Both the position numbers and the translations under genes were made by a program. A stretch of 64,000 bases of DNA from Bacteroidia bacterium (GTDB lineage: Bacteria > Bacteroidota > Bacteroidia > AKYH767-A > OLB10). Positions within the stretch are counted from its first letter, which is position 1; every line of letters starts with the position of its first letter. The notes beneath the pieces are model-generated. The model was given only the letters and a program-made list of their open reading frames with translations. It searched no databases and was not told where the DNA came from. Shown here one piece after another: positions 1-64,000 of the stretch. The DNA lies in contig JAEUTH010000021.1 in assembly GCA_016788165.1 (NCBI GenBank), forward strand, positions 153,046-217,045, read 5' to 3'.

Positions 1-73
1 AAGTAGCTTTCGATCAAAACAATTGGCTCCCCAATTACTAAAACTGCATAGCTGCAAGCTTTGAGTTTATATT

Positions 74-532
74 TTATTTTTTCTTGTATTTACTTTCATA
101 TATATTTATCCAATTGGCAACGGTCATTTTTTTCATCAACTCACCAATTAGTGTAAAGGGTATTTCGTCAAACTTTTTAAAGCGGATACAACTTTTGCCC
201 ATATCTAATTTTTGCTTGCAATGTTTTGGATATTCAGCAACAAACCAATTTAATAATTCAGCATCGGCATAAATGCCCATGTGGTAAAAATTGATGGTGT
301 TTTTTTGTGATGCAATGCCAGCAAAAGGTAATGGTTCAACCGGTTTGCAATGATAACCATCAGGATAAATTTTATGGGGCACTACGTAACCTAAGCCGCC
401 ATAACTAATTGCAGGTTCAAATCCTTTAGGCAAATTTTTTACAATGGTTTTATGCAATTTATTAAACGCTTCCATTCTGTCTTCGGGCACATTGGCTAAA
501 ATTTCTTTTACTGTATTTCCTGTTGCTTTCAT
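74..532 (-). CDS. DUF1801 (YdhG/YjbR-like) domain protein
   Basis: 152-aa ORF; length and composition typical of the DUF1801 family; immediately followed by a second member of the same family. Confidence 0.55.
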   Translation of the reverse strand: MKATGNTVKEILANVPEDRMEAFNKLHKTIVKNLPKGFEPAISYGGLGYVVPHKIYPDGYHCKPVEPLPFAGIASQKNTINFYHMGIYADAELLNWFVAEYPKHCKQKLDMGKSCIRFKKFDEIPFTLIGELMKKMTVANWINIYESKYKKK

Positions 533-574
533 GTGTTAAGTATTGAGATTATTTTTTACTACTGAAAATTAAAT

Positions 575-955
575 TTATTTTTTGGTTTCAACTGACAAAC
601 ATTCGGCTTTTCTGAATCGGATTATGTTTTGAATAAGTGCAACCGGCAAAGGTTTGTTATTTGGAAATTGAATGGCCGATTTAGAAACTTTTAAGGCGCT
701 TAATTCGGTTTCAAAATGTTTTAACAATGCTGTACTCCAAGGACTTGAAATAGTGATATGATTTTTGAAAGCTGCATAATATATTAAGTAATGTTTGGCG
801 CCTAATTTATATGCCGGTATCTGGTAACTAATTACGGCTACGGTATCGGGTGCAACTTGATTTATGATTGATTTAATTATTTCCAAGCGGCTTAATGTTT
901 CGCCCGAAAATGATTGATGATATTCTTCAACATTTTGATAATCGGTCTTTGGCAT
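575..955 (-). CDS. DUF1801 domain protein (tandem paralog)
   Basis: 126-aa ORF, same family and orientation as the 74-532 gene. Confidence 0.5.
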   Translation of the reverse strand: MPKTDYQNVEEYHQSFSGETLSRLEIIKSIINQVAPDTVAVISYQIPAYKLGAKHYLIYYAAFKNHITISSPWSTALLKHFETELSALKVSKSAIQFPNNKPLPVALIQNIIRFRKAECLSVETKK

Positions 956-1068
956 CGTATAATTTATTGATTGCTTAAAAGTAACAATCGTTTCCGTTTA
1001 AAATTAGAATCTAATATTTAATAGCCCTCATCTGTTTACAAAATATATTTAATAGTGTGTAAATAAAA

Positions 1069-1097
1069 AAGCCATAAGTATTGATAGCTTATGGCTT
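1069..1097 (-). terminator. rho-independent terminator downstream of lon
   Basis: Inverted repeat aagccataag/cttatggctt with a 9-nt loop. A-run aaataaaaaa at 1061-1070 on the + strand gives a U-tract after the stem on the - strand. Lies 50 nt beyond the lon stop. Confidence 0.5.
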
Positions 1098-1148
1098 TGC
1101 TTTAAAAATAAAGCATAGAGTACAACTTTGCTTAATGCTTACTGCACT

Positions 1149-3629
1149 TTAATTTAACGCTTTTGTTATTTCTGTTTTGATACTAAAATTTAAAGCGGGT
1201 TTTACTTTTTCTTTCATCAATGCAATTTCCACAACTTCGGCCATGGTTTTTACATAATGAAAACGCAGGTCTTTTAAGTAAGTGGGTTTTATTTCTTCAA
1301 TATCTTTTAAGTTATCGGCACTTAAAATTATATCCTTAATGCCTGCTCTTTTTGCTGCCAATATTTTTTCTTTAATACCGCCAACCGGTAATACTTTACC
1401 ACGCAGGGTAATTTCGCCCGTCATGGCTAAATTCTTTTTAACCTTTCGTTGTGTAAATGCCGATGCCAAACTGGTAAGCATGGTTATACCTGCACTGGGG
1501 CCATCTTTAGGTGTGGCACCTTCGGGCACGTGTATGTGTATGTCCCAGTTGTCAAACACATCATAATTTATTTTTAAATTTTCGGCATGTGCTTTTAAAT
1601 AGGCTAGTGCAAGGTGTGCACTTTCTTTCATAACCTCGCCCAAATTGCCTGTTAATGTTAGCCTGCCCTTGCCTTTGCTTAGGCTTGTTTCGATAAAAAG
1701 AATTTGACCACCCACACTGGTCCAGGCCAAGCCGGTAACTACTCCGGCCACATCATTGGTTTGGTAACGGTCGCGTAAGAAGCGTGGTGCACCTAATATT
1801 TTATATACTTCTTCAGTATTAATTTGTGTGTCATACTTTTCATCCATTGCCACGCGCTTTGCTATTTGGCGGGCAATTGAAGCTATTTGCTTTTCGATAT
1901 TACGCACACCGCTTTCGCTGGTATATTCTTCAATTATTGATTCGATAACTGAGGGTGCTATACTCAGTTGTTTTTTATTAATACCATGTGCTTCTAATTG
2001 CTTGGGTATCAGATATTGTGAAGCTATTTGTACTTTTTCTTCTACCGTGTAACCCGATATGTCAATAATTTCCATACGGTCGAGTAGGGCAGGTTGTATG
2101 GAAGATAATGAGTTAGCTGTTGCAATAAAAAGTACCTGGCTTAAATCGTAGCCTAACTCTAAATAATTATCATAGAAAGCTGCATTTTGTTCGGGGTCCA
2201 ATGCTTCGAGTAATGCCGATGATGGGTCGCCATGAAAGGTATTGCTTAGTTTATCAATTTCGTCTAATACAAAAACAGGGTTCGATGTTTTGGCTTTTTT
2301 TATACTTTGTATCACACGTCCAGGCATAGCGCCAATATAGGTTTTGCGGTGGCCGCGTATTTCGGCTTCATCATGAACGCCACCTAAACTCATGCGCACG
2401 TATTGGCGATTTAAAGCTTTGGCAATACTTTTACCTAACGATGTTTTACCAACTCCGGGTGGGCCGTACAAACAAATAATGGGCGATTTCATATTGCGTT
2501 TAAGTTTTAGTACAGCCAGATATTCCATTATGCGTTGCTTCACTTTTTCTAAGCCGTAATGGTCGCTGTCTAAAATTTTTTGTGCTCTTTTTAAATCAAA
2601 ATTATCTTCACTGTACTCATTCCAGGGCAGGCTAAGCAAGGTATCCAGGTAACTCATGGTTACACTGTATTCAGCAGCAGCTGGGTTTAGCCTTTGTAAC
2701 CTTTCTATTTCTTTATTAAAATGTTCTTCTATTTCTTTACTCCAACTTTTTTTGCGGCCCTTTTCGCGCATTTCGGCAATTTCCTGGTCGGGTGTATTGC
2801 CACCTAATTCTTCTTGTATTTGTTTAAGTTGTTGATTTAAAAAATAATCACGCTGTTGTTTATCTAAATCAACTTTAACTTTTGATTGTATTTGATTTTT
2901 TAATTCAAGCATTTGTAACTCTTTGGTTAAATGCTCTAACACCTTTATGGCACGTTCTTTTAAATTTACAAGCTCTAAAATCTCCTGTTTATTAGCCGAC
3001 TCCACATTCATATTTGATGATATAAAATGAATGAGGAATGATGGGCTGTCAATATTTTTTATAGCCAAAGCAGCCTCGGCCGGTATTTGCTGGTTAAGTT
3101 GAATGATTTGCAGCGATATATCTTTTAGCGAATCAACGGTTGCCTTAAATTCTTTGTCGTTTTTGGCCGGCTTTACATCGTGCAATGGTTTTACCGATGC
3201 CTTAATGTATGGTTCTTCTTGTTGCAGGTCTTGAAGCTCGATTCGTTTTTTCCCCTGTATAATTACGGTGGTGTTGCCATCGGGCATTTGCAGCATCTTT
3301 AAAACATGTGCTACGGTGCCAATTTTGTTTAAGTCATCAAACCGTGGATCTTCAGTGCTTACATCTTTTTGTGAAACAACGCCTATTGTTTTATCAGCTT
3401 TGTAAGCATCGCGAATAAGTTTGATTGACTTATCGCGTCCAACTGTAATTGGAATAACCACACCCGGAAACAATACGGTGTTACGTAATGGCAATATCGG
3501 TAATATTTCAGGTATTTTTTCATCACTCATTCTGTCCTCATCTTCTTGGGTAAGCAATGGAATCATTTCTGACTCGTCATCGGCCAAAGCGGCCATTTTT
3601 ATCTTTATGTTGTCGTTATCGAAGTTCAT
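1149..3629 (-). CDS. lon: ATP-dependent protease La (Lon)
   Basis: 826 aa. N-terminal LON substrate-binding region, AAA+ Walker A GPPGVGKTS, C-terminal proteolytic domain with the catalytic-Ser motif PKDGPSAG. Confidence 0.95.
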   Translation of the reverse strand: MNFDNDNIKIKMAALADDESEMIPLLTQEDEDRMSDEKIPEILPILPLRNTVLFPGVVIPITVGRDKSIKLIRDAYKADKTIGVVSQKDVSTEDPRFDDLNKIGTVAHVLKMLQMPDGNTTVIIQGKKRIELQDLQQEEPYIKASVKPLHDVKPAKNDKEFKATVDSLKDISLQIIQLNQQIPAEAALAIKNIDSPSFLIHFISSNMNVESANKQEILELVNLKERAIKVLEHLTKELQMLELKNQIQSKVKVDLDKQQRDYFLNQQLKQIQEELGGNTPDQEIAEMREKGRKKSWSKEIEEHFNKEIERLQRLNPAAAEYSVTMSYLDTLLSLPWNEYSEDNFDLKRAQKILDSDHYGLEKVKQRIMEYLAVLKLKRNMKSPIICLYGPPGVGKTSLGKSIAKALNRQYVRMSLGGVHDEAEIRGHRKTYIGAMPGRVIQSIKKAKTSNPVFVLDEIDKLSNTFHGDPSSALLEALDPEQNAAFYDNYLELGYDLSQVLFIATANSLSSIQPALLDRMEIIDISGYTVEEKVQIASQYLIPKQLEAHGINKKQLSIAPSVIESIIEEYTSESGVRNIEKQIASIARQIAKRVAMDEKYDTQINTEEVYKILGAPRFLRDRYQTNDVAGVVTGLAWTSVGGQILFIETSLSKGKGRLTLTGNLGEVMKESAHLALAYLKAHAENLKINYDVFDNWDIHIHVPEGATPKDGPSAGITMLTSLASAFTQRKVKKNLAMTGEITLRGKVLPVGGIKEKILAAKRAGIKDIILSADNLKDIEEIKPTYLKDLRFHYVKTMAEVVEIALMKEKVKPALNFSIKTEITKALN

Positions 3630-3769
3630 ATTATTTAATATTCGGTCAATTTGTCAAGTACAGTATTGTTTTGGCTGTTTAGAAACGTAAATTTTAATAA
3701 ACGGCCTTTAGTCTAACATTATGCCAAGGCGAAGCATTACTTTTTTAATATTGCTTAAAACTTTTAACC

Positions 3770-4150
3770 ATGCAAAATCCATTTATTCGTTTTATACTAA
3801 CGACTATTAAGGGTGGTGTTTTTTTACTGCTTCCTGTATTTGCAATAATTTATGGAGTTTTAAAAGTAGCAGATACGATAAGGCCAATAACCGAACCCAT
3901 AATTTTATATTTTGGTTTTGAGCTAACATTTGGTCCGTTTACACAACAAATTTTTGCCTTACTGATATTGTTTCTCTTATGTTTTATTGCCGGGTTGTTG
4001 CTGCATTTAAAGTTTTTCAAAACATTAAACATTAAAATAGACAGCTTCATAAACCAGCTCATCCCATCATATGGCGCTATGAAAAGCAAGGTTGATAATG
4101 AGCTAAAGCGTTTTAATAGCGATGATAATAAAAACGCAAACCAAACTTAA
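3770..4150 (+). CDS. small polytopic membrane protein (DUF502-like N-terminus, short)
   Basis: 126 aa with two or three hydrophobic helices. The 3' end overlaps the convergent 4147-5370 gene by 4 nt. Family assignment is weak. Confidence 0.3.
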   Translation: MQNPFIRFILTTIKGGVFLLLPVFAIIYGVLKVADTIRPITEPIILYFGFELTFGPFTQQIFALLILFLLCFIAGLLLHLKFFKTLNIKIDSFINQLIPSYGAMKSKVDNELKRFNSDDNKNANQT

Positions 4151-5370
4151 TCACAATTGGTTAGGCTAAAAACGTGTTTCAAGATAGCGGCTTCATCAGT
4201 ATCAAAATTTAATCCCCTACGTTGATACACACGTTGTGCAAGTTCAACTGCATCTTCGATACGAAATACTTCGCCATTACCGGGCTGGCCCCATGTAAAG
4301 CTGGGTATGTGTTTGGGCGGAAACCCCTGTGTAAAAATGTTGGCGGCTACGCCTACTACAGTACCTGTATTAAACTGTGTGTTAATAGCACATTTACTGT
4401 GATCGCCCATGGTTAATCCACAAAATTGCAAACCGGTATCAATGTAATTTTGTTCGAGGTAATCAAACACCTTAATGTTGCTATAATTATTTTTTAAATT
4501 GCTGCAATTGGTATCAGCACCCAAATTGCACCATTGTCCAATAACAGCATTGCCTATATATCCATCATGTGCCTTATTACTATTTGCCATAAAAATGCTG
4601 TTGTTTACTTCGCCACCCACTTTGCAATAATTGCCAACCGTAGTTGCGCCATAAATTTTGGTTCCCATTTTAAGTTGTGCATTATCGCCTAAAGCAAATG
4701 GACCTCTAATCATACATCCTTCCATTACCAAAGCATTTTTGCCAATATAAATGGGGCCGGTACTGCCATTTAAGGTTGATACCAATACTTGGGCATCTTC
4801 TTCAATAAAAATATTTTCAAGACCAATTAACTTATTGGGGGCATATATAGGTTGCGATTTTCTGCCTGCAGTAAGCAAAGCAAAATCAGCTTTAATAGCC
4901 CAATCGTTATAAGTAAAAAAATGCCAACACCTTTCTAAAACAGTTGCTTCCTGCACTTGTAATTGTTCCTTTTTGTTCAATAAAAACCGGTAATCAACAA
5001 TCTCATCCCGGCTGGCACCGGTAGCCAATACAACATCGTTATAAACCAATTGCTGATTAACGCTTAACGAGGCAATGGCATCACATAAAAATGGTGTTGG
5101 TAGTAAAGCCGCATTTATAACAACATTATCCGATTCGGTATGCAATGGATATTTGTTTTCTAAGTATTGTGGCGTTAAATAACTCATGTTTGCCGCCAAC
5201 ATATGTTCCCATTTTTCTTTAAGGGTAAGTATGCCAATTCGTAAATCGGATACAGGTCGCATAAAGGTTAACGGTTTTAATTGCTCATGGTAAATACCAT
5301 CATAGAGTATAAAGTTCACTTTTTTTTGCTGCCAATGTAATATATAGCTTTTAATACAACCTTCGAGCAA
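4147..5370 (-). CDS. putative sugar-nucleotidyltransferase with C-terminal left-handed beta-helix (GlmU-like)
   Basis: 407 aa. The C-terminal half is rich in hexapeptide-like repeats (IGNAVIGQWCNLGADTNCSNLKNN...). The N-terminal half is nucleotidyltransferase-like. Confidence 0.5.
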   Translation of the reverse strand: MLEGCIKSYILHWQQKKVNFILYDGIYHEQLKPLTFMRPVSDLRIGILTLKEKWEHMLAANMSYLTPQYLENKYPLHTESDNVVINAALLPTPFLCDAIASLSVNQQLVYNDVVLATGASRDEIVDYRFLLNKKEQLQVQEATVLERCWHFFTYNDWAIKADFALLTAGRKSQPIYAPNKLIGLENIFIEEDAQVLVSTLNGSTGPIYIGKNALVMEGCMIRGPFALGDNAQLKMGTKIYGATTVGNYCKVGGEVNNSIFMANSNKAHDGYIGNAVIGQWCNLGADTNCSNLKNNYSNIKVFDYLEQNYIDTGLQFCGLTMGDHSKCAINTQFNTGTVVGVAANIFTQGFPPKHIPSFTWGQPGNGEVFRIEDAVELAQRVYQRRGLNFDTDEAAILKHVFSLTNCD

Positions 5371-5434
5371 TTAAAAACACATCGAAATGTTGTTTCGTAA
5401 TTAAAGCATGAATGCAAGAAATATTTTTTAGTAC

Positions 5435-5463
5435 TTGTTTTTAGAGGCTAAAAAATACTTTTG
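5435..5463 (+). promoter_or_regulatory. candidate Bacteroidota sigma-A promoter for the acyl-CoA dehydrogenase gene
   Basis: TTG at 5435-5437 and TACTTTTG (TAnnTTTG -7 box) at 5456-5463, 19 nt apart, about 47 nt upstream of the ATG at 5510. Overlapped by the perfect palindrome tgttgcaaca at 5462-5471. Confidence 0.3.
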
Positions 5464-5509
5464 TTGCAACAGCTATTTAAACTGAAATATTAATTATTGT
5501 GATATTGTT

Positions 5510-7285
5510 ATGGATAATAAACTCATAAAAGGCGGTGCGTTTTTAATATCTGCCACTGATTACAAAAGTGTTTTCATACGTGAAGAGTTAACGGAGGAAC
5601 ACCGTATGATGGCCGATATGGCTACAGATTTTTTAAAACAAAACGTTGATAATCAACATGAAAGATTAGATGCGCAAGAAGCAGGCTTAATGCCATCCAT
5701 AATCGAAAAAGCGGGCGAGCTCGGCTTGTTAGGCATATCCGTACCCGAAACATACGGAGGCAGTGGAAAAGATTTTATTTCATCTATTTTAATTACCGAA
5801 GTTTTAGGTGGTGGCCATTCGTTTTCAGTGGCATGTGCAGCACATACAGGCATTGGTACATTGCCCATTTTATATTTTGGTACCGAAGCACAAAAGCAAA
5901 AATATTTGCCGCACTTGGTATCAGGTAATTGGAAAGGTTCTTATTGCTTAACCGAACCCGGCAGTGGCAGCGATGCCTTGGCAGCCAAAACAAAAGCTGT
6001 GCTTACCGATGATGGTAAACATTATGTGTTGAATGGCCAAAAAATGTGGATTACCAATGCAGGCTTCGCAAATGTGTTTACCGTGTTTGCACAGGTTGAT
6101 GGAAATAAGTTTACAGCTTTTATAGTTGAGTCGGGTACAGCCGGATTATCTTTAGGCGATGAAGAACATAAAATGGGTATTAAAGGCAGCTCTACCCGCC
6201 AGGTGTTTTTTGCCGATTGCAAAGTGCCTGTCGAAAACGTTTTAGGCGAAGTAGGCAAAGGACATTTAATTGCTTTTAATATTCTAAACATCGGTCGAAT
6301 TAAATTAGCCATTGCAGCATTAGGTGGCGCAAAGCGGGTTTCTACCATGAGTGTGCAATATGCTGCAACGCGCGAACAGTTTAAATTGCCAATTGCAAAG
6401 TTTGGTGCTATCAGATACAAATTAGCCGAACAAGCCATAAGACTGTTTGCTTGCGAGTCGAGCATCTACCGTGTAGCCGATTTAATTGATGAAAAAGAAC
6501 GTGCCCTGCTAGCCGAAGGTAAAAATTATGCCGATGCTTTGTTAGGCGCTGCCGAAGAATATGCCGTTGAGTGTGCCATGCTTAAAGTTAGTGGTAGCGA
6601 AGTTTTAGATTATATAGTTGACGAAGGCGTACAAATTTATGGAGGATATGGATACAGTGCCGATTTTCCGATGGACCGCGCATACCGCGACTCGCGCATT
6701 AACCGCATTTTTGAAGGTACCAATGAAATTAACAGGTTGCTTACTGTTGATATGCTGTTAAAGCGCGCCATGAAAGGCGAGTTGGATTTAATGACACCTG
6801 CAATGGCTGTGCAAAAAGAATTGCTCGAAATACCTGATTTTACGGAAGATGAAACACCTTTTGCAGCATACTATAAGCTTATAGCCAACTTTAAAAAAGC
6901 AATATTGATGGTAGCGGGTACAGCCGTTCAAAAATACATGATGCAATTGGCTAAGGAGCAGGAAATACTTATAAATATAGCCGATATGGCCATAGACGCC
7001 TATAATGCCGAATCGTTATTAATGCGCGTGCAAAAAATAACCGATATGAAGGGTGATGAAGCGGCAGCAACCTATAATGCCATGTTACAGGTTTACTTAT
7101 TCGATATGGCCGATAAAATTCATAATTCAGGTAAAAATGCAATTGCATCAATAGCCGAAGGTGATGAGTTGCGTTTATTACTCTTAGGCCTCAAACGTTT
7201 TACTAAAACAGCACCGGTAAACAGCCGCGATTTACGCAGGCAAATTGCCAAAGCATTAATTGATGCGAATGAATATTGTTTTTAG
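5510..7285 (+). CDS. acyl-CoA dehydrogenase family protein (long-chain, FadE-like)
   Basis: 591 aa with ACAD N-terminal, middle and C-terminal domain signatures (YCLTEPGSGSD, GQKMWITNA, IFEGTNEI). Confidence 0.9.
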   Translation: MDNKLIKGGAFLISATDYKSVFIREELTEEHRMMADMATDFLKQNVDNQHERLDAQEAGLMPSIIEKAGELGLLGISVPETYGGSGKDFISSILITEVLGGGHSFSVACAAHTGIGTLPILYFGTEAQKQKYLPHLVSGNWKGSYCLTEPGSGSDALAAKTKAVLTDDGKHYVLNGQKMWITNAGFANVFTVFAQVDGNKFTAFIVESGTAGLSLGDEEHKMGIKGSSTRQVFFADCKVPVENVLGEVGKGHLIAFNILNIGRIKLAIAALGGAKRVSTMSVQYAATREQFKLPIAKFGAIRYKLAEQAIRLFACESSIYRVADLIDEKERALLAEGKNYADALLGAAEEYAVECAMLKVSGSEVLDYIVDEGVQIYGGYGYSADFPMDRAYRDSRINRIFEGTNEINRLLTVDMLLKRAMKGELDLMTPAMAVQKELLEIPDFTEDETPFAAYYKLIANFKKAILMVAGTAVQKYMMQLAKEQEILINIADMAIDAYNAESLLMRVQKITDMKGDEAAATYNAMLQVYLFDMADKIHNSGKNAIASIAEGDELRLLLLGLKRFTKTAPVNSRDLRRQIAKALIDANEYCF

Positions 7286-7335
7286 TATCACTGATTTAAA
7301 ACTTTAATGTAACACCAAATTGCAAAAACTTAGTT

Positions 7336-7890
7336 ATGTATATTGCTATTATTAGTGCCAGCATACGCGTAAATAACAACACGCAAAGAGTTGCTGCTTT
7401 AATTAATCAATATGTGCAAAGTAACACCGGCTATAAAACCAAACTGCTCGACTTAAACACATATCAGTTTCCGCTTTTTACCGAAAGGTTAAGCCATCAG
7501 CCACATCCGCAGCCTAATGTAATTGAGTTTGCCAATGCCATAAAAAACAGCCAGGGTGTTATTATAGTTGTTCCCGAGTATAATGGTGGCTATCCGGCCG
7601 CTTTAAAAAATGTTGTTGATTTGCTTTATAGTGAGTGGTATCATAAACCGGTAGCCATAAGCACGGTTTCCGATGGCTCATTTGGAGGCTCGCAGGTAAT
7701 TACCAGTTTGCAATTTGTGTTATGGAAAATGAAGGCCATAACCGTACCGGCCATGTTTCCAAATCCCAACGTGAAAAACGAGCTAAACGAACAAGGTCAG
7801 GCACTGCCCGATAGTCCTGTTTACAAGCGTTTAAGCGCTTTTATTGCCGAGCTGATATGGTGCATTGAGGCTGTTAACAAAATGAAATGA
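7336..7890 (+). CDS. NAD(P)H-dependent FMN reductase
   Basis: 184 aa flavodoxin-like fold with a PEYNGGYPAALKN motif typical of FMN reductases. Confidence 0.7.
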   Translation: MYIAIISASIRVNNNTQRVAALINQYVQSNTGYKTKLLDLNTYQFPLFTERLSHQPHPQPNVIEFANAIKNSQGVIIVVPEYNGGYPAALKNVVDLLYSEWYHKPVAISTVSDGSFGGSQVITSLQFVLWKMKAITVPAMFPNPNVKNELNEQGQALPDSPVYKRLSAFIAELIWCIEAVNKMK

Positions 7891-7983
7891 TACATAACTT
7901 TTATGCATAGGTAATTGCCTTATATTTGTGGGCTTTTTTATACGGCATTTCAAAGTTTTATCAATCATTTATAAAAATATAAA

Positions 7984-9375
7984 GTGACTTTAATTAAATC
8001 AATCTCTGGTATCAGAGGTACCATTGGCGGGCAACCCGGTAACTCGCTAACACCGGTTGATGTTGTAAAATATACAGCTGCTTTTGCAACCATCCTTAAA
8101 AATAAACATAACCAAACTTGCAAGGTAGTTTTGGGCCGCGATGCCCGTATCAGTGGGCTGATGTTAGAAAATTTAATTGGTGCCACACTTATTAGCATGG
8201 GGATTGATGTAATAAATTTAGGATTAACCACTACGCCCACTACAGAAATGGCTGTAGTGCATCACAAGGCACAAGGTGGTATTATACTTACAGCCAGCCA
8301 TAACCCCAAACAATGGAATGCCTTAAAACTTCTGAACGAAAAAGGTGAATTTATTTCTGCAGCCGATGGTGAATGGCTTCTTAACATTGCCGAAAAAGGC
8401 AAGTTTGATTTTACAGATGTAAATAGCTTAGGTAAAATTCAAAAAGATAACGATGCTTTGCAACGCCACATTACAGCCATAATTAACTTACCTATGGTTG
8501 ATGCAGCATTAATTGGATCGAAAAAGTTTAAAGTTGTGGTTGATGCAATAAACTCATCAGGCGCTATTGCAGTACCGCAGCTCTTAAGTGCATTAGGCGT
8601 AGAGGCATTGGTAATTAATGGCGAAACAAATGGCCATTTTGCACACAACCCCGAACCATTGCCTGAACATTTGCATGAAATAGCGCAAAAAGTTGTAAAA
8701 GAAAGTGCCCATGCCGGTATTGTAGTTGACCCTGATGTGGACCGTTTGGCATTTGTTTGTGAAAATGGCGAAATGTTTGGCGAAGAATATACACTTGTTG
8801 CCGTTGCCAATCACATGTTACAATATGAAGTAGGCAATACGGTAAGCAACTTATCAAGTACACGCGCACTTAGAGACGTTACCGAAAAAGCGGGAGGTAA
8901 ATACTTTGCCGCTGCAGTTGGCGAAGTTAATGTGGTAAGTATGATGAAAGCACAAAATGCAATTATTGGAGGCGAGGGTAATGGTGGTATTATTGTGCCT
9001 CAATTACACTACGGACGTGATGCAATGGTAGGTATAGCCTTATTCCTAACACATTTGGCAAAAACAGGCAAAAGTTGCAGCATGTTGCGCTCAGCATTTC
9101 CCGATTACCATATATCGAAAAATAAAATTGAATTAACCGAAGATATTGATGTAGATGCCGTGCTAACATACATAGCCGACCGTTACAGCCAATATCAGGT
9201 TAACCAGATTGATGGCGTTAAAATTGACTTTGAAAAAGAATGGATTCATTTGCGCAAATCCAATACCGAACCCATTATACGCATTTATGCTGAAAGCAGC
9301 AGTATGACTACAGCCAACAATTTGGCACAAAAAATTATTACAGACATAAAAGAGTTTATTCAGCAAACTGCCTGA
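7984..9375 (+). CDS. glmM: phosphoglucosamine mutase / phosphohexomutase
   Basis: 463 aa with GTIGG and the active-site Ser loop TASHNP, four-domain phosphohexomutase layout. GTG start. Confidence 0.85.
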   Translation: MTLIKSISGIRGTIGGQPGNSLTPVDVVKYTAAFATILKNKHNQTCKVVLGRDARISGLMLENLIGATLISMGIDVINLGLTTTPTTEMAVVHHKAQGGIILTASHNPKQWNALKLLNEKGEFISAADGEWLLNIAEKGKFDFTDVNSLGKIQKDNDALQRHITAIINLPMVDAALIGSKKFKVVVDAINSSGAIAVPQLLSALGVEALVINGETNGHFAHNPEPLPEHLHEIAQKVVKESAHAGIVVDPDVDRLAFVCENGEMFGEEYTLVAVANHMLQYEVGNTVSNLSSTRALRDVTEKAGGKYFAAAVGEVNVVSMMKAQNAIIGGEGNGGIIVPQLHYGRDAMVGIALFLTHLAKTGKSCSMLRSAFPDYHISKNKIELTEDIDVDAVLTYIADRYSQYQVNQIDGVKIDFEKEWIHLRKSNTEPIIRIYAESSSMTTANNLAQKIITDIKEFIQQTA

Positions 9376-9400
9376 ACGAATTATAAATCATCACATCAAT

Positions 9401-10543
9401 ATGAAAGTATATTTAGATAATGCTGCCACTACACCTGTGCATCCGGATGTAGTGGCAACCATGGTTCCATTATTACAAAATGGATTTGGCAATCCATCAT
9501 CTATACATGCCTTTGGGCGCGAAATACGCTCCACCATTGAACAGGCGCGTAAAAAAATTGCGCAGTTAATTAACTGCAGTCCGGGCGAATTGTTTTTTAC
9601 TTCAGGCGGTACCGAAGCTAATAATATGGCAATCAGGTGTTCCATCGAACAGTTGCATATTAAGCATGCAATTACATCGCCAACCGAACATCATGCTGTA
9701 TTGCATACGCTCGAAGATTTAGCACATCAGGGCAAAATAAAACTGAGTTTGGTAAAAGTGGATGCTCAGGGCAATGTGGATTTGAATCATTTAGACGAAC
9801 TGTTACAAAATAACGAACGCAGTTTGGTATCGCTAATGCATGCAAACAATGAACTGGGTGTAGTGTTACCAATTGAAGCGGTAGGCCAAATTTGTAAGAG
9901 GTATGATGCATTATTTCATAGTGATACGGTGCAAACCATGGGGCATTATCCTTTTGATATGAAACAGTTGCAGGTTCATTTTATTAATTGTGCAGCACAT
10001 AAATTTCACGGCCCAAAAGGCGTAGGTTTTATATACATTAACAGTGCAATTAAAATTGCACCATTTATTACCGGAGGCTCGCAGGAACGAAATATGCGAG
10101 GCGGTACCGAAAATGTGTATGGCATAGCCGGATTGGCTAAAGCTTTAGAGTTGGCCTTCGCTGATATGGAATCAGACACTACCTATATACGTAGTTTAAA
10201 AGATTATATGCAAAGTAAATTAGTAGAAACCATACCTGGTATTAAATTTAATGGCGATATAAGTGCCAATAGTTTATATACGGTTCTTAATGTTTCGTTT
10301 CCCCCGGCCGACTTTGCCGAAATGATGTTATTTAATCTCGATATCAAAGGCATAGCAGCATCGGGTGGAAGCGCCTGTTCATCGGGTAGTAATGTAGGAT
10401 CGCATGTATTAGGTGCAATTGGAGTTGACCCTTCACGTCCTTGTGTTCGCTTTTCATTCAGTAAATTAAATACCAAAGCAGAAATTGACTATACCATCGA
10501 AGTTTTAAAAGGACTTTATAAGAATCAATCGGCAACTGCCTGA
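9401..10543 (+). CDS. cysteine desulfurase (class V aminotransferase, NifS/IscS-like)
   Basis: 380 aa with a PLP-binding region (SAHKFHGPKGVG) and active-site Cys loop (ASGGSACSSG). Confidence 0.85.
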   Translation: MKVYLDNAATTPVHPDVVATMVPLLQNGFGNPSSIHAFGREIRSTIEQARKKIAQLINCSPGELFFTSGGTEANNMAIRCSIEQLHIKHAITSPTEHHAVLHTLEDLAHQGKIKLSLVKVDAQGNVDLNHLDELLQNNERSLVSLMHANNELGVVLPIEAVGQICKRYDALFHSDTVQTMGHYPFDMKQLQVHFINCAAHKFHGPKGVGFIYINSAIKIAPFITGGSQERNMRGGTENVYGIAGLAKALELAFADMESDTTYIRSLKDYMQSKLVETIPGIKFNGDISANSLYTVLNVSFPPADFAEMMLFNLDIKGIAASGGSACSSGSNVGSHVLGAIGVDPSRPCVRFSFSKLNTKAEIDYTIEVLKGLYKNQSATA

Positions 10544-10564
10544 TTAAAAAATCCTGAAAACTGT

Positions 10565-11194
10565 ATGCTTTTAGAAGTTAATCCTTTAAACCCCGATAGT
10601 CGCCAAATTAATAAGATAGTGGCTTGTTTAAAGGACGATGGTATTATTGTTATCCCAACTGATACAGTATATGCAATGGGCTGTAGCATGCATAGCAGTA
10701 AAGCATTTGAAAAAATATGCAAACTGAAAAACATACGACCCGAAAAAGCAAATTTTTCATTTATCATGAATAGCTTGTCTGATATTTCTGCTTATACAAA
10801 ACCATTCGATCGTTCTGTTTTTAAACTATTAAATAAATCGCTTCCGGGGCCGTTTACATTTATTCTGGAAGCCAGCAATAACATCCCATCATTTTTTAGA
10901 AATAAAAAGAAAACAGTGGGAATTCGCATACCAAATCATAAAGTACCTATTGAAATTGCCAACCAATTAAGCAATCCATTATTGGTAACATCATTGCACC
11001 TGACACCTGAAAGTAATAGCTATCTGGATTACCCGCTTAATCCATTAGAAATATTTGAGCAATACAGTAGTTTGGTTGATATAATTATTGATGGTGGCTG
11101 GGGGCATACCATACCAAGTACAGTTGTTGATTGTACTAATGATAATATTCGTATTATCCGACAAGGTGCCGGTTTCATACAATTAAATAGTTAA
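10565..11194 (+). CDS. tsaC: L-threonylcarbamoyladenylate synthase (TsaC/YrdC family)
   Basis: 209 aa YrdC/Sua5 domain (IIVIPTDTVYAMGC ... KKTVGIRIP). Confidence 0.8.
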   Translation: MLLEVNPLNPDSRQINKIVACLKDDGIIVIPTDTVYAMGCSMHSSKAFEKICKLKNIRPEKANFSFIMNSLSDISAYTKPFDRSVFKLLNKSLPGPFTFILEASNNIPSFFRNKKKTVGIRIPNHKVPIEIANQLSNPLLVTSLHLTPESNSYLDYPLNPLEIFEQYSSLVDIIIDGGWGHTIPSTVVDCTNDNIRIIRQGAGFIQLNS

Positions 11195-11203
11195 CCGGAT
11201 GTT

Positions 11204-11983
11204 ATGGCAGTAAGGTATCTCTTAAAAAAATTGTTTTGTTTATTACTGCTCTTGTTTACGGGTGAGTTTTTGCTGGCACAATACCGTCCGTTTAATGCTT
11301 TAGACTATGATACCGATTTTTATAAAGTAAAATCGCAAAATATTTCGTTTAAAAATGTAACTGTAAAATTGATAAAAGTAAACACCAAGGCATCTGTCGA
11401 AAGCGATTTTTATTGCAGAGCCTGGTTGGTCGTATTGGTAAACGATTCTTTGTGTGATAGTTTGTATTTTGATAATATGGTAGGTAAAGCCGGCTGTTCG
11501 GGTATATGCTTTGAAACCGAACAGCCTCTTGTTGATAATTTAATACTCGTAAAATATGGCGATTATGATGGTAGAACGATTGTAGTTGACAGCCAAGGCA
11601 AAGTACATAATTTGCAAGGTGGGCGTTATTTCCTTACACGCGATAAACGCTTTTTATTTTCTGTGTATGAGTCAGATTTAAATGGACTTACGGTTTATGA
11701 TTTTAAATTTAAAAAAGTGGCTTATTCCAACGATTCATTAAACAGTAAGTTAAACGAATGGTATTTTCAGGAAGGACGCTATTTTTCATTAGATCAGGAA
11801 GCTGAAGAGGAAGATGTCGAATCAGAAAATATAAACGAATTGCCAAGTTTTAATATCAAACAATTTGATTTTATAAAACGACAACTTAAAGCCGAAAAAT
11901 TACCATTCGAAAATTTAAGGCAGGAAAATGCAATAACCTTAAAACCTAAGTTTAAAAATAAACCCGATTGCATTTGCAAATAG
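11204..11983 (+). CDS. hypothetical secreted protein
   Basis: 259 aa with an N-terminal signal peptide and an acidic stretch near the C-terminus. No recognisable domain. Confidence 0.4.
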   Translation: MAVRYLLKKLFCLLLLLFTGEFLLAQYRPFNALDYDTDFYKVKSQNISFKNVTVKLIKVNTKASVESDFYCRAWLVVLVNDSLCDSLYFDNMVGKAGCSGICFETEQPLVDNLILVKYGDYDGRTIVVDSQGKVHNLQGGRYFLTRDKRFLFSVYESDLNGLTVYDFKFKKVAYSNDSLNSKLNEWYFQEGRYFSLDQEAEEEDVESENINELPSFNIKQFDFIKRQLKAEKLPFENLRQENAITLKPKFKNKPDCICK

Positions 11984-12883
11984 TTACTTGGATCGCGGGT
12001 GAAACTGCATAATAGTTTCGCGTAAAAATGTGCGATTTAAGTGTGTATATATTTCGGTGGTGGTAATGCTTTCATGCCCTAACATTTCCTGTACAGCGCG
12101 TAAATCGGCACCACCTTCAACCAAATGCGTTGCAAACGAATGCCGGAATGTATGTGGCGAAATTTTTTTTGTAATACCTGTTTTTATTGCCAGTGCTTTT
12201 ATAATATTAAATATCATGATGCGGCTTATTTTTTTGCCCCCTCTGTTAAGAAACAGATAGTCAGAATGGCTTGTAGCAATTGTTTGATGATTGCGTGTTT
12301 TTTCAAAATAATTTTTTAATTGTCTGATAGCAATTTGTCCGATAGGTACCAGCCGTTCTTTATTGCCCTTGCCTATAACTTTAATAAATCCAATTTCGAA
12401 ATAAATGTCGGATATTTTAAGTGAAACCAGTTCGCTAACCCGCAAGCCGCAACTATATAAGGTTTCTATAATAGCCTTATTACGTTCGCCATCAGGTTTG
12501 CTCAGGTCAATTACAGCCAATATTGTTTCTATTTCATCTACCGATAATACATCAGGCAATTTACGGCCAAGCTTGGGCGATTGTAATAAGCGCGTAGGGT
12601 TTTTTTGGATGATATTTTCTACCATCAAATATTTATAAAAAGCTTTGATGCCGGAAATAATACGTGCTTGCGAATGTGCACTCATGCCTAAGCTATGTAT
12701 CCAAGCAATAAAATCCTGTAAATGAGAAAGGGTTATCTGCTCGGGCGGGATATTAATTTCTTTAAAATTTAAAAATTGTAACAACTTATTTAAATCATCG
12801 GCATAGGCCTCTAATGTATTTTTCGAAAGCGACCTTTCTAATAACAAGTAGGACTCGAAACCTTTTATATATGACTGCCACAT
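11984..12883 (-). CDS. xerD: site-specific tyrosine recombinase XerD
   Basis: 299 aa. Phage-integrase N-terminal SAM-like domain plus a catalytic domain with the R...HxxR...Y pattern (HTFRHSFATHL ... EIYTH). Confidence 0.85.
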   Translation of the reverse strand: MWQSYIKGFESYLLLERSLSKNTLEAYADDLNKLLQFLNFKEINIPPEQITLSHLQDFIAWIHSLGMSAHSQARIISGIKAFYKYLMVENIIQKNPTRLLQSPKLGRKLPDVLSVDEIETILAVIDLSKPDGERNKAIIETLYSCGLRVSELVSLKISDIYFEIGFIKVIGKGNKERLVPIGQIAIRQLKNYFEKTRNHQTIATSHSDYLFLNRGGKKISRIMIFNIIKALAIKTGITKKISPHTFRHSFATHLVEGGADLRAVQEMLGHESITTTEIYTHLNRTFLRETIMQFHPRSK

Positions 12884-13072
12884 GAAGCCGAAAAGTTACC
12901 GGTTGTTACATAAAAAAACCACTTGGCAAATGCCTAAGTGGTTTGTTGATTAAAGGGGTAATAATCAATGTGCACAATAATAGAAACATTATTTTACTGT
13001 AAAAGAAATTCAGAAAATATTTTTGTTAATTATCAAATATATTTGGCCAATGTATTTAATAGCCCATTTAAA

Positions 13073-13507
13073 ATGAACCTTCATATTATAAACGGCCCTA
13101 ACTTAAATTTATTAGGCATCAGGCAGCCGGAATTGTACGGCAGTCGAACTTTCGAAAGCTATTTTTTACAATTGCAAAATCAATTTAAAAACCATTCCAT
13201 ATATTATTTTCAAAGTAATGTTGAAGGCATCCTTATTGACAAGTTGCATGAAATTGGATTTAACTCTGATGGTATTATTATAAATGCTGGCGGATATACA
13301 CATACGAGTGTTGCCATTGGCGATGCATTGGCATCTATTACAGCACCAGTTATTGAAGTACATATTTCGAACATTTATGCACGCGAACCGTTTAGACATC
13401 AATCTTATTTAAGCCGGCATTGTAAAGCAGTAATCGCAGGTGCGGGTTTATCAGGATATAGTTTTGCACTGCAACTTTTAACGCAACAAAATGATTTTAG
13501 CAAATAA
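13073..13507 (+). CDS. aroQ: 3-dehydroquinate dehydratase, type II
   Basis: MNLHIINGPNLNLLGIRQPELYG is the canonical type II DHQase N-terminus. Preferred start is 13073, not the upstream start at 12968 in the ORF track. Confidence 0.85.
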   Translation: MNLHIINGPNLNLLGIRQPELYGSRTFESYFLQLQNQFKNHSIYYFQSNVEGILIDKLHEIGFNSDGIIINAGGYTHTSVAIGDALASITAPVIEVHISNIYAREPFRHQSYLSRHCKAVIAGAGLSGYSFALQLLTQQNDFSK

Positions 13508-14602
13508 CTATTTTGCTTTTTGAATTGCTGATTGGCCTGCTTTAAATGCAAAGTAAAAAAACACGGATAGCAGTATAATAAAATAACCACCAAACAATAA
13601 GGTAAACTCCCAACTCCAGGTTATAATATAACGTTTAATGTAGGTAATCAGAAAAATACTGTTTGCACTTATGCCTGCAAAAATATAAGCAACCTGGCGG
13701 TCGGATAAACCTAAGTAAGCCAGGCTATGTGTTGTATGATCGCGGCCACCAACAAAAGGTGATTGCCCACGCGACACGCGATTAACTACAACTACAGTTG
13801 TATCAATTATAGGAACAATGAAAGCAATTAATGGAATTATAAATTGTTTGCTTAAAACAACAGCAGCATTAGGGGCATAATAATCGTTCCAAAAATACAT
13901 TATACCCATTGACGACAAAAACACACCTAGGAACTGGCTGCCTGTATCGCCCATATACATTTTTGAAGGATGCCAGTTAAAAAATAAAAATCCGGTTAAC
14001 GAAGCAAGTACACCCACTAAAACTATGAGGTGAATATTATTGTAATCATGTTCCATAAACACCATTACGATAATAATTAATAAAATAAACAGCGATACCA
14101 TGGTTGTAATACCATCCATATTATCTAACATATTAATGCTATTCATAATACCCACAACCCATAACACAGTTAAAAAATAATTTAGCCAATTGCTTTCAAA
14201 AACATGGATATAAATGCCACTATAAATAAGCACAATTGCGCATAAAAACTGAACCGAAAATTTTAATAAAGGTCTTGTATTGTAAGCATCATCGGCTAAG
14301 CCTACTAAAAAGCCTAAGGCCATACTTAACAATAACCCCACAAATTTTACATTATAATTTGAACCGGTTTCTTCAGGCGTAAAAAAAACGGCATAGCTGG
14401 CTACCGAAGCCAAAAATAAAATGTAAAATGAAATACCACCAATGGCAGGTTTTGATGTGCTGCTCCATCTGATAATTTCACCACCACTGTTTTTAGTACC
14501 TAAGGTGCTCGAAAATTTTAAAAACAAACGATTTATCAGGAACGAAAACAACGTACAAAAAACAAAGTACGTTCCATACAAAATAATGTAATGACTATTC
14601 AA
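13508..14602 (-). CDS. undecaprenyl-phosphate sugar-1-phosphate transferase (GT4 MraY/WecA family)
   Basis: 364 aa polytopic protein with the NMxDNMDGIT motif of the MraY/WecA polyprenyl-phosphate N-acetylhexosamine-1-P transferases. Confidence 0.8.
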   Translation of the reverse strand: MNSHYIILYGTYFVFCTLFSFLINRLFLKFSSTLGTKNSGGEIIRWSSTSKPAIGGISFYILFLASVASYAVFFTPEETGSNYNVKFVGLLLSMALGFLVGLADDAYNTRPLLKFSVQFLCAIVLIYSGIYIHVFESNWLNYFLTVLWVVGIMNSINMLDNMDGITTMVSLFILLIIIVMVFMEHDYNNIHLIVLVGVLASLTGFLFFNWHPSKMYMGDTGSQFLGVFLSSMGIMYFWNDYYAPNAAVVLSKQFIIPLIAFIVPIIDTTVVVVNRVSRGQSPFVGGRDHTTHSLAYLGLSDRQVAYIFAGISANSIFLITYIKRYIITWSWEFTLLFGGYFIILLSVFFYFAFKAGQSAIQKAK

Positions 14603-14619
14603 AGCAATTGCAATAAATA

Positions 14620-15186
14620 TTATTTAAATAAATTAACGGTGTTTAATATACACGGCAATATTAAATCCTTTTCCGATACAATGGGCTTTGCTACAGGCCA
14701 TTGTATATTCAATTTCGAGTCGGCATAATTAATACCACTCTCGGCTTCTTTATGCCAGTAATTACTGCATTTATATTGAAACACGGTATCATCAGTCAGC
14801 GATAAGAAACCATGCGCAAAACCTTGAGGGATATAAAGCATCAATTTATTAGCAGCATTTAACTCAATGGCAAAATGCTTACCATAAGTAGCCGAACTTT
14901 TTCTGATATCAACAACAACATCTAAAACAGCACCATTTACAACTCTAATTAATTTAGCCTGGCCAAATGGTGGGTTTTGAAAATGCAAACCTCTGATAAC
15001 ATGTTTTGAACTTACAGATTCATTGTCTTGCACAAACACTTCATCTACACCATCCAACGCTGCTTCTTTCGCATTAAAACTTTCGAAAAAATGGCCCCGG
15101 CTATCAGTAAATATTTTAGGGGTTATTAATAGTAATCCTGCCAAAGGCAGTTTTTTAAATTGGGCCATAACTAAATTTGTATGCAT
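14620..15186 (-). CDS. rfbC: dTDP-4-dehydrorhamnose 3,5-epimerase
   Basis: 188 aa cupin with the RmlC signature (VIRGLHFQ, QGFAHGF). Confidence 0.85.
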   Translation of the reverse strand: MHTNLVMAQFKKLPLAGLLLITPKIFTDSRGHFFESFNAKEAALDGVDEVFVQDNESVSSKHVIRGLHFQNPPFGQAKLIRVVNGAVLDVVVDIRKSSATYGKHFAIELNAANKLMLYIPQGFAHGFLSLTDDTVFQYKCSNYWHKEAESGINYADSKLNIQWPVAKPIVSEKDLILPCILNTVNLFK

Positions 15187-15252
15187 GCAAATAAAATTAA
15201 TTAATTACGCATTGTTGTACATTCTAAAACAATGCAATAATTTGTAATTGAA

Positions 15253-15690
15253 TTGCTTTTTTACATTAGCGGCATGGAACAGCATCAATTTGAAATGCCA
15301 CACTTAATTAAATTTAATAAATGGGGCGAAAGTGCAATTGGTTACATCTCTGTTACCCAAAACAATGAATTGCCATTTATTGTAAAGCGTGTATTTTGGA
15401 CTTATTACACACCTGAAAGCATTGTAAGAGGCCGTCACGCACATTTTAAAACCGAACAAATTTTAATTGCTGTAAGCGGCCGGATAATTGTGAATACAGA
15501 AAATGCCTCAGGCAAAATAAATCAATTTGTATTAGAAAGCCCCGATGTGGGTGTTTATCTGCCACCCAATGTGTGGCATACCATGCAATACTCACATGCT
15601 GCCGTTCAAATGGTTTTGGCCAGTACCGATTTTAATGAAAATGATTATATCAGAAATCATAATGAGTTTAAAAAAATATGGGGCAGCTAG
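15253..15690 (+). CDS. FdtA/WxcM-like sugar 3,4-ketoisomerase (cupin)
   Basis: 145 aa with a WxcM-like C-terminal domain pattern (RGRHAH.K.EQ..I...G). Overlaps the next gene by 13 nt. Confidence 0.7.
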   Translation: MLFYISGMEQHQFEMPHLIKFNKWGESAIGYISVTQNNELPFIVKRVFWTYYTPESIVRGRHAHFKTEQILIAVSGRIIVNTENASGKINQFVLESPDVGVYLPPNVWHTMQYSHAAVQMVLASTDFNENDYIRNHNEFKKIWGS

Positions 15691-16271
15691 CATCTTATTT
15701 TAAACACCCACATGCTTTGGTAGAAACCGAAAGTATTGGCGAAGGTACCAGAATATGGGCCTTTGTTCATATTTTAAATGGCGTTAACATTGGTGAAAAT
15801 TGTAACATTTGCGACCATTGTTTTATCGAGTCGCAAGTAAGCATCGGAAATAATGTTACCATAAAAAGTGGTATTTATATTTGGGCCGGTACTACTATTG
15901 AGGATGATGTGTTTTTAGGTCCAAACGTAGTTTTTACCAACGATATAAGGCCACGCAGTAAACAGTTTTTGCAAAACCCTGTTCCAACACTCGTACAAAA
16001 AGGAGCTTCAATTGGTGCAAACTCAACCATATTAGCAGGCATTACAATAGGTAAGTATGCCATGTGTGGTATTGGTAGTGTAGTTACACGCGATGTTAAG
16101 AATTATGCTTTAGTATTTGGTAACCCTGCCAGGCAACAAGGTTGGGTAAACGAACGTGGCGAAAAATTACAACAACGTACGGCATCGTTATGGGAAAGTA
16201 CTAATGGTGACATTTATAAGGAAACTTCAGAAGGTTTAAAACCACATAAAAAACAAAAAAATAAATTTTGA
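15678..16271 (+). CDS. FdtC-like hexapeptide-repeat N-acetyltransferase
   Basis: 197 aa left-handed beta-helix acyltransferase with multiple [LIV]GxxxxI hexapeptides. Overlaps the next gene by 4 nt. Confidence 0.7.
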   Translation: MGQLASYFKHPHALVETESIGEGTRIWAFVHILNGVNIGENCNICDHCFIESQVSIGNNVTIKSGIYIWAGTTIEDDVFLGPNVVFTNDIRPRSKQFLQNPVPTLVQKGASIGANSTILAGITIGKYAMCGIGSVVTRDVKNYALVFGNPARQQGWVNERGEKLQQRTASLWESTNGDIYKETSEGLKPHKKQKNKF

Positions 16272-17197
16272 CCACGCTTTCAGTTATTGTACCATTTTAT
16301 TTTAATCAGGCTAATGTGCAGGTTACTACGGATACATTGTTCGAGAACGAAAAACTATTTGAGCCCGATTTAAAGTTTCAATATATTTTTATTGATGATG
16401 GAAGCAAAGATGATACGCTTCAACTCTTAAAACAAGTGAAGCAAAATAGTAGCCGGCAAATAGTAATTATAAAACTTGCAGGCAACTTTGGTTCGTATAA
16501 TGCCATACTTGCCGGGATGCAATATGCAACCGGTGATTGTAACGTGGTTATTACTTCCGACCTGCAGGACCCGCCACCATTAATTTTAAAAATGTATAAC
16601 TACTGGCAACAAGGGTTTAAATTGGTTTTGGCTAACCGTAACAAACGAAACGATTCATTTATTACCAATTTTTTTGCTAACACTTATCATAAGCTCATTA
16701 AAAAATTTGCTTCAATTAATTTGCCAGATGGTGGATTTGATTTTTGCTTATTTGATAAACAACTACGTCAACAAGTAGTTGATATGGATGAGAAAAACAC
16801 CAACTCATTGTATTTATTAGTTTGGCTTAAATACGATTACATAAGCATTGCCTACACAAGGCAAGAGCGTAAGCTGGGCAAAAGCCGCTGGACGTTAAAT
16901 AAAAAAATTAAGCTTTTTATTGATTCGTTTGTGTCGTTCAGTTATTTGCCCTTGCGACTTATTACTGTTGGTGGTTTAATTATGGGCATATGTGCATTTA
17001 TGTATGCTTGCTATGTGCTGTTTGCAAAACTTACGGGCATGGTACATGTTGAAGGATGGAGTGCATTAATGGTAGTTTTTTTATTGGTATCCTCCTTTCA
17101 ATCAATTGCACTGGGCATTATTGGCGAATATTTATGGCGCAACCTGGAGCACAGTCGAAACAGACCTGCTTACGTAGTTGATGAGGTATATAAATAA
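16268..17197 (+). CDS. GT2 polyprenyl-phosphate glycosyltransferase (ArnC/GtrB/DPM1-like)
   Basis: 309 aa. GT-A N-terminal domain (VIVPFY..., DDGSKDDT, DxD-like DLQD) plus two C-terminal TM helices as in GtrB/ArnC. TTG start. Confidence 0.75.
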   Translation: MTTLSVIVPFYFNQANVQVTTDTLFENEKLFEPDLKFQYIFIDDGSKDDTLQLLKQVKQNSSRQIVIIKLAGNFGSYNAILAGMQYATGDCNVVITSDLQDPPPLILKMYNYWQQGFKLVLANRNKRNDSFITNFFANTYHKLIKKFASINLPDGGFDFCLFDKQLRQQVVDMDEKNTNSLYLLVWLKYDYISIAYTRQERKLGKSRWTLNKKIKLFIDSFVSFSYLPLRLITVGGLIMGICAFMYACYVLFAKLTGMVHVEGWSALMVVFLLVSSFQSIALGIIGEYLWRNLEHSRNRPAYVVDEVYK

Positions 17198-19055
17198 GAT
17201 GGATGCATTACATAATCAAATTGGCTGGGTATTTCTGATTTTGATTATAAGCATTTTTGTTTTGCTTGTAATAGGTCATGTGGTAAAAGCTTTATTAGGT
17301 TTAGCCTCTGCTGATAAAACCGGCTATTATGCATTACTAACAGGCACTGTTTTTTTTGTCCTTTTTTCAGCAACTATTTTAAGTTGTTCTAAAACCATAA
17401 TGTTAGGCTTCGTATTGATTTTTGTTTTTCTTAATAATAAACCTTATAAAATAAAATGGCCCTCAATAAATAATGTTTTGCATGTTGTAATTATTGCATC
17501 TGCTTTTTTTACTATTCAATATCTAACAATTTTTAACGGCAATGAGTTGCCGCTGTTGCCCGAAGGTGATGCATTGTATTATGCACGATTGGCAAGCAAA
17601 ATGGCCGAAACCGGAATTGAAAACACCAACCTGTATGGCAATGAAGGCAGGGAGCCCTATCATTATTTTGATTTGTGGATAACGGCTACGCTTATAAAAT
17701 TTACAAAGTTCAATCCTTACCTGATATTAAAGCTAATTGTATATCCTATTTTGCTTACAATTTTATATGCAGGTTATTTTTTATGGGCATGCAGTAAAAA
17801 TTTAAGTAAATTAAACTCGGCATTGTTGGCTTTGCTGCTGTGTTTCTTTTCAGGATTTTATCTGCTGGCTTTCGATAAAATTAATTATGTAAACGATAGC
17901 GTATTGTTTTTTTATAGCGCAATAACGTACCCCAAATTATTGGTTATATATATTTTTATTCAAGCTGCTTTTATAAGTTACATCAGTAAAAATAATTTCA
18001 ATGCCATAACCTGGTTAGCATGCTTGCCACTTTGTTTTATTACAGTTGTACCGGTTTATTCAGCTTTGTTGTGCATTTTAATATTGCTAATTGCATTAAA
18101 ACTTACCAGTGTTAAATGGCAACAAGTTTTACCTGCAGTTTTTATTGTTGTTTTTATATTGATATTTTATTTACTGCAACCGGTTTCTACTACTATAAAT
18201 GGTGATAAGATTAATTCAGTTGATTCTTTTTTCTCGCTGAAATATTTTGTAACAGCTTTCAATATTTTTTTAGTTACGGTTGCTCAGTTCGTTATTGCGT
18301 ACAGCATTTGGATTGTTATTGCTTTATGGCTTTTATATAAATGTGCAGATTCAGCGTTTAAACAAGCTACATTAATGTATTGTACGGGCTTTGCTTTTGC
18401 ATTGTTTATTTGGGCTGTGCTGCATCAGATTATGGATAGCGTGCAGTTGTTTTTTAATTTTATAATACCCGCAACTGCCATTTTTTGTTTTTATATTCTT
18501 TTACAAGTAATTGAGTATAAGAAAAAAGTATTTTTTGCAGTAGCTCTTTTGTTGTTAGGTTTTCGAGTGCTGCAGTTTTTTCATTTTAATGGCATAAAAA
18601 CAAATCCATACAGCAAAACCTATACAGATTACGTGAGCCGTCAAATTGATGGTAAAAACATGGTTGCTGCATCAATAATAAATGGAGTAAGTTACGACCG
18701 CATTTTTGCAAAAAACACACAGTTTAGGGTTAACGATGCATACCTTTATTATATCAATCCAACATATAAATGTCATGCTATATCGGTTATGGATGGTTAT
18801 AATGCTAAAGGAAATAAAGCGTTGGAGAAATTGTTTGTAGAGCAATCTGTATTTTATCAGTTTGTGCAACATCAAAAAGCAACGGGTGTTTTTCAGGATA
18901 TAGCACAAAGTCAGATTGATTTTATAAAAGAGAAAAAAATAAAACTTGTATTTGTAAACAAAGGCAGCTATGTAGCCGATTCAATTATTGCCTTAGCTGA
19001 TACTACTTTAACCGATACAGGGACAGGCGAAACTTTATTAATGTTATCCTATTAG
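17178..19055 (+). CDS. polytopic membrane protein, GT-C-like (ArnT/PMT-type) glycosyltransferase candidate
   Basis: 625 aa with at least 12 predicted TM helices followed by a roughly 150-aa soluble C-terminal domain. Start overlaps the GT2 stop; ATG at 17181 or 17199 is more likely than the TTG at 17178. Confidence 0.45.
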   Translation: MMRYINKMDALHNQIGWVFLILIISIFVLLVIGHVVKALLGLASADKTGYYALLTGTVFFVLFSATILSCSKTIMLGFVLIFVFLNNKPYKIKWPSINNVLHVVIIASAFFTIQYLTIFNGNELPLLPEGDALYYARLASKMAETGIENTNLYGNEGREPYHYFDLWITATLIKFTKFNPYLILKLIVYPILLTILYAGYFLWACSKNLSKLNSALLALLLCFFSGFYLLAFDKINYVNDSVLFFYSAITYPKLLVIYIFIQAAFISYISKNNFNAITWLACLPLCFITVVPVYSALLCILILLIALKLTSVKWQQVLPAVFIVVFILIFYLLQPVSTTINGDKINSVDSFFSLKYFVTAFNIFLVTVAQFVIAYSIWIVIALWLLYKCADSAFKQATLMYCTGFAFALFIWAVLHQIMDSVQLFFNFIIPATAIFCFYILLQVIEYKKKVFFAVALLLLGFRVLQFFHFNGIKTNPYSKTYTDYVSRQIDGKNMVAASIINGVSYDRIFAKNTQFRVNDAYLYYINPTYKCHAISVMDGYNAKGNKALEKLFVEQSVFYQFVQHQKATGVFQDIAQSQIDFIKEKKIKLVFVNKGSYVADSIIALADTTLTDTGTGETLLMLSY

Positions 19056-19057
19056 TT

Positions 19058-20125
19058 TTATGCAAATCGTTTACGAATAAAAATATTTAGCGGCTCCTCA
19101 ATCAGTTTAAAGCATATAATAGAAAGTACAGTTATCAAAACAAAACAGAGCCAAACGGGTAAACCCATTTTTAAAATAGCACTCATAAAAACGCCCATGT
19201 GCAGTAAATAAAAAGCATACGAGCTTTTGCCGAGTAATTGCACAAAAGGTACCGACAAAAATTTTTGTAAAAGTGTTTTTTCGAATATTAGTCCGTAAAA
19301 AAGCGGCACAATAGCAAACACCGGTAAAATCAAATTATTAATCAGAACACCTGCAGGATGATGTATTCCGGCAACATGATTGCCCTTAAAAATCGATATT
19401 AAATAAATACAAACTAAAAAGTTAAGTACACCAAGCAAACTGTAGTTAATTTTGAAACGAAATTTTATTTTTAAGTGAAGCATATAGGCTAATGCTATGC
19501 CGGCAAAAAATTCGAAACAACGACCCATAAAAGTATATATGGCCATAAAACCATAGCTACTCATAAAACTTTTACATCCGATGCTTTGCGAAGTTTTAAC
19601 GATGAGGCATCCCAGTATAAAAATTATAACAGGCAATACGACCATTGCAATTTTATTTTTTCGAATTGCTAAAAACCAAAGCGGTGCGGTTAAGTAAAAA
19701 ATTTCTTCAACCGTTAGTGACCATCCTTGCGCAATGCCTGTAAACTTTATATCGGCAAACAAACCCTTCAGAAAGGTAATGTTATAGAAGTATAAGTTTA
19801 AAAGCATTTTTGATGAAGGGCTTTGTATTCCAATCCATAAAAAGGTAATTGTAGTAAGAATAAAAAATAACGGATATATACGTGCGAACCGTCTAAAGAA
19901 GTATTTCTTAAAAGCTGTATTTGAATCGAACAAATATTTATGTGCAATTAAAAATCCACTTAGCACAAAAAACAACGTAACACCTGTATGAAATTCGTTT
20001 ACAATGCCCCACAATATTTCGCAACCTGCAATATCTTTAAATGGGTTGTAATGATGCAAAAACACCATGTATGCTGCTATGGCTCTTATACCGGTTAAAG
20101 CCTTAAAGAAATCCGGTTGTGCCAT
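19058..20125 (-). CDS. acyltransferase family 3 (OafA-like) membrane O-acyltransferase
   Basis: 355 aa with 10 TMs and an N-terminal AIAAYMVFLHH motif typical of acyltransferase-3. Confidence 0.75.
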   Translation of the reverse strand: MAQPDFFKALTGIRAIAAYMVFLHHYNPFKDIAGCEILWGIVNEFHTGVTLFFVLSGFLIAHKYLFDSNTAFKKYFFRRFARIYPLFFILTTITFLWIGIQSPSSKMLLNLYFYNITFLKGLFADIKFTGIAQGWSLTVEEIFYLTAPLWFLAIRKNKIAMVVLPVIIFILGCLIVKTSQSIGCKSFMSSYGFMAIYTFMGRCFEFFAGIALAYMLHLKIKFRFKINYSLLGVLNFLVCIYLISIFKGNHVAGIHHPAGVLINNLILPVFAIVPLFYGLIFEKTLLQKFLSVPFVQLLGKSSYAFYLLHMGVFMSAILKMGLPVWLCFVLITVLSIICFKLIEEPLNIFIRKRFA

Positions 20126-20171
20126 TATTAAAATTTAAACAGGTTGGAGTTACAAAAGCACCTATTAGGTT

Positions 20172-22610
20172 TTATAAGCCGATTGTTTTTAAAATCCGTT
20201 GAAAGATGTTGGGTTTATCATCTTCATCGTAATAACCATAACCATAGCCATATCCGTAGCCGTAGCCATATCCGTAACCATAGCCATAACCATAACTGCT
20301 TCCATATCCGTAACCGTATCCATAGCCATTTTTGCTGGTATCAACACCGTTAAGTATAACTGATAAGTGTTTTACTTTACTTTCGTCAAGTAGTTTATTT
20401 ATATTATGTATAAACATTTTTTTACTGTAACGGCTACGCAAAATATAAATAGGCAAATCAACTTTTTGAATTAAAGGAATACCATCGCTAACGATACCAA
20501 TAGGTGGTGTGTCAATTATTACAACATCATACGAAAGTTTTAATTCCTGAATTAAATCTTCCATACGCTGTGATATAATTAATTCGGCAGGGTTAGGGGG
20601 GATAGGGCCTGCTGTGATAAAATCCAAACCGGGTAAGGAGCTTTTTTGAATACAGTTTTTAACCGAGTCTTTGCCAATTAATATGGTACTCATGCCATGC
20701 AAATTTTCGACATTAAACCCTAAGTGGATTTTGGGTTTGCGCATGTCTAAATCTAATATAGCCACACGTTTACCGCTAAATGCAATTACGCCAGCCAGGT
20801 TAATTGCATTAAATGTTTTTCCTTCGCCTGAAATGGTACTTGTAACAGCAAATACTTTTGCTGTTTCATCATTTATTATAAACTGTAAATTAGTTCGTAC
20901 GCTTCTGAAAGCTTCAGATATTATAGATTTCGGGTTTTTGTCAACCAGCAATTGCGATACAGGTATCTCGCGTTTATATTTAGGTATCATACCCAACAAG
21001 GCAGCATCGGTATATAGACTAACTTCTTCTAACGAAGTTATTTCGTTATACATCAGATATCTGAAAATTATTAAACCTAAGCTTAAAAAAAAGCCCAATG
21101 TAATGCAGCCACTTAGTATAAGGGGCTTGTTAGGTGATATAGGCACAAAGCGTGGTATGGCCGGCTCAAGTATAATATTGTCAGAGTCGTAGCCTGCTTT
21201 AGTAATTGCAAACTCAGCTTTCTTTTCTAATAAGAGTGAGTAAAATTTTTCGTTTATTTTATTAATTCGGATAAGGCGTGCATACTCTGTTTGACGCGAT
21301 GGCAAAACAACCATGGTGCTATTATATTGCCCAAGTTGTTTATCAATTTGAGCCATGCGAAGGCGCAAACTTGATTCTTCATTTTTTATATGTGCATTTA
21401 AAATTTGCACCTGATTGGCAATAGCAGCTTCTATAAAACTATAATTAGGTGCGCTGGTAGTTACTTCGTTCAGTAGTTGTTCTTTGTCTTTTAATAGTTT
21501 TAGAAGCTCTGTAGTTGCTTCATTAATATTACCTTCTTTATAAACGCCACTAAGACTTATAAGCATGGTTGTTATATCACGCTTGGCTTTCATTTCTGAT
21601 TTTAATTTATCAATCAATGCCAGTTTGTATTCCAGGTCAAAGCGTAAGTCGTCAAACCTGCGCATTTCGCTGTTAAGCATATTACCATAATCATCCGGAT
21701 CGAAAAATTTATTTCTTCGTTTAAATTCTTCAATCGAATCTTCTGATAAAATCAAAGCATGTTGAATATTGCTAACGGTTGTATCAATAAAATTTAATAT
21801 CTTATTGGTAACTTCTGTATTCTTTTTTAAATCGTAGCCTATAAACTCAGTGGTTATAGCATTTACAATGTCTGCAGCTTTTGTAGGACTGTTGTCTTTT
21901 AACCGTACGTATAATGTTTTTGCATCAGAGTTTACAATACCAACCAATAGTGCTGATGCGTATTTGGCTGCTTCAACATCTAAATTATTTATCGTAAAGT
22001 AGTAGGCATCGTTTTTAAATGTTTTCTGCTGATCGAGAATGGTATTGTAACTGTTTAAAGTTATTTTTAAACGCAATTCGGGCAATTCAATCCACTTGTT
22101 TATGTTGTAATCGGCTGTTACTTTATTGCCGTTGAATGTATAACTTAAATTAAACTGGTCTTGCTTAATCCATTCAATGTAAAATGGCAACCCAAATATT
22201 GCTGAGTCTTTAATGTAGTATTGTACATTATAGGGTGCCGAGCGATAAAGTTCCTGATCGAGTACAGTACCTTTGGCATAATAGCTAATATCAACCGGTA
22301 GCCTAACCAAGGCTTGTTTGGCTAATATGCGACTACGGATAAGTTCCATATCGCCTGCCATTTGGTTGCGGCTTTCTTCGGCAAAGTAATTTTTATTGAT
22401 ATCAAATACACTGTTCGCTTTATTTTGATTGGCGAGCTTTATAATGGAGTTTGATTCGAAAACGGGTTGTGTATATCGTAAGTATATGAGTGCCGTTAGA
22501 GCCGACACAAACATAAACAGTATTACCCAAATGAAATTACCCCGGGCAATAGAAACAAAGAGTTTTAAATCGAAATCTTCGTTAAGACTGGTAATTTTTT
22601 TTTTGGGCAT
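20172..22610 (-). CDS. polysaccharide co-polymerase / tyrosine autokinase (Wzc-like BY-kinase)
   Basis: 812 aa. N-terminal Wzz-like periplasmic domain between two TMs, C-terminal CpsD-like P-loop ATPase (Walker A TSTISGEGKT, Walker B VIIDTPP). Ends in a Tyr cluster expanded to (GY)n. Confidence 0.85.
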   Translation of the reverse strand: MPKKKITSLNEDFDLKLFVSIARGNFIWVILFMFVSALTALIYLRYTQPVFESNSIIKLANQNKANSVFDINKNYFAEESRNQMAGDMELIRSRILAKQALVRLPVDISYYAKGTVLDQELYRSAPYNVQYYIKDSAIFGLPFYIEWIKQDQFNLSYTFNGNKVTADYNINKWIELPELRLKITLNSYNTILDQQKTFKNDAYYFTINNLDVEAAKYASALLVGIVNSDAKTLYVRLKDNSPTKAADIVNAITTEFIGYDLKKNTEVTNKILNFIDTTVSNIQHALILSEDSIEEFKRRNKFFDPDDYGNMLNSEMRRFDDLRFDLEYKLALIDKLKSEMKAKRDITTMLISLSGVYKEGNINEATTELLKLLKDKEQLLNEVTTSAPNYSFIEAAIANQVQILNAHIKNEESSLRLRMAQIDKQLGQYNSTMVVLPSRQTEYARLIRINKINEKFYSLLLEKKAEFAITKAGYDSDNIILEPAIPRFVPISPNKPLILSGCITLGFFLSLGLIIFRYLMYNEITSLEEVSLYTDAALLGMIPKYKREIPVSQLLVDKNPKSIISEAFRSVRTNLQFIINDETAKVFAVTSTISGEGKTFNAINLAGVIAFSGKRVAILDLDMRKPKIHLGFNVENLHGMSTILIGKDSVKNCIQKSSLPGLDFITAGPIPPNPAELIISQRMEDLIQELKLSYDVVIIDTPPIGIVSDGIPLIQKVDLPIYILRSRYSKKMFIHNINKLLDESKVKHLSVILNGVDTSKNGYGYGYGYGSSYGYGYGYGYGYGYGYGYGYGYYDEDDKPNIFQRILKTIGL
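20229..20327 (-). repeat. coding (GY)n dipeptide repeat, an imperfect hexanucleotide (GGNTAY)n tract
   Basis: + strand reads ...accataaccatagccatatccgtagccgtagccatatccgtaaccatagcc... Antisense translation is NGYGYGYGYGSSYGYGYGYGYGYGYGYGYGYGYY. Confidence 0.9.
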
Positions 22611-22612
22611 TC

Positions 22613-23380
22613 TTACAAGGTGCGTATAAATACAGCAACAACCACTACACTACTAATAATGGCCATAATAGGGGCCAGTTCTTTAAGTATGCCTTGCGAT
22701 ATTTGTGGTGTAGGTTCTACGTATATAATATCGTTAGCTTGTAATAGCAGGTTAGATTGTTTAAGTCCTTCAACCGTACTTAAATCAATTAGCATAATTT
22801 GCGGATTACGTGTATCGCCTCTAACCAATTTAATTTTATAAGCTTTACCTGTTTCGGTAACACCACCTGCCGCAGCTAAGGCTTCAATTAAGGTTGTGTT
22901 TTCGTTTTTTAAATTAACAACGGTACCTCTGCCACCTGTACCGGTAAATACCATAACGCGTCTGTTAATTACAGTTATTATACTAAATGGATTTTTATAA
23001 TAGATGGCATATTTTTCTTCTACTAATTTTTCAGCCTCCTGTTTGGTTAAGTCTTTAATTTTCACTTTTCCAATTTGTGGCAACCTAACATAACCTTCCA
23101 CATCAACTGTAAAGTTTATGGCATCGTTAACGGCATCGTTGGGTATGCGGGCTGCCGAAGTGGTAGTGGTAGTTGCCATCATGGGTTCTATTAATTTATA
23201 ACCATCATTGTTATAAATGCTGAATTCGATTATATCATTCGGGGCTATACGATATTCCAGATTACCTATGGTTTGATCAATAGAGTAGGGGTAATTTTTA
23301 GGGGTTTTAAACATTACACTGCTATTGATGTAACATCCACTACAAGATAGCATGGCAATAATAACAATTAACTTACGCAT
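22613..23380 (-). CDS. polysaccharide export outer-membrane protein (Wza/BexD family)
   Basis: 255 aa with a lipoprotein-type signal (LSCSGC), Poly_export and SLBB domains. Sits 2 nt upstream of wzc. Confidence 0.8.
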   Translation of the reverse strand: MRKLIVIIAMLSCSGCYINSSVMFKTPKNYPYSIDQTIGNLEYRIAPNDIIEFSIYNNDGYKLIEPMMATTTTTSAARIPNDAVNDAINFTVDVEGYVRLPQIGKVKIKDLTKQEAEKLVEEKYAIYYKNPFSIITVINRRVMVFTGTGGRGTVVNLKNENTTLIEALAAAGGVTETGKAYKIKLVRGDTRNPQIMLIDLSTVEGLKQSNLLLQANDIIYVEPTPQISQGILKELAPIMAIISSVVVVAVFIRTL

Positions 23381-23525
23381 ATAGTTTTACTAATAGAGGG
23401 GGTAAATGTATAAGAATTATATAAATGGTTCAGCAACAGATATAGATACAGATTGTAATAGCTAAAAAAAATATTTACTTTTTGTACTTCAATTTTTTAG
23501 TTGAAAATTAATATTGGTTAAAGCA

Positions 23526-24710
23526 TTATATGCCTAAAAGTTTGTCATACAATTGCGTCATATCGCTAACAAGCCTTGTATAATTAAATTGTGAATTAAC
23601 ATGGTTTAGGCCCCAATTGCTCATTTGATCCCGCAGCATATCGTCATTTACAAGCGTAATTAAATTTTGTGCAAAGGCATTTACATCGTTCGATGTCGAT
23701 AGTAGCGCTGATTTACCCGGTATAACCACATTTTCGATGCCACCCACCTGGGTTGATACGATTGCTTTTGAAGCTGCCTGTGCTTCGATTAAACTTACCG
23801 GTGTACCTTCATTTAATGAAGTTAATGCAACAATATCTAAACCCGCTAAGGCAATATCCACATCCTGAATCCAGGATGTAAAAGTTAAGTTTGCCTGGTT
23901 ATTGTATTGTGTGGGTGTATTAAAAACAAGGCCTTGGTTTTTACACATTTCTTCAATTTGCTGGCGCAATTCGCCATCGCCAATTATAAATGCATGAACA
24001 GGTTTTGTTACACTTTTTAAAAGGATGTGAAATGCTTTGATAAACAATTGATGGTTTTTTACCGGCACCAAACGACCAATTATGCCAATTGCTATTGTAT
24101 TGTTAAGTTTATGTTGTAGCCTGAATTGTTTTCGTTTTTCAGACATGTTATGTGTAAACCTGCTAAGGTCGAAACCTAATGGTATTATATATGTGTTTTG
24201 AGGTTTGCATACTTTATATGTTTCAGACAATTCTTTTTTCTGGACTTCGCTTAAAACCACAATACCATTTGTTTTAGCAGCTAAGTAACGTTCGATTTGT
24301 AAAAATAACTTAGTTGTAGTACTGCTAAAATACGAGTGAAAATAATGGCCATGAAATGTGTGTAGTATAACAGGTACTTTACAGTGCAAAGCTGCCAAAC
24401 GTCCAACGGTACCCGGTTTTGCCATGTGTGTATGCACAATGTCGGGTTTAAATTCTTTTATAATTTTTTTTATTTTTTGATAGGCCAGGTAATCGTCTTT
24501 GGGATTTATTGCCCTTTTCATTTCGGAGACATATACAGGTTTAAGATTGTATTTGTCTAAAATGAAATTTGAACTGGCCTCAGTATCGTCTATGGCTCCT
24601 GAAACTAATTGGGTTTCATAACGCGCATCCATAAATTTGGTTAAAAAAGCAACGTTGTATGTAGGCCCTCCTAAATTTAAACGGTTTATTATTCGAAGAA
24701 TGCGTGGCAT
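23526..24710 (-). CDS. glycosyltransferase family 4 (GT-B)
   Basis: 394 aa with a Glyco_trans_4 N-terminal domain and a Glycos_transf_1 C-terminal domain with the E...E pattern (TSLNEGTPVSLIEAQA). Confidence 0.8.
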   Translation of the reverse strand: MPRILRIINRLNLGGPTYNVAFLTKFMDARYETQLVSGAIDDTEASSNFILDKYNLKPVYVSEMKRAINPKDDYLAYQKIKKIIKEFKPDIVHTHMAKPGTVGRLAALHCKVPVILHTFHGHYFHSYFSSTTTKLFLQIERYLAAKTNGIVVLSEVQKKELSETYKVCKPQNTYIIPLGFDLSRFTHNMSEKRKQFRLQHKLNNTIAIGIIGRLVPVKNHQLFIKAFHILLKSVTKPVHAFIIGDGELRQQIEEMCKNQGLVFNTPTQYNNQANLTFTSWIQDVDIALAGLDIVALTSLNEGTPVSLIEAQAASKAIVSTQVGGIENVVIPGKSALLSTSNDVNAFAQNLITLVNDDMLRDQMSNWGLNHVNSQFNYTRLVSDMTQLYDKLLGI

Positions 24711-24764
24711 TAACTCAATATGTTTTTCGTAACGGGTATTATACGTAGTTTCTTATTGGTGTTA

Positions 24765-25841
24765 TTACAGTTGCGCGCGTTTTACCATTATAAGGGCAAT
24801 AACCGAATAAATTATATTGGGTATCCAAACCGCAAATTGTGCCGGTACATTGCTATTGGTTGCCATTGTGGTAGATACTTTCATAAACATGATGTAACTA
24901 AAGCTTAATAAAATACCGGCAACTATTTGCAGCCCAATGCCACCTCTTACTTTTCGGTAAGCAATTGCTACACCTATAATTGTAAGCACAAACATTGCGT
25001 ATGGAAATGAAAATCGTTGATTGTACTCAACTTCGGCAAAATGTATATCGTCAGCCCCGCGTTGACGTTCGCGGTTAATGTGAGCTTTAAGTTCGAAACT
25101 ATCCATGCCTTCAATAAAATTAGGTCTGCGGCCAAAATCATTTGCCACAAACGAAAATGTTGTATCCAGGTTGTTGCCTTTTTTAAACTTTTCGTGTAAT
25201 GGTTCTATGTTTCTTATTAAATAATTTTCAAGTCTCCATTGATTTGCTGTACTATCCCATTTTATTTTTTGGGCTGTTAGTTTATACGCCAGCTTTTTAT
25301 CTTTAAAAATTTCATAAGTAAAATGGTATCCTTCTTTATCAATGTTATTGTAACTTTCGAAGTAAATAAACTCACCGGGTTTTATTTGCCTGTGTAAATT
25401 TTTGGTGCTGAAACGGTATTGGTTTTTTATGTATTTATTTTCGAAAGCCAGTTGTTTTTCTTTAGCATGTGGTATAACGTAGCTGCCTAAAACAAAGGAA
25501 AGTAATGCCAATACTGCCGATGCTATCATGTATGGTTTAAGCAAGCGTGTAAAACTTACCCCTGCATTTAGTATGGCAATAATTTCGGTACGGTTTGCCA
25601 TTTGTGCCGTAAAAAAAATAACCGATATAAATAGAAATAGTGGGCTAAACAGGTTTACAAAAAATGGAATAAAGTTTATGTAATAATCAAAAATAATTGC
25701 GTGAAGCGGGGCTTTCTTTTCTAAAAAATCATCCAGTTTTTCGCTTATGTCGAATACAATAGTAATTAACACTATTAACCCAATACAGTAAAAAAATGTA
25801 GTTAGGTATTTGCCAATAATATATTTATCGAGTTTGCGCAA
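24765..25841 (-). CDS. LptF/LptG family permease (YjgP/YjgQ)
   Basis: 358 aa. TMs 1-3, a periplasmic beta-jellyroll insert, then TMs 4-6. Confidence 0.75.
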   Translation of the reverse strand: MRKLDKYIIGKYLTTFFYCIGLIVLITIVFDISEKLDDFLEKKAPLHAIIFDYYINFIPFFVNLFSPLFLFISVIFFTAQMANRTEIIAILNAGVSFTRLLKPYMIASAVLALLSFVLGSYVIPHAKEKQLAFENKYIKNQYRFSTKNLHRQIKPGEFIYFESYNNIDKEGYHFTYEIFKDKKLAYKLTAQKIKWDSTANQWRLENYLIRNIEPLHEKFKKGNNLDTTFSFVANDFGRRPNFIEGMDSFELKAHINRERQRGADDIHFAEVEYNQRFSFPYAMFVLTIIGVAIAYRKVRGGIGLQIVAGILLSFSYIMFMKVSTTMATNSNVPAQFAVWIPNIIYSVIALIMVKRAQL

Positions 25842-25860
25842 GCGTAGCGTTTTATTAATG

Positions 25861-26991
25861 TTATAACCTACGGCTTAGTTTGGGTATCATTTCGTTTTTC
25901 CATTTTACAAAACTACCGTTTAAAATGTGTTGGCGTGCTTGTTTTACCAAGTCTAAATAAAATGCAAGGTTGTGTAAAGTAGCTATCTGCGCGCCCAGTA
26001 TTTCTTTACTTATAACCAAATGCCTTAAATAAGCTTTACTGTAGCATGTATCAACCACTGAATTAGCATTATTATCAATTGCTGAAAAATCGTTTTTCCA
26101 TTTTTCATTTCTGATATTGATTATTCCTTCAGATGTAAATAACATACCATTGCGTGCATTGCGTGTTGGCATTACACAATCAAACATATCAATTCCTAAA
26201 CCAATACATTCTAATATATTAACGGGTGTACCTACGCCCATCAGGTAGCGTGGTTTGCTTTTTGGCAATATATCGGTAACACAATCTGTTATTTCATACA
26301 TATTGGCTGCAGGTTCGCCAACGCTCAAACCGCCAATGGCATTACCATGGGCATTAATGCCGCTCACAAACTCGGCCGATTGTTTACGTAGGTCAGCATA
26401 GGTGCTTCCTTGCACAATAGGAAACAAGGTTTGGTTATGCCCGTAAATTGGTTTATGTGCATTAAAATGATTTACACAACGTTGCAACCATCGGTGCGTA
26501 AGTTCCATGCTGCGTTTGGCAGCTTTATGTTCGCAAGGGTAGGGCGTGCACTCATCAAATGCCATTACGATATCGGCACCTATTTGACGTTGAATATCTA
26601 TTGCATGTTCAGGTGTAAAAAACAAAGTGGCTCCATCAATATGCGATTGAAATTTTACACCTTCTTCTTTTATTTTTCGTGTGCCAGCTAATGAATAAAC
26701 CTGGTAGCCGCCACTATCAGTAAGTATGGGTTTGTGCCAGTTCATAAACTTATGCAGCCCACCGGCTTGTTGCATTACATCCATACCCGGCCTGATACTT
26801 AGGTGGTATGTATTGCCCAAAATTATTTGTGCTTTTATATCGTGTTGCAATTCGTTTTGATGTACACCTTTTACTGTTGCAGCGGTACCCACAGGCATAA
26901 AAATGGGTGTTTCGATAATACCATGATCAGTAAAAATTTTACCGGCACGTGCTTTACTAAGGGTATCGGTAATTTGTAAGTCGAATTGCAT
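25861..26991 (-). CDS. tgt: queuine tRNA-ribosyltransferase
   Basis: 376 aa TIM barrel with a Zn site (CxCxxC...H region near the C-terminus); DSGG and LMGVGTP motifs. Confidence 0.9.
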   Translation of the reverse strand: MQFDLQITDTLSKARAGKIFTDHGIIETPIFMPVGTAATVKGVHQNELQHDIKAQIILGNTYHLSIRPGMDVMQQAGGLHKFMNWHKPILTDSGGYQVYSLAGTRKIKEEGVKFQSHIDGATLFFTPEHAIDIQRQIGADIVMAFDECTPYPCEHKAAKRSMELTHRWLQRCVNHFNAHKPIYGHNQTLFPIVQGSTYADLRKQSAEFVSGINAHGNAIGGLSVGEPAANMYEITDCVTDILPKSKPRYLMGVGTPVNILECIGLGIDMFDCVMPTRNARNGMLFTSEGIINIRNEKWKNDFSAIDNNANSVVDTCYSKAYLRHLVISKEILGAQIATLHNLAFYLDLVKQARQHILNGSFVKWKNEMIPKLSRRL

Positions 26992-27093
26992 AAATTAAAT
27001 ATGGCGGCCAAATTAATAAATGCTTTACATGGCCAAAAACTTATGTTACCGAAAAGCAATATGGATTGGTTGCTAGTGATTCACTAAAAAAAA

Positions 27094-28557
27094 TTACCGA
27101 GGTACATCAAACGACTCTTGACTTTGGTTGCCTATATATTGCCTGCGTTTTTCTACATCATAATCTAACGACTGCGAATTGCGTTTGTGTAAATCCATAC
27201 TCCAGTTGTTATTCATCACTTCGCCATTCATATCGGAATGCAGTAAACGATAATCGTTACCTGCTAAGTTTGGATTGTAGAATACGAATTTGCGATTGGT
27301 TTGGTTTTTTATTTTGTAGTACTGCCATATTTCGTAAGGGTAGGCATCGGGTTCGTGGTCGCGTTTGGTAACAGAGTTTGGTGCACCATATTGTAAGTAA
27401 ACACGGCCGCGTTCAGTAGTGTATCCTTTTGTAAATCTATCGCCATAAATTTGATGTACCAAGGCAACCTGTGCTTTGTAATCTAACCAAGCTTTTTCCG
27501 GTGCTGTTGGATTTTTCTTAAACCAGAAATCATAAAAAAATTGTTGCATCATACGTAAATCAGCCAGTTTCAGCTGGTTGTCTTGCCATACGGTTTGTGT
27601 TGGGTTGCATATAGGTCGCAGGCATGCAACAAACTCCTTTAATGTATCGGCATCGGTTATTGCATTTACAAAAGTTTGTGCAACATCAATATTACTAATT
27701 GCTATGTCGCTATTTGCAGGTGCAATAAAATTACTTCTTTGTATGTATCGTTCTGTAAAACCAATAAGCTCATTGTTTTTATTTCTCAATTCAATAATCA
27801 GATTATAATTACCGGAAGCTAATTTTTCGATATTAATTTCACTCATTAATATGGTGGTTGGCTTGGCAATTTCGCGTTTGGTTACTTTGTACTCGTCTAA
27901 AATTATTTTGCTTTCGTCATTAATTAGGTAGTATGATAATACATATCCATTATTGCTGCCTAATACCTTGTCAGCATTATAAATTTCGGCATAAAATATT
28001 AAGCTATTCATGCTTTTTGGATAAAAATTATCGGTATAGGGCATCATGTCATAACCATTTTTAGTGATGGCAGTTTCTGTTGTAGCCGGCTTATAGCTTT
28101 CTAACAGGGTTATATCAGATGTTGATATTCTATCAGAAAGCCAGCTTAAGTTTATGGATGAGGTGGAAGCAAACGATTGCCCATTGCCATTTTTATCGGC
28201 CAGAGTAAATACCATCTGATACTTACCCGGGTTTAGTTTAATGCGTTGCTGATCTATAAAATTAAAATTGATTTGTGTTGTATCATTAACAACAGGGCTG
28301 TTTAAGTTGTAGGTGTCGGTAAAAACCTGTTGGCCTGTACTGTCTTTAATTACAATGTTGATATTGATTACTGCCATATAACCATTGGCTTCGGGTTTAA
28401 AAACTACAGAGTTGCCATCAACAGTTAAATAGGTTTCGATATATGCACCGTTTGTAGTACTATTGAAACGACTGAACGAAAACAAAGCTTTCACGTTTTT
28501 TGCATCTGCCAAATGCATGCATATACACAATAAAATTACTGATATGAATGTTTTCAT
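27094..28557 (-). CDS. GWxTD-like domain secreted protein
   Basis: 487 aa with a signal peptide. The C-terminal region KGYTTERGRVYLQYGAPNSV resembles the GWxTD motif. Confidence 0.45.
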   Translation of the reverse strand: MKTFISVILLCICMHLADAKNVKALFSFSRFNSTTNGAYIETYLTVDGNSVVFKPEANGYMAVININIVIKDSTGQQVFTDTYNLNSPVVNDTTQINFNFIDQQRIKLNPGKYQMVFTLADKNGNGQSFASTSSINLSWLSDRISTSDITLLESYKPATTETAITKNGYDMMPYTDNFYPKSMNSLIFYAEIYNADKVLGSNNGYVLSYYLINDESKIILDEYKVTKREIAKPTTILMSEINIEKLASGNYNLIIELRNKNNELIGFTERYIQRSNFIAPANSDIAISNIDVAQTFVNAITDADTLKEFVACLRPICNPTQTVWQDNQLKLADLRMMQQFFYDFWFKKNPTAPEKAWLDYKAQVALVHQIYGDRFTKGYTTERGRVYLQYGAPNSVTKRDHEPDAYPYEIWQYYKIKNQTNRKFVFYNPNLAGNDYRLLHSDMNGEVMNNNWSMDLHKRNSQSLDYDVEKRRQYIGNQSQESFDVPR

Positions 28558-28795
28558 GACTTAAGTTATTTGCAACAAACTTAATCAATAAGCATTTAGC
28601 TTATAATATTTACCATAACGGTTTAACTAAATTATTACGCAGTAATTACGTTTTTTTTATGCGTTTAAATTATTGTAAGTAATACAAAGTTTGGGAATCA
28701 TGTTATGAAAACGCCCGCCACTGTTGACAATGAGGCCTATTAAAATTATTTAAAAAAAATTTTGCCTCTTAACATTTAGATGTATTTTCGCGGCC

Positions 28796-28882
28796 GGAGA
28801 GTTGGCAGAGTGGTCGATTGCGGCAGTCTTGAAAACTGTTGAGGTGTAACAGCCTCCTGGGGTTCGAATCCCTAACTCTCCG
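28796..28882 (+). tRNA. tRNA-Ser (anticodon TGA)
   Basis: Cloverleaf readable by eye. Acceptor GGAGAGT/ACTCTCC, D-arm GGCAGAGTGG, anticodon loop cuUGAaa, long variable arm (class II), T-loop GGTTCGAATCC. CCA not encoded. Confidence 0.85.
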
Positions 28883-28892
28883 CTTAGTTATA

Positions 28893-28930
28893 AAGGTGTC
28901 GTGTTTCAGTGCAAGGCACCTTTTTTATTT
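28893..28930 (+). terminator. putative terminator after tRNA-Ser
   Basis: Hairpin aaggtg...cacctt followed by TTTTTTATTT. The loop is long, so the structure is only moderate. Confidence 0.35.
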
Positions 28931-28948
28931 ACGAGTACTTTAATATTT

Positions 28949-29671
28949 ATGTCTACAACATTATTTTTTATCCGGAAAACCAAAGCACTTTTTATTCGTT
29001 TTCAATTGCATCGTTTGGTAGAGCCTTTTAGTGGTTTTCTTTTAAATTTAGCCTATCTATCTAAGATTAGTAAATGGGCGCATGAAAACCGAAAAATTTC
29101 TTTCAACGACTTTTATAGTAATAAATGGGATTATGAGAAACGATTTGGCTTATATAAACACTTAAACAATTTGCAAGGTGCTGATAAACAAATTACTTAT
29201 TTAGAGTTTGGTGTTTCGCAAGGTCATTCGTTTAAATGGTGGGTTGCCAATAATAAAAACGAGCATTCGGTTTTTTGTGGTTTCGATACTTTTGAAGGGC
29301 TGCCCGAAGATTGGGGCATGTTTAAAGCCGGTGCAATGAGTACACATAATGCAATACCCCAAATTGATGGTAACCGACATAAATTTATTAAGGGTTTGTT
29401 TCAGCAAACTTTGCCGGATTTTATTAAAGCGCATGATTTGAGTGGTCCATTAGTGTTGCACTTGGATGCCGATTTATATTCATCCACTTTATATGTGCTT
29501 ACTTCATTAGCCCCACATTTAAAATCGGGCGATATTTTAATTTTTGATGAGTTTTCAGTACCCAAACATGAGTTTTTAGCTTACACCAATTTTATACAAA
29601 GCTATTACCTGCAGTTTGAGCTGATTGCAGCAGCAAACAATTACTTTTTTACTGCGTTTAGAATGAAGTAG
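28949..29671 (+). CDS. TylF/MycF-family class I SAM-dependent O-methyltransferase
   Basis: Macrocin-O-methyltransferase-like signature (LHLDADLYSSTLYVL ... GDILIFDEF). Start moved to Met at 28949 because the upstream start at 28901 in the ORF track lies inside the tRNA terminator. Confidence 0.7.
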   Translation: MSTTLFFIRKTKALFIRFQLHRLVEPFSGFLLNLAYLSKISKWAHENRKISFNDFYSNKWDYEKRFGLYKHLNNLQGADKQITYLEFGVSQGHSFKWWVANNKNEHSVFCGFDTFEGLPEDWGMFKAGAMSTHNAIPQIDGNRHKFIKGLFQQTLPDFIKAHDLSGPLVLHLDADLYSSTLYVLTSLAPHLKSGDILIFDEFSVPKHEFLAYTNFIQSYYLQFELIAAANNYFFTAFRMK

Positions 29672-29686
29672 TACAAACTTTTTGGG

Positions 29687-30355
29687 TTAAAAACTAAATG
29701 CATACGAAATAATATTGGCGCCCATTTTTAAAGCAGCTTGCCTTTTTTCTTCAGGGTCGTTATGTACTTCGGCATTTTCCCAACCATCGCCCAGGTCGCA
29801 TTCGAAATCATAAAAACAAATTATGCGGCCTTTAAAAACCAATGCAAACCCTTTAGGGTTTGAGCCATCGTGTTCATGTATTTTAGGTAGGCCATTATCG
29901 AAGTTAAATTTCTGATGATAGATGGCGTGATTAAATGGCACTTCAACAAAATCTAATTCCGGAAATACTTTTTTCATTTCGCGTCTGATATAAGGGTCGA
30001 TACCATAACTATCGGAAATGTGCAAAAAGCCTCCGCCCATTAAATAGTTTCGTAAATTCTGAACTTCTTGTGCGTTAAAAATCACATTGCCATGCCCTGT
30101 CATATGTACAAATGGATAGTTGAAAATCTCGGGGTTGCCCACTTCAACAACAGCTTGCTCATTGCTGATATTGGTATTTAAATTTTTGTTACAAAAGTTA
30201 ATCAGGTTTTTAAGTGATGTTTCTAAATTGGCATACCAATCGCCTCCGCCATTGTATTTTAGTAAGCCAATTTTATAAGCCGGTTCGGCAGCAAAAGTTA
30301 TTTGAATACATAAACATGCAGCAAATATAAAGGCACATTTAATTTTATATTTCAT
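29687..30355 (-). CDS. secreted DUF4159-like protein
   Basis: Signal peptide MKYKIKCAFIFAACLCIQITFA. Start codon overlaps the stop of the upstream EEP gene, indicating translational coupling. Family call is from memory of DUF4159 features. Confidence 0.4.
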   Translation of the reverse strand: MKYKIKCAFIFAACLCIQITFAAEPAYKIGLLKYNGGGDWYANLETSLKNLINFCNKNLNTNISNEQAVVEVGNPEIFNYPFVHMTGHGNVIFNAQEVQNLRNYLMGGGFLHISDSYGIDPYIRREMKKVFPELDFVEVPFNHAIYHQKFNFDNGLPKIHEHDGSNPKGFALVFKGRIICFYDFECDLGDGWENAEVHNDPEEKRQAALKMGANIISYAFSF

Positions 30356-31395
30356 GGTTTTAAGTGTATAGTGGCTGTTAGCGGGCAATGATCGCTTAAT
30401 TTTATTTTATGCGTTGTAAATTGACTAACTGCTATATGTGGCGAATATAATATGTAATCAATTCGAAATGCCGGAAATACGCCATTATAGGTAGTTCCAA
30501 AACCAGCGTTACCATCTTTAAAGGCATCTTTTAAAGTACCGGCAATTTGTTTATAGGTATAGGATGCAGGTGTGTCATTAAAGTCGCCACAAAAAATAAG
30601 TGGCAGTTTGCAATTTGCCTTGTGTTGTTTAATTATTTCGGTTTCGGTTGCTCTTTTTATAAATGCAGTTTTTAATCGTTTTAAAATAGGTAATATGCCA
30701 CTGTAATTATTTTGCTCTACATTTTTACGTATGTCATCAACGTAGGTGTAATCTTGTTTTTTAAAACGGATGCTTTCTAAATGTGCATTATAAACCCGAA
30801 GTGTATCGTTATCAATTAAAACATCAGCATACATACATGCATTACTGGTAGTAACACCTATATCAACCCAACCGCTATTTACAATGGGGTATTTACTAAA
30901 AATAGCCATGCCCCAATGGCGCGTATTATTCATGGTATGTGTGGTGTAATAGGTATGACAAAATGGGGTTTGCATTTCTTTTTTTATGAGCTGCGTATTA
31001 TTAAATGTACCCTTGTTTTCAGTATAGTATTCCTGAAAGCAAAGTATATCGGCCTTTTGCGATTTAATAAATTTAAAAATTTCGGTACGTGTTTCTAAAT
31101 TATTCGACCAGTTGTACAAATCAAATAAGCGCACATTAAAACTTAAAACTTTAAAGGGAGGTGTTGTATAAGTATTACGGCTGTCGGTAATATTATAATG
31201 CAATAAAAACGTAGAAAGGCCAAGTAGCAAACTTACTGTTGGCCATAAAATATTTTTTTGTTTGCTGATTGCATAATAAAACAGCCAAATTATATTTAAA
31301 GGGTACACAATAATAAAAGCCAAGCCCATAAACGAAACAGGCCAGCATAATTTGGGGCTTACATAACTTGCGCTTATTGCTACCATGGTTAGCAA
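30352..31395 (-). CDS. endonuclease/exonuclease/phosphatase (EEP) family membrane protein
   Basis: 347 aa. Three N-terminal TM helices then an EEP fold (LSFNVRLF ... DHCPL). Confidence 0.7.
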   Translation of the reverse strand: MLTMVAISASYVSPKLCWPVSFMGLAFIIVYPLNIIWLFYYAISKQKNILWPTVSLLLGLSTFLLHYNITDSRNTYTTPPFKVLSFNVRLFDLYNWSNNLETRTEIFKFIKSQKADILCFQEYYTENKGTFNNTQLIKKEMQTPFCHTYYTTHTMNNTRHWGMAIFSKYPIVNSGWVDIGVTTSNACMYADVLIDNDTLRVYNAHLESIRFKKQDYTYVDDIRKNVEQNNYSGILPILKRLKTAFIKRATETEIIKQHKANCKLPLIFCGDFNDTPASYTYKQIAGTLKDAFKDGNAGFGTTYNGVFPAFRIDYILYSPHIAVSQFTTHKIKLSDHCPLTATIHLKP

Positions 31396-31476
31396 ACTGG
31401 TTGCAATTGCAACTATGTTGATTAATGATTTGATGGTAACAGATTTTAGTAATATAAAATAAACATGCCGGCAGCC

Positions 31477-32370
31477 TTATTTCTTTTTATCGCTGGCATT
31501 AAACAAAATATCTTTTTCAGTTTGCGATAAACTGCTATATCCCGATTGGCTTATCTTATCTAATATGGCATCAATGGTTTTTTCGTCATAGTGCATATTT
31601 GATTTGGGTTCTTTGCTTTTATGTGCAAGTTTCATTTTGCTTTTTGGTTTTAATCGCCACCTGCTTAATTTATTAAACCATGCACCCACATCGCGCCCTT
31701 GTTGCAATTGTTTGGTATATAAATAGCCAAATAAAGCGCCCCCTAAATGTGCTATTTCGCCACCTGCATTACCGTTGGGAATACTAATTGCTGACAGCAG
31801 AATTACTACCAATGCTACATACTTTAAGCGTACAGGGCCAATTAAAAATAAATACAAAGTATAGTTAGGAATAAGCGTTGCAATAGCAACCAAACATGCG
31901 TTAATACTACCTGATGCTCCTAAAGCATAAGCATGTGGTGTAATTAAAAATTGATTGCGTCCTGATATGGTTCCGGCAAATTGTAGGATGTATAAAGAAA
32001 CCCACATAAATATTATCGCGCATAAGCCTCCTAAAAAATATATAGCCCATAGTTTTTTTTCTCCCATGTACTCTAATATCAATTGGCCTACCCAATACAA
32101 TACAATTAAGTTCCAAAAAATATGACTCAAACTTTCATGTGTAAACATGTAGGTTATTATTGACCAGGGCTGTGTAATTAATACGGGTAAGTACTCGGCA
32201 AAAGAAAGCTTGTGTACAATCACATCCATCCATTGCCCATCAAATAAGCCAAACCACGCTATTAGTTTGCCAAAATTAATAAGTAAAAACACAGCAATGT
32301 TTACCAGTATGAGACGTGTAAGCACATCGCCATTTTGAAATCGGTTTTTTATGTCAACAATCAATTGCAT
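31477..32370 (-). CDS. rhomboid family intramembrane serine protease
   Basis: 297 aa polytopic protein with a GASG catalytic-Ser motif (ALGASGSINA) and a downstream His in TM6. Confidence 0.8.
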   Translation of the reverse strand: MQLIVDIKNRFQNGDVLTRLILVNIAVFLLINFGKLIAWFGLFDGQWMDVIVHKLSFAEYLPVLITQPWSIITYMFTHESLSHIFWNLIVLYWVGQLILEYMGEKKLWAIYFLGGLCAIIFMWVSLYILQFAGTISGRNQFLITPHAYALGASGSINACLVAIATLIPNYTLYLFLIGPVRLKYVALVVILLSAISIPNGNAGGEIAHLGGALFGYLYTKQLQQGRDVGAWFNKLSRWRLKPKSKMKLAHKSKEPKSNMHYDEKTIDAILDKISQSGYSSLSQTEKDILFNASDKKK

Positions 32371-32408
32371 AACTAAGGAAGCTTGTTTTTAAAATGCATT
32401 TGATGCTA

Positions 32409-33248
32409 TTAATAATTAAAGTTGTTATCCTTTTTACGCCACATCATAATCATTATAAAACCAAATATCATCCCACCTAAATGCGCCAAATGTGCAACGT
32501 TATCGCCCGGATTGTTTTGCATACTTGTATATAATTCAAGTAAGCCATACCCAATAACAAAGTACTTAGCTTTAACAGGAATAAGAAAATACAGATAGAT
32601 TAACATGTTAGGAAACATCATTCCGAAGGCTAGTAAAATTCCGTAAACACCACCCGAAGCGCCTACCAGTGGTGTGCTTGCCTGATAGGGAATTAAATTT
32701 TGTGCAAACATAATAGCATTGTCAATTACTTCGGGGTTATGTGGTTGTGTTTCGTATGTTGATGCAAGTTGCGCACCGAAACTTCTGAACTCAGCACCCA
32801 TGCCATCCATGTTTTGTTCGAATAAAACCCTAAAGTCCATTGGGTCAGGGTTATTAATAAATGCAGAAACATGTTTGCTTAAAGCACTTATTTCAAAGTG
32901 TTGCGATATCATTTGTGTAACACCGGCACCAACAACTGTAAAAATAAAGTAGATAAAAAAACGTTTACTGCCCCAATAGTTTTCGAGCATAGCCCCAAAC
33001 ATCCATAAAGCAAACATGTTAAAAAATATATGACCCAAGCCACCATGCAAGAAGCCATAAGTAACAAACTGATGTGGCTGAAAAAGTTCTGAACCATAGT
33101 AGTGCAGTGCAAACAGATTAAACAATTGTTGGTGAAACCCAAAATATTCAGACGCCATTGTGATTAAATACATAATCACATTTAAAACTATAATGCCTTT
33201 GATAACCGGTGGCATTACTGTGTTCGAAGGTTGATAATAATTACTCAT
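32409..33248 (-). CDS. rhomboid family intramembrane serine protease (tandem paralog)
   Basis: 279 aa with GASGGVYG and AHLAHLGG motifs. Confidence 0.8.
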   Translation of the reverse strand: MSNYYQPSNTVMPPVIKGIIVLNVIMYLITMASEYFGFHQQLFNLFALHYYGSELFQPHQFVTYGFLHGGLGHIFFNMFALWMFGAMLENYWGSKRFFIYFIFTVVGAGVTQMISQHFEISALSKHVSAFINNPDPMDFRVLFEQNMDGMGAEFRSFGAQLASTYETQPHNPEVIDNAIMFAQNLIPYQASTPLVGASGGVYGILLAFGMMFPNMLIYLYFLIPVKAKYFVIGYGLLELYTSMQNNPGDNVAHLAHLGGMIFGFIMIMMWRKKDNNFNY

Positions 33249-33402
33249 AATTGGGTGTAAATGCGTGAAAGCGTGCTTATGTTAATTGTTTTGCAATAGT
33301 ATGTTTTTAGTGCAAGGCGAAATAGTTTGTCAAATATTTTTAACCAAACGTAAATGCAATGCAAATGTTTACAGTTAATTGTAAATAAAATATGTTTGCC
33401 GG

Positions 33403-34278
33403 ATGCAAATAATAAGTTATGTGATTTATTATGGCTTTGTAAAGCCATTGTCAATGCTACCCATGTTTATTTTGTATGGCATTTCTGACGTGTTGTACAT
33501 TATTTTGTGGTTTGTAATTCCTTACCGTAAAAAAGTGGTTTTACAAAATTTGCAGAGGTCGTTTCCGGAAAAATCAAATGCCGAATGTTTGAAAATTGCC
33601 AAGCAATTTTATCGGCATTTTACGGATGTTATGGTTGAAACCTTAAAAGGTTTTTCGGCTTCGAAGCAGTGGCTTAACACCAAGGTTATTGGGCATAACA
33701 CCGACTTATTAGAAAAATACTTTTTACAAAATAAAAGCATTATTGCCATAACGGGGCACTATGGCAATTGGGAGTGGGGGGCGCTAACTTTTAGCGAGCA
33801 TACAAAACACAAACCCTACGGTATTTATGCACCGTTAAATAACCGGTTTTGGAATAATGTACTTATCAATTCACGAAAAAAATTTGGAACCACTTTAATT
33901 GCTGTAAAAGAAGTAGGGCAGGTATTTACAGCCAATCTAAATGAACTTGGTATTTATGGATTTATTGCCGACCAGGCTCCCAGCAATGTAAAGAGATGTC
34001 ATTGGATGCAGTTTTTAAATCAGGATACACCTGTGTTTTTTGGGCCTGAGAAATATGCCGTTCAGTTTGATTATGTAGTAGTTTACGCACATATTGATAA
34101 AGTAAAAAGAGGACATTATACGGTTACTTACAGTTTAATTACGGATAAGCCACAGCAGGAAATGCCAACTTTTATTACAGAGCAGCACACTAAGTTTTTA
34201 GAAAAAATAATTATTGTTAAACCACATTTATGGCTTTGGACTCATAAGCGTTGGAAGCGCAGCCGACCAATAGATTAG
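33403..34278 (+). CDS. lysophospholipid/lipid A acyltransferase (LpxL/LpxM/HtrB family)
   Basis: 291 aa with an N-terminal TM and an HX4D-like motif region (TGHYGNWEWG). Confidence 0.7.
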   Translation: MQIISYVIYYGFVKPLSMLPMFILYGISDVLYIILWFVIPYRKKVVLQNLQRSFPEKSNAECLKIAKQFYRHFTDVMVETLKGFSASKQWLNTKVIGHNTDLLEKYFLQNKSIIAITGHYGNWEWGALTFSEHTKHKPYGIYAPLNNRFWNNVLINSRKKFGTTLIAVKEVGQVFTANLNELGIYGFIADQAPSNVKRCHWMQFLNQDTPVFFGPEKYAVQFDYVVVYAHIDKVKRGHYTVTYSLITDKPQQEMPTFITEQHTKFLEKIIIVKPHLWLWTHKRWKRSRPID

Positions 34279-35379
34279 TTATTTAGAGTTTCCGCCTGTA
34301 ATATCTAACCAAACAGCCGTTACTAGAATTAAACCTTTAATTATATCCTGGGTAAAATCTTCAATATTTAATAAGCTCATACCATTATCCAGCGAGGCCA
34401 TTATTAGCGCACCTAAAAGCGCACCGGGTATAGTGCCTTTACCTCCTAACAGGCTTGTGCCGCCTATTACGCAAGCTGCAATGGCATCTAACTCTAAATT
34501 ACGGCCTGCATTGGCAGTTGCATTACCTAATTGTGCCGTGTATAAAATACCGGCTACTGCTGCAAGTATCCCCATTATTATGTAAACAAATAACAAGTTG
34601 GATTTTATATTGATGCCTGAATAGAATGCAGCTTCGGCATTGCCACCGGCAGCATAAACATAGCGCCCAAAGGGTGTTTGCATTGCAATAAATGCAATGG
34701 TTGCTGCAACCATTAACAAAACCAAAACCGGAATGGGCAAACCTTTATATGAGTTTATGTAGGTAAAAAATAAAACGGTTAGCAGGCTTAGGCTTAGCGT
34801 AATCAAACCAGCCGTGGCTATGCTTTTATTGTTTTTACGAAGCGTGAAAAAGTATTTTATAAATGATGCTAATGAAACAGCAATTAAAATATAACTAAGC
34901 CATAAAGGCAGATAACCACTACCGGTGTACTGCATGGCATCGCTTAAAGGTCCTACGGTTTCGCCTTTGGTTAAGCCTTTTACTATACCTCTGTAAATAA
35001 GCATGCCTCCTAATGTTACTATAAAAGCAGGTATTTTTTGATAGGCAATAAGGTAGCCGTTTATAATACCCAAAACTATACCTGTTAAGACGGCCAAAAC
35101 AATTGCAAGTGGTGTTGTTAAACCCCACCATACATTGGCTATTGCAGTAATACCGCCTGTAAGCGCAACCATCGAACCAATGCTTAAATCAATATGACCG
35201 GCTACAATTATGAGCACCATGCCCGAAGCCAAAATGCCTACAATAGCGGTTTGGCGCATAAGGTTTGTAAAGTTGCGGCTATTTAAAAATACTCCGTCAG
35301 TTACAATAGAAAATAATAACCAAATGCCGATTAATGCAAAAAGCATGATGTACGGTCTGATATTAATAGCTTTTATCAT
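34279..35379 (-). CDS. sugar ABC transporter permease (XylH/AraH-type)
   Basis: 366 aa BPD_transp_2-type permease with about 10 TMs. Confidence 0.8.
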   Translation of the reverse strand: MIKAINIRPYIMLFALIGIWLLFSIVTDGVFLNSRNFTNLMRQTAIVGILASGMVLIIVAGHIDLSIGSMVALTGGITAIANVWWGLTTPLAIVLAVLTGIVLGIINGYLIAYQKIPAFIVTLGGMLIYRGIVKGLTKGETVGPLSDAMQYTGSGYLPLWLSYILIAVSLASFIKYFFTLRKNNKSIATAGLITLSLSLLTVLFFTYINSYKGLPIPVLVLLMVAATIAFIAMQTPFGRYVYAAGGNAEAAFYSGINIKSNLLFVYIIMGILAAVAGILYTAQLGNATANAGRNLELDAIAACVIGGTSLLGGKGTIPGALLGALIMASLDNGMSLLNIEDFTQDIIKGLILVTAVWLDITGGNSK

Positions 35380-35397
35380 ATAGAATCAAAATAAAAA

Positions 35398-36903
35398 TCA
35401 ATGTTGTGCTGTGGCGTAATGCATAATACTTTCGGCTGAATAGGGTGTTTCGAAACTTCCGTTTATGGTTCCATTATTCATAACATAAATTGTGTCGCAT
35501 AAGCCCATTAGCTCGGGTAGTTCGGAACTTACCATAAGTATGCCTACACCTGTGGCTGCTAAATTTTGAATGATGGTGTAAATTTCGGCTTTGGCACCAA
35601 TATCAATACCTCTGGTAGGTTCGTCTAAAATCAATAAAGACGGTTTGGTTAATAACCATTTTGCTAAAACTACTTTTTGCTGATTGCCTCCACTTAAGTG
35701 CGCAACCGGTTGCTTCGCATTATGAATTTTAATTTTTAATTGTGCAACACTTTGTGTGGTTGCCTGTTGAATGGCTTTGTTTTGAATTAAAAAGTTTTTA
35801 GAAAAAGTTTTTAATGCAGCTAAAGTTGTATTGGCTGAAATGCTTTGTTGCAATATGAGTCCGAAACGTTTTCTGTCCTCGCTTACCAATGCCAATCCAT
35901 TTTTTATTGCCTGACGCGGATTTTTAGGAAAGTGTTTTAATTCATTCAGCGTTATTTGGCCATCACATTTACCCGCCCATGCACCAAAAATTGTTTCAAC
36001 TAACTCGGTTCGACCTGCACCCATTAAACCGGCAATGCCCACAATTTGATTACTGTGTACGGTTAACGATACATTTTTAATAATCGGTTTATTGGTTTTG
36101 GGATGCCAGGTATGGAGGTTGCTTATCTGTAAAATTTGCTTGCCGGGCTTACGTAATTGTTTATTATACAAATCGGATAGTTGACGCCCAACCATGCTTT
36201 TTATAAGTGCCTCTTCGTCAATACTACTTGCGTTGTATGTACCAACCGATTCGCCATCGCGCAGTACGGTAATGCTTTGGGCAACGTGAAGTACTTCATT
36301 TAGTTTGTGTGATATAATAATAGCCGTAAGGCCTTGCACACGTAATTTTTTTAAAATCTGTAACAGGTTTTCTGATTCGGTTTCGGTAAGGGCTGCAGTG
36401 GGTTCATCTAAAATAAGCAACTTAGCTTTTTTTGATAAGGCTTTAGCAATTTCAACCATTTGTTGTATGCCCACTCCGCAATCCTTTATCTTGGTTTGTA
36501 CATTTAAGCTTACACTTAACGATTGCATTAATGCAGTTGCCGCTGCAATTGTTTTATCCCATTGTATGATTCCTTTGTTGCAAATTTCGCGGCCTAAAAA
36601 AATATTTTCGGCTATGGTCATTTCAGGTACTAAAGCAAGTTCCTGTGCTATGATGGCAATGCCAGCATGCTCTGATTGACTAAGGTTTTTAAATCGAACT
36701 TCTTGTCCGTTCCAAATAATATTGCCGCCATAAGAACCGTACGGATATACACCCGATAAAATTTTCATCAGTGTTGATTTGCCGGCACCGTTTTCGCCAC
36801 AAAGGGCATGTATCTCGGCCGGAGCAACACTAAAGCTGATATTTTTTAATGCCTGAACATTGCCAAAACTTTTGGTAATGTTTTGCATTTGTAATGCATA
36901 CAT
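35398..36903 (-). CDS. sugar ABC transporter ATP-binding protein (duplicated NBD, XylG/MglA-type)
   Basis: 501 aa with two nucleotide-binding domains (GENGAGKST; LSGGNQQK; LILDEPT appears twice). Confidence 0.85.
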   Translation of the reverse strand: MYALQMQNITKSFGNVQALKNISFSVAPAEIHALCGENGAGKSTLMKILSGVYPYGSYGGNIIWNGQEVRFKNLSQSEHAGIAIIAQELALVPEMTIAENIFLGREICNKGIIQWDKTIAAATALMQSLSVSLNVQTKIKDCGVGIQQMVEIAKALSKKAKLLILDEPTAALTETESENLLQILKKLRVQGLTAIIISHKLNEVLHVAQSITVLRDGESVGTYNASSIDEEALIKSMVGRQLSDLYNKQLRKPGKQILQISNLHTWHPKTNKPIIKNVSLTVHSNQIVGIAGLMGAGRTELVETIFGAWAGKCDGQITLNELKHFPKNPRQAIKNGLALVSEDRKRFGLILQQSISANTTLAALKTFSKNFLIQNKAIQQATTQSVAQLKIKIHNAKQPVAHLSGGNQQKVVLAKWLLTKPSLLILDEPTRGIDIGAKAEIYTIIQNLAATGVGILMVSSELPELMGLCDTIYVMNNGTINGSFETPYSAESIMHYATAQH

Positions 36904-36913
36904 AATTGTAGGG

Positions 36914-37918
36914 TTATTGCATTTTTAATTCAGTTGCTTTAATGTAACCATCGGCAATAACCGTTTGCTTCACATTGTTTTTATCTACTGCTACCGGTGC
37001 AAGTAGTAGTGCACTAACTTCTTTTTTACCATTGTTAATGGTGCGTGTTGTGGCTGCTGTTGGTTTATTTTCGGCTAAAGCTATTGCTGCTTCGGCACCG
37101 GCATAGGCTAATTGTTTTATAGGTTTGTAAACCGTCATACTTTGAACACCATCAATAACTCTTTGTACGGCAGCAAGCTCGGCATCTTGTCCGCTAACGG
37201 GAATTTTTCCGGCCAATTGTTGTTCTGTTAATGCTTGTATGCAGCCTCCGGCTAACCCATCGTTGGCAACTAAAATGGCAGCAATGTTATTGTTGTTTTT
37301 GGTCAATGCATTTTGGGTTTGTTTATAAGCTTCAATAGGCAACCAATCTTTGCAATATTGCTCCATCACAATGGTTATGTGTCCACTATCAATTAAAGGT
37401 TTAAGTATTTGCATGTGGCCTTTATTATATAAAAAAGCATTTTCATCAGTTGCCGAACCTTCTACCAACATATAATTGCCTTTAGGGGCTAAGCCAACCA
37501 AAGTTTGTGCTTGTAAAACACCCACTTGTTCATTGTCGAATGAAACGTATAAATCCAAATCACAATCTTTAATCATCCTATCGTATGCAATTACTTTTAT
37601 ACCTGCTTCTTTTGCGCTGTTTACAGCTTTTGCAGCGGTTTTACTATTGTGCGGCACTATTACTAAAACATCAACTCCTTGTGTAATTAAATTTTCAACT
37701 TGTTCGTTTTGTAATTGTTCATTACCGTTACAAACTTGCCTTATTACGGTAGCACCTAACTGAGCGGCACGCTCTTCAAAAAACTGCCCGTCTTTTTTCC
37801 AACGTTCTTCGGTGTAGGTATCCATAGCTAAACCTATGGTAAGTTTTTTGGTTTTTGAACTATTACAATTGTATGTAACTATAAGTAGGAGGGCATAAAA
37901 AAGCCATTTGTTTTTCAT
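36914..37918 (-). CDS. periplasmic monosaccharide-binding protein (XylF/ChvE family)
   Basis: 334 aa with a signal peptide and a Peripla_BP_4-like two-lobe sequence. Confidence 0.75.
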   Translation of the reverse strand: MKNKWLFYALLLIVTYNCNSSKTKKLTIGLAMDTYTEERWKKDGQFFEERAAQLGATVIRQVCNGNEQLQNEQVENLITQGVDVLVIVPHNSKTAAKAVNSAKEAGIKVIAYDRMIKDCDLDLYVSFDNEQVGVLQAQTLVGLAPKGNYMLVEGSATDENAFLYNKGHMQILKPLIDSGHITIVMEQYCKDWLPIEAYKQTQNALTKNNNNIAAILVANDGLAGGCIQALTEQQLAGKIPVSGQDAELAAVQRVIDGVQSMTVYKPIKQLAYAGAEAAIALAENKPTAATTRTINNGKKEVSALLLAPVAVDKNNVKQTVIADGYIKATELKMQ

Positions 37919-37943
37919 ATATAATATTGCAGTTTTATATAAA

Positions 37944-39500
37944 TTAAGGCCAAGCTATCATGCTTGCATAGGGGGCTAAAGTAAAAGTATTGTGGTTTGA
38001 TTTCGAACTAAAATTTGAACTAAAAATTACATTATTAAAATGCTGTGGCAGGCTGCTTTTTTCGATGGTAATGTTTTTGCTCGAAAGATTGTGCATTATA
38101 AGTAGTGGGTTATTTTCGAAACTGCGTATATAAATTAATATAGATTGGTTTTGTGTTTGTACCGGAATTATGTTGCCAAATGCCAAGGCAGCATTATGAT
38201 TTCTTAAGTTGATTAGTGCTTTGTAATGTTGTAAAGTGCTGTTTATTGTTTGTTGTTGAATACTAACCGGTGCTACCTGTAATGGTTTATTATATTTATG
38301 TTTTAGCCACTTACATTGATTGCTATCTTTTTCATGACTCCATAACATAGGTTCGCGCAAATATTCATCTGGCTTTTTACCTAACATACCCAACTCTTCG
38401 CCATAGTAAATAAACGGACTACCGGGTAGCGTTAACAGGATGGAAGCAGCTAGCTTAATTTTTTTTGCATCGCCATTTAATGTACTTGCAATACGGTTTT
38501 GGTCGTGATTTGAAAGAAAGGTAGCTTCAATAAAATTAGGGTTCGCTTTTTCGTACACATCTATCATTTGCTTTACTTTAAAAGGCAAATGCATGTTTCT
38601 TTCATTAATTAATACATCAATAATATGTTGTGCTAAATCGAAATTAAAAACGGCATCAATTCCATTTGCTAAGTAGGGCGCAGCATACATGTGTGCTTCG
38701 GTAACTTCGGCTAAAAGAAATACATCGGGTTTAACGGTTCTTAATGCATTACTATACTCATGCCACCATTGTAATGTTTTATTTGTATCGGTTTTTGGAT
38801 AAATCCACATTGCAGCATCTAATCTAAAACCATCTAAGGCAGTATGCGTAAGCCAGTATTTTCCAACATCAATCATGGCTTGCCTTACTTGTTGGTTGTC
38901 GTAATTAAAATCGGGCATACCATCCCAAAAAAATGCATAGTATGCTGCTGTACCATCATCAAATTTATGAGGCTTAAAGGGCTTAACGCCTCTTAGTTTT
39001 GGTATGTACCAATGATTGATTTCTGTTTCAATATTTTCGACAGCCGACCACACAAAGAAATCGCGATATGGGCTGGTTAAGCTATCGCGCGCACTTAAAA
39101 AATACGGATGCTTATCGCTGCAATGATTTATAACCATATCCATAATTACTGCTATACCACGGTTATGTGCTTGTTCGATTAAGTTATTTAAATCGGCTAA
39201 GGTGCCGTATTGCGAGTCAATACGATAGTAGTCAATTACATCGTATTTGTGATAGGAGTATGATGCTAAAATGGGTGTAAGCCAAATACCGCGTATGCCT
39301 AAATCTTTTATGTAATCAAGTTTTTGTGCGATACCGTTTAAATCGCCAATGCCATCATTATTGCTATCGGCAAAACTGTGTACAAAAATCTGATAGTAAA
39401 CCACATTTGGAAACTGATTTGTTTCGGGCGCTTGGTTATTGTGTTGTGCACCTGTTTTATTAATCATGAGCAGAAGAATGAAAAGAAATTTTTTCATCAA
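37944..39500 (-). CDS. secreted GH13 alpha-amylase-family glycoside hydrolase (alpha-glucosidase/oligo-1,6-glucosidase-like)
   Basis: 518 aa with a signal peptide and GH13 conserved regions (GIWLTPI, GFRLDAA, EVT..., FLSNHD). Confidence 0.85.
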   Translation of the reverse strand: MMKKFLFILLLMINKTGAQHNNQAPETNQFPNVVYYQIFVHSFADSNNDGIGDLNGIAQKLDYIKDLGIRGIWLTPILASYSYHKYDVIDYYRIDSQYGTLADLNNLIEQAHNRGIAVIMDMVINHCSDKHPYFLSARDSLTSPYRDFFVWSAVENIETEINHWYIPKLRGVKPFKPHKFDDGTAAYYAFFWDGMPDFNYDNQQVRQAMIDVGKYWLTHTALDGFRLDAAMWIYPKTDTNKTLQWWHEYSNALRTVKPDVFLLAEVTEAHMYAAPYLANGIDAVFNFDLAQHIIDVLINERNMHLPFKVKQMIDVYEKANPNFIEATFLSNHDQNRIASTLNGDAKKIKLAASILLTLPGSPFIYYGEELGMLGKKPDEYLREPMLWSHEKDSNQCKWLKHKYNKPLQVAPVSIQQQTINSTLQHYKALINLRNHNAALAFGNIIPVQTQNQSILIYIRSFENNPLLIMHNLSSKNITIEKSSLPQHFNNVIFSSNFSSKSNHNTFTLAPYASMIAWP

Positions 39501-39682
39501 ATTTTATAGAATGATTTCAAAAAACTTTGCTTGCAAATAAACAATGCTACTTGGTATTTGTTATCAAAAAATATTTTTGTTTCAGCACAAACTTTTAAAA
39601 TATGCACCAACATATAAGTGAAAAAAAGAAAAGGGCGGTTAACTATGTAACTGCCCTTTAATTAAAAATGAAAAAGGATTAT

Positions 39683-41263
39683 TTAATAACCGGGATTTTG
39701 AACCAGGTTTTTGTTCACTGCTAAATCGGCTGCAGGTATGGGATATAAATTTAAATGACCGGATGTAGCATTACCGGCAACACTACCTCCTTTGTATGGC
39801 CATAAATAATTGCCACCGGTAAATAAGCCGTAACGAATTAAATCGGTTCTGCGGGTACATTCCCAATATAATTCGCGTGCGCGTTCTTTTAGTAAAAATG
39901 GTAAATCAACGGTAGTAACCTGGCCAGATGTATTACCAAAGGCACGATCGCGTAGCGCATTAATGTAAGCAGTAGCTTGTGCCATATTGCCGCCTCCGCC
40001 TCTAACAGTAGCTTCGGCATACATGAGGTAAACATCTGCTAATCTGAACAATGGGAAATCGGTATCCACAAAATTACCGGCAGGGTCGCTGCCTTTTATG
40101 CCATTACGATCAACGTTACGCCATTTATTAACAGCATAACCATCTTCAAAAGTTTTTAGTTCGGCTATGTCATAATTTTGACCATCAATATGGAACATAT
40201 ACCTTTTGTCAACTGCCGAGTCGTTATCAAACGAGCTTACCAAACCTTTGGTGGTACGTAAACCAAACCATCCACCGTTAACACCAAAATCATCATCGTT
40301 CATAGTGCCGCCAATTGCTGCATGAATAATAAAGGTTGTACCACCATAAGTTTGTGTGCGTAAACCATCGGATGTGATAGGAAATATTACTTCTGTTGAT
40401 TTGTGATTATCGGCCAAAAACAACCAATTATAATTAGCATCCAATGTATAGCCTCCTGCAATTACTTTATTACAATAAGTAATACAATCATTATATCGTG
40501 CTGTACCAGTATATACTTCGGCATTAAGGTATAAACGTGCAAGTAATGAAGCGGCAGCAGCTTGGTCGGCACGGCCATATTCATTTTGGCGCGGTGCAAT
40601 CATCAGCCCTTCTATGGCTTTTAATTCCGATTCTACATAATTGAAAAGTTCTGTTCGGCTTGCTTCGCGTGGGTCGTAAGAGCCAACGCCATCGCTTTCA
40701 GTAACAAATGGGCCTTTACCATATAAATCAAGCTGATAGTAATAGGCAAGGGCACGTATAAAGCGGGCTTCGTTTCTAAACTGCTTAATTTCGTTAACCT
40801 GCGAGTCGGTAAACCCACGTCCATTTAACTTGCCATCTTCTGTTTCGCGTATAAATTCATTACACATGGCAATTTCGAAATAAATGCGTTGGTACATACT
40901 GGTAACAAAACTGTTATCATTACTCCAGGTTTGTTGATTTAAATCAGGAATACCAGGGTCAGTCCAGCCGCATACTGCTTCATCGGTAGGTAATTCTTGT
41001 AAATTCCATAAGGCACGGATAAAACTCGAAAAACCTTCATCACCTGTTCCAAAATCGGGCGAACCTGCCGGGCCTCTGTTACCGGTAAGTATCAGTCCAC
41101 CATATATTTTTGCCAAAACGCTTCGGTAGTTTTCGGCTTTGCTATAAACCGATTCGGCATTTAAACCGTATTTAGGGGTCATGTCCAAATCCTTGTAACA
41201 TGATGTAAACATCAATGTTAAACAGGCTATGGCTATTGCTTTAGATTTGAAATTCGTATTCAT
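39683..41263 (-). CDS. SusD/RagB family nutrient-binding outer-membrane lipoprotein
   Basis: 526 aa with a lipoprotein signal (FTSCYKD). SusD-like TPR-rich fold; directly downstream of SusC. Confidence 0.8.
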   Translation of the reverse strand: MNTNFKSKAIAIACLTLMFTSCYKDLDMTPKYGLNAESVYSKAENYRSVLAKIYGGLILTGNRGPAGSPDFGTGDEGFSSFIRALWNLQELPTDEAVCGWTDPGIPDLNQQTWSNDNSFVTSMYQRIYFEIAMCNEFIRETEDGKLNGRGFTDSQVNEIKQFRNEARFIRALAYYYQLDLYGKGPFVTESDGVGSYDPREASRTELFNYVESELKAIEGLMIAPRQNEYGRADQAAAASLLARLYLNAEVYTGTARYNDCITYCNKVIAGGYTLDANYNWLFLADNHKSTEVIFPITSDGLRTQTYGGTTFIIHAAIGGTMNDDDFGVNGGWFGLRTTKGLVSSFDNDSAVDKRYMFHIDGQNYDIAELKTFEDGYAVNKWRNVDRNGIKGSDPAGNFVDTDFPLFRLADVYLMYAEATVRGGGGNMAQATAYINALRDRAFGNTSGQVTTVDLPFLLKERARELYWECTRRTDLIRYGLFTGGNYLWPYKGGSVAGNATSGHLNLYPIPAADLAVNKNLVQNPGY

Positions 41264-41274
41264 TTTTATAGCTA

Positions 41275-44235
41275 TTAAAATTGAAAGTTTAAATTGATTG
41301 AGTAAATACGTGGGCGTGGGTATATGTTTTGATCAATACCGCCACCAACTTCTGGGTCGAGGCCGGCATAATCAGAAATGATAAATACATTTTGAACATT
41401 AAACGAAGCAACCATATTGTATTTATCTTTAATTAAGTTTTTAAAGTTGTAGGCTAAACTTACATAGTCCAGTTTAATAAAATCGGCTGAGCGTAAGTAG
41501 TAATCAGAAAAATATTGCTCTTTTTTAAATCCGGTATTTAAGTAATCGGTTGATAGATTGCTAAGTGCTTTAACCGAGCCACCCATGCCTGCCAAATTTC
41601 CTCTGATAGAAGCAACGTTGTAATAAATATAGTGACCAAACTCGCCACGTAAACTTGCGCCCAACGACCAGTTTTTGTAGGTAACATTGGTATTTAAACC
41701 AACTAAATATTTGGCATCGGGGCGGTGCTTACGCACCAAATCATTTTCATTAATTTTTCCATCGTTGTTTTGGTCAATGTATTGACCTTCTTTAGGCTTT
41801 CCGTTTGCATCGTAAATTTGCTCATAAACATAAAATGTATTGGGTGCGTAGCCTACCGTATGTACTTGAATGGTATTGTTTATACCGCCTTGTATGCCGC
41901 CCACTTTAATGCCAACTTCGCTTTCGGAACTTGCTCCGGTAATCTTAGTTATTTTACCATTGTTGGTGCTAAAGTTTGTTCCAATTTCCCATGTAATTTT
42001 ATCTGTGGCAACCGGTATAAAGTTAAGGGTAACTTCTAAACCTTCATTCTCCAAACTACCTACATTGGTAAGTACACTGTTACCAAAATTGGTACCTGCA
42101 GCAGGTGCAGCATTCACAATTAAATCTTTGGTTTCTTTTCTATAAACATCAACAGCACCGTTTATCCGACCATTAAAAAAGCCGAAATCTATACCTGCAT
42201 TGGTAGTAGTAGTTTCTTCCCACTTTATAAATTTATCATAAGCATCGGGTCGTAACACATAGTAATACTGGCTACCAAACTGGTATTGAGCCGTATTGTT
42301 TCCTTGGCTGTAGTTTGCTATGTATGGGTAGTCGTTATTGATGTCTTGCTGTCCGGTAACACCATACCCTAAACGAAGTTTTAAGATTGATAACCAGCTA
42401 ACATCTTGCAAAAATGTTTCATCGCTTATACGCCATGCAAATGCGGCCGATGGAAATAAGCCATGGCGCAAATCTTTATCAAAGCGTGATGATGCATCAT
42501 CACGTAAAGTAGCCGTAAACAAAAATCGTTTAAACAATGTGTAATTAATCCTGCCATAAACAGAGATTAATGCATTTTCGGTAAATGATGGCACCGGTAT
42601 GCCGGGTAACGTATCGCCTGCAGCATTGCGGCTGTAAAATGCCGGACTTTCAGAACTCCAATATTGATAGGAGTATCCTGCTGTTAAATCCAATCGGTTA
42701 TTGGGATTAAACTCTTTATTGTAATTCAAATAGAAGTCAAACAGTTTATTGTCTTTGCTTTGCTCATATTGTGTTTGGCTACCCTTAGTTGTATAGGCCG
42801 ATGCGGCCGCGGCCGATGTAAAGGTACTACCGTGACTGCGGCTAATATCACCACCCACATTAACATGAGCGCGTAAGCCTGGTAAAAATTTGAATTTGTA
42901 GTCAAGCCCGGCATTACCAATAAAACGATTTACAAATCCTTTATCATCACGTAAGTTTAATAGCCCCATTGGGTTTCGGGCTGCTACAACAATGGGTTTT
43001 TTAGAATTATCCAACCATTCAAAATAGCCGCCATAAGCAGTTGTATCACTGTAAATATTTTGAGTAGGATCAAAACCTACTGCCGATCCAATTGCGCCTT
43101 GGTCGGGAAAGAAATTATAAGTGGTACTGTATTTTGCATTCACTTCTAATGTTAAACTATTATCGAAAAATGAAGGGTTTAAATTTATGCCCACCGATTT
43201 ACGATCCATTTGCGAGTACTGCAGGGTGCCGGCATTGCTTAATAAGCCAAACGATAAGCGATATGGTAATCCTTTTATGCCTCCGGTAAAACTGATATTA
43301 TTATCGCTGGTTAGCGCGTTACGGTAAATTTCGCTTTGCCAGTTGGTTACCGATTTGCCTAAAAGCCCTTTTTGCGTATTGGTACCATTTGCCATCACCA
43401 CATTTCTAAACTCATCAGCACTAAGCACATCGGTATAATCGGCAACGGTTGAAATGGCAAAATTGGTGTTAAAGTCAACATGGAACGATGAAGCGGAACC
43501 TTTTTTAGTAGTTATGATAATCACACCATTAGCTGCTCTTGCCCCATAAATAGCCGCAGCTGACGCGTCTTTTAACACAGTCATATTTTCAATGTCGTTA
43601 GGGTTAATTAAACTTAAACCATTAGGCGCACCACTAATGCCATTGTTATCCAATGGTACACCATCAACAACAATTAAAGGATCATTGCTTGCATTTAATG
43701 ATGTACCACCTCGAATACGAATGCGGCTTCCCGAACCAGGAGCACCACCATTGGTAGTAATTTTTACACCGGCAGTTTTACCTTGTATTAATTGCTCAGG
43801 TGTGGCAATAATACCTTTATTAAACTCTTTAGCATTTACACTGGCTACTGAACCTGTTAAATCTTTTTTCTCAGTTGTTCCATATCCAATTGCTACTGCC
43901 TGGTTCAGGAGTATAACATCTTCCTTTAAAGTGAAATTAAGTTTGGTTTGTTTACCTTCACTAATACTTACCTGTTGGGTAACTGATGTATAGCCAATAA
44001 AACTGGCAACAACGTTGTATGTGCCCGGCTTTACTTGTTTAATTAAATAGTTGCCATCCATATCTGCCACACTGCCTTGCGTAGTGCTGCTAATCGAAAT
44101 TGAAACAAATGGAATGGGTTGATTGGAGGCATCAGTTACAGTACCGCCAATACTGCCGGATTGGCCATAGCTTAGTGTAAATGATACACCAAGTAAAATA
44201 AGCCATAAAAATTGGCGTAAGTAGTTTTTTTGCAT
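41275..44235 (-). CDS. SusC/RagA family TonB-dependent outer-membrane transporter
   Basis: Carboxypeptidase-regulatory-like N-terminal domain, TonB box/plug, a 22-strand barrel, and a C-terminal aromatic (NLNFQF). Preferred start is ATG 44233-44235 (MQKNYLRQ...) rather than the TTG at 44295. Confidence 0.85.
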   Translation of the reverse strand: MQKNYLRQFLWLILLGVSFTLSYGQSGSIGGTVTDASNQPIPFVSISISSTTQGSVADMDGNYLIKQVKPGTYNVVASFIGYTSVTQQVSISEGKQTKLNFTLKEDVILLNQAVAIGYGTTEKKDLTGSVASVNAKEFNKGIIATPEQLIQGKTAGVKITTNGGAPGSGSRIRIRGGTSLNASNDPLIVVDGVPLDNNGISGAPNGLSLINPNDIENMTVLKDASAAAIYGARAANGVIIITTKKGSASSFHVDFNTNFAISTVADYTDVLSADEFRNVVMANGTNTQKGLLGKSVTNWQSEIYRNALTSDNNISFTGGIKGLPYRLSFGLLSNAGTLQYSQMDRKSVGINLNPSFFDNSLTLEVNAKYSTTYNFFPDQGAIGSAVGFDPTQNIYSDTTAYGGYFEWLDNSKKPIVVAARNPMGLLNLRDDKGFVNRFIGNAGLDYKFKFLPGLRAHVNVGGDISRSHGSTFTSAAAASAYTTKGSQTQYEQSKDNKLFDFYLNYNKEFNPNNRLDLTAGYSYQYWSSESPAFYSRNAAGDTLPGIPVPSFTENALISVYGRINYTLFKRFLFTATLRDDASSRFDKDLRHGLFPSAAFAWRISDETFLQDVSWLSILKLRLGYGVTGQQDINNDYPYIANYSQGNNTAQYQFGSQYYYVLRPDAYDKFIKWEETTTTNAGIDFGFFNGRINGAVDVYRKETKDLIVNAAPAAGTNFGNSVLTNVGSLENEGLEVTLNFIPVATDKITWEIGTNFSTNNGKITKITGASSESEVGIKVGGIQGGINNTIQVHTVGYAPNTFYVYEQIYDANGKPKEGQYIDQNNDGKINENDLVRKHRPDAKYLVGLNTNVTYKNWSLGASLRGEFGHYIYYNVASIRGNLAGMGGSVKALSNLSTDYLNTGFKKEQYFSDYYLRSADFIKLDYVSLAYNFKNLIKDKYNMVASFNVQNVFIISDYAGLDPEVGGGIDQNIYPRPRIYSINLNFQF

Positions 44236-44290
44236 AATACTTCGTTTGGTTTTAATTAAAATTTTAAACGTATTAGGGGGATTCGAACCT

Positions 44291-44313
44291 GACAATAAAA
44301 AAAGTATTATTGT
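44291..44313. promoter_or_regulatory. perfect 8-bp inverted repeat gacaataa-N7-ttattgtc upstream of susC
   Basis: Seen directly in the sequence, about 56 nt upstream of the susC ATG. Candidate operator or 5' hairpin. Confidence 0.25.
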
Positions 44314-44644
44314 CTATGGCAAAGTAATTGATTGGCTTTTAAAAAAACAATAACTATTGATAATGTTTTATAAATTAAATGGCTCTGCATTATACTAACG
44401 AGATATTTTGATACCAGAAAGCAACCTTGAAATTTTTGCTGCATTTCAATTGTTTACAAATAAGTTGGTCTGTTAAAAACCGCTTACAATATCATTACAT
44501 GAATTATATTTAAAAATATATTTTTGGCGGCCTCATTTTAAAATTTCTGAAGCCTATAAAGTATTAACGCCTTTCTAACAAAAGTCATTTAGTATTTTAT
44601 TGTTTTAACCACTATTAATTAACTAAGAAATTAAATATCAATAT

Positions 44645-47600
44645 ATGAAAAAAGGTTATACGAATTTGTTTACGGTTCTGTTTATGTTTTTGTGTTTGGT
44701 AACGCAAGCGCAATTAAAAGATGCACATACTAAAATTAACGCAACTGATGCACAACAAGAAGTTGCCGACATTAATGCAGCACTTAAAAATGGATCAAAT
44801 GCTTTAATGGCTTTAGATAGCATACCTCAGTGTAGTGCTGTTTGGACTTATGGTGGTGGTACAGGTGTTGTCCCCGATAACAACAGCAACGGCTTAACCA
44901 TGAATTTTAATATTAATGATATAGCCGGAACTAACTTAGGTACGGATGTTAATTTAGTTGGCGTATCAATTACCTTACAACATTTTAGAATTGGCGATAT
45001 AAGTATCGAGTTAATTGCTCCAAATGGTGTTAAAATTCCTTTGGTTGATCGTATGGGGTATCCGGCAACTTTACCTTATGGCTGTACCGGTAAAAATATT
45101 AATGCCACATTTTTAAGAGGTACCGGTGCCGAGGCCGAAAACGTTTGTGCTACACCACCCCCGGCTTTGAAAGGTGTTTACTCAGCCGATTTTGGTTTTA
45201 ATTTAGACAGTATAAACTTAGCCGGTGGTTCACCTAATGGCCAGTGGAAATTAAAAGTATATGATGCACAGGCAGGTGAAATTGGTTATGTTTTGAATTG
45301 GAAAATGTATTTCGACCAACAACCACCCAATGCCGTATTTACAACCAATGCTATTGGCTTATTTGTAAGCCTTAATGCACAAAACACATTAAATGGAAAT
45401 GCAACCTATATATGGGAGTTTGGTGATGGCGATAGTGCGGTTGGCCAATCTGTTACACATCAATATCCGGTCCGTGGCCAGTACACCATTAAACTATTGG
45501 TAATTGATGCTTGTGGAATTGATTCGGCCAAAGCTACCTACAGCTTAGAACCTCCACCATGTTTTGCCGAATTTCCTTCAACAACAACACCTACACCTAT
45601 TACCGATAATAACCCTGCCGGTGATACTTTAGTTATTAATACCAACCAGGTAATTGGTTCAAAATTGGGCAAAGATGTGCAACTTCGTAAAGTTTGTATT
45701 CAGGGTACACATCCAAGGGTTGGCGATTTAAAAATGAAATTGATTTCGCCCGGAGGTGTCGAAATTTTATTTATTGACCGAACTTATTATCCATTTCAGC
45801 AGCCTTACGGTTGTTTAAATTCTGATTTTAACTACTGCATTATTCATGGCGATTCATTAGATGGAGAATTTAAATGTGATGCAACCGGTGCCGCAATTAA
45901 AGGCGAATTTACAGCCATGACGCCTCAGGATTTGCGTCAGGTAAACGATTTAGTTACCAACCCAAATGGTGCTTGGAAATTAGTAGTTTATGATATGGCA
46001 GCCGGGCAAACCGGTGTTGTAACTAATTGGAGCCTTTTGTTTGACCAACAAGACCCTGATGCAGATTATACTTATACATTTAGTGGCTTAACGGTTGATA
46101 TTACTTCTAAAAATTTGCCTGCCGTTAACTACCGTTGGGATTTTGGAGATGGTACACCAATTGACACCAACAAAAGCCCTTCGCATACATATGCTACACC
46201 CGGCACTAAAACAATAACCGTATATACTGATAATGTTTGTAGCCGCGATACTTTGGTACGTAACATAACCCTTTATGCTTGCGAAGAACAATTTGTATAT
46301 CCATCGGTACCGGTTGCCATTCCAGATATTGATTCAACCGGAATACTTATACCTTTTAATATTACAGGTGTTGATGGCGTTAATCTGGGAGTTGATGCAT
46401 TTATAACCCGTGTTTGTATTACCAGCGACCATATATGGCCGGGCGATTTAAAAATACAACTAATAGCTCCTAATGGTAAAGTAGTGCCTATTATTAATCA
46501 ACCTACGCGCGCATTAACTTTAGCAGGTTGCGGTGCACCGGGAATTGATATGTGTATTGTGCAGGGAAGCGGAAACGATACACGCTTCGTTTGCGACTAC
46601 GTAAATGCACCTCCGGCAATAAAAGGGTTTTATACTGCCAATGCCGGCTACCCTCTCGAATCAATAAATTTGGCAGGAGGTAACCCCAATGGCACCTGGT
46701 ACTTAAATGTATTTGATTATGCATTATTTAAAACGGGAAATATTACCAGTTGGAGTTTATATTTTGGTAAACTAAAGCCAAACGTAGATTTTACATATAC
46801 AGCGAACGATTCAGGGCTTGCATCATTCACTATACCAAATGCATCAACCAATTATTTATGGGTTTTTGATAATGGTGATACAAGTACCAGCCTAACACCT
46901 ACACATCAATATCCAGCTAATGGCATATATCAGGTAAAATTAATTGCAATCGATTCGCTTTGTTTAAGCGATTCGATTGTTAAGGATGTTTACATCACCT
47001 CTTTTAACAGAGGTTGTGTTTCACCATTTGTATATCAGGGTACAGCAGTTCCAATTGCCGATGCCGATTCGGTAAACGGATCCGTTTTAAACTTTAATGT
47101 AAGTGGTGTTTTAGGAGATACCTTAGGCACCAACGTAAACCTTTATCGCGTTGCCGTTAAAGGTAAACATGGCAGGGTAGGCGATTTAAAATTCAAACTA
47201 ATTGCACCCAATGGCTTAAGCACAATTTTAGTTGATAGGCCCGGTTACCCAACAACAAACGAAGGTTGCTTACAACGTGATTTTCAATTTATTTTAAGTA
47301 ATGGGCAAGGAGCCAACTTAGAAACTATGTGTAATGAAACCGGATTGGCATTGTTTGGTAATGTGTTATCAGATAAAGCTAACGATTTAGGTACTATCAA
47401 TTTTGGTGGTGGAAACCCAAATGGCATTTGGCAATTAGTTGTTTATGATTATAAAACCGATTGGATAGGTCAAATTGATGGATTGTCTCTTTACTTCGAT
47501 GGGCAGCCTACACATGCCGACTTTATTTACAACATTAAAAAAGATACCGTTGTTTTCAGACATGCAGCGCCATTAAATGCAACAACCAAATGGAGTTTTG

Positions 47601-50600
47601 GTGATGGTACTTTTAGCAATAACCGATTCCCTACTAAAATTTATGCTGATACAGGTATGTATCAGGTGCAGTTGATTGTTACAGATACTTGTGGCATGGA
47701 TTCAATTACCCAAATTGTTCATATAACAGAAGTAAGACCCAAGTGCGTAGATGTAAGAAGATATGTTGGCCCTAAAAACATTCCGAATAATAATCCGGCA
47801 GGTGTTTATATCAACCTGAACTTAAATAATGTGATAGGAAACACATTAGGTAAGGATGTAAGTTTAGTGCGTGTGCGACTAAAAGGTAGAATTACCAAAG
47901 TAGGCGACTTAACGGCTAAGCTTATTGCACCAAATGGAAAGGCTGTTGATTTGTTTCACCGTGTTGGACATCCCGCCAAACCATTAGGCTGCGAACGCGA
48001 TAACTTTGATATAAATTTTGTTAGAGGCTTTGGCCCGGGTGCTGAGCTAATATGTAATACCGTTGGTACTGCATTAGCAGGTACGGTAACAGCAATGGCA
48101 GGCCAAAACTTAGACTCTATTAATATTATGGGCGGTAGCCCCAACGGTAATTGGCAATTGTTTATGAGTGATTTGTCAGCCAATGCTTTTGGCGAACTGG
48201 ATACTTTTGAACTGTATTTTGACGCCCAGGGTTTTGTAAATGCTGATTACAACTACAGTCAATCTTTAACTACCTATACATTTAATTCGGCAAACATTGC
48301 AGGTGTACAGTACCAATGGAATTTTGGTGATGGCACAAGTGCTGCCGGTAGTACAGTTGCACATCAATTTGCTGCTTCAGGCACTTATAATGTTACGTGT
48401 TATGCAAAAGATTCATGCCGCACCGATAGTATCACCAAAATTTTTGTAGTAAATAACTATGATGAACCGGCTACATGTAAAACCACATTAACCGCTACCA
48501 ACTTACCATTATCAATTCCTAATAATGTAACATCAGGAATTGATGTAACTATAAATGCAACTAATTTATCAGGCGCCACATTAGGTGTTGATGTAAATTT
48601 GTATAAGGTTAAAGTAATTGGAACTCATGATAGAGTAGGCGATTTAATAATAACACTAACCGCTCCAAACGGCCGAAAGGTTACGCTAATGGATCGTCCT
48701 GGTTATCCTAATACAATAAATGGTTGTGGTGGCGATAATTTTGATTTTAACGTAATCAGAGGTGTGAATGCATCTGTAGAAAATGCATGTGTGCCTGCAT
48801 CAATTCCATCTATAGCCGGTACATTTAGTGCCGAAGCCGATAATTTAGATTCGATAAATATTTTAGGTGGCAATCCAAATGGCCTTTGGACTTTAAACAT
48901 CAGCGATAACAATGCAACCGTTGGTGGTGGTACCATAACCGGATTCGAATTACTGTTCGATAAACAATCTACTGCTTTAGCAACATTTAATACATCCGTT
49001 TTTGCTAATGAACTAACAGCAACAATACCGGTTGAAACTGGCGTTACCTATACTTGGAATTTTGGCGATGGCAATACTGCGACCGGAGATAGTGTTTGGC
49101 ATGCTTATGCTATGCCGGGCGTTTATACCGTAACATTGCAAGCTGCCGATTCTTGTGGTTTCAATCAAACTACACAACAAATTACAGCAGGTAATTATCC
49201 GATAGAAGCTTGTACCAAAACCTACCTTGCCGATTCGCTACCTAAAGCCATTCCTGATAATGATACTACAGGCGTATATGCCTATTTCCAATTAAATAAT
49301 GTAATTGGTAATACACTTGGCAGTGATGTAAAACTTACCGGAGTTTGTATTAAAGGCAATCACACAAAAGTTGGCGATTTAAAAATTACACTCATTGCAC
49401 CTAATGGCAAATCGGTATTATTGATGGACAGACCCGGTTTTCCGGCTGTGGGAGGTTGTTCCGGAAACGATTTTAATTATTGTGTAGTAAGAGGTATTGG
49501 TAACAGCGTTGAAAATGTTTGTAATGCAAGTGTTCCTACAATTAGCGGAACCTATACCGCTATGCAAGGTTTTAACCTTGACTCGATTAACGTAGCCGGA
49601 GGTTCGCCAAATGGTTTATGGACTCTTTTTGTACAAGATGTAGCACCTGCTAATTCAGGTGGAAATTTAACTGGATTTAATTTAACCTTCGATAATCAGC
49701 AAGGGGTTAATGCAGCATTTACTTACAATGTTGCCGGAAATGGTATGCAGTTTAATTCCCCCAATCAGCCCAATGCAATTTACAATTGGAGTTTTGGCGA
49801 TGGACAAACATCAACATCGGCTACGCCAATAAATTATTATGCACAAAGTGGCACATATACAGTTGTTTTGGTTGCTACCGATAGTTGTGGTACCGACTCA
49901 ACTACACAAGTAGTTAATGTATTTGTTTATCCCGAACCTACCTGTACACGTACGTTTACATTAAACAGTGCACCTGTACCCATGCCCGATAATATTGCAC
50001 CGGGAGCAATTATTGGTGCAACCTTAGCCGGCATTGATGGTACCAATTTAGGTTCTGACGTAAACCTTACCGGAGTTTGTGTTTCGGGCAAGCACACTAA
50101 CGTGGGCGATATACGATTGGTTTTAGTTGCACCAAATGGCGCTACTATAAATTTAATGAATCAGCCGGGCGCACCTGCTTTGCCTAAAGGATGTAGTGGC
50201 GATGATTTTGATGTTTGCTTTATAAGAAATACCGGATTTTATTTGGAAGATACATGCCGCAGTACGATTCCTGCAATTGAAGGCACATTTACTGCTTCCA
50301 ATGGTTTCGACTTACAAACCGTAAATACAACAGGAGGCAATCCAAATGGCTTATGGCGCTTGTTTGCTGCTGATTTAGCACCTTTAGATACCGGTGAAAT
50401 TACTTCAGTAACGCTCACATTTGATAATCAGATTTTAACCAATGCTGCTTTTACTTATAGTTTAAATAATAATGAGTTGCAGTGCACCAGTACACCTTCA
50501 CCTAATGCTACATATCAGTGGACCTTTGGCGATGGCAGCACCAGCACCGATGCAAACCCAATTTATACTTACAATACAAATGGTTTCTTCAATATAACAC

Positions 50601-53104
50601 TTACAGTAACTGATACTTGTGGCATAAAAACAACATCACAACCTGTAACCGTATTTTACTATCCTGAGCCTACTTGTGTTACATCTATTCCTTTTACAGG
50701 CCTGCCCGTTGCAATACCAAATTTTGACACAACAGGTGTAACAGTTACACTAAATGTTAATGGTATTGATGGTACAAACTTAGGTACAGATGTTAATATA
50801 GTTGGTGTTTGTATTAATGGAACGCACCCCAAAGTTGGTGATTTGCGTGCTGTGCTGGTTTCACCGGCAGGTGTTGCCGTTGATTTGATGAACCGTCCGG
50901 GTTTTCCGGGTGTAGCATGTTCGGGCGATGATTTTGATTTTTGCGTAATCAGAGGTATTAATAATTCGAATGAAAATGTTTGTGATATAGTATCGCCTGC
51001 AATTAGCGGTAATTATACTGCCATGGAAGGTTTTAACCTGGATACCATCAACATGGTAGGTGGTAACCCTAACGGGCAATGGCAATTAATTTTGTATGAT
51101 TTAGCCAATGGTAATTTAGGCGATCTGGTATCGGCAAGTTTGCAGTTTGATAAGCAAAACAATGTAAATGCTGTATTTGCAATTTCTCAAAATGGCAATA
51201 CGGTTCAATGTAATTCAGCAAATGCAACCAACACCAATTACAACTGGACATTTAGCGATGGGTTTACGAGTACCGATGCCAACCCTTCGCATAATTTTGC
51301 ATTAACCGGTAGCTATACAATTACCTTAGTTGCAACCGATAGTTGCGGTACAGACTCTACATCACAACAAGTTAGTATTGTAACATACGCTCCTGCTACT
51401 TGCGCTAAGTCGTTCGATTTTACTACTGTAGCAACACCAATAACAGATAATGATGTAACGGGTATAACATTGCCATTAAACATAAATAATGTAGTTGGTC
51501 AGTTAGGTACCGATGTTAGTTTGGTAAGTATTTGTATTAATGGTACACATACCAATGTAGGCGATTTAAAAATGGAGCTTATTGCCCCTAATGGCAAAGT
51601 GGTTCAACTTATTGATCAGCCGGGCTATCCAGCCGGTACAACTGGTTGTACGAGTGATGATTTTAATTTCTGTATCGAACGTGGCATAGGTGCCGATGCC
51701 GAAAATGCATGTAATGCAACAGCACCTGCTATTTCAGGTCCTTATACAGCTATGAACGGTTACAACCTCGATTCGATAAACATTGCAGGTGGTGCCGCCA
51801 ATGGTTTATGGCAACTGGTTGTATATGATTTATTGCCGGGCGAAACTGGTGAGGTCTTAAACGCACAACTTGTATTTGATAATCAACCTCAGGCTAATGC
51901 CAATTTTGCTTCATCCATTAATGCATATACAGTAACATTAACAGCAGCTAACATACCTAATACAACTTATACATGGAGTTTAGGCGATGGTAATACCGCT
52001 TCAGGTAGTAGTGTAATTCATAATTATATTAGTAATGGTGCTTATGTAATAACGCTTACTGCAACCGATTCCTGCGGAAGCGTAAGTACTATTCAAGGTG
52101 TAATAATAAACGAACCTATTACCTGCGAACGTACTTATACCTATGCACCGGTACCTCAAAGCATACCTGATAACGATTCGAACGGTGTTGTATTAAGCTA
52201 TAATTTAAATGGTGTTTCAGGAAATAATTTAGGAGTTGATGTCCGTTTAACAGGTGTTTGTGTTAGTGGTACACACAGTAGGGTAGGCGATGTGGCAATA
52301 AATCTTACGGCACCTAATTTGAAATCAGTTTCGTTAATGGATAGACCCGGTTACCCTGCAACTACTATGGGTTGCGCTACTCCAAACTTTGATTTTTGTA
52401 TTTTAGGTGGCATTGGTTTAGACAATGAAGCAGCTTGTAATGCAACAGCACCGGGCATCAGCGGCAATTTTGTTGCCTTAAATGATAATTTGGATTCGAT
52501 AAATTATTTTGGTGGCAATCCTAATGGAACCTGGTTGTTAAAAGTAACCGATACCAATATAGGCGAAACCGGAAGCATTGATGCATTTACATTGTTATTC
52601 AATGGTCAGCCACCCGTTGCAGATTTTACTTATGTAATTAATGGCTATGACGTAACGTTTACAGGACCAACATTAGCCAATGCAACCTACTCGTGGAACT
52701 TTGGCGATTTGGGTACTTCGAACCTCCAAAATCCTACACACACATATGCAAGTAATGGTTCTTATCAGGTGGTACTTACTGTAACCGATTCGTGCGGTAC
52801 CACATTAAGCATTGCTGTATTGCCAATTACTGTTGGAATTAATGAATTGCAAAGTAATTTGTTGCATGTAGTGCCAAACCCTGCTCACACATTTATTGAT
52901 GTATTGGTTAAAAATTCAAATGCTGAGAATATGGATATAACCATTTCGAATAGTATCGGCCAAGTAGTGTTTGCACAACATATTGACGAAAATAAAAATC
53001 AGTTTACACAACGCATTAATTGTAGCGAGTGGGCTAAAGGTATTTACTACATAAAACTTTTTACGCCTACTGGCATAAAGCAACATAAATTGGTTATTCA
53101 ATAA
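44645..53104 (+). CDS. giant T9SS-secreted repeat protein with 11 tandem [proprotein-convertase P-domain + PKD] modules
   Basis: 2,819 aa with a signal peptide. The P-domain signature recurs 11 times (IGDISIELIAPNG ... VGDVAINLTAPNL). Each is followed by ..INxxGGNPNGxWxLxVxD.. and then a PKD-like WNFGDG..YTVTL.ATDSCG segment. C-terminal T9SS type-A sorting domain. Confidence 0.85.
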   Translation: MKKGYTNLFTVLFMFLCLVTQAQLKDAHTKINATDAQQEVADINAALKNGSNALMALDSIPQCSAVWTYGGGTGVVPDNNSNGLTMNFNINDIAGTNLGTDVNLVGVSITLQHFRIGDISIELIAPNGVKIPLVDRMGYPATLPYGCTGKNINATFLRGTGAEAENVCATPPPALKGVYSADFGFNLDSINLAGGSPNGQWKLKVYDAQAGEIGYVLNWKMYFDQQPPNAVFTTNAIGLFVSLNAQNTLNGNATYIWEFGDGDSAVGQSVTHQYPVRGQYTIKLLVIDACGIDSAKATYSLEPPPCFAEFPSTTTPTPITDNNPAGDTLVINTNQVIGSKLGKDVQLRKVCIQGTHPRVGDLKMKLISPGGVEILFIDRTYYPFQQPYGCLNSDFNYCIIHGDSLDGEFKCDATGAAIKGEFTAMTPQDLRQVNDLVTNPNGAWKLVVYDMAAGQTGVVTNWSLLFDQQDPDADYTYTFSGLTVDITSKNLPAVNYRWDFGDGTPIDTNKSPSHTYATPGTKTITVYTDNVCSRDTLVRNITLYACEEQFVYPSVPVAIPDIDSTGILIPFNITGVDGVNLGVDAFITRVCITSDHIWPGDLKIQLIAPNGKVVPIINQPTRALTLAGCGAPGIDMCIVQGSGNDTRFVCDYVNAPPAIKGFYTANAGYPLESINLAGGNPNGTWYLNVFDYALFKTGNITSWSLYFGKLKPNVDFTYTANDSGLASFTIPNASTNYLWVFDNGDTSTSLTPTHQYPANGIYQVKLIAIDSLCLSDSIVKDVYITSFNRGCVSPFVYQGTAVPIADADSVNGSVLNFNVSGVLGDTLGTNVNLYRVAVKGKHGRVGDLKFKLIAPNGLSTILVDRPGYPTTNEGCLQRDFQFILSNGQGANLETMCNETGLALFGNVLSDKANDLGTINFGGGNPNGIWQLVVYDYKTDWIGQIDGLSLYFDGQPTHADFIYNIKKDTVVFRHAAPLNATTKWSFGDGTFSNNRFPTKIYADTGMYQVQLIVTDTCGMDSITQIVHITEVRPKCVDVRRYVGPKNIPNNNPAGVYINLNLNNVIGNTLGKDVSLVRVRLKGRITKVGDLTAKLIAPNGKAVDLFHRVGHPAKPLGCERDNFDINFVRGFGPGAELICNTVGTALAGTVTAMAGQNLDSINIMGGSPNGNWQLFMSDLSANAFGELDTFELYFDAQGFVNADYNYSQSLTTYTFNSANIAGVQYQWNFGDGTSAAGSTVAHQFAASGTYNVTCYAKDSCRTDSITKIFVVNNYDEPATCKTTLTATNLPLSIPNNVTSGIDVTINATNLSGATLGVDVNLYKVKVIGTHDRVGDLIITLTAPNGRKVTLMDRPGYPNTINGCGGDNFDFNVIRGVNASVENACVPASIPSIAGTFSAEADNLDSINILGGNPNGLWTLNISDNNATVGGGTITGFELLFDKQSTALATFNTSVFANELTATIPVETGVTYTWNFGDGNTATGDSVWHAYAMPGVYTVTLQAADSCGFNQTTQQITAGNYPIEACTKTYLADSLPKAIPDNDTTGVYAYFQLNNVIGNTLGSDVKLTGVCIKGNHTKVGDLKITLIAPNGKSVLLMDRPGFPAVGGCSGNDFNYCVVRGIGNSVENVCNASVPTISGTYTAMQGFNLDSINVAGGSPNGLWTLFVQDVAPANSGGNLTGFNLTFDNQQGVNAAFTYNVAGNGMQFNSPNQPNAIYNWSFGDGQTSTSATPINYYAQSGTYTVVLVATDSCGTDSTTQVVNVFVYPEPTCTRTFTLNSAPVPMPDNIAPGAIIGATLAGIDGTNLGSDVNLTGVCVSGKHTNVGDIRLVLVAPNGATINLMNQPGAPALPKGCSGDDFDVCFIRNTGFYLEDTCRSTIPAIEGTFTASNGFDLQTVNTTGGNPNGLWRLFAADLAPLDTGEITSVTLTFDNQILTNAAFTYSLNNNELQCTSTPSPNATYQWTFGDGSTSTDANPIYTYNTNGFFNITLTVTDTCGIKTTSQPVTVFYYPEPTCVTSIPFTGLPVAIPNFDTTGVTVTLNVNGIDGTNLGTDVNIVGVCINGTHPKVGDLRAVLVSPAGVAVDLMNRPGFPGVACSGDDFDFCVIRGINNSNENVCDIVSPAISGNYTAMEGFNLDTINMVGGNPNGQWQLILYDLANGNLGDLVSASLQFDKQNNVNAVFAISQNGNTVQCNSANATNTNYNWTFSDGFTSTDANPSHNFALTGSYTITLVATDSCGTDSTSQQVSIVTYAPATCAKSFDFTTVATPITDNDVTGITLPLNINNVVGQLGTDVSLVSICINGTHTNVGDLKMELIAPNGKVVQLIDQPGYPAGTTGCTSDDFNFCIERGIGADAENACNATAPAISGPYTAMNGYNLDSINIAGGAANGLWQLVVYDLLPGETGEVLNAQLVFDNQPQANANFASSINAYTVTLTAANIPNTTYTWSLGDGNTASGSSVIHNYISNGAYVITLTATDSCGSVSTIQGVIINEPITCERTYTYAPVPQSIPDNDSNGVVLSYNLNGVSGNNLGVDVRLTGVCVSGTHSRVGDVAINLTAPNLKSVSLMDRPGYPATTMGCATPNFDFCILGGIGLDNEAACNATAPGISGNFVALNDNLDSINYFGGNPNGTWLLKVTDTNIGETGSIDAFTLLFNGQPPVADFTYVINGYDVTFTGPTLANATYSWNFGDLGTSNLQNPTHTYASNGSYQVVLTVTDSCGTTLSIAVLPITVGINELQSNLLHVVPNPAHTFIDVLVKNSNAENMDITISNSIGQVVFAQHIDENKNQFTQRINCSEWAKGIYYIKLFTPTGIKQHKLVIQ

Positions 53105-53110
53105 AAAATA

Positions 53111-53141
53111 AAAGCCCGGGCATACCCCGGGTTTTTATTTT
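53111..53141. terminator. bidirectional rho-independent terminator
   Basis: aaaaataaaaGCCCGGGcatacCCCGGGtttttatttt. GC stem flanked by an A-run and a T-run, sitting between convergent genes. Confidence 0.7.
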
Positions 53142-53168
53142 TAAGCTTGATTAAAAAAGCAACTCCGG

Positions 53169-53798
53169 TTAGTTAGTTTGGGTTGTGTTTTTTGGAGTAG
53201 CTTGCTCTAAATCAAAAAGCACTTTTACATGATAACCAGTAGGTTTATAATAGTTTTGAATAATGCGCGTAATTTGTGCTTCGGCTGCACCTATGTGTTT
53301 TTTATTATTGCTAAGCTGACTGCGCGATTGCTCATATAATTTCTTTTCCATTCGTCTGTAATCGTCAACTTCATGGCTAACAAACAATCCATTTTGATTC
53401 ATTGTTTGTACCTGATTTACTTTTAACTCTAAACTCAGTAATTTGGCAGGTGTAAGGTGTACTGTAAGCATCGTATCAGCCATTTGTGTTATTACACGTG
53501 CATTTTGCATATCAACACCATATTTTGCAACATAAGGAATGCGCACAAATGCAGTTTTTTCAAACAGATATTTATTTAAACTGCCGCTAAATGTATTATC
53601 AAACTGTACTTCAGTTTTAAATTCGCTTCGGCCATTAACCTCCAATGCAGCAAGTTCAGCAATGTTTCTTATAAAATCATAGTTCTCGGTAAATGATTGA
53701 TTTACCTTTTGAGATCCCATTCTTTTTCCAATAAAAAAAGCTGCAATAACCAGTACTAATAGTAAGATGAAAGTTATATACCGAAGATAAGTTTGCAT
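53169..53798 (-). CDS. DUF4230-like membrane-anchored protein
   Basis: 209 aa with a single N-terminal TM. Layout typical of the family, but the assignment is from memory. Confidence 0.35.
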   Translation of the reverse strand: MQTYLRYITFILLLVLVIAAFFIGKRMGSQKVNQSFTENYDFIRNIAELAALEVNGRSEFKTEVQFDNTFSGSLNKYLFEKTAFVRIPYVAKYGVDMQNARVITQMADTMLTVHLTPAKLLSLELKVNQVQTMNQNGLFVSHEVDDYRRMEKKLYEQSRSQLSNNKKHIGAAEAQITRIIQNYYKPTGYHVKVLFDLEQATPKNTTQTN

Positions 53799-54086
53799 AA
53801 TAAGTATTGTTGAGAGATTAAATTCAGACGTTAATAGAAATTTATAAGTGTTTTAGCGCTATTAAATATAATTTTGCCACAATTATAAAAGGATCCGATT
53901 TTAAAAGAAAAATACTGCTTTTCAATATTCAAAATCAGCATATTAATGGGCTCAAACAATCATGTATTAGATTACAAAGTTAGTTCGATAGATTCAGATT
54001 AAATTTTAATCAACTAATTATAAAAGTTACATAATTAAACCTCATAGTTTAAAAATCCAATCGAAAATAATAGCACAATCCAAACC

Positions 54087-54638
54087 ATGACGAATTCAAA
54101 CAATAACCAAATGGAGCTGGCATATCCTATAGGTAAACATCAAATGCATAGCCATTATGAAAGCAAATGGGTTTTACAAGCAATAGAAGATGTAAGTAAG
54201 TTACCATATGATTTACTAATCGCAACCAAAGATTTAAGCCAAAGCCAATTAAGCACAAGCTATAGACCGGGTGGTTGGACACTGCGACAAGTAATACACC
54301 ACCTGGCCGATTCGCACATGAATGCATACTGCCGATTTAAACTGGGTTTAACAGAAACAATCCCATCCATTAAACCATACAATGAAGCGCTATGGGCTAC
54401 TTTACCCGAAAATGAAACCACACCGGTTTTAGTGTCAATACAATTGTTAGAAGCCTTACATTTGCGTTGGGTAAACACATTGTCGGCCATGCATGAAACT
54501 GATTTTAGCCGAAACGTTATTCATCCACAATACATGAAATCTTTTACGCTTTGGCAATTACTTAGTTTGTATCAATGGCATGGCAAGCACCATGTAGCAC
54601 ACATAACACAAACAATAAAAATTAACGGATGGAATTAA
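54087..54638 (+). CDS. DinB/YfiT-family putative metal-dependent hydrolase or thiol transferase
   Basis: 183 aa four-helix-bundle DinB_2 pattern with conserved His residues (HHLADSHMNAY ... HGKHHVAH). Confidence 0.65.
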   Translation: MTNSNNNQMELAYPIGKHQMHSHYESKWVLQAIEDVSKLPYDLLIATKDLSQSQLSTSYRPGGWTLRQVIHHLADSHMNAYCRFKLGLTETIPSIKPYNEALWATLPENETTPVLVSIQLLEALHLRWVNTLSAMHETDFSRNVIHPQYMKSFTLWQLLSLYQWHGKHHVAHITQTIKINGWN

Positions 54639-54656
54639 ATTTTATAAAATCTAAAA

Positions 54657-54854
54657 ATGGAAAAAAGACTAACACGCAAAAATAAAATGCTAATGGGCGT
54701 TTGCGGTGGCATAGCCGATTATTTTAATATGGATGTAGTGGTAGTAAGGCTTATTGCAGTAGGCCTTTTATTACTTGGTGTTGGAAGCCCGGTTATAATT
54801 TACATTATAATGGCCATAGTGGTACCTGACGAAAACCATATAATAAATAATTAA
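54657..54854 (+). CDS. PspC-domain membrane protein
   Basis: 65 aa. LMGVCGGIADYF is the PspC-domain signature and is followed by a TM helix. Confidence 0.7.
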   Translation: MEKRLTRKNKMLMGVCGGIADYFNMDVVVVRLIAVGLLLLGVGSPVIIYIIMAIVVPDENHIINN

Positions 54855-54904
54855 GTTTGATTGAATGAAGGGGGCAGCAAGCGTATTAAATTAATTTTGA
54901 TGAA

Positions 54905-56038
54905 ATGAGTAAGCACGGAAAAATTTTAGTAGCAATGAGTGGGGGCATTGATAGTTCGGTAACGGCCATGTTATTACACGATGCAGGTTATGAAGTTATA
55001 GGTATAACCATGAAAACCTGGGATTATGCCTCATCAGGAACTACCGGTAAAAAAGAAACAGGTTGTTGTAGTTTAGATTCGATAAATGATGCAAGAAGTA
55101 TTGCTGTTGATAAAGGTTTCCCGCATTATATTTTAGACATCAGAAATGAATTTGGCGATTTTGTAATTGATAACTTTGTTTCAGAATACTTAGGTGGTCG
55201 CACGCCAAATCCATGCGTATTATGTAACACACATATTAAATGGGAGGCATTGATTAAAAGAGCCGATATGTTAGATTGTGAATTTATTGCCACCGGGCAT
55301 TATGCGCAAACCAGACAAGAAAACAACAGATACATTGTTAGCAAAGGAGTTGATACTGCCAAAGATCAGAGTTATGTGCTATGGGGCTTGACACAAGAAA
55401 GTTTAGCCCGCACTAAATTCCCTATCGGAGGTTTTAAGAAAACCGAAATCAGGCAAATGGCATTAGATATGGGATTTGAAGAGTTATCGAAAAAAAGTGA
55501 GAGTTATGAAATTTGCTTTGTGCCTGATAACGATTATCGTGCTTTTTTAAAGCACAGAGTGCCCGGTATAGAAACCAAACTGGGTAATGGTAATTTTATT
55601 GATATGGATGGTAAAGTTATGGGTAAGCATAATGGGTATCCGTTTTATACTGTGGGGCAACGCAAAGGGCTTGAAATAGCCTTTGGCCAACCCATGTATG
55701 TTATTAAAATAAATCCAAACGACAACACGGTAGTTTTGGGCCCATACGAAGCTTTGCAAAAACAAACCATGCTGGTACGTGATGTTAATTTAATAAAATT
55801 CGAGTCACTTATTGAACCAGTTGAAGCACTAACAAAAATCAGATATAAAGATCCGGGCACACATGCAACATTAATTCAGCAAGACAACCTGATGCGTGTT
55901 GATTTTCATAAACCTGTAAATGCAGTTGCACCCGGTCAAAGTGCTGTGTTTTATGATGATATGGATGTTATTGGTGGTGGATTTATTGCCCGCGATAATG
56001 CTGTTGAAAAAATTAAACATGCAACTAATCATGCGTAG
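54905..56038 (+). CDS. mnmA: tRNA 2-thiouridine(34) synthase
   Basis: 377 aa with PP-loop SGGIDSS and catalytic Cys residues; MnmA family layout. Confidence 0.9.
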   Translation: MSKHGKILVAMSGGIDSSVTAMLLHDAGYEVIGITMKTWDYASSGTTGKKETGCCSLDSINDARSIAVDKGFPHYILDIRNEFGDFVIDNFVSEYLGGRTPNPCVLCNTHIKWEALIKRADMLDCEFIATGHYAQTRQENNRYIVSKGVDTAKDQSYVLWGLTQESLARTKFPIGGFKKTEIRQMALDMGFEELSKKSESYEICFVPDNDYRAFLKHRVPGIETKLGNGNFIDMDGKVMGKHNGYPFYTVGQRKGLEIAFGQPMYVIKINPNDNTVVLGPYEALQKQTMLVRDVNLIKFESLIEPVEALTKIRYKDPGTHATLIQQDNLMRVDFHKPVNAVAPGQSAVFYDDMDVIGGGFIARDNAVEKIKHATNHA

Positions 56039-56735
56039 TTTTAATAAGCTGCTATTATGTTTAGCAACTATTGCTGCTTTTTTCAATTTTCAGGGTTGTA
56101 CTAAAAGCAATATACCTGCAATTGATTTTGGTTACAACTACTTTCCGGTTAACATTAATCATTACATTATTTACGATGTTGACTCGGTAAACAAAGATGC
56201 GTTTACTGGTTTAGTTACCCACAGTAGTTATCAGATTAAAGAAGTAATTGCAGGTGTTTACAATGATAATGAAGGCAGACCAACGCTTCGCATTGAGCGT
56301 TTTAGAAAAGATACTTCGACTTATATTGATTGGACCATTTTTCAGGTTTGGACAGCAAACCTAACCACAACTACAGCACAACGTTTCGAAGATAATAAGC
56401 GCTATGTTAAGTTGACTTTTCCGGTAAAAGAAAACCGTGTTTGGAATGGAAACAGTATGAATACAGAAGATGCAGAAGACTACACATATCAAAATGTAAA
56501 TCAACCTGAATACTTTAATCAACTTGTTTTTGATAGTGTACTAACTGTTTTACAAGCAGATGATTTATCCAATATAATTTCGCCTAAATACAAGCTCGAA
56601 AAATATGCCAGTGGTGTAGGTTTGGTTTATCGAAAGAAGTTTGAAGTTACCATGCACACCAATCCCATTACAGGCAATCTTGATACGAGTGCATTCGTTG
56701 ATTATACCGAATCCATTTTAAGTTTTGGGAATTAA
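56031..56735 (+). CDS. hypothetical lipoprotein
   Basis: Signal plus lipobox (FNFQGCTKS). Start chosen at Met 56031, overlapping the mnmA stop by 8 nt; the upstream part of the listed ORF is out of frame with respect to mnmA. Confidence 0.45.
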   Translation: MRSFNKLLLCLATIAAFFNFQGCTKSNIPAIDFGYNYFPVNINHYIIYDVDSVNKDAFTGLVTHSSYQIKEVIAGVYNDNEGRPTLRIERFRKDTSTYIDWTIFQVWTANLTTTTAQRFEDNKRYVKLTFPVKENRVWNGNSMNTEDAEDYTYQNVNQPEYFNQLVFDSVLTVLQADDLSNIISPKYKLEKYASGVGLVYRKKFEVTMHTNPITGNLDTSAFVDYTESILSFGN

Positions 56736-58807
56736 TATGCACCTGCATATTTTCTTACAAACCACTCAGTACTAAGCAACGTAATAAGTAAAACAAAAAC
56801 CCATTTTTCATTAACAAGGTCTTTAAGCTCTTTATGCAAGTAACTGGTACTGGTTATTTCGGGCCTGCTTTCAATTAATTTGCTTATCGCGTCTAATGAT
56901 TGCGGATAAACCATAACACCGCCACTGCGTTGCGCAACATTAAGTAACATATTATGGTTGGCAATACTTGAAGTTAACTCTGCTTGTAACGGTGCAACGG
57001 TTAACGAACCATGATATGTGTATTGTTTGGTGCCAATTGAGGCAGTTGATTTTAGTTTATAAGTACCTACCGGAAACAAGCCGGCTTGCAACGTATAAGC
57101 CAAATTGGTTTTACTAAAAGTATAATTATATGTTTTTCCATTACCCGAAATTTCAAGCATTACGTCATTACTGTTTATTAATTCACCAGCTTCATTAACA
57201 AGTTCAGCATCTATAATAATTGCTTCATTATCGTAAACATAATTTTTATGCTTTACTCTGAATGGCGATTTGTTTTCGGCTGTTGCTAAATACTGCACGG
57301 TTTTAAGAATAAATTCATCTGCTAATGTTTTCGAGTTGTTTACTGCAAAGTCTTTTAAACTCCAGCGCCATAAGCCTTCGCCACATAGTATTGCATTTTT
57401 TTTATTTAAGTTACTCAACAATAAAAGAGGCTGATTACTTACCACATTACCTATACGCTGGTTTAATGCAATAACACATTCCGATGTTGGCCTGTAAACG
57501 CCAAAAGGTATGGTTAAGGGTGGCCAGTTTTCAATAGATTCTTGCAAGGCCACACTCCATGTAAAGAGGCCAAAATTTTTATCCATACTGGCTTGTACTG
57601 AATTTGTTTTACCGTTGGAAGCATTAATATTTATACCTGCCTGCACTCCATTTAAGGCAGTTATATCGGTTTGCATGCCAATAATAGTCCACTGTGGTAC
57701 ATCGCTTTTATAAATTTGATCAATCAAATTTTTATGTTTCGCATCAGGCAACTGATGTAATATTATTAAATTGTAACTGGTTACATTTCCTTTAAAATCA
57801 TCAATATAATTTACGCTTACATCATAATTCTGACTACTGCTTAATGCATCTTTAATTGTACGTATATCTGGGTGTGGTGATAGCGCAAGTATCAAAACCT
57901 GTAATTTGCGTTCGAGTACATCAACAAATACATCGGTTTTATTATTTGCTTCGCTAAGTTCGGCAGCAATGCTGCTTAGCTTAATCTTTAAATGCTGTAT
58001 GCCTTTTTCTTTGGCATCAATATAAACAGGTACGTTCAGGTTGAAATTATTGCTATTAATATTTACGTCTTTTGTAAATATCACGTTACTATCCAGCAAA
58101 ACTTCTAAGGTTGTATTTTGTCCGGCACACTGCTTGGCTTCAATCAAAATTTCAATGGGGTAGGTGTTGCCTAAAAATGCTGTTTTATTGTGTTTAACCT
58201 TTGCAAGTATCAAATCTTTTTTTGCTGTGGTATCGCCCATTGCAATGGTATAAAACGGCACTTTTAACTTTTCGCTTGCATATAGCAAGCTGCTTCCCGC
58301 ATTGTAAATACCATCAGTAGCAATAATAACAGCGCCCAGGTTTCTGTTGTCGAAACGGGCTGAAAGGTTTTCGAATAATATACTGTAATCTGTTTGTTTT
58401 TGAGGATAAGAAAAATCAAAACCTGGTTTGGTTTCGCTTCCAAAGTTTAAAGCACGCACATCATAGTTGGAAGAAAGATGTTTTTGAAGATTATTAAGTT
58501 TTTCTGCAAACTCGGTTTTATAAAAGCCTGAGTCTTTACCTAAGGTGATTGATTGCGATGCATCTTGTGCAATAATGATTAGTGGTTTTTCTACGGTGCG
58601 TGTTATGCTCTTTAGCAGTGGCGAGAGTAGTAAAAATGCAAGTATGCTTACAACCATAAACCTTAAAGCCATTAAACTTCTTTTAATGGAGGTTGATAAT
58701 GCGGTTAAATTATCTTTATGATAAAGTAAAAGTGCATATGCTGCACCTAGTAACAAACAAAAAACAATAAACCAAAGTGGCTTTTCGGTAATCAGTTCAA
58801 AATTCAA
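56732..58807 (-). CDS. vWA-domain membrane protein (BatA-like N-terminus, C-terminal TM anchor)
   Basis: 691 aa. Two N-terminal TMs, then a MIDAS-like DASQS motif (IIIAQDASQSITLG), a long middle region, and a final TM (WVFVLLITLLSTEWF). Confidence 0.5.
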   Translation of the reverse strand: MNFELITEKPLWFIVFCLLLGAAYALLLYHKDNLTALSTSIKRSLMALRFMVVSILAFLLLSPLLKSITRTVEKPLIIIAQDASQSITLGKDSGFYKTEFAEKLNNLQKHLSSNYDVRALNFGSETKPGFDFSYPQKQTDYSILFENLSARFDNRNLGAVIIATDGIYNAGSSLLYASEKLKVPFYTIAMGDTTAKKDLILAKVKHNKTAFLGNTYPIEILIEAKQCAGQNTTLEVLLDSNVIFTKDVNINSNNFNLNVPVYIDAKEKGIQHLKIKLSSIAAELSEANNKTDVFVDVLERKLQVLILALSPHPDIRTIKDALSSSQNYDVSVNYIDDFKGNVTSYNLIILHQLPDAKHKNLIDQIYKSDVPQWTIIGMQTDITALNGVQAGININASNGKTNSVQASMDKNFGLFTWSVALQESIENWPPLTIPFGVYRPTSECVIALNQRIGNVVSNQPLLLLSNLNKKNAILCGEGLWRWSLKDFAVNNSKTLADEFILKTVQYLATAENKSPFRVKHKNYVYDNEAIIIDAELVNEAGELINSNDVMLEISGNGKTYNYTFSKTNLAYTLQAGLFPVGTYKLKSTASIGTKQYTYHGSLTVAPLQAELTSSIANHNMLLNVAQRSGGVMVYPQSLDAISKLIESRPEITSTSYLHKELKDLVNEKWVFVLLITLLSTEWFVRKYAGAY

Positions 58808-58848
58808 TTCGCTATGATTTAATGTTACAATCTATTTTCTGATATCGG

Positions 58849-59439
58849 TTACTTTACATTTGCCCAGCATAACCCACGTGCTATACGTGAAATTTGCATT
58901 TCGCTTACTCCAAAGTTTTCGGCAATTTTAAATTGCAAGTTGCCGGCTTTTAATTGTTTTTTAATTTTTGAAACCTGTTCGCGGTTAAGTTTGGCGGATA
59001 CTGTACCCATACGTGCAGCATATTGTTTATTTCTTTCAGCGGTGCGGTTAACAACGGTTGCAGGCAGGCTCCATTCTAAATTGCTTGCTTTGTTATCTAA
59101 TTTATTCCAATTGTTGTGTATCACAATACTTGCTTTTGGGCTTTTGCGTTTTACAAAATGTTCGGCAACTAAGGTGTGTACATAACGCATTTTTCGTTCA
59201 TTATTAAATACAATATCTACAGCCAAATAACCATTAACTGTTTTGCCTTTTACCAGTTTGCCATTTTCTTTATCGAAGTAAAAACCTATTAAACGCCCCA
59301 TATTGCTAATTAAGTATTTGCGATCGCTGTTTTTTAAAGGTTTCCATACTTCGTTTTTTAAAGAAGTAACCGGTTTCGATTTTGCCTTGTTATTTGTTAA
59401 GACAGGCTTTACAGCTTTACTTACTTTTTTTGTTGCCAT
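58849..59439 (-). CDS. NUMOD4 / HNH_3 homing-endonuclease-like protein
   Basis: 196 aa. EVWKPL...SNMGRL...NGYL...HTLVAEHF...HNNWNKLDNKASNLEW matches the NUMOD4 + HNH_3 pattern of phage free-standing HNH endonucleases. C-terminal HTH-like segment. Confidence 0.7.
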   Translation of the reverse strand: MATKKVSKAVKPVLTNNKAKSKPVTSLKNEVWKPLKNSDRKYLISNMGRLIGFYFDKENGKLVKGKTVNGYLAVDIVFNNERKMRYVHTLVAEHFVKRKSPKASIVIHNNWNKLDNKASNLEWSLPATVVNRTAERNKQYAARMGTVSAKLNREQVSKIKKQLKAGNLQFKIAENFGVSEMQISRIARGLCWANVK

Positions 59440-59507
59440 ATATGCTAAAATTTAGGTTGTAACGTATGTTGTAAACGTAGTAATTAATAATTTATCTGCA
59501 ACATCAG

Positions 59508-60836
59508 TTATCTTTTTACCGGCATATTGCGCATCATGTTTTTCATATTACTGCCGCTCATCATCTTCATCATCTTGCGCATATCTTCAAATTGTTTAAT
59601 TAATTTATTTACCTCTTGTATATTAGTACCACTGCCATCGGCAATGCGTTTTCTTCGGCTGCCGTTTAATAACGATGGGTCTATACGTTCGGCAGGAGTC
59701 ATAGATTTTATTATGGCCTCTATACCATCAAACGATTTATTGTTAATGTCAATATCTTTTACAGCCTTACCAATGCCGGGTATCATGCCAATTAAATCTT
59801 TCATATTTCCCATTTTTTTAATTTGCTGCAACTGACTTAAAAAGTCGTTGAAGTTAAACTGGTTCTTTTGGATTTTACGTTGCAGTTCGGCTGCTTCTTT
59901 TTCGTCAAACTGCTCTTGTGCCCGTTCTACTAATGAAACGATATCGCCCATACCCAATATCCTGTCGGCCATACGGTTTGGGTAAAAAACATCCAAAGCG
60001 TCTAATTTTTCGCCTGTACCTACAAATTTAATAGGCTTGTCAACTACAGCTTTAATACTTATAGCTGCGCCTCCGCGTGTATCGCCATCCAATTTTGTAA
60101 GTACTACACCATCAAAGTTTAGTTTGTCGTTAAATGCTTTGGCAGTATTAACAGCATCCTGCCCGGTCATGGCATCTACTACAAATAATATTTCATGTGG
60201 GTTTATTGCATTTTTTATTGCCGCAATTTCATCCATCATTTCATCGTCAATTGCTAAACGACCTGCTGTATCAATAATTACAACTTGTTTGTTTAATTCT
60301 TTGGCTTTGGCTATGGCACGCTGCGCAATTTGAACCGGATTTTTATTTTCAACTTCGGCATAAACATCCACGCCAATTTGATTTCCTAAAACCGTAAGCT
60401 GGTCAATAGCAGCGGGGCGGTAAACATCACAAGCAGCCAGTAATACTTGCTTTTGTTTTTTGGTTTTTAGGTAGTTGGCCAATTTACCCGATAGTGTGGT
60501 TTTGCCCGAACCTTGCAAACCCGACATAAGTATAATGGTTGGGTTATTTTTAAGGTTTAGTTCGGTATGCGTACCACCCATAAGTTCGGTTAACTCATCG
60601 TGTACAATTTTTACCATCAGTTGCGATGGCGACACTGCCAACATCACATTTTTACCAATTGCTTTTTCTTTAACCTTATCGGTAAAGTTTTTGGCTACTT
60701 TGTAATTAACATCAGCATCTAAAAGTGCTTTACGAACTTCCTTAACGGTTTCGGCAACATTAATTTCAGTTATTTTTCCACTGCCTTTTAAAACTTTAAA
60801 AGCCCGGTCGAGTTTGTCGGATAAATTTTCAAACAT
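59508..60836 (-). CDS. ffh: signal recognition particle protein Ffh
   Basis: 442 aa with an N domain, a G domain (GLQGSGKTT, DTAGR, TKLDG) and a Met-rich M domain. Confidence 0.95.
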   Translation of the reverse strand: MFENLSDKLDRAFKVLKGSGKITEINVAETVKEVRKALLDADVNYKVAKNFTDKVKEKAIGKNVMLAVSPSQLMVKIVHDELTELMGGTHTELNLKNNPTIILMSGLQGSGKTTLSGKLANYLKTKKQKQVLLAACDVYRPAAIDQLTVLGNQIGVDVYAEVENKNPVQIAQRAIAKAKELNKQVVIIDTAGRLAIDDEMMDEIAAIKNAINPHEILFVVDAMTGQDAVNTAKAFNDKLNFDGVVLTKLDGDTRGGAAISIKAVVDKPIKFVGTGEKLDALDVFYPNRMADRILGMGDIVSLVERAQEQFDEKEAAELQRKIQKNQFNFNDFLSQLQQIKKMGNMKDLIGMIPGIGKAVKDIDINNKSFDGIEAIIKSMTPAERIDPSLLNGSRRKRIADGSGTNIQEVNKLIKQFEDMRKMMKMMSGSNMKNMMRNMPVKR

Positions 60837-61353
60837 TTCTTTAGTAATCTGTTATAATGCATTAAAGTATGCATGTTTTTTTAAGGGCGGTAAAAGTAAA
60901 TTTATTTTAATAGGGAGGCTGCTGCTACTTGGTTTCGCTTTTAAAATTTGTTTGTTAGTCACAAATTGTGTTGTTAAAAGGTGTGAAATTTGGGTAATGC
61001 TATCACATCTATAACACCTCGGAGCTCGCAGCACAAAATTTTACCTATTCCTATTTTGGCGATGAGCCGTTCCGCGTTCGTAATTTCGAAGGATTTGCAC
61101 CATCTTTTGTTGTGGCTAATAACTGCTATGCAGGAATTACTTTTTGTATTCCGTTTTTAAATTACATTTTCAAAGTCATTCCATTTTCGCATGAGGTAAC
61201 TTATGGCCAACATACTTTTTGCAAAGCCATGAATAAAATTGCGCTGCAATTAAACCATATATAAAACGACAATTTACTATTTACAATAAACTGCTTGAAG
61301 TGTATATTGTAAGCTTAAGCATTACATAAATACATAATGCCAAAATCAATTGT

Positions 61354-62190
61354 TTATCTACTTAGCACAAAATATTTTGCGGTTACCAAATTTTTTGTTT
61401 TTACAGTACATACAAAGGTGCCTGAAGCCAAATCATTAAGGCTAAGGGTAAGCTGGTTAACACCTGAATTTACCTGCATGTTTTTTTCAAGAATTAAAAT
61501 ACCGGCTGTATTGTAGATAGCAATTGAACTTGTGCCTGCCGTTAAAGCTGTGTATGTAATGTTTAATTTATCAGTTACAATATTGGGATTTATATCGAGA
61601 CTATAGCTACTTTTTACATCGTTTATACCAGGGGTTATCAAAAGTTCAACATCGTCAATGTTGGCATTTGAGCCAATGGTTGTTGATCCAAGCGGATTGG
61701 TAATTAAAAAAGTTAAAGCTATCGAATCGGCAGTGGTAATGCCTCCAATATTAGTTATGGGTAACAATGCCTGCGTATATGCACCGGCTGAGTTGAGCGA
61801 AACACTACCAACACCTATAATGGATCCGCCTCCACCATAAACATAAGCAGCAGCAACAAGCTGATCGCCTGTGTTCAGACTTGCTTTATACCAAAAACCA
61901 ACACTTGCCGGTATATATGAAATGGGTACTGCAAAGCTATTGCCGTTACCCGTTAGTAACGATGTAGGTATGGGGTTGCCACCTAAGTTGGCTACATTTA
62001 ATTTGGCACTATAATTACCTGTATGCGCATCGCTGCTTTGCTCAAGCAAAACATAGCCGGGTATAAGCGATGAGTACCAGCCGTTAGGTAAACCGGCTGT
62101 CCAGGTTTCGAAACTATTATTGGGTAGCTGGGCAAATGCATTTGTCGAACTAAACAAAGCAGTAAATAAAATGAGTAGGTTTTTTTTCAT
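61354..62190 (-). CDS. secreted protein with T9SS C-terminal sorting domain
   Basis: 278 aa with signal peptide MKKNLLILFTALFSSTNAFAQ, a Gly/Ser/Thr-rich beta region, and a C-terminal Por_Secre_tail-like roughly 70 aa. Confidence 0.6.
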   Translation of the reverse strand: MKKNLLILFTALFSSTNAFAQLPNNSFETWTAGLPNGWYSSLIPGYVLLEQSSDAHTGNYSAKLNVANLGGNPIPTSLLTGNGNSFAVPISYIPASVGFWYKASLNTGDQLVAAAYVYGGGGSIIGVGSVSLNSAGAYTQALLPITNIGGITTADSIALTFLITNPLGSTTIGSNANIDDVELLITPGINDVKSSYSLDINPNIVTDKLNITYTALTAGTSSIAIYNTAGILILEKNMQVNSGVNQLTLSLNDLASGTFVCTVKTKNLVTAKYFVLSR

Positions 62191-62607
62191 GATTAAGGTT
62201 TTTAAAGTTTAAAAAGTTGTTATCCTAAAAGTAGAAATAAATATCCATTTTAAAATGCAAGTAGTGCAAACTTTACATTGAATTTTATTTGTATGTGATG
62301 TATTTAATTAAAAATGGGAGTTATACTACCAAAGTAGTATTATTTAAAGTTGCATGTATGTTGAGTTTTGCATGATTCAAACTTAAATAACCATTACGTG
62401 TAATTGTAAAATATAATCCTTTTACGGCAAATTAAAAAGATGTTTTTGCTTAATAAATTGAAGTATCACAATGATTTATAATTCTGCATTGCATTTGCAA
62501 ATTGAATAATTAGTAATATTAAAATTTGTAGATAATAAAATTGGAATTACCCGCACTCATTTTACCGAAAGCAGTTCGGGTTGAACTTTAAAAGCAAAGT
62601 CCTTTGT

Positions 62608-64000
62608 ATGATTAAAAATAAGTGCAACTTCATTTTTGGTTTGTTCTTCATGCTTCAATTAAATTTGAATGCAAAGCCAAATCATCTCAATGATTCTATA
62701 AAATCAATTAGCAAAAACATAAGCGACTCAACTTATATTACTTTATCTGATAAAATAACATCTGACTTTTTAAATAATAATCAACCGGAACAAGCACTCC
62801 GCTTTATCGAAGATCAGCTTAAGCAATTTAACCATACATCTAAACGATGCCATCAACTTTTAAAGTTGCAAGCCAAAGTTAATTATCGAATTAAAAATTA
62901 TACGATGGCAAATGCACTGGCCGATAGCTTGCTAAAATTAAAGCCTGATACATTTCAAATTATTGATGCATACAGGATTAAAGGCCAAGTTTGTTTCAGG
63001 GTTGATGACTATTTAAATGCAATCGAAAATTTTTTAAAAGCACGCAACCTTATTTTAAAAAGCAGCAATAAAAACGGTTTAGATGATGTGTTGGGTAATC
63101 TGGCAAGTTGCTATCAAACCATTGGTTTGTTACCCACAGCCTTAACATTTGCACAAGAAGCACTTGCAATTTCGCGGCAGGCTAACGATACAGCAAGCAT
63201 GTGTAATGCCTATTTGAATTTGGGAAATATTAATAAGGATATTGTTGAATGGGATGAGGCGGAAATAAATTATTTGGCCGGTTTAGCATTAGCAAAACAA
63301 TTTACTGATAAACAAGTGCTCGTATATTTATATTCAGCATTGGGAACCATCGAGCGTACAAAAGGTAACACCACTACAGCTTTGCAATATCAATTAAATG
63401 CATTAAGCGAGGCACAATTTATTAGCAACAACCATCTTATTGCAGGCGTATTAAACAATATAGCCAACACATTATTAGATGCCGGCAAAACAGCCGAAGC
63501 CAAAGCTTATTTTGTTAAAGCAAATAGCTTAGCAAAAGAAACAGCCGACAACAGAAACTTGGCTCTTACCAATATCAGTTTGGGTTTTTTGGCTACTGAA
63601 GAAAAGCATTTTGAGTTATCAAACAATTACCTGTTAGATGCATTGACCTATAGTAAACAAATTAATAATTTGGAATACATAAGTCAGGCAATGATTGGTA
63701 TGTACGACAATTATAAAGCAATGAACAAGCCTGCACAAGCTTTGTACTATTACGAAATGTATAATGTTTATCACGACAGTATTTTAAATGAACAGAATAA
63801 AAACAAGATTAATAAGCTTAAAATAAAATTTGAAGTAGCAGAAAAAGAAAAAGAATTTTTGCAAAAAAGTGCCAGTCAAAAAGTCAAGGCCGATACTGAA
63901 ATAGAGCGACAAAAAATAATACGAAACTTTTCAGTGGTTATAGGAATGTTATTACTGTTTATTACCATTTTTATTTGGATGCGATACCTTGAACGAACCA
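62608..64000 (+). CDS. TPR-repeat sensor protein, 5' portion (probable sensor kinase or transcriptional regulator)
   Basis: Translated by hand. Signal peptide MIKNKCNFIFGLFF, at least 6 TPR-like repeats, a coiled-coil, then a TM helix (VVIGMLLLFITIFIW) at the window edge. No stop within the window, so it is absent from the ORF track. Confidence 0.5.
   Translation, partial: MIKNKCNFIFGLFFMLQLNLNAKPNHLNDSIKSISKNISDSTYITLSDKITSDFLNNNQPEQALRFIEDQLKQFNHTSKRCHQLLKLQAKVNYRIKNYTMANALADSLLKLKPDTFQIIDAYRIKGQVCFRVDDYLNAIENFLKARNLILKSSNKNGLDDVLGNLASCYQTIGLLPTALTFAQEALAISRQANDTASMCNAYLNLGNINKDIVEWDEAEINYLAGLALAKQFTDKQVLVYLYSALGTIERTKGNTTTALQYQLNALSEAQFISNNHLIAGVLNNIANTLLDAGKTAEAKAYFVKANSLAKETADNRNLALTNISLGFLATEEKHFELSNNYLLDALTYSKQINNLEYISQAMIGMYDNYKAMNKPAQALYYYEMYNVYHDSILNEQNKNKINKLKIKFEVAEKEKEFLQKSASQKVKADTEIERQKIIRNFSVVIGMLLLFITIFIWMRYLERT

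Follow-up and report, generated by a model that had tools for sequence, protein, structure and literature searches.

The four tightly packed plus-strand genes considered here, which come from an uncultured Bacteroidia genome, raise the question of which sugar they handle and where it is placed. Most likely, an N-acetylated amino-deoxy sugar is put on a membrane lipid and then, outside the cytoplasm, on a surface polysaccharide. We lean towards the view that the operon supplies the sugar-specific enzymes of a Gtr/Arn-like system, one with three components, that glycosylates that polysaccharide outside the cytoplasm. A preliminary description had interpreted the genes as an Und-P-linked amino-sugar glycosylation module, and this interpretation is supported, with each checkable element holding.

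Gene organization and flanking genes

The four ORFs are present exactly where the preliminary description had placed them (Table 1). It had also reported overlaps of 13, 4, and about 20 nt. When checked in the sequence, the first two proved correct, at 15678-15690 between fdtA and fdtC and at 16268-16271 (TTGA) between fdtC and the GT2 gene. The third exists only if the GT-C gene starts at TTG 17178 and is lost with the annotated start. The NCBI product (P0001) has 618 residues and thus begins at ATG 17199, 1 nt past the GT2 stop codon (TAA, 17195-17197). With either start, the two genes are contiguous, and no terminator-like site was found on the plus strand inside the operon. For fdtA, ATG 15274 is the likely start.

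Table 1 Features of the operon and its flanks, in positions of the window (the whole 64,000-nucleotide stretch that was analysed)
Feature	Position	Strand	Family or basis
WecA/MraY-family polyprenyl-phosphate HexNAc-1-phosphate transferase	13508..14602	-	PF00953, TIGR02380
rmlC (dTDP-4-dehydrorhamnose 3,5-epimerase)	14620..15186	-	TIGR01221, PF00908
fdtA-like dTDP-6-deoxy-hex-4-ulose 3,4-ketoisomerase (cupin)	15253 (TTG) or 15274 (ATG)..15690	+	PF05523
fdtC-like left-handed beta-helix (LbH) sugar N-acetyltransferase, FdtC/FdtD/WlbB/QdtC type	15678..16271	+	Hexapep
GT2, GtrB/ArnC/PgfS-type polyprenyl-phosphate glycosyltransferase	16268..17197	+	PF00535, full-length matches
GT-C-fold membrane glycosyltransferase, unnamed family	17178 (TTG, 625 aa) or 17199 (annotated ATG)..19055	+	Structure prediction
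Acyl_transf_3 membrane acyltransferase	19058..20125	-	PF01757
Wzc tyrosine autokinase/co-polymerase	20172..22610	-	
Wza exporter	22613..23380	-	
GT4 glycosyltransferase	23526..24710	-	

The flanking genes on both sides did not figure in the preliminary description. Divergent on the upstream side lie rmlC, directly adjacent (TIGR01221, E 8e-61, over the curated cutoff; PF00908, E 1e-66), and a WecA-like gene (PF00953, E 3e-29; TIGR02380 WecA, E 1.4e-22, under the curated cutoff). Both keep their places at a syntenic locus in another genome, L008, with 62% and 71% identity, respectively. The WecA-like protein likely initiates the acceptor glycan. RmlC and FdtA draw on the same dTDP-4-keto-6-deoxyglucose intermediate. 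Downstream, 2 nt past the GT-C stop, a convergent Acyl_transf_3 gene (E 1.5e-21) is not present at L008 and probably belongs to the same variable cassette. The Wzc, Wza, and GT4 genes bound the locus with a polysaccharide export context.

Proposed synthesis and lipid loading of the sugar

The preliminary description had assigned the first three products to a WxcM/FdtA-type cupin ketoisomerase, an FdtC-type hexapeptide N-acetyltransferase, and a polyprenyl-phosphate glycosyltransferase, and strong full-length family assignments bear out all three. The cupin matches PF05523 (FdtA) with E 5e-35 and, as its top PDB match, FdtA itself (2PA7, E 6e-24), with the catalytic HxH kept (RGRHAH aligned to RGFHAH of FdtA). 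The match to QdtA (4ZU7, 1.6e-17) is weaker; judged from the sequence, C4 stereochemistry would be compatible with Fuc3N or Qui3N. The acetyltransferase matches Hexapep with E 5e-20, and its nearest solved LbH relatives are the N-acetyltransferase 7S43/7S3U (2e-51), FdtD (4MZU, 5e-49), WlbB (3MQG, 5e-41), and QdtC (3FS8, 3e-21). Its orthologues at L008 and a further locus, L006 (62-68% identity), each adjoin a QdtB-type aminotransferase gene.

The GT2 matches Glycos_transf_2 (PF00535, E 2e-25) and, over its full length including the C-terminal TM helices, PgfS (4e-58, its best NCBIfam match) and ArnC (PRK10714, 1e-39). It is 27% identical to E. coli ArnC (6e-40) and aligns with GtrB (5EKP) over residues 3-307 (1e-52). 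The preliminary description had stated that a GT2 of other architecture would speak against its reading; the alignments with GtrB, ArnC, and PgfS instead run end to end and take in both C-terminal TM segments (~234-252 and ~267-285). The protein is predicted to comprise a cytoplasmic GT-A domain followed by two TM helices. The roles of D94, D96, R122, D157, and R200 have been described in GtrB (PMC4728340). The last four are kept as D98, R124, D158, and R201, whereas D94, the first Asp of the DxD motif, is replaced by Thr96. To our knowledge, no GtrB-type enzyme has been demonstrated biochemically to use a dTDP-sugar donor.

From these assignments, FdtA would convert dTDP-4-keto-6-deoxyglucose to the 3-keto sugar, a QdtB/FdtB-type aminotransferase encoded outside the operon would aminate C3, and the LbH enzyme would N-acetylate the amine, yielding dTDP-Fuc3NAc or dTDP-Qui3NAc. 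The GT2 would then move the sugar onto undecaprenyl phosphate at the cytoplasmic face, and a putative flippase would carry Und-P-sugar over the membrane.

As had been noted before, the FdtB aminotransferase, RmlA/B, and a GtrA-type flippase are absent from the window. Neither there nor within ~10 kb past each end did we find a DegT aminotransferase, RmlA or RmlB, or any small membrane ORF of the GtrA/EamA type, and the operon is not accompanied by an SMR or MATE flippase gene. The lack of FdtB leaves a genuine hole in the pathway, since L008 carries an FdtB/QdtB gene inside its operon and the acetyltransferase is otherwise left with no substrate. One could therefore regard the module as inactive or decaying: if FdtB was lost, no dTDP-3-amino sugar would be made, and the four genes would be relics or re-purposed for another donor. 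Consistent with this, L008 has its QdtB-like gene between GT2 and GT-C, where the window has none; no DegT-like gene occurs across the ~82 kb of contig examined; and none of ten close DegT clusters looked up was traced to the present MAG. However, the four ORFs are intact with their catalytic residues kept, and a second genome (L039) has the same GT2 - GT-C - convergent Acyl_transf_3 order (84%, 53%, and 64% protein identity) with a likewise DegT-less GT2/GT-C junction, suggesting an arrangement that has long persisted under selection. Moreover, rmlC also stands apart from rmlA, rmlB, and rmlD, none of which is in the window, so that dispersal of dTDP-sugar genes seems to be the rule in this organism. 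We thus consider decay unlikely. Counted against our preferred reading of a glycosylation system are, besides the missing aminotransferase, Thr96 of the GT2 and its proposed dTDP-sugar donor, the lack of nearby rmlA, rmlB, and flippase genes and of any Wzx or Wzy gene in the window, the five family loci (see below) that have no such GT2 close by, and a GT-C structure that is predicted only.

The predicted GT-C enzyme and its proposed acceptor

The 625-aa protein has no match in Pfam or NCBIfam, so its GT-C architecture, as claimed in the preliminary description, is established by structure prediction only. It has ~13 hydrophobic helices and a C-terminal alpha/beta domain (residues ~480 to 625) that would be periplasmic, and the predicted structure is a GT-C fold with high confidence. 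Its closest structural matches are GT-C transferases, including ALG12, AftA, ArnT, and Pmt4, whose donors are polyprenyl-monophosphate sugars; most of the best matches use such donors. No sequence relationship was detectable with any Pfam or PDB GT-C family, nor was PMT_2/GT83 (ArnT) membership, and the protein belongs to a large family that has no name in any database. Within this family, D131 and E148 are invariant and likely catalytic or donor-binding; their loop region, which carries a PYHY motif, would face the periplasm according to the positive-inside rule. The window has no recognisable Wzx or Wzy gene, which leaves the acceptor pathway undefined by the locus and might suggest that this polytopic protein is itself a Wzy polymerase or WaaL-type ligase in an ordinary repeat-unit assembly locus, an outcome that the preliminary description had named as contrary to its own reading. 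The protein modelled confidently as GT-C instead, making this highly improbable.

Distant homologues recurrently adjoin a GtrB-like GT2 and dTDP-amino-sugar genes. At 21 of 33 independent loci, the family gene has within 5 kb a GT2 of 290-345 aa that ends in TM segments, and a DegT gene, QdtB-like (3FRK, 7e-119) or WecE-like (4PIW, 8e-123), is near it at 19 of the 33, with N-formyl-, N-acyl-, or methyl-transferase genes in between; five loci with full flanks have no polyprenyl-phosphate GT2 nearby. The family is thus consistently linked to Und-P-sugar synthase and dTDP-amino-sugar genes, as in L008 (WecA-RmlC / FdtA-FdtC-GT2-QdtB-GT-C / Wzc-Wza, the full set) and L006 (GT2(60%)-GT-C-FdtA-FdtA-LbH(62%)-DegT).

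These loci sit in Wzc/Wza or Wzt polysaccharide clusters. At the syntenic position, GT-C identity between genomes is 28-43%, whereas that of Wzc/Wza is 64-85%; the Wzc and Wza of L008 and L009, for instance, are 64% and 71-72% identical to those described here, whereas the GT-C between them is 28-29% identical. Such divergence between conserved flanks argues for a variable glycan acceptor and against an Arn-type lipid A acceptor, for which a conserved acceptor should conserve the transferase. An Arn-like modification, in which the GT-C would do in Bacteroidota what ArnT, FlmK, or LgmB do elsewhere and the Und-P-linked amino sugar would end up on a lipid A phosphate or a sugar of the core instead of a polymer, is improbable for further reasons. 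The clusters are polysaccharide clusters, the GT-C lacks sequence-level PMT_2/GT83 membership, and the sugar would stay N-acetylated, as no ArnD-, NaxD-, or LgmC-type deacylase is encoded in the window, and would therefore add no positive charge.

O-glycosylation of proteins in the periplasm, as by PMT, by PgfS/PgfM, or in the Bacteroidota O-glycan system, in which the GT-C would place the amino sugar on Ser/Thr of secreted proteins or on a protein-linked glycan, is suggested by the top match of the GT2, since PgfS makes the Und-P-sugar used for protein glycosylation in a streptococcal system, and by the presence of Pmt1, Pmt2, Pmt4, and DPY19 among the structural matches. Yet the PMT matches rank under ALG12, AftA, and ArnT, nothing at the locus connects it with genes for glycoproteins or T9SS cargo, and its steady neighbours (WecA, RmlC, Wzc/Wza, and Wzt) serve polysaccharides, which leaves this explanation decidedly unlikely. 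For the surface polysaccharide that we favour, the GT-C would branch an O-antigen, capsule, or EPS, still linked to Und-PP, with one sugar residue per side chain; WecA, GT4, Wzc, and Wza, encoded close by, would help to make this polymer, and the Acyl_transf_3 next door may add O-acyl groups to it. In this reading, gene order, families and folds, conserved residues, and neighbourhood conservation are observed, whereas each enzyme's activity, the identity of the sugar, amination in trans, the flippase, and the acceptor are proposed.

Comparison with known systems

FdtA/FdtB/FdtC and QdtA/QdtB/QdtC occur for the S-layer glycans of Aneurinibacillus and Thermoanaerobacterium and for Fuc3NAc/Qui3NAc O-antigens of E. 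coli. The present operon shares the catalytic His pair of FdtA and an acetyltransferase of the FdtC/FdtD/QdtC/WlbB group. In the classical pathways, cytoplasmic Leloir glycosyltransferases consume the dTDP-sugar in repeat-unit assembly, whereas here a polyprenyl-phosphate GT2 and then a GT-C come next, and FdtB is missing from the locus. Such Leloir use has been described in E. coli (PMC7685785). Compared with the ArnBCADTEF lipid A aminoarabinose pathway, the operon has a GT-C outside the ArnT/PMT_2 sequence family, no deformylase or deacetylase gene, and a proposed 6-deoxyhexose from a dTDP pathway. Francisella FlmF2/FlmK and Bordetella LgmABC are grouped with these Arn-type lipid A systems.

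Three-component periplasmic glycosylation is well described (PMC11127046). Like GtrA/GtrB/GtrC of Shigella, Salmonella, and E. coli prophages, the operon pairs an Und-P-sugar synthase with a periplasmic GT-C that is serotype-specific in those systems (PMC11127046, PMC7685785), and serogroup-specific GtrC enzymes diverge much as the GT-C does here (PMC7685785). However, the three-component systems, among them GT136 of Citrobacter youngae, use UDP-Glc or PRPP rather than the dTDP-derived N-acetyl-amino-dideoxyhexose proposed here; Gtr modules are in prophage, whereas the present one is chromosomal, in a polysaccharide locus, and has no GtrA, SMR, or MATE flippase gene.

In Xanthomonas campestris, the N-acetylfucosamine that branches off the O-antigen is ascribed to wxc region 3 (wxcK/L/M/N/O; PMC4878081, PMC13133917), and wxcK and wxcN mutants lose this branch of the rhamnan (PMC4878081). 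In pv. campestris, it encodes an aminotransferase (wxcK), a GT2 (wxcL), a WxcM/FdtA-family protein (wxcM), a small membrane protein (wxcN), and a membrane protein (wxcO). It is gammaproteobacterial, whereas the present operon is from Bacteroidota, has its isomerase and acetyltransferase as separate genes, and lacks an equivalent of wxcK or the flippase-like wxcN in the window. Between strains, WxcO falls to ~26% identity at lowest, whereas WxcK, WxcL, and WxcM are ~98-99% identical (PMC13133917); its likeness to the GT-C, compared by description, is one of divergence pattern. At both loci, dTDP-amino-6-deoxyhexose genes are joined by a GT2 gene and by one for a large membrane protein of highly variable sequence, serving side-branch addition after polymerisation, which is proposed in the present case. 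The concept is therefore already known from the Xanthomonas region and the three-component systems, and the GT-C family is the unnamed part.

Operon layout and the two predicted sugar-modifying enzymes

The four plus-strand open reading frames lie exactly where the preliminary description had placed them. Their tight junctions were borne out for the 13-nt and 4-nt (TTGA) overlaps, whereas the 20-nt overlap at the last gene exists only if translation starts at TTG 17178. The NCBI product of that gene (P0001, 618 aa) begins one base past the GT2 stop codon, and the four genes are contiguous whichever start applies. A promoter and terminator scan found no terminator-like site on the plus strand inside the operon and no enrichment of sigma-70 promoters or terminators, the sigma-70 model being ill-suited to Bacteroidota promoters.

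Genes of the operon and the variant active-site motif of the GT2
Feature	Position	Strand	Remarks
fdtA	15253 (more likely ATG 15274) to 15690	+	PF05523; 13-nt overlap with next gene
LbH acetyltransferase gene	15678..16271	+	Hexapep; 4-nt TTGA shared with GT2 gene
GT2 gene	16268..17197	+	full-length matches to GtrB/ArnC/PgfS
GT-C gene	17178..19055 (annotated start ATG 17199)	+	fold matches to solved GT-C enzymes
GT2 DxD-variant site, residues 96-98	16550-16575	+	ITSDLQDPP

The cupin encoded by the first gene scores 120.5 bits with PF05523 (E 5e-35), above the family threshold of 23, and among solved structures it is closest to the FdtA ketoisomerase 2PA7 (E 6e-24). The catalytic His-x-His, the His49/His51 pair of A. 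thermoaerophilus FdtA, is kept (RGRHAH in the query aligned to RGFHAH of 2PA7), in line with the proposed WxcM/FdtA-type assignment; the next two PDB sequences, which score lower, show Asn at the first His (RGFNAH). QdtA matches at 1.6e-17, a score gap from FdtA that does not fix the C4 configuration, so the sugar is either galacto (Fuc3N; Fdt) or gluco (Qui3N; Qdt).

The product of the second gene is a left-handed beta-helix acyltransferase (Hexapep, E 5e-20). Its PDB matches include the 'N-acetyltransferase' 7S43/7S3U (2e-51), the bifunctional FdtD 4MZU (5e-49), WlbB 3MQG (5e-41), and QdtC 3FS8 (3e-21), in agreement with the FdtC-type function first suggested for it, and the alignments begin at query residues 7-10, placing the helix near the N terminus. 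These relatives make up the group of enzymes that N-acetylate nucleotide-linked 3-amino sugars.

The window, with a GC content of ~36%, is part of a 339-kb contig from a metagenome-assembled genome (MAG) of an uncultured 'Bacteroidia bacterium', and the operon sits in a polysaccharide setting between WecA/RmlC and Wzc/Wza/GT4. The GT-C gene and the convergent Acyl_transf_3 gene at 17178-20125 are located where the GC content of the central window is lowest (0.323 at 18001-20000 against a window mean of ~0.36). This segment is also the part in which the window departs from the syntenic locus L008 of another Bacteroidota genome, and the low GC and the divergence together are consistent with a swapped serotype cassette.

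Several features of the surroundings were also recorded. Upstream of the locus, at a distance of ~10 kb, 4147-5370 (minus strand) encodes a 390-407-aa protein with an NTP_transf_4 domain (sugar nucleotidyltransferase, E 1e-42) and LbH repeats, which is not RmlA by Pfam. An XerC/XerD-type tyrosine recombinase (11984-12883, minus strand; Phage_integrase, E 9e-50) lies ~600 bp outside the polysaccharide locus on its WecA side, with a type II dehydroquinase gene in between. The 487-aa product of 27094-28557 (minus strand) has a GWxTD domain and also matches the Wzt C-terminal (O-antigen-binding) domain weakly, below the cutoff (E 3e-5). A SusC/SusD/alpha-amylase polysaccharide-utilisation locus (37944-44295, minus strand) adjoins a gene (44645-53104, plus strand) whose 2,819-aa product contains PKD and P_proprotein repeats, and a separate 278-aa protein at 61354-62190 carries a Por_Secre_tail (T9SS) sorting domain. 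Two small NUMOD4/HNH_3-type, homing-endonuclease-like genes occur on the same contig ~80 kb apart, at window 58849-59439 (minus strand) and at L040:21262-21801.

The GT2 and its GT-C partner

End-to-end alignments of the GT2 were obtained with GtrB 5EKP (1e-52; residues 3-307 on 27-329), with ArnC (2e-31; for the E. coli protein, 27% identity and 6e-40), and with two NCBIfam models, PgfS and ArnC. Hydropathy peaks at ~234-252 and 267-285 correspond to two C-terminal transmembrane (TM) helices behind the GT-A domain, so the polyprenyl-phosphate transferase architecture claimed for this protein was recovered. The active site of GtrB comprises D94-x-D96, R122, D157, and R200 (PMC4728340). Comparing the two proteins, D96, R122, D157, and R200 have equivalents in the GT2 as D98, R124, D158, and R201, and D94, the leading Asp of the metal/nucleotide motif, is replaced by Thr96. 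A T/A/S/Y-x-D variant of this kind is shared by the window and four related GT2s (L006, L030, L036, and L038), all from Fdt-type loci, that is, loci carrying QdtB-like DegT, FdtA, or FdtC-like genes; D-x-D is kept by most of the remaining GT2s, among them every WecE- or methyltransferase-linked one. The variant may set apart a subgroup of GT2s that differ in nucleotide-sugar specificity. Loading of a sugar onto Und-P is the predicted activity of the window GT2.

Pfam recognized the first three proteins of the operon, whereas the 625-aa product of the fourth gene had no match in either Pfam or NCBIfam. A word-indexed search returned only 3, then 7 relatives, and an exhaustive HMMER search was needed to reveal its family: 1,309 representatives of clusters drawn at 50% identity, 248 of them at E<=1e-30. 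Among the 150 matches listed, nearly all are 590-680 aa long and match over their full length. A Pfam scan of 63 members gave scattered single chance matches with no reproducible family, and no PMT or PMT_2 at E<=0.1. Likewise, a PDB profile search with the family returned no GT-C or other solved protein, only designed TM helices (E ~0.03), and a viral fold library gave no match at E<=0.001. Membership of ArnT/PMT_2 (GT83/GT39) by sequence was rejected, as no profile matched and hhalign gave a probability of 1.1% for E. coli ArnT and of 0.2% for the PMT_2-type protein of locus L048. The sole hhalign alignment to ArnT sets D131 on the 'PDETRY' segment, a correspondence that is suggestive but not significant.

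The 625-aa protein is polytopic, with about 13 TM helices (GT-C enzymes have 7-13), and the matches to its predicted fold include AglB, AftD, Pmt4, ALG3, ALG9, STT3B, ALG6, AftB, Pmt2, PimE, PglB, and Pmt1; the exception in the list, at rank 12, is the GPI-transamidase subunit Gab1, whose fold is GT-C-like as well. Foldseek concurs, and the GT-C architecture anticipated from the sequence is upheld by the predicted fold. The preliminary description had named a Wzy-like polymerase or O-antigen ligase as an alternative for this protein. Neither Wzy nor WaaL appears among the fold matches, and we reject that identity as extremely improbable.

Across 63 sequences of the family, D131 and E148 never vary, and P160, Y161, H162, Y163, W167, K253, Y331, and Q423 are near-invariant. 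A Lys-rich loop precedes the TM helix that leads into loop 119-162, which by the positive-inside rule puts the latter, with D131 and E148, in the periplasm; the C-terminal domain (~480-625) is also periplasmic by hydropathy and the same rule. Conserved acidic residues thus occupy an extracytoplasmic loop close to where the conserved module begins, and D131 and E148 are putative catalytic residues.

Donor supply and related loci in other Bacteroidota

The absence from the window of FdtB, RmlA/B, and a GtrA-type flippase, already remarked on in the preliminary description, was confirmed by Pfam, tblastn, and ORF scans. No DegT gene was found in the window by tblastn with two DegT queries (E<=1), nor by Pfam in the scanned window ORFs of >=120 aa or within ~10 kb beyond either window end. 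Over the same range, the scanned ORFs include no rmlA or rmlB, and rmlC alone is present. Genuine small multi-TM ORFs are missing from the window, tblastn with the EamA-type gene of locus L001 found nothing in it, and a flippase gene is also absent ~10 kb beyond each end. The locus therefore does not encode a complete FdtABC/QdtABC pathway, having neither a co-encoded DegT nor RmlA plus RmlB. The Aminotran_5 gene at 9401..10543 was rejected as a stand-in, as it encodes a class-V enzyme in a housekeeping block and not a DegT-type sugar aminotransferase. A search for FdtB elsewhere in the same MAG, with the QdtB-like protein of L008 as query and ten clusters inspected, yielded no protein that could be assigned to the MAG; two FdtB candidates were discarded as coming from other organisms (tetranucleotide correlation with the window 0.86, against 0.99 for same-genome pieces).

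Comparison with L008 locates the difference. The two loci share their first flank (WecA 71%, RmlC 62%), their operon (FdtA 74%, FdtC 68%, GT2 77% in its C-terminal part, GT-C 29%), and their second flank (Wzc 64%, Wza 72%), and in L008 a QdtB-like DegT gene (8830-9942) precedes the GT-C gene. At this position in the window, the GT2 stop and GT-C start are 1 nt apart with no DegT, and the Acyl_transf_3 gene follows the GT-C gene. The orthologous GT2 of L008 (7879-8808) is split into two ORFs of 105 and 139 aa, ~190 nt apart, reflecting either a frameshift/pseudogene or an assembly error. DegT is also present in L006, which has the order GT2(60%)-GT-C-FdtA-FdtA-LbH(62%)-DegT. The closest relative of the window GT-C (P0002, 53%) comes from L039, a locus that shares the DegT-less junction and the convergent acyltransferase (GT2 84%, acyltransferase 64%); the DegT-less arrangement is thus a conserved variant rather than a one-off deletion. 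That the module is a relic seems unlikely to us. With rmlC, too, located away from rmlA, rmlB, and rmlD, dispersal of dTDP-sugar genes is normal for this genome, and supply of the aminotransferase in trans is the most economical reading.

All 31 family loci recovered from species-representative genomes belong to Bacteroidota (Chitinophagaceae, Cytophagales, Saprospiraceae, Hymenobacter, Flavobacteriaceae, and Parabacteroides). Cultivable bacteria that carry a family member include Hymenobacter arizonensis (L037), Parachryseolinea silvisoli (L016), Dawidia cretensis (L018), Segetibacter sp. 3557_3 (L035), and Parabacteroides bouchesdurhonensis (L038). The scan was built on a single motif from a 10-sequence alignment, the 63-sequence alignment having no stretch conserved enough, so this result may be biased and the taxonomic range understated. 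A GT2 of 290-345 aa with C-terminal TM segments lies <=5 kb away in 21 of 33 independent loci, usually on the same strand, and is split or truncated in 2 further loci; five loci with full flanks have no polyprenyl-phosphate GT2 nearby. A DegT gene occurs in 19 of the 33, and two kinds of aminotransferase are represented, QdtB-like (3FRK, 7e-119) and WecE-like (4PIW, 8e-123). Between GT2 and DegT lie formyltransferase, LbH acyltransferase, or methyltransferase genes, and some loci also hold WbqC and a small EamA-type membrane protein (the latter in L001 and L015). These neighbors indicate that the family is habitually coupled to an Und-P-sugar synthase and to the synthesis of dTDP-derived N-acyl-amino-6-deoxyhexoses. 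In a different Bacteroidota organism, L048:4275-11107 has the order (PMT_2, minus strand) FdtA-FdtA-GNAT-methyltransferase-unknown-GT2(308 aa)-QdtB-like DegT; its GT-C is of the ArnT-like PMT_2 type, which means that the same donor logic is joined to at least two unrelated GT-C sequence families.

Other family members sit in Wzt-type O-antigen clusters. Large proteins with weak or absent Pfam matches were seen in the same O-antigen-type clusters, at L006:12470-14251 (593 aa, weak DUF2298 match), L006:5583-7070 (495 aa), and L003:14559-16061 (500 aa), and may be further membrane glycosyltransferases or polymerases.

Proposed pathway, acceptor, and relation to known systems

In the best-supported pathway, proposed to have five steps, FdtA and the LbH enzyme, together with an aminotransferase supplied in trans, would produce dTDP-Fuc3NAc or dTDP-Qui3NAc, from which the GT2 would transfer the sugar to Und-P. 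A flippase would expose the Und-P-sugar in the periplasm, where the GT-C protein would carry out the final transfer.

A variable surface polysaccharide is the most likely acceptor. This is suggested by the position of the operon among polysaccharide genes and by the relatives in Wzt-type clusters, as well as by the divergence of the GT-C at the syntenic site, where its identity between genomes is 28-43%, compared with 64-85% for the Wzc and Wza of the same genomes. The same behavior is seen in GtrC enzymes specific to a serogroup and in WxcO, which is hypervariable (PMC7685785, PMC13133917). Lipid A or core was among the acceptors first envisaged. However, the sugar would stay N-acetylated, with no deacylase encoded in the window, which makes an Arn-like charge modification of lipid A unlikely and favors a polysaccharide; we regard lipid A or core as improbable and protein O-glycosylation, likewise envisaged, as quite improbable.

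For the family as a whole, we see an even chance that it is a large unclassified GT-C family of fast-evolving, serotype-determining transferases, which would move dTDP-derived N-acyl-amino-6-deoxyhexoses (3-amino Fdt/Qdt or 4-amino WecE type) from Und-P to surface glycans with partner GT2s that use dTDP-sugars, and that Thr/Ala-x-Asp could mark a subgroup of the latter. If so, the family, once characterized, would found a new CAZy family, and its partner GT2s would provide the first demonstration that a GtrB-type synthase can use a dTDP-sugar as donor.

In environmental and gut Bacteroidota, surface glycans control phage susceptibility, immune recognition, and biofilm behavior, and their side-branch chemistry is, to our knowledge, almost unannotated. 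The locus offers a testable function and a defined predicted donor for widespread ~640-aa 'hypothetical' membrane proteins, together with a neighborhood rule for similar modules: a GtrB-like GT2, a QdtB-/WecE-type aminotransferase, an N-acyl-/methyl-transferase, and a family GT-C.

Overall, the functional reading of the preliminary description is sound, and its family and fold assignments hold, but it overstated the degree of novelty. The kind of system is established by GtrABC, Arn, and three-component systems, the closest case being Xanthomonas wxc region 3, in which the rhamnan O-antigen of wxcK and wxcN mutants lacks its N-acetylfucosamine branch (PMC4878081). Three-component periplasmic systems have been reviewed and extended, and GT136 was founded on a GT-C that resembles no known family in sequence (PMC11127046). 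No concept is overturned here; the mechanism follows the established Gtr/Arn/Wxc logic. Unlike GtrABC-type three-component systems, the window co-encodes no dedicated GtrA, SMR/EamA, or MATE flippase, and the locus differs from known cases in also having no aminotransferase gene. It differs further in the DxD variant of the partner GT2 and in its GT-C, which belongs to a large unnamed sequence family that is systematically paired with dTDP-amino-sugar genes in Bacteroidota.

Follow-up and report, generated by a model that had tools for sequence, protein, structure and literature searches.

A Wzc-Type Tyrosine Autokinase from a Bacteroidia Bacterium with a Long GY Tail of a Lineage-Typical Kind

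The gene described here occupies positions 20172..22610 (minus strand) of a 64,000-nucleotide stretch of DNA from a Bacteroidia bacterium, referred to below as the window. From an ATG start to a TAA stop, it encodes a complete fused BY-kinase of 812 residues, a capsule/exopolysaccharide tyrosine autokinase of the PCP-2a, Wzc type, which carries near its C-terminus an extended tract of alternating glycine and tyrosine. The best explanation of the whole, held with good confidence, is that this wzc-type gene provides the inner-membrane co-polymerase/tyrosine autokinase of a Bacteroidota Wza–Wzc polysaccharide export locus and that its product bears an extended YxY ratchet tail typical of the lineage. 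All genes, motifs, and protein segments located below lie on the minus strand.

Protein Architecture and Kinase Motifs

Pfam places Wzz at residues 12–99, GNVR at 440–518, and AAA_31 at 585–703 of the protein, and NCBIfam assigns TIGR01007 above threshold (169.4 bits, cutoff 108.05); weak MinD matches appear in both scans. The equivalog models of E. coli Wzc (NF008568, 220 bits versus a cutoff of 1068) and Etk (NF007350, 186 bits versus 1248) are not reached, and because the score falls so far under the Wzc cutoff, the protein is to be regarded, on sequence grounds, as a member of the family and not as an orthologue of enterobacterial Wzc/Etk. Its sequence matches in the PDB are Wzc (E 2e-50), CapB, Etk, BceF, and VpsO, and its AF2 model (pLDDT 82) retrieves the full-length E. 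coli Wzc cryo-EM chains with Foldseek (E 1e-41) and reaches a TM of 0.90 with CapAB. AF2, Pfam, and Foldseek together give a layout in which a coiled-coil periplasmic domain lies between two transmembrane helices and is followed by the P-loop kinase and a disordered tail. Transmembrane helix 1 (residues 26–44; 22479..22535) is the hydrophobic stretch FIWVILFMFVSALTALIYL, modeled by AF2 as a helix at 26–46, and transmembrane helix 2 (residues 497–516; 21063..21122) is LILSGCITLGFFLSLGLIIF, modeled as a helix at 495–519.

The catalytic motifs were examined in an alignment with 48 homologues. The oligomerisation motif ExxRxxR, defined for helix α2 of BY-kinases (PMC9800525), is found as EAFRSVR at residues 566–572 (20895..20915), where E566, R569, and R572 show no variation. 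G597 and K598 are invariant and T599 nearly invariant in the Walker A P-loop (TSTISGEGKT, residues 590–599; 20814..20843), as are D622 and R624 in Walker A′ (VAILDLDMR, residues 616–624; 20739..20765), with D620 invariant in a 17-sequence alignment, and D700 and P703 in Walker B (VVIIDTPP, residues 696–703; 20502..20525). The protein has the sequence features expected of a BY-kinase: Walker A, A′, and B, ExxRxxR, the C-terminal tyrosine cluster, and a fused co-polymerase domain. An earlier note on this DNA, which had proposed a Wzc-type BY-kinase with canonical Walker motifs and a C-terminal Tyr cluster, is borne out by the Pfam and NCBIfam assignments, the structure match, and the intact Walker motifs. 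A pseudokinase, comparable to EcpK of M. xanthus, was considered and ruled out, since every catalytic motif is intact and invariant.

The Export Locus and Known Systems

The wzc start is preceded at a distance of 2 nt by the stop of a gene for a short Wza-like outer-membrane polysaccharide export protein of 255 aa (22613..23380; Pfam Poly_export and SLBB), upstream of which lies a gene for a GT4-fold glycosyltransferase (23526..24710; Pfam Glycos_transf_1). An Acyltransferase_3 family gene (19058..20125; Pfam PF01757) follows wzc after 46 nt, and a Glycos_transf_4 gene (13508..14602; Pfam, WecA/WbpL-like) is the candidate for the initiating transferase of the polysaccharide region. No tyrosine phosphatase of the LMW-PTP or PHP type was found in the 64-kb window, either by Pfam among the 44 of its ORFs with 150 aa or more or by a six-frame scan for the LMW-PTP motif CxGNxCRS and CpsB-type PHP signatures; D.H.H matches fall only in Lon protease and a second stretch, which lacks the PHP-type continuation. 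Among 80 related loci, a PHP phosphatase gene lies directly downstream of the kinase gene in eight, and the cognate phosphatase gene may sit at another site in the genome, as is the case for ltp1 in P. gingivalis.

Wzc of E. coli (K-12 colanic acid and K30 capsule; PDB 7NHR, 9R62, 3LA6) is about 21% identical to the window protein and shares with it the order of TM1, periplasmic coiled-coil, TM2, P-loop kinase, and Tyr tail, as well as Walker A/A′/B, ExxRxxR, the YxY spacing, a tail ending in YY, and an adjacent wza. The tails differ in extent, as 16 Tyr are spread over 32 almost purely GY residues in the window protein and 6–7 Tyr over about 11 residues in E. coli; moreover, K-12 Wzc, with 720 residues, stops 5 residues past Y715, the last Tyr of its cluster, whereas in the window protein an acidic patch and a predicted amphipathic helix of 11 residues follow. 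Unlike in E. coli, no wzb-type phosphatase gene is found near the window wzc, and the Wza is short.

Closer in taxonomy is Ptk1 (PGN_1524) of P. gingivalis, an experimentally characterised BY-kinase of the same phylum, residues 541–821 of which autophosphorylate (PMC4082711). It is similar in size (821 versus 812 aa), has wza immediately upstream, and is likewise a transmembrane protein with Walker A/A′/B and a C-terminal Tyr-rich cluster (PMC4082711). The loci diverge directly downstream of the kinase gene, where P. gingivalis has the PHP phosphatase gene php1 (PMC8863745) and the window has the acyltransferase gene. Acinetobacter Wzc has strictly alternating Tyr (Y712/714/716/718/720/722; PMC9800525), so that A. 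baumannii and A. lwoffii match the window tail in alternation, but with six Tyr versus sixteen and in a proteobacterial protein.

The GY Tract and the Tails of Relatives

The tyrosine cluster, delimited by sequence, Tandem Repeats Finder (TRF), and AF2, is a 33-residue (GY)n tract at residues 762–794 (20229..20327) that ends in YY. It reads GYGYGYGYGSSYGYGYGYGYGYGYGYGYGYGYY and consists of 16 Tyr, 15 Gly, and 2 Ser, one Tyr fewer than the "about 17" of the earlier note; the C-terminus as a whole is ...VDTSKN-GYGYGYGYGSSYGYGYGYGYGYGYGYGYGYGYY-DEDDKPNIFQRILKTIGL. The Tyr occupy positions 763, 765, 767, 769, 773, 775 and so on to 793, followed by 794, so that 13 of the 15 successive spacings equal two residues, one equals four, and the last is the terminal YY. 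The four-residue step stays in register, Ser771 occupying a Tyr slot, and the strict two-residue GY register claimed for the tail holds without a break. Four membrane-proximal Tyr are thereby separated by the Ser771 gap from a run of 11 Tyr in an i/i+2 series (773–793) plus Y794, and the spacing on which the YxY ratchet depends, with tail Tyr at i and i+2 (PMC11986026), is present. Over residues 760–800, the AF2 pLDDT is below 50, pointing to a disordered tail. Since homologues have a like tail at the same place, the tract is not a chance low-complexity run.

Among 270 distinct relatives, almost all from Bacteroidota, the number of Tyr per tail has a median of 8 and reaches 14 at the 95th percentile and 20 at most; five tails have at least 16, which puts the window tail at roughly the 98th percentile. 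Longer tails exist, with 20 Tyr in L058, 19 in L071, and (GY)13 in L047. The tracts of the relatives, which range from about 10 to 37 aa, are 51% Y and 36% G, and 72% of their Tyr-to-Tyr spacings equal two. Of the 30 proteins of the nearest clade, 27 have a 24-residue tail with 13 Tyr, and 23 of these tails are identical, while the protein bodies behind them are 51–100% identical (median 59.5%); lengths in and near this clade (24, 26, 28, and 32) go in steps of two residues, and the window tail is 8 residues longer than the usual one and has 3 more Tyr. A word-indexed search of 5.8 billion protein clusters and an exhaustive search of 1.84 billion representatives, together standing for about 15 billion proteins, yielded no relative more than 55% identical.

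Judged by these comparisons, the window tail is a moderately expanded copy of a lineage-normal style, at the long end of the range. Its description as exceptionally long is justified relative to the 3–6 Tyr of the studied model kinases (PMC9800525) but not within the Bacteroidota family, where alternating GY is the rule and still longer tails are known. Tail length in the nearest clade is conserved, not hypervariable, and probably held by selection, because 27 of the 30 nearest tails are equal while body identity falls to 51%; the suggestion that the tail might be novel gives way, for the most part, to a conserved lineage feature. No published description of a GY-type tail was found, and a full-text search for "YGYGYGYG" returned no BY-kinase paper.

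The Acidic Patch and the Predicted C-Terminal Helix

The terminal YY is directly followed by the acidic patch DEDD (residues 795–798; 20217..20228). Among 256 relatives, the tract ends in YY in 185, and at least two of the next four residues are acidic in 169. The extreme C-terminus, IFQRILKTIGL (residues 802–812; 20175..20207), is an amphipathic segment that AF2 models as a helix at 802–811, with the modest confidence of a block pLDDT of about 66; its hydrophobic moment is 0.81 (z 2.4 against shuffles, family mean z 0.75). A comparable basic/hydrophobic C-terminal extension is present in 202 of 269 relatives. In the majority of relatives, then, the tail is followed by an acidic patch and a short, putatively amphipathic helix at the C-terminus, an extension for which E. 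coli K-12 Wzc leaves no space.

These last 11 residues are predicted to form a short basic/hydrophobic helix that resembles the C-terminal membrane-targeting helix of MinD, a protein that shares the MinD/ParA-type P-loop fold with BY-kinases. The counterparts of IFQRILKTIGL in relatives include GFFKRLFS and GLLSRLFS, to be compared with KGFLKRLFGG, which we take to be the C-terminal sequence of MinD. Unlike in MinD, the helix comes after a Tyr tract of 33 residues, and the protein that bears it already has a membrane anchor; membrane binding by the helix is putative.

Proposed Ratchet Mechanism

According to the ratchet model, tail tyrosines in YxY motifs are phosphorylated in the C-to-N order, and the ring disassembles after four phosphotyrosines (PMC11986026, PMC9800525). 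If the window protein works as the E. coli K30 and K-12 enzymes do, its kinase domains would form a ring in which each tail reaches the active site of the neighbour. Tail tyrosines would be trans-phosphorylated singly, from the C-terminal end inward, while the Tyr two residues upstream would sit in a pocket and enter next in a ratchet-like manner, as the YxY rule demands. Accumulated phosphate would break the ring, a phosphatase would reset it, and the cycle would set polymer length and govern export. On this view, the window protein's (GY)n tail is a long, almost uninterrupted YxY ratchet, and the graded phospho-rheostat suggested in the earlier note is essentially the established Wzc model (PMC9800525, PMC11986026).

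In K30 Wzc, the tyrosine pocket lies on the neighbouring subunit, in the E675 region (Yang et al. 2025, PMC11986026), and the sequence alignment over the E675 helix is weak and unreliable for mapping it onto the window protein. The terminal YY together with DEDD probably sets the starting point of the ratchet, since in E. coli a Tyr is brought into position in the active site by a Glu on its C-terminal side. Against an extended ratchet stands the reset half of the cycle, which is unseen in a window with no tyrosine phosphatase gene.

Alternative Explanations

It had also been proposed that Tyr number might vary between strains, the tail being encoded by a degenerate hexanucleotide repeat. The repeat itself is confirmed by TRF, which detects a 6-nt array at 20232..20329 (72–81% matches) along with an 18-nt period in the same tract (76% matches). 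A contingency tract, in which in-frame replication slippage makes Tyr number differ by strain and so tunes capsule production, would be consistent with this array; the family-wide spread of tail lengths implies gain and loss of units over long evolutionary times, and near-clade lengths differ in multiples of two residues. Two measures of the array, its period-6 identity and the length of its longest perfect run, were compared with those of synonymous-codon shuffles within the tract and of draws from window codon usage. Its longest perfect period-6 stretch is 15 nt, at chance level (expected 16.3–17.4; a run of 15 nt or more has a P of about 0.6). Identical GY dicodons stand side by side 3 times versus 3.2 expected, and family-wide such pairs are depleted (102 observed versus 143.7 expected, z -3.4). 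Because the 15-nt run matches random synonymous codon choice, the tract is not slippage-prone; its repetitiveness at the DNA level is no more than codon choice forces, and 27 of the 30 nearest tails keep the same length despite about 40% divergence of the body, which makes strain-variable Tyr number highly improbable. Duplication of larger units was sought at lags of 6 to 36 nt, and neither lag 18, the 18-nt period (P 0.12), nor lag 36 (P 0.067) is significant; a His/Asn/Arg/Ser-rich plus-strand ORF at 20144..20353 is only an antisense shadow of the repeat. Collapse or expansion of a repeat during sequencing or assembly might be suspected where the protein sequence is repetitive, but such an artefact can hardly be the explanation: heterogeneous codons make the k-mers unique, a typical short read exceeds the 99-nt tract in length, the frame runs intact into the YY-acidic motif and C-terminal helix shared with homologues, and equal or longer tails come from independent assemblies.

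With regard to function, the tail may be mostly spacer, only its last four or five Tyr being phosphorylated, with the other GY units serving as a flexible, near-neutral linker and the extra 8 residues representing neutral expansion. As four phosphates already break the E. coli ring, many of the 12–16 Tyr could indeed be spacer; the rings there disassemble at about four phosphotyrosines, and membrane-proximal Y705/Y706 are never phosphorylated (PMC9800525, PMC11986026). In the alignment, Y763 lies 9 residues past the invariant Asn754, and E. coli Y705 is at a similar distance past the matching Asn; tail length also varies widely in the broader family, and residues 760–800 have no AF2 structure. 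A neutral linker should drift, yet 23 tails are identical at a median body identity of 59.5%, and every second position is specifically Tyr rather than any small or flexible residue, so that we consider the spacer reading unlikely, though far from negligible. Alternatively, GY tails, whether the eight of one ring or those of neighbouring rings, might associate through Tyr–Tyr contacts into a gel- or fibril-like state, dissolved by phosphorylation, which would add a layer of control or exclude the phosphatase. The composition of the GY tail resembles that of [G/S]Y[G/S] low-complexity domains, and a structural role would fit with how strongly the tail is conserved, down to its exact sequence. 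That Y-cluster tyrosines, when unphosphorylated, might be in a phase-separated state was raised as worthy of a test in a 2022 review of BY-kinases (PMC9800525). Nevertheless, the tract has just 33 residues, and the simpler role of a kinase substrate accounts for its period-2 pattern, which leaves self-association very unlikely.

Significance for the Family

For annotation, the gene is a routine capsule/exopolysaccharide regulator of modest value as a comparison point. In a wider context, the ratchet model was built on tails of 5–7 Tyr, with the ring broken after four phosphorylations, whereas this whole Bacteroidota lineage carries 8–20 Tyr in an almost perfect YxY register, with one clade in which the tail sequence is better conserved than the enzyme that bears it. 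Should the ring come apart after a number of steps set by tail length, natural tails of 24, 28, and 32 residues could be used to test the idea.

A more speculative and rather improbable proposal is that the Bacteroidota Wzc tail is a three-part module comprising a counted, unbroken YxY ratchet of ~12–16 steps, selected for exact length, an acidic primer, and a terminal MinD-like helix. The primer, YY-D/E-D/E-D/E, would mimic phosphotyrosine and fix the start of the ratchet, and the amphipathic helix would fasten the distal end of the tail to the membrane or an adjacent subunit, making the tail a tethered loop whose release would be under the control of phosphorylation. Both the acidic patch and the amphipathic helix at the terminus are unreported, and they could mean an extra control element that is absent from the proteobacterial models. 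Were the module reading true, the family would offer a natural long-ratchet test case, in which the number of steps could be compared with ring lifetime and polysaccharide chain length.

Identity and Gene Neighbourhood of the Kinase

The ORF at 20172..22610 on the minus strand, with an ATG start and a TAA stop, encodes a protein of 812 aa, and its earlier designation as a Wzc-type BY-kinase holds at the level of the family. Pfam assigns Wzz (residues 12–99), GNVR (residues 440–518), and MinD/ParA-type AAA_31 (residues 585–703) domains, and the NCBIfam model TIGR01007 (“polysaccharide biosynthesis tyrosine autokinase”) gives 169 bits vs. a cutoff of 108; the NCBIfam equivalog models for Wzc and Etk of enterobacteria give scores far under their cutoffs. 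A PDB sequence search returns E. coli Wzc (2e-50), CapAB, Etk, BceF, and VpsO. The BY-kinase motifs, namely Walker A (TSTISGEGKT, residues 590–599), Walker A′ (VAILDLDMR, residues 616–624), Walker B (VVIIDTPP, residues 696–703), and the oligomerisation motif (EAFRSVR, residues 566–572), are intact, which excludes a pseudokinase, and the key residues of all four are invariant or nearly invariant in 17- and 48-sequence alignments. In the AlphaFold2 model (mean pLDDT 82), a long periplasmic domain of coiled coils lies between two transmembrane helices, and the kinase domain follows; Foldseek matches the model to cryo-EM chains of full-length E. coli Wzc (E 1e-41) and its kinase domain to CapAB (TM 0.90). 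Neither protein collection (5.8 billion clusters; 1.84 billion representatives) yielded a relative more than 55% identical to the protein, which makes the gene a new and fairly divergent addition to a known family.

The stop codon of a Wza-like exporter gene (22613..23380, minus strand) lies 2 nt ahead of the wzc start. Its product of 255 aa, with one Poly_export and one SLBB domain, is much shorter than E. coli Wza (~379 aa); it appears to carry a lipoprotein signal (…AMLSCSGC), and its C-terminal helix is hydrophobic. A glycosyltransferase gene is located farther upstream, beyond the Wza-like gene, an acyltransferase_3 gene begins 46 nt downstream of wzc, and other genes near wzc code for RmlC, a GT2, a hexapeptide transferase, and an initiating transferase of the Glycos_transf_4 family. 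No tyrosine phosphatase gene (LMW-PTP or PHP) was found within the 64-kb window. A CpsB-type PHP phosphatase motif directly follows the kinase gene, within ~100–150 nt downstream, in 8 of 80 related loci (L042, L052, L055, L057, L059, L060, L066, and L071), the same arrangement as in P. gingivalis, where php1 follows ptk1.

The polysaccharide gene region also includes a highly hydrophobic polytopic membrane protein of 625 aa (17178..19055, plus strand) without a Pfam match, which is a candidate for a polymerase or for another, unclassified membrane enzyme, and is bordered by a tyrosine recombinase (11984..12883, minus strand) with Phage_integrase and N-terminal SAM-like domains, which could be a housekeeping XerC/D or the mark of a mobile or invertible region. 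SusC/SusD genes and sorting domains for type IX secretion, present elsewhere in the window, assign the organism to Bacteroidota. The 2819-aa protein encoded at 44645..53104 (plus strand), with ~10 proprotein-convertase P-domains, 10–11 PKD domains, and a C-terminal sorting domain for type IX secretion, is a giant secreted or surface protein. A homing-endonuclease-like ORF (58849..59439, minus strand; NUMOD4 and HNH_3) directly adjoins SRP54 (ffh, 59508..60836). The 691-aa ORF at 56732..58807 (minus strand) and the 259-aa ORF at 11204..11983 (plus strand) match no Pfam family at E < 1e-4.

The Tyrosine Tract Compared with Its Relatives

The C-terminus of the protein reads ...ILNGVDTSKN-GYGYGYGYGSSYGYGYGYGYGYGYGYGYGYGYY-DEDDKPNIFQRILKTIGL. 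The tract of residues 762–794 (20229..20327, minus strand) consists of 33 residues, with 16 Tyr (763, 765, 767, 769, 773, 775 and so on to 793, and 794), 15 Gly, and 2 Ser. The two-residue register is unbroken, Ser771 fills a would-be Tyr slot, and a YY doublet closes the tract; residues 760–800 are predicted to be disordered in the AlphaFold2 model. The earlier note had correctly described a Tyr-rich GY tail, its count of about 17 Tyr being one too many. A plus-strand ORF opposite the tract (20144..20353, 69 aa, rich in His/Asn/Arg/Ser) is an antisense mechanical shadow of the repeat and no gene.

Relatives came from 5.8 billion protein clusters searched with a word index, from 80 loci on GTDB contigs (one genome per species), and from 1.84 billion cluster representatives searched exhaustively with HMMER; pooling and removal of duplicates left 270 distinct tails. 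These contain a median of 8 Tyr (95th percentile 14, maximum 20), and the tracts are 51% Tyr and 36% Gly, with a spacing of 2 in 72% of Tyr-to-Tyr steps. YY closes the tract in 185 of 256 relatives, and at least two acidic residues follow it in 169 of 256. At least 16 Tyr occur in five relatives, and pure (GY)n with n of at least 10 in six; longer tails belong to L058, a Chitinophagaceae MAG locus (20 Tyr), L071 from a Flavobacteriales MAG (19 Tyr), and locus L047 with (GY)13. The unbroken YxY chain of 11 Tyr in the window protein is equalled or exceeded in 41 of 256 relatives and amounts to 12 Tyr throughout the nearest clade. By these statistics, the tail therefore stands at about the 98th percentile by Tyr count, yet is typical of a lineage-wide design. 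It is exceptional, as had been claimed, only against the textbook models, whose clusters hold 6 (E. coli K-12 Wzc), 6 (Acinetobacter Wzc), 3 (CpsD), and 2 Tyr (EpsB) (review tables, PMC9800525).

Homologues from Campylobacterota MAGs (L066, L067, and L069; ~29–31% identity) also have GY tails, which suggests that the GY design either is anciently conserved or was transferred between phyla.

Conservation of Tail Length

Tandem Repeats Finder reports a degenerate 6-nt array at 20232..20329 (72–81% matches) and an 18-nt period (76% matches), the latter not significant when tested. Codons vary for both Gly (GGC/GGA/GGT) and Tyr (TAT/TAC), and perfect 6-nt periodicity extends over 15 nt at most, vs. 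16.3–16.5 nt expected from within-tract synonymous-codon shuffles and 17.4 nt from window codon usage draws (P ~0.6 for a run at least as long). Identical adjacent GY dicodons number 3 vs. 3.2 expected, and over 63 related loci they are depleted (102 vs. 143.7, z −3.4), the opposite of the trace expected from recent slippage. This suggests that, across the family, perfect repeats in the DNA are opposed by selection or disappear, the window tract itself being neutral.

A 24-residue tail with 13 Tyr is common to 27 of the 30 closest relatives, 23 of these 27 having exactly YGYGYGYSYGYGYGYGYSYGYGYY, whereas the rest of the protein has diverged to 51–100% pairwise identity (median 59.5%); the tail is thus better conserved than the enzyme in the nearest clade. 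The window tail departs from the clade consensus in having 8 residues and 3 Tyr more and in the Ser771 gap. With the repeat at chance level, dicodons depleted family-wide, and one tail shared by 27 of 30 relatives, the proposed variation of Tyr number by slippage finds no support among relatives at most 55% identical to the window protein. A tail conserved in the lineage is also the outcome that the earlier note had itself named as refuting novelty.

The Post-Tail Extension

The tract is followed by an extension (residues 795–812, 20175..20228, minus strand) that is also present in tails of the related loci (L001–L080) and proteins (P0001–P0209), altogether in 202 of 269 relatives; the median post-tract stretch over all 269 is 20 aa. 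The parts of the extension are an acidic patch, a linker rich in Lys/Pro, and a short segment of basic and hydrophobic residues: IFQRILKTIGL here, GFFKRLFS, GLLSRLFS, and PFIKRIINKILRR in relatives. AlphaFold2 predicts a helix at residues 802–811, and the hydrophobic moment of the segment is 0.81 (z 2.4 vs. shuffles; family mean z 0.75). The segment resembles the MinD membrane-targeting helix; a literature search turned up no paper that ties an amphipathic helix to Wzc. The extension is absent in E. coli K-12 Wzc, where Y715 is followed by five residues to the end (PMC9800525 and PDB alignment), and all three Campylobacterota homologues end directly after the acidic residues without it.

A Probable Ratchet Mechanism

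In E. coli, the kinase domains of Wzc assemble into an octameric ring with each tail inside the neighbour's active site; the C-terminal Tyr is phosphorylated first and the others follow inward, the Tyr at i−2 sitting in a pocket as the next to move in (“YxY ratchet”), and the K30 ring disassembles after the fourth phosphate, with Wzb resetting it (PMC11986026, PMC9800525). YxY is highly conserved among BY-kinases, the tail is disordered at the step where a non-Tyr (N711) occupies the i−2 slot, and a Tyr-to-Glu change puts the next upstream Tyr into the active site (PMC11986026). By analogy, the window protein most likely works in this way, and its (GY)n tail would be the purest form of the ratchet. 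Y794/Y793 would be the entry point, where the DEDD patch may imitate a preceding phosphotyrosine, because Glu in E. coli has this positioning effect; from Y773 to Y793 the ratchet could advance without interruption by as many as 11 steps, and at Ser771 it may naturally pause or stop. The invariant Asn754 precedes Y763 by nine residues, and E. coli Y705, which is never phosphorylated (PMC9800525), lies a similar distance past the matching Asn (PDB sequence alignment, read by eye); from this spacing, the first few Tyr are probably out of reach.

All of the reachable Tyr may be used, or only the last few; the strong conservation of the tail sequence counts against a purely neutral spacer. Association of unphosphorylated Y-cluster tyrosines into a gel-like or fibril-like state was put forward in a 2022 review (PMC9800525) as an idea worth testing. 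That the tract is an assembly artefact is unlikely given its heterogeneous codons, the preserved reading frame, and similar tails in many independent assemblies. The tail is typical of its lineage, with a length near the top of the family range. What interest remains lies in the Bacteroidota tail design as a natural test of the ratchet model and in the undescribed post-tail module.

What the first reader, a model, noticed from the sequence alone, without database searches (positions are those of the whole stretch)
34279..44295. Hybrid locus: SusC/SusD/GH13 co-oriented with a periplasmic-binding-protein ABC monosaccharide importer
Seen in sequence: six co-directional genes with short gaps of 10-180 nt: SusC, SusD, a secreted GH13, a XylF-like SBP, a dual-NBD ATPase and a permease. 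Established knowledge: Bacteroidota PULs normally pair SusCD with MFS or other secondary inner-membrane transporters, and high-affinity SBP-dependent ABC sugar uptake is more typical of Proteobacteria and Firmicutes. Inference: this is an alpha-glucan (starch or isomaltooligosaccharide) scavenging system with an ATP-driven high-affinity glucose or oligosaccharide step. That could be an adaptation to oligotrophy or a horizontally acquired cassette fused to a PUL. No HTCS, SusR or ECF/anti-sigma regulator is present in the operon.
Basis: partly seen in the sequence, partly recalled or inferred. Interest (0 to 1): 0.5.

Follow-up and report, generated by a model that had tools for sequence, protein, structure and literature searches.

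The report
Starch-uptake locus with ABC sugar importer
An uncultured Bacteroidia bacterium pairs an ordinary starch-capturing outer-membrane system with an ATP-driven sugar importer derived from a xylose transporter, where its relatives use a simpler proton-coupled carrier; no such importer has been studied in this phylum.

Summary
The six genes are real, intact and at the stated coordinates: SusC, SusD, a periplasmic GH13 alpha-amylase, a lipoprotein XylF-like binding protein, a double-domain ATPase and a permease.

The order is not chance. It recurs in three other Bacteroidia lineages (L001, L005, L010) with different flanks, and in a partial form in L047. The deeper conserved unit is GH13 plus the ABC genes. 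That four-gene cassette occurs without SusCD in three further genomes.

SusC, SusD and GH13 are orthologues of the canonical alpha-glucan locus of Rufibacter, which carries LacI, MFS and GH65 genes instead of the ABC genes.

The binding protein keeps all eight xylose-contacting residues of E. coli XylF. It belongs to a separate clade (L12Y, K13T, Trp165 lost). That clade sits beside GH13 genes and never beside xylAB, whereas a canonical Bacteroidota XylF does sit beside xylAB.

My best reading is periplasmic starch breakdown followed by ABC uptake of glucose. The ligand is inferred from context, not shown.

A structurally conserved terminator hairpin after susD, plus a conserved promoter-like box before GH13, suggest two transcription units rather than one operon.

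Base composition gives no sign of recent horizontal transfer. I rate this a new variant of a known kind, of moderate interest.

The parts
44316..44354 (-). Promoter-like island upstream of susC: GTTATTGTTTTTTTAAAAGCCAATCAATTACTTTGCCAT. It contains a TTG, then a spacer, then TTACTTTG, which resembles the Bacteroidota -33/-7 elements.
   Evidence: 37 of 39 positions are identical between the window and L001, inside an intergenic region that is otherwise diverged. Similar TTnnTTTGC boxes lie upstream of susC in L005 and L010. Function is inferred, not shown.
41275..44235 (-). SusC-like TonB-dependent outer-membrane transporter, 986 aa counted from the ATG at 44235.
   Evidence: TIGR04056 688 bits (cut-off 368), with CarbopepD_reg_2, Plug and beta-barrel domains. 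It is 45% identical to the SusC of the Rufibacter alpha-glucan locus and 53-89% identical to the SusC proteins of L001, L005, L010 and L047.
39683..41263 (-). SusD-like surface glycan-binding lipoprotein (526 aa). The N-terminus reads ...TSC-YKDLD, which looks like a surface export signal.
   Evidence: SusD_RagB and SusD-like_3 domains. The best NCBIfam model is the starch-binding SusD model, 432 bits, below its strict cut-off of 725. PDB matches: 3JYS at 1e-109 and B. thetaiotaomicron SusD 3CK7 at 3e-88.
39621..39659 (-). Intrinsic-terminator-like element just downstream of susD: AAAGGGCAGTTA...TAACCGCCCTTTTCTTTTTTT.
   Evidence: Folding energy -12.6 kcal/mol, z-score -4.73, and 0 of 200 shuffles fold as well. 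L001, L005, L010 and L047 have hairpins in the same place (-18.5 to -27.8 kcal/mol) with unrelated sequences; four are followed by a T-run, which is weak in L005.
39533..39543 (-). Promoter-like box TGTTTATTTGC, 36 nt upstream of the GH13 start codon.
   Evidence: This is an 11/11 identical island between the window and L001, within a poorly conserved spacer. It resembles the box upstream of susC. Function is inferred.
37944..39497 (-). Periplasmic GH13 alpha-amylase (517 aa). It has a type I signal peptide (MKKFLFILLLMINKTGA/QH), no lipobox and no CBM58 insertion.
   Evidence: PF00128 at 2e-95 plus SusG_C. Best solved relatives are H. orenii AmyA 1WZA (1.5e-109) and SusG (2e-74). The GFRLDA, EV and NHD catalytic motifs are present in the alignment.
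36914..37918 (-). XylF-like CUT2 substrate-binding protein (334 aa), probably lipid-anchored through Cys18 and facing the periplasm (the sequence after the Cys is CNSSKTKK, with no acidic export signal).
   Evidence: Peripla_BP_4 at 3e-58. TIGR02634 (xylF) scores 376, below the cut-off of 389.55. About 51-53% identical to E. coli XBP. AlphaFold model pLDDT 89, TM-score 0.87-0.94 to 3M9W. All 8 xylose hydrogen-bond residues are conserved. The protein belongs to a distinct clade carrying Y12, T13 and no Trp165.
35398..36903 (-). Fused double-domain ABC ATPase (501 aa).
   Evidence: Two ABC_tran domains. The Walker A, Walker B and LSGGNQQK motifs are readable in the translation. XylG model PRK13549 scores 652 (below 699) and the GguA model scores 643 (below 810).
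34279..35379 (-). CUT2 ABC permease (366 aa), encoded by a single gene.
   Evidence: BPD_transp_2 at 1e-38. The GguB model scores 334, below its cut-off of 450. It is 55-83% identical to the permeases of the related loci.

Best explanation
This is an alpha-glucan (starch, glycogen or maltodextrin) utilisation locus of an uncultured Bacteroidia bacterium, built from two modules.

Module 1 is susC-susD. It captures alpha-glucan chains at the cell surface and moves them into the periplasm.

Module 2 is GH13, binding protein, ATPase and permease. A soluble periplasmic alpha-amylase cuts the imported chains. A membrane-tethered binding protein descended from the XylF xylose-binding family then hands the end-product, most likely D-glucose, to a CUT2-type ABC importer that uses ATP to bring it into the cytoplasm. 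D-glucose has the same ring hydroxyl geometry as D-xylose plus a C6 hydroxymethyl group.

The ABC module takes the place of the MFS permease, cytoplasmic GH13/GH65 enzymes and LacI repressor found in canonical alpha-glucan loci of relatives.

The two modules are probably transcribed from separate promoters, with a terminator or attenuator hairpin after susD.

Shown here: gene content, orthology, conserved linkage, clade structure and conserved hairpins. Inferred: the ligand (glucose), the location of the proteins, the promoters and the extent of read-through.
For: Gene content and integrity.

Conserved arrangement:
- The same six-gene order occurs in L001, L005 and L010, with SusC 53-89% and binding protein 61-81% identical and with different flanking genes.
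- L047 keeps SusCD, the binding protein and the ATPase.
- The GH13-binding protein-ATPase-permease cassette occurs without SusCD in L048, L049 and L102, each in an unrelated context.
- L011 and L015 have the ABC genes 1-4 kb from a 944-aa secreted GH13. L011 also has PFK and a BadF-type ATPase-family protein (a family that includes sugar kinases) nearby.
- L005 and L047 have a GH31 next to susC.
- L010 has a protein with weak, sub-threshold matches to starch-binding modules (CBM20/48/53) nearby.

Orthology to a canonical locus: Rufibacter has LacI | SusC SusD SusE GH13 GH13 ... MFS GH13 GH65 HAD.

Alpha-glucan assignment: SusD matches B. thetaiotaomicron SusD at 3e-88. The GH13 matches AmyA and SusG and has its catalytic motifs.

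Binding protein:
- All 8 xylose hydrogen-bonding residues of E. coli XylF are conserved (residue list from PMC8753852).
- The model has the XylF fold.
- All GH13-linked binding proteins form one clade in a neighbour-joining tree, marked by L12Y, K13T and loss of Trp165.
- A canonical-type XylF in a Bacteroidetes genome sits beside xylB and xylA. No clade member does.

Transcription signals: a hairpin after susD in five of five SusCD-linked loci, and conserved promoter-like islands.
Against: - No ligand has been measured. The first-shell residues are identical to those of a xylose binder. Strictly clade-specific substitutions are not enriched near the pocket (2 of 7, p = 0.47).
- An alpha-amylase alone yields mainly maltose and maltotriose, and the 64-kb window encodes no alpha-glucosidase. 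Glucose production therefore depends on an enzyme not seen here, or on an unusual product profile of this GH13.
- ABC-linked GH13 proteins are not clearly monophyletic in a neighbour-joining tree.
- The promoter and terminator assignments rest on sequence alone. Read-through from susCD is not excluded.
- No regulator has been identified.
- L047 lacks GH13 and the permease, so the linkage can decay.
Confidence: 0.6

Rival explanations
1. The ABC genes are an ordinary XylFGH D-xylose importer. They merely lie beside an alpha-glucan locus, and the two systems handle unrelated sugars.
For: The binding protein is about 51-53% identical to E. coli XylF and keeps all eight xylose hydrogen-bonding residues plus Trp17 and Trp169. 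Its TIGR02634 score of 376 is only just below the cut-off of 389.55. Databases annotate relatives as D-xylose binding proteins.
Against: The GH13 and binding-protein genes are 6-44 nt apart and co-oriented in five genomes with unrelated flanks, with no hairpin in the window's 25-nt gap. Every full transporter locus of the clade examined has a GH13 or GH31 nearby. No xylA or xylB is found in the window or in any clade locus, whereas the canonical-type Bacteroidota XylF in L097 abuts xylB and xylA. The clade is separate from canonical XylF in the tree.
Confidence: 0.12
2. The transporter is a broad-specificity monosaccharide importer in the manner of ChvE-GguAB, taking glucose, xylose, galactose and others. 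It was recruited next to GH13 as a general scavenger.
For: The GguA and GguB models are among the best matches for the ATPase (643 bits) and the permease (334 bits). ChvE 3URM is a structural neighbour. Canonical XylF-type transporters elsewhere sit in beta-glucan contexts (GH3 plus PF10091, L012) and mannose contexts (GH47, PMI, L098), which suggests that specificity in the family is flexible.
Against: All the Ggu and ChvE model scores fall far below their cut-offs (226 vs 460; 643 vs 810; 334 vs 450). The consistent pairing with alpha-glucan enzymes argues for a dedicated role.
Confidence: 0.15
3. The binding protein has been remodelled to take maltose or short malto-oligosaccharides, the direct products of the amylase, so that no periplasmic alpha-glucosidase is needed.
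For: The locus and window encode no alpha-glucosidase. The bulky Trp165 is replaced by Phe, Tyr, Pro or Asn throughout the clade, and positions 12 and 13 differ, which could enlarge the pocket.
Against: CUT2 transporters are described as monosaccharide-specific (PMC13543919). All eight residues that bind the xylose hydroxyls are retained, which by inference leaves little room for a glycosidic extension. No cytoplasmic maltose-processing enzyme (GH65, GH13, 4-alpha-glucanotransferase) accompanies the cassette in any locus, while L011 has a BadF-type ATPase-family protein (a family that includes sugar kinases) and PFK nearby.
Confidence: 0.1

Closest known systems
Canonical alpha-glucan polysaccharide utilisation locus of Cytophagales and Flavobacteriia, for example Rufibacter radiotolerans CP010777 (locus L099)
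   Same: Orthologous SusC (45% identical), SusD (53%) and the same periplasmic GH13 type (43%), in the same order downstream of susCD.
   Different: Rufibacter has a divergent LacI regulator, SusE, a secreted CBM20-GH13, an MFS permease, a cytoplasmic GH13, a GH65 maltose phosphorylase and a HAD phosphatase/mutase. The window has none of these and carries a binding-protein-dependent CUT2 ABC importer instead.
Bacteroides thetaiotaomicron starch utilisation system (SusRABCDEFG)
   Same: A SusC/SusD pair with a SusD clearly related to the starch-binding prototype (3CK7, E 3e-88). The GH13 is a relative of SusG. The logic is also the same: outer-membrane import followed by periplasmic hydrolysis.
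   Different: There is no SusR, SusE/F, SusA or SusB. The GH13 lacks the lipobox and the CBM58 insertion of SusG, so it is periplasmic rather than surface-bound. The Sus locus encodes no inner-membrane transporter, whereas this locus encodes an ABC importer.
Escherichia coli XylFGH D-xylose ABC transporter
   Same: The same three-gene order and architecture: Peripla_BP_4 binding protein, fused double ATPase, single permease. The binding protein is about 51-53% identical, has the same fold (TM-score 0.87-0.94) and keeps all 8 xylose-contacting residues.
   Different: Scores fall below the equivalog cut-offs. The binding protein is a lipoprotein. Clade-specific changes are L12Y, K13T and loss of Trp165. 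The genes are linked to GH13 and not to xylAB. The predicted ligand is glucose.
Gram-positive polysaccharide utilisation loci (Roseburia, Eubacterium rectale, Bifidobacterium) with lipid-anchored binding proteins and ABC importers
   Same: A glycoside hydrolase gene is coupled to an ABC importer that has a lipid-anchored binding protein (PMC5320581, PMC8990778).
   Different: Those are CUT1 oligosaccharide importers in bacteria with a single membrane, and they have no SusCD. Here a CUT2 monosaccharide-type importer sits behind a SusCD outer-membrane step.
Agrobacterium ChvE-GguAB multiple-monosaccharide transporter
   Same: The same CUT2 subfamily. GguA and GguB are among the best model matches for the ATPase and permease. 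ChvE is a structural neighbour.
   Different: All scores are far below the cut-offs. The binding protein is only about 36% identical to ChvE. There is no link to virulence sensing.

Membership tests
Polysaccharide utilisation locus (PULDB definition) | Adjacent susC-like and susD-like genes | tested here: met
   TIGR04056 688 bits for SusC and SusD_RagB 7e-32 for SusD, with an 11-nt gap between them.
Polysaccharide utilisation locus (PULDB definition) | A carbohydrate-active enzyme gene next to the susCD pair | tested here: met
   The GH13 gene lies 185 nt downstream of susD on the same strand.
Sus-type starch system (B. thetaiotaomicron) | SusD of the starch-binding type | tested here: inconclusive
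   Clear homology (3CK7 at 3e-88). The strict NCBIfam SusD model scores 432, below its cut-off of 725. The starch-contact residues were not checked one by one.
Sus-type starch system (B. thetaiotaomicron) | Surface lipoprotein amylase (SusG, with CBM58) and SusE/F binding proteins | tested here: not met
   The GH13 has a type I signal peptide and no Cys. It aligns to SusG only on either side of the CBM58 insertion. There is no SusE/F ORF in the locus.
Sus-type starch system (B. thetaiotaomicron) | SusR-type regulator in the locus | tested here: not met
   No regulator domain was found among the ORFs scanned across the 64-kb window.
Canonical Cytophagales/Flavobacteriia alpha-glucan locus | Orthologous SusC, SusD and periplasmic GH13 | tested here: met
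   45, 53 and 43% identity to the Rufibacter locus L099.
Canonical Cytophagales/Flavobacteriia alpha-glucan locus | MFS permease, GH65 maltose phosphorylase and LacI repressor | tested here: not met
   None in the window. All are present in L099.
XylFGH D-xylose ABC transporter (NCBIfam equivalogs) | Binding protein and ATPase reach the curated equivalog scores | tested here: not met
   Binding protein: 376 vs 389.55 (TIGR02634) and 387 vs 504 (NF007680). ATPase: 652 vs 699 (PRK13549) and 580 vs 723.65 (TIGR02633).
XylFGH D-xylose ABC transporter (NCBIfam equivalogs) | The xylose hydrogen-bonding residues R16, D90, R91, D135, N137, N196, D222 and K242 | tested here: met
   All eight are conserved, as R39, D113, R114, D158, N160, N219, D245 and K265 (residue list from PMC8753852).
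XylFGH D-xylose ABC transporter (NCBIfam equivalogs) | Genomic association with the xylose catabolic genes xylA and xylB | tested here: not met
   Absent from the window and from all clade loci examined. Present beside the canonical-type XylF of L097.
XylFGH D-xylose ABC transporter (NCBIfam equivalogs) | High-affinity, specific D-xylose binding | not testable with these tools
   This needs ITC or thermal shift on purified protein.
CUT2 family ABC importer (TC 3.A.1.2) | Peripla_BP_4 binding protein, fused double-domain ATPase and BPD_transp_2 permease | tested here: met
   The motifs are intact in the translations.
GH13 alpha-amylase of the AmyA/SusG type (GH13_36 from memory) | Catalytic Asp/Glu/Asp in the conserved GH13 regions, and closest solved relatives AmyA and SusG | tested here: met
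   The GFRLDA, EV and NHD motifs align with 1WZA (1.5e-109). SusG matches at 2e-74. The CAZy subfamily number was not computed.
ChvE-GguAB multiple monosaccharide transporter | Reaches the NCBIfam equivalog cut-offs | tested here: not met
   226 vs 460 (ChvE), 643 vs 810 (GguA) and 334 vs 450 (GguB).

The most novel reading that the evidence does not exclude
A lineage of uncultured Bacteroidia turned a XylF-type xylose-binding protein into a lipid-anchored glucose receptor and wired its ABC importer to a periplasmic amylase and, in some members, to SusCD. The usual route is MFS uptake followed by cytoplasmic phosphorolysis. In this lineage it would be replaced by complete periplasmic saccharification and ATP-driven high-affinity glucose capture. 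If so, this would be the first polysaccharide utilisation locus in the phylum whose inner-membrane step is a binding-protein-dependent ABC transporter. It would also be a natural example of a xylose-to-glucose specificity switch with an unchanged hydrogen-bond shell.
Probability: 0.45. Interest if true: 0.6.

Novelty: new variant of a known kind. Interest (0 to 1): 0.5.

Why it matters
Two recent papers state that no Bacteroidota ABC transporter has been shown to carry carbohydrate, and that such transporters are scarce in the phylum (PMC8990778, PMC13543919). This locus offers a defined, conserved and testable case.

It would show that the inner-membrane step of a polysaccharide utilisation locus can be exchanged. 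A low-cost secondary carrier with cytoplasmic phosphorolysis would be swapped for an ATP-driven high-affinity importer fed by periplasmic hydrolysis. That affects how substrate affinity and energy budgets of these bacteria are modelled.

There is also a practical annotation point. Binding proteins of this clade are labelled 'D-xylose' in databases, yet they sit in starch contexts. Metabolic reconstructions of these genomes may therefore wrongly predict xylose use.

Finally, the clade is a natural experiment in how a pentose-binding pocket might accept a hexose.

Tried and rejected
- Recent horizontal transfer. GC and GC3 of the six genes (0.36-0.41 and 0.28-0.34) equal those of the rest of the window (means 0.366 and 0.318), so there is no compositional signal.
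- Pocket-focused specificity shift. Strictly clade-specific positions (7 in total) are not enriched within 4 residues of first-shell positions (2 of 7, p = 0.47). The sequence argument for a ligand change is therefore weak, and the case rests on genomic context.
- Atomic inspection of the pocket. The AlphaFold model was good (pLDDT 89), but its coordinates were not among the files available to scripts. The papers describing the XylF and ChvE structures were not held.
- GH13 phylogeny as a test of co-inheritance with the ABC genes. The neighbour-joining tree has long branches and does not resolve ABC-linked GH13 proteins as one clade, so it is inconclusive.
- Taxonomic placement below class. 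The 120 best Ffh relatives (78% identity or more) are unnamed or labelled only 'Bacteroidia', 'Bacteroidetes' or 'Bacteroidota bacterium'. The test 'norm across the order' could be addressed only through the sampled loci.
- Known RNA elements in the intergenic regions. There was no Rfam match at E <= 0.1.
- Sigma-70 promoter scan. It found fewer hits than in shuffled sequence (38 vs 46.6), which is uninformative for Bacteroidota.
- A regulator in the window. None was found.
- A literature precedent for a SusCD locus with a sugar ABC importer. None was found. The Rhodothermus cluster in PMC6987092 has a cobalamin-type binding protein, not a sugar one.
- The metagenome scan added few close relatives.
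Full report
**Observation**

The window carries six intact minus-strand genes at 34279-44295. Pfam and NCBIfam identify them as follows:
- a SusC/RagA TonB-dependent transporter (TIGR04056, 688 bits);
- a SusD lipoprotein;
- a GH13 alpha-amylase (PF00128 at 2e-95, plus SusG_C);
- a Peripla_BP_4 binding protein whose best models are the XylF equivalogs (376 and 387 bits, both below cut-off);
- a fused double-domain ABC ATPase;
- a BPD_transp_2 permease.

The gaps are 11, 185, 25, 10 and 18 nt. The likely SusC start is the ATG at 44235, which precedes a signal peptide.

Three localisation points come from reading the N-termini:
- The GH13 N-terminus (MKKFLFILLLMINKTGA/QH) is a type I signal peptide without a Cys. 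With no T9SS C-terminal domain, the enzyme should be periplasmic.
- The binding protein has a Cys18 that is invariant in 17 relatives. It is followed by basic rather than acidic residues. I read this as a lipoprotein that stays on the periplasmic side. This is an inference from what I know of lipoprotein export signals in this phylum.
- SusD has the acidic CYKDLD context typical of surface lipoproteins.

None of the 50 ORFs scanned across the 64 kb is a transcription factor, another glycoside hydrolase or a sugar kinase; these are all ORFs of 145 aa or more except three, two of which overlap larger genes on the opposite strand.

**Is the arrangement more than chance?**

Yes. I searched with the binding protein and fetched contigs and genome loci.

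The full order SusC-SusD-GH13-binding protein-ATPase-permease recurs in three other lineages:
- L001: binding protein 81% identical, flanks syntenic with the window.
- L005 (= L007): 74% identical, different flanks, a GH31 divergent from susC, and an IS200-like gene inserted between GH13 and the binding-protein gene.
- L010: 61% identical, different flanks. A neighbouring protein there has only weak, sub-threshold matches to starch-binding modules (CBM20/48/53).

L047 (= L008, 73%) keeps SusCD, the binding protein and the ATPase next to a GH31, but lacks GH13 and the permease.

The four-gene unit GH13-binding protein-ATPase-permease also occurs with no SusCD within about 8-10 kb upstream or downstream. 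This holds in three unrelated contexts: L048, L049 and L102.

L011 and L015/L051 carry the three ABC genes 1-4 kb from a 944-aa GH13 that has a T9SS sorting domain. In L011 they also lie next to phosphofructokinase and a BadF-type ATPase-family protein, a family that includes sugar kinases.

So the deepest conserved linkage is amylase plus ABC importer. SusCD is attached in about half of the sampled loci.

**What the outer-membrane and enzyme parts are**

SusD matches the prototype starch-binding SusD of B. thetaiotaomicron (3CK7, E 3e-88).

The GH13 is closest to Halothermothrix AmyA (1WZA, 1.5e-109). It also matches SusG on either side of the CBM58 insertion. The GFRLDA, EV and NHD catalytic motifs are in place.

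A search from the GH13 side led to Rufibacter radiotolerans, a cultured member of the Cytophagales. There the orthologous GH13 (43% identical) lies in a textbook alpha-glucan locus:

LacI | SusC (45%) - SusD (53%) - SusE - secreted CBM20-GH13 - GH13, then MFS, GH13, GH65, HAD and cyclomaltodextrinase.

This is the norm against which the window should be read. The window has the same SusCD and periplasmic amylase. The MFS permease, the cytoplasmic maltose-processing enzymes and the LacI repressor are missing, and an ABC importer is present.

**What the ABC part is**

The binding protein is about 51-53% identical to E. coli XylF. An AlphaFold model (pLDDT 89) superposes on 3M9W and 3MA0 with TM-scores of 0.87-0.94.

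The eight residues that hydrogen-bond xylose in E. coli XylF are R16, D90, R91, D135, N137, N196, D222 and K242 (listed in PMC8753852, citing the structure paper). All are conserved, as are Trp17 and Trp169.

Even so, the GH13-linked proteins form a single clade in a neighbour-joining tree of 127 family members. The clade is marked by L12Y/F, K/R13T and replacement of Trp165 by Phe, Tyr, Pro or Asn. About 28 protein clusters at 90% identity among the 120 best hits carry this signature.

A canonical-type XylF from a Bacteroidetes genome (L097) lies directly beside xylB and xylA. No member of the GH13-linked clade does.

Other canonical-type members sit beside GH3 plus PF10091 (L012, Acidobacteriota) or beside GH47, MFS, PMI and GPI genes (L098, Ignavibacteria). 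The family's genomic contexts are therefore not limited to xylose.

D-glucopyranose differs from D-xylopyranose only by the C5 hydroxymethyl group. A conserved hydrogen-bond shell is therefore what a glucose binder derived from XylF would be expected to keep. This is inference.

The sequence case for a remodelled pocket is weak. Only 2 of 7 strictly clade-specific positions lie within four residues of first-shell positions (p = 0.47). The glucose assignment therefore rests mainly on genomic context.

**Transcription units**

Immediately after susD the window has AAAGGGCAGTTA...TAACCGCCC followed by TTTTCTTTTTTT. It folds at -12.6 kcal/mol with a z-score of -4.73.

L001, L005, L010 and L047 each have a hairpin at the same place (-18.5 to -27.8 kcal/mol). 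Their sequences are unrelated, so it is the structure that is conserved. Four are followed by a T-run; the run is weak in L005.

Downstream, an 11/11 identical island (TGTTTATTTGC) lies 36 nt before the GH13 start. It is shared by the window and L001 in an otherwise diverged spacer. It resembles the box in a 37-of-39 identical island upstream of susC (TTG ... TTACTTTG) and the Bacteroidota -7 consensus TAnnTTTG. That consensus is from my own knowledge.

The 25-nt gap between GH13 and the binding-protein gene has no hairpin.

I conclude that susCD and GH13-ABC are probably separate but adjacent transcription units with possible read-through. This fits the fact that the GH13-ABC cassette exists on its own elsewhere.

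However, that promoter sits before GH13, so the ABC genes remain tied to an alpha-glucan enzyme and not to an unrelated sugar.

**Origin**

GC and GC3 of the six genes match the rest of the window. The cassette is spread over several Bacteroidia lineages. There is no evidence for recent transfer, and the deeper origin of the clade within the XylF family is unresolved.

The host is an uncultured Bacteroidia lineage with no named relatives among the 120 best Ffh hits. The NCBI protein accessions of the source genome include MBL7926608.1 and MBL7926619.1.

Two related genomes carry names that point to wastewater treatment or a membrane bioreactor. That does not fit an oligotrophy argument, although I did not check sample metadata.

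**Mechanism proposed**

1. SusCD imports alpha-glucan chains.
2. The periplasmic amylase cuts them, helped by an alpha-glucosidase encoded elsewhere. GH31 genes lie next to susC in L005 and L047.
3. The tethered binding protein captures glucose.
4. The ABC importer brings it in at the cost of ATP.

The gap in this model is that no alpha-glucosidase is present in the window.

**Rivals**

- True xylose import with incidental adjacency (0.12).
- A broad monosaccharide importer (0.15).
- A maltose or malto-oligosaccharide binder (0.10).

**Comparison and novelty**

The parts are all members of known families. The combination is what is unusual: SusCD and a periplasmic GH13, followed by a lipoprotein-dependent CUT2 ABC importer in place of MFS, GH65 and LacI.

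I found no description of such a locus in the literature searched. Reviews state that no Bacteroidota ABC sugar transporter has been characterised (PMC13543919, PMC8990778) and that marine Bacteroidetes ABC systems largely lack binding proteins (PMC4069401).

I rate it a new variant of a known kind, with interest 0.5.

Noticed in passing
window 44645-53104 (+): A 2819-aa protein made of PKD and P_proprotein repeats is transcribed divergently from susC. The same neighbour occurs in L001, and a PKD giant lies next to the GH31 in L047. This may be a conserved surface protein associated with the locus, or simply shared synteny.
   Followed up: no
window 58849-59439 (-): A small ORF with NUMOD4 and HNH_3 domains, resembling a homing endonuclease, sits directly downstream of the ffh (SRP54) gene.
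   Followed up: no
window 13508-24710: A surface-polysaccharide biosynthesis and export cluster. It includes GT4, a dTDP-sugar epimerase, FdtA, a hexapeptide acyltransferase, GT2, Acyl_transf_3, a Wzz/tyrosine-kinase, Poly_export and GT1. A XerC/D-type recombinase lies at 11984-12883.
   Followed up: no
L005 8801-9979: A DUF2281 gene, an IS200-like Y1 transposase and a small ORF are inserted between the GH13 and binding-protein genes. In that genome the ABC genes must rely on read-through or on a promoter of their own.
   Followed up: partly
L047 9698-14199: This copy of the locus has SusCD, the binding protein and the ATPase, but no GH13 and no permease. A 505-aa protein of unknown family lies on the opposite strand where the permease would be. 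It could be a decaying locus or an assembly problem.
   Followed up: partly
L053 10001-13496 and L101 9304-12729: A sub-branch of the clade (motif TYTQQQ / SYLEQQ) consists of orphan binding proteins with no ATPase or permease. They are followed by a 282-285-aa protein of unknown family and by MORN-repeat proteins. L053 also changes first-shell-adjacent residues (N196S). These proteins may have a role other than transport.
   Followed up: partly
L012 144-6561; L098 599-11786: Canonical-type XylF-family ABC transporters in other phyla lie next to GH3 plus PF10091 'glycoamylase' genes (Acidobacteriota), or next to GH47, MFS, mannose-6-phosphate isomerase, GPI and a BadF-type ATPase-family protein (Ignavibacteria). 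The blanket 'D-xylose' annotation of this family is therefore probably too narrow.
   Followed up: partly
window 44375-44389 (-): A second conserved island lies upstream of susC: GTTAGTATAATGCAG in the window and GTTTGTATAATGTAG in L001, about 50 nt upstream of the promoter-like box. It could be an operator for the unidentified regulator.
   Followed up: no
window 31477-33248 (-): Two tandem rhomboid-family protease genes lie just beyond the convergent lipid A acyltransferase gene that abuts the permease stop codon with no gap. The arrangement is syntenic in L001.
   Followed up: no

Follow-up and report, generated by a model that had tools for sequence, protein, structure and literature searches.

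The giant gene and its surroundings

The window, a stretch of 64,000 nucleotides from an uncultured Bacteroidia bacterium, contains a giant gene whose predicted product is an extracellular protein of roughly 300 kDa without an enzyme domain. A schematic summary of the features found on and next to this gene is given in Table 1. The protein is composed, in this order, of a predicted signal peptide, a leader of ~40 aa, 11 units each consisting of a P-domain and a PKD domain, and a C-terminal domain of the T9SS type-A class. An exact look-up retrieved the identical protein as NCBI entry MBL7926611.1, which stems from a Bacteroidia MAG, is recorded on 11 contigs and is named 'proprotein convertase P-domain-containing protein'.

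Table 1. Features of the giant gene and of the adjoining genes (positions in the window)
Feature	Position	Strand	Remarks
Sugar ABC importer	34279..37918	-	downstream, same direction as the genes of the Sus cluster
ABC importer permease	34279..35379	-	
ABC importer ATPase	35398..36903	-	
ABC importer periplasmic binding protein	36914..37918	-	
GH13 alpha-amylase, SusG-type C-terminal domain	37944..39500	-	PF00128 321 bits, PF23915 39.5 bits
SusD-family lipoprotein	39683..41263	-	NF033071 431.5 bits, cut-off 725; PF07980, PF14322
SusC/RagA-family TonB-dependent transporter	41275..44295	-	TIGR04056 688 bits, cut-off 368; Pfam
Intergenic region between susC and giant gene	44296..44644	.	349 bp, divergent
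TAnnTTTG-type element, TATTTTTG	about 44519-44526	+	also in L082; putative promoter
Giant gene	44645..53104	+	2,819 aa; one ORF (ORF list and translation)
Predicted Sec signal peptide, aa 1-22, MKKGYTNLFTVLFMFLCLVTQA	44645..44710	+	by eye; putative cleavage before Gln23
Conserved leader, aa 23-61	44711..44827	+	motif IN.A.KNG....LD.IP.C; too short for a domain; no Pfam match
Module 1 (P ~168 aa + PKD ~70 aa)	44828..45556	+	orthologue of module 1 in P0001, P0003, P0004, 66-78% identity
Module 2 (P + PKD)	45557..46276	+	orthologous, 72-80%
Module 3 (P + PKD)	46277..47014	+	orthologous, 56-81%
Module 4 (P + PKD)	47015..47737	+	orthologous, 51-76%
Module 5 (P + PKD)	47738..48472	+	variable middle block begins here
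Module 6 (P + PKD)	48473..49207	+	
Module 7 (P + PKD)	49208..49939	+	module used for structure model
Module 8 (P + PKD)	49940..50671	+	in two-module model with module 7
Module 9 (P + PKD)	50672..51394	+	
Module 10 (P + PKD)	51395..52120	+	
Module 11 (P + PKD)	52121..52852	+	last-module orthologue in all relatives; 62-67% vs P0001, P0003, P0004
T9SS type-A C-terminal sorting domain, aa 2744-2819	52874..53101	+	PF18962 43.3 bits; TIGR04183 41.2 bits

Pfam matched P_proprotein (PF01483) to 11 stretches of the protein (326 bits summed) and PKD likewise to 11 stretches (PKD_4, PF18911, 441 bits; PKD, PF00801, 315 bits). Por_Secre_tail (PF18962) gave one match, at aa 2744-2818, against a cut-off of 27 bits, and the NCBIfam model of the T9SS type-A sorting domain (TIGR04183) scored well above its cut-off of 23. 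The length of the ORF (8.4 kb) in DNA of roughly 38% GC, together with Pfam E-values that reach 1e-135, excludes that this architecture is due to chance. The N-terminus, read by eye and predictor-free, shows the n-, h- and c-regions of a typical signal peptide and ends in TQA↓Q; the A↓Q motif is also present in three homologues. A lipobox cysteine is absent at this site, both in the window protein and in the homologues; targeting to the surface would instead rely on the T9SS.

No catalytic family, Peptidase_S8 included, was matched anywhere in the protein by Pfam or NCBIfam. Residues 62-2819 are all assigned, the modules abut each other and the C-terminal domain, and the N-terminal 61 residues are taken up by the signal peptide and the leader, which leaves no room for a hidden enzyme. 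The absence of family matches and of unassigned stretches thus rules out a hidden catalytic domain, and the claim of the first-pass annotation that the protein lacks a protease or other catalytic domain was borne out for the N-terminal 61 residues as well as between the modules. Cohesin and dockerin domains were not found by Pfam, and neither Pfam nor NCBIfam matched a CHU_C type-B C-terminal domain (PF13585/TIGR04131) or SprB repeats in the protein.

The giant gene is divergent from susC in the window and is not part of the susC operon. The intergenic region carries an element that conforms to TAnnTTTG, the promoter consensus of Bacteroidetes. The starch-binding SusD model NF033071 is the best match of the SusD-family protein, yet the score lies under the cut-off of that model. 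The interval between susD and the amylase gene, like the rest of the Sus cluster of the window, contains no SusE/F-like gene.

The array was found at five loci (the window, L080, L081, L001 and L082), and at all five of them the giant gene lies head-to-head with a SusC-SusD pair. The other neighbours change. Thus, GH13 is present at three of the loci and missing in L080 and L001, and the downstream flank consists of DUF4230/DinB in the window, L082 and L080, of an ABC ATPase and DUF3089 in L001, and of a type I restriction enzyme in L081. Moreover, a GH31 alpha-glucosidase gene is located between susC and the giant gene in L001 and L081, on the strand of the giant gene and with a 7-nt overlap with its start, which suggests that both genes are co-transcribed and apparently translationally coupled. 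No protease gene was found near the giant gene at any of the five loci. The persistence of the SusC/SusD adjacency through this turnover of neighbours, together with the apparent coupling of GH31, constitutes the best available clue to function; the first-pass annotation, which had considered the function not predictable, overlooked this conserved SusC/SusD alpha-glucan locus next to the gene and hence a more specific lead. However, all five loci come from a single uncultured lineage, within which they fall into only three clades, so that inherited gene order could also explain the adjacency, and since DUF4230/DinB is likewise common to three loci, part of the synteny is general.

Architecture, age and distribution of the module array

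Using the GDL and W.FGDG motifs as anchors for the boundaries, we placed the module starts at aa 62, 305, 545, 791, 1032, 1277, 1522, 1766, 2010, 2251 and 2493. In each module the P-domain precedes the PKD domain, and the short linkers contain proline. The modules are 240-246 aa long, with a mean pitch of 243, and pairwise identity between them is 31-54% (mean 40%); the values of ~215 aa and 40-60% given previously have to be corrected accordingly. The motifs GDLK..LIAPNG, RPGYP, GGNPNG.W.L, W.FGDG and YTVTL.ATDSCG are in register in all 11 modules, which, in agreement with the Pfam and NCBIfam matches, confirms the first description of the protein as 11 tandem P-domain+PKD modules with a T9SS type-A end. 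Four cysteines (module positions 2, 84, 105 and 227) recur without exception in all 11 modules, from the first to the last, suggesting that the disulfides would be self-contained within each module.

An AlphaFold2 model of module 7, for which 32 modules taken from the window protein and from two homologues were aligned as input, had a mean pLDDT of 92.2 and a pTM of 0.77, whereas the model of modules 7 and 8 together (36 consecutive module pairs in the alignment) had a pLDDT of 89 and a pTM of 0.57. The difference in pTM indicates that the junction between modules is not confidently fixed. These models suggest that each P+PKD pair forms a compact unit, that the junction between units is less fixed, and that the array may therefore resemble a chain of beads on short proline-containing linkers and not a demonstrably rigid rod. 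The rod-like array proposed earlier is thus weakly supported. The P-domain has a jelly-roll fold that matches the furin-type P-domain, and at the sequence level it resembles solved structures only marginally (best PDB E-value 0.002). The giant protein is a succession of 22 beta-sandwich domains without catalysis and, at 3.5-4 nm per domain, possibly reaches a length of around 80 nm. Conservation in the loops of the P-domain equals or exceeds that in its strands (mean top-residue frequencies of 0.60 and 0.53, respectively).

Strict P+PKD arrays are rare. Comparison of copy number among relatives, as suggested in the first-pass annotation, yielded 8, 11 or 13 modules over the five loci, all from uncultured Bacteroidia. 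Proteins P0001 and P0002 have 13 modules and are 63% identical to the window protein, and P0003 and P0004 have 8 modules and are 54% identical to it. Locus L082, on a JGI contig, is colinear with the window (75.7% nucleotide identity) and has 11 modules and four frame changes. The latter are probably sequencing errors, since susC is also split on that contig; pseudogenisation of the giant gene in L082 is unlikely, as all 11 modules are otherwise intact.

Scanning 185,579 species-representative genomes did not add further members, and neither did two metagenome scans. With the whole protein as query, the genome scan detected one true relative, L001, and 78 more loci that matched through similarity of the PKD or C-terminal domain only. 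On inspection, loci L007, L009 and L035 turned out not to be relatives. The P-domain profile, run over 146 loci, detected four family loci and one weak match in L006, and nothing else. No homologue came out of a word-indexed search with a single P-domain as query, and a search with the module alignment returned mostly short PKD fragments; L082 was reached through this latter search.

Modules 1-4 and the last module have positional orthologues in every relative, with 51-81% identity versus about 35-40% to modules at other positions, whereas the number of modules in the middle block varies among relatives. Within P0001, the 62-63% identity of modules 9/11 and 10/12 points to a duplication of two modules. 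Judging from these patterns, the array is old and its turnover is confined to the middle block. Tandem Repeats Finder did not detect a DNA-level repeat in the giant gene, which fits with old, diverged module copies. Together, positional orthology and the absence of such a repeat uphold the view that the duplications are old. Purifying selection acts over the whole length of the giant gene: comparison with L082 gave a dN of 0.095-0.113, a dS of about 1.9, which is near saturation, and a dN/dS of about 0.05-0.06, which is in the range of the corresponding dN/dS ratios against the closest relative, 0.03 for SusD and 0.09 for the amylase.

The P-domain had been regarded in the first-pass annotation as a normally single accessory domain behind subtilisin/kexin catalytic domains. 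We built a profile from the 11 P-domains of the giant protein and used it in an exhaustive search of 1.84 billion representative proteins. This search gave 11,579 matches with E<=1e-3, 2,495 with E<=1e-10 and 110 with E<=1e-30; many of them extend over all 168 residues of the long form, and many contain several copies. None of 16 proteins from the top matches that were scanned for domains contained a protease domain or had an accompanying S8 domain. Seven of these proteins (590-1,011 aa) combine the P-domain, which Pfam also called in six of the seven, with PKD and a T9SS tail. Six larger ones (1,196-3,676 aa) have P-domains, in at least 3-5 copies where these were counted, and a T9SS tail, along with K319L-type PKD, HYR, fn3 or SprB repeats or with no other repeat detected. 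One contains a P-domain, Kelch repeats and a T9SS tail, and in two the tail was not detected; one of these two, P0043, is a partial sequence that belongs to the cluster of the window protein itself. A multiplied, protease-free P-domain is therefore not unusual, and the picture of a single accessory domain behind subtilisin, true for eukaryotic convertases, fails for Bacteroidota. It is the strict periodicity of the P+PKD array that is uncommon here. The literature searched on P-domains with T9SS or Bacteroidetes yielded no experimentally characterised homologue.

Possible functions of the array

We tentatively favour the view that the giant protein is a long, T9SS-exported binding fibre that serves the adjacent alpha-glucan uptake locus, and rank a generic adhesin as nearly as likely. 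Based on what is known of T9SS, the protein would be carried over the inner membrane by Sec, after which the T9SS translocon would recognise the C-terminal domain and move the protein through the outer membrane. A PorU-type sortase would then cut off the C-terminal domain, and the chain would be fixed at the surface or released; a type-A domain appears compatible with either outcome. Neighbourhood and fold suggest that the 11 P-domains may act as multivalent, low-affinity binding sites of the galactose-binding-like jelly-roll class, which includes many carbohydrate-binding modules, and that the PKD domains may be spacers between these sites. The fibre would keep starch-like polymer or particles close to the cell, within reach of the amylase and the SusCD importer, and might fill the role played elsewhere by SusE/F-type proteins, of which the adjacent locus has none of its own.

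The purifying selection, the conservation of the P-domain loops, the SusC/SusD adjacency at five of five loci and the lack of a SusE/F-like gene argue for such a glucan-binding fibre. Other observations speak against it. Neither Pfam nor NCBIfam matched a carbohydrate-binding family in the giant protein, and we know of no P-domain that shows glycan binding. Known surface glycan-binding proteins are lipoproteins, which the giant protein is not. In addition, the giant gene is in a separate operon from susC in the window, and with five loci in three clades shared ancestry could account for the adjacency. A precedent for a T9SS cargo encoded inside a polysaccharide utilisation locus is ChiA of Flavobacterium johnsoniae (PMC5127042). 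The more far-reaching proposal that the P+PKD array represents a novel kind of surface glycan-binding protein, i.e. a T9SS-attached fibre that replaces SusE/F-type lipoproteins, and that the P-domain is an unrecognised family of carbohydrate-binding modules, seems unlikely to us.

Instead, the giant protein may be a surface fibre or adhesin of general use that attaches the cell to particles, other cells or biofilm matrix, in which case the Sus adjacency would be inherited gene order; we give this possibility only slightly less credence than the glucan-binding fibre. Its repeated stalk-type domains and surface-targeting signal fit the pattern of fibrillar adhesins (concept in PMC9210967), and giant T9SS cargos that combine several P-domains with PKD, HYR or SprB repeats occur widely. 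An analogous giant pair composed of MAM and fn3, at locus L035 of Owenweeksia, appears to have no adjoining Sus genes, as judged from the ORFs listed there, and the downstream genes shared by the window, L082 and L080 indicate that synteny is generally retained. Less readily accommodated by a general adhesin are the SusC/SusD adjacency, which is kept at all five loci while other neighbours change, and the apparent translational coupling of GH31 to the giant gene at two of them.

It is considerably less probable that the protein forms a surface coat or spacer layer (S-layer-like, protective or anti-predation) made up of purely structural modules, because each module position keeps its own identity across lineages, because the strong purifying selection over the whole length represents more constraint than a simple spacer needs, and because there is no sign of self-assembly. 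The P-domain of furin, of Kex2 and of the Aeromonas sobria serine protease (ASP) is packed onto the catalytic domain and stabilises it, and the P-domain fold found here matches that of protease P-domains. That the giant protein serves as a scaffold whose P-domains bind or stabilise secreted subtilisin-type proteases in trans, a role also hypothesised for the multi-P-domain 'planctosome' anchor of Planctomycetes (PMC6461901), is nevertheless highly improbable, as all five loci are devoid of a nearby protease gene, cohesin and dockerin domains are absent, and an S8 domain was neither part of nor associated with any of the 16 related P-domain proteins.

If the Sus link is functional, free-living Bacteroidia would extend glycan capture far past the outer membrane by means of a T9SS-exported multivalent fibre, and a first function would be provided for thousands of protease-free bacterial P-domain proteins, which databases still label as proprotein-convertase related. 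If it is not, the giant protein would be one more uncharacterised repetitive T9SS surface protein for which the label 'proprotein convertase' is misleading. The Sus link is a testable lead and not a finding. The protein itself would not greatly surprise a specialist.

Comparison with known systems

The giant protein shares the P-domain jelly-roll (PF01483) with the kexin/furin-type convertases (S8B) and ASP. In the convertases an Asp-His-Ser subtilisin-like domain is located N-terminal to the P-domain, whereas the giant protein has none, and the convertases and ASP have one P-domain where the giant protein has 11. Its P-domain spans ~168 aa, with disulfide-bearing loops that lie outside the 86-column Pfam model PF01483. 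Another parallel in overall design is the hypothetical 'planctosome' anchor of Planctomycetes (PMC6461901), which like the giant protein is large, secreted, endowed with multiple P-domains and without a catalytic domain. The anchor, whose role is unproven, differs in that it belongs to another phylum, uses another export route, has thrombospondin repeats between its P-domains and contains cohesin and LTD domains.

With 11 PKD domains and 11 P-domains the giant protein possesses the tandem-domain stalk of a fibrillar adhesin as defined by Monzon & Bateman (PMC9210967). A recognised adhesive domain at the tip is expected in such adhesins. In the giant protein module 1 directly follows the ~40-aa leader and no distinct tip domain is present; the study treats a P-domain-like cluster as ambiguous. 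Other giant T9SS cargos to which it can be likened are SprB and RemA of Flavobacterium johnsoniae and the grappling-hook protein GhpA of Aureispira (PDB 9flp). Adhesins of the SprB type combine a type-B (CHU_C) domain with SprB repeats, whereas the giant protein has a type-A domain and no SprB repeats, and identity with this type is ruled out by the wrong type of C-terminal domain. It also differs from SprB, RemA and GhpA by its regular P+PKD repeat unit, and nothing indicates a link to motility or predation.

SusE and SusF of B. thetaiotaomicron and SGBP-B of B. fluxus (PDB 7kv5) resemble the giant protein in that its gene likewise adjoins SusC/SusD, at five of five loci. These proteins are lipoproteins, a few hundred residues long, whose genes lie downstream of susD. 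The giant protein is ~10x larger and encoded divergently, combines a predicted cleavable signal peptide with a T9SS domain, and its glycan binding is putative. Similar to it are also smaller and mixed T9SS proteins from metagenomes such as P0057, P0062, P0041 and P0046, which contain the same long P-domain (profile positions 2-166), often followed by PKD, end in Por_Secre_tail and, like the giant protein, lack a protease domain. Their modules occur singly or are mixed irregularly with HYR, SprB or fn3 repeats, whereas the strictly periodic array of 8-13 modules was found at five loci only. The giant protein thus falls within a known class, that of giant repetitive T9SS cargo, and its design is common in the phylum; it represents a rare, regular P+PKD form tied to a SusC/SusD locus, and the constancy of that adjacency is its one notable feature.

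Genes at the 5′ side of the giant gene

In both loci of 8-module relatives (L081 and L001), the first nucleotides of the giant gene are shared with a gene for a GH31 alpha-glucosidase (Table). This position holds no GH31 gene in the window, in L082 (a colinear JGI contig) or in L080, another locus of the giant-gene family.

On the minus strand of the window, within positions 34279-44295, an ABC sugar importer of the periplasmic-binding-protein type lies downstream of the starch-type SusC/SusD/GH13 cluster and has the same direction. An ABC inner-membrane importer is here paired with the outer-membrane system usual for Bacteroidota. The same pairing is present in L082 and, in part, in L001.

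L082 is the closest relative (75.7% nucleotide identity). In its region 6244-18064, frame changes break susC and the giant gene into several called genes each; all 11 modules of the giant gene are nevertheless still recognisable. Errors of assembly or sequencing are the more likely cause of these frame changes, and are favoured over the alternative that the genes are pseudogenes.

Features of the window and of related or compared loci
Feature	Locus	Position	Strand	Remark
GH31 alpha-glucosidase gene	L081	7659-10007		7-nt overlap with giant-gene start
GH31 alpha-glucosidase gene	L001	7437-9962		7-nt overlap with giant-gene start
ABC sugar importer	window		-	Peripla_BP_4, double ABC ATPase, permease
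Hairpin CCCGGG-loop-CCCGGG	window	53115-53131		perfect, GC-rich, with T-run
DinB_2 protein	window	54087-54638	+	YfiT-family bacillithiol transferase model, 210 bits (cut-off 160)
Wzz/GNVR/tyrosine-kinase-type protein	window	20172..22610	-	
GWxTD-domain protein	window	27094..28557	-	
tRNA-Ser(TGA)	window	28796..28883		
Two neighbouring T9SS giants	L035	2630-19443		2,760 and 2,791 aa

The 3′ flank and other regions of the window

The giant gene and the DUF4230 gene are convergent and are separated by the hairpin, which is probably a terminator, either shared or bidirectional. The YfiT-family match of the DinB_2 protein, which scores above the model's cut-off, is a hint of bacillithiol use in this Bacteroidia lineage.

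The region 19058-28557 (minus strand) has the appearance of a locus for capsule or exopolysaccharide; it includes the Wzz/GNVR/tyrosine-kinase-type and GWxTD-domain proteins and is adjoined by the tRNA gene. Two long ORFs gave no match to a Pfam family, one of 691 aa (56732-58807, minus strand) at E<=1e-3 and one of 625 aa (17178-19055, plus strand) at E<=1e-4.

Giant proteins of Owenweeksia

The two giants encoded in the Owenweeksia MAG (L035) contain 7-8 MAM, 3-7 fn3 and three PKD domains. They are analogous to the window giant, having a like combination of jelly-roll and Ig-like domains that is built from other domain families.
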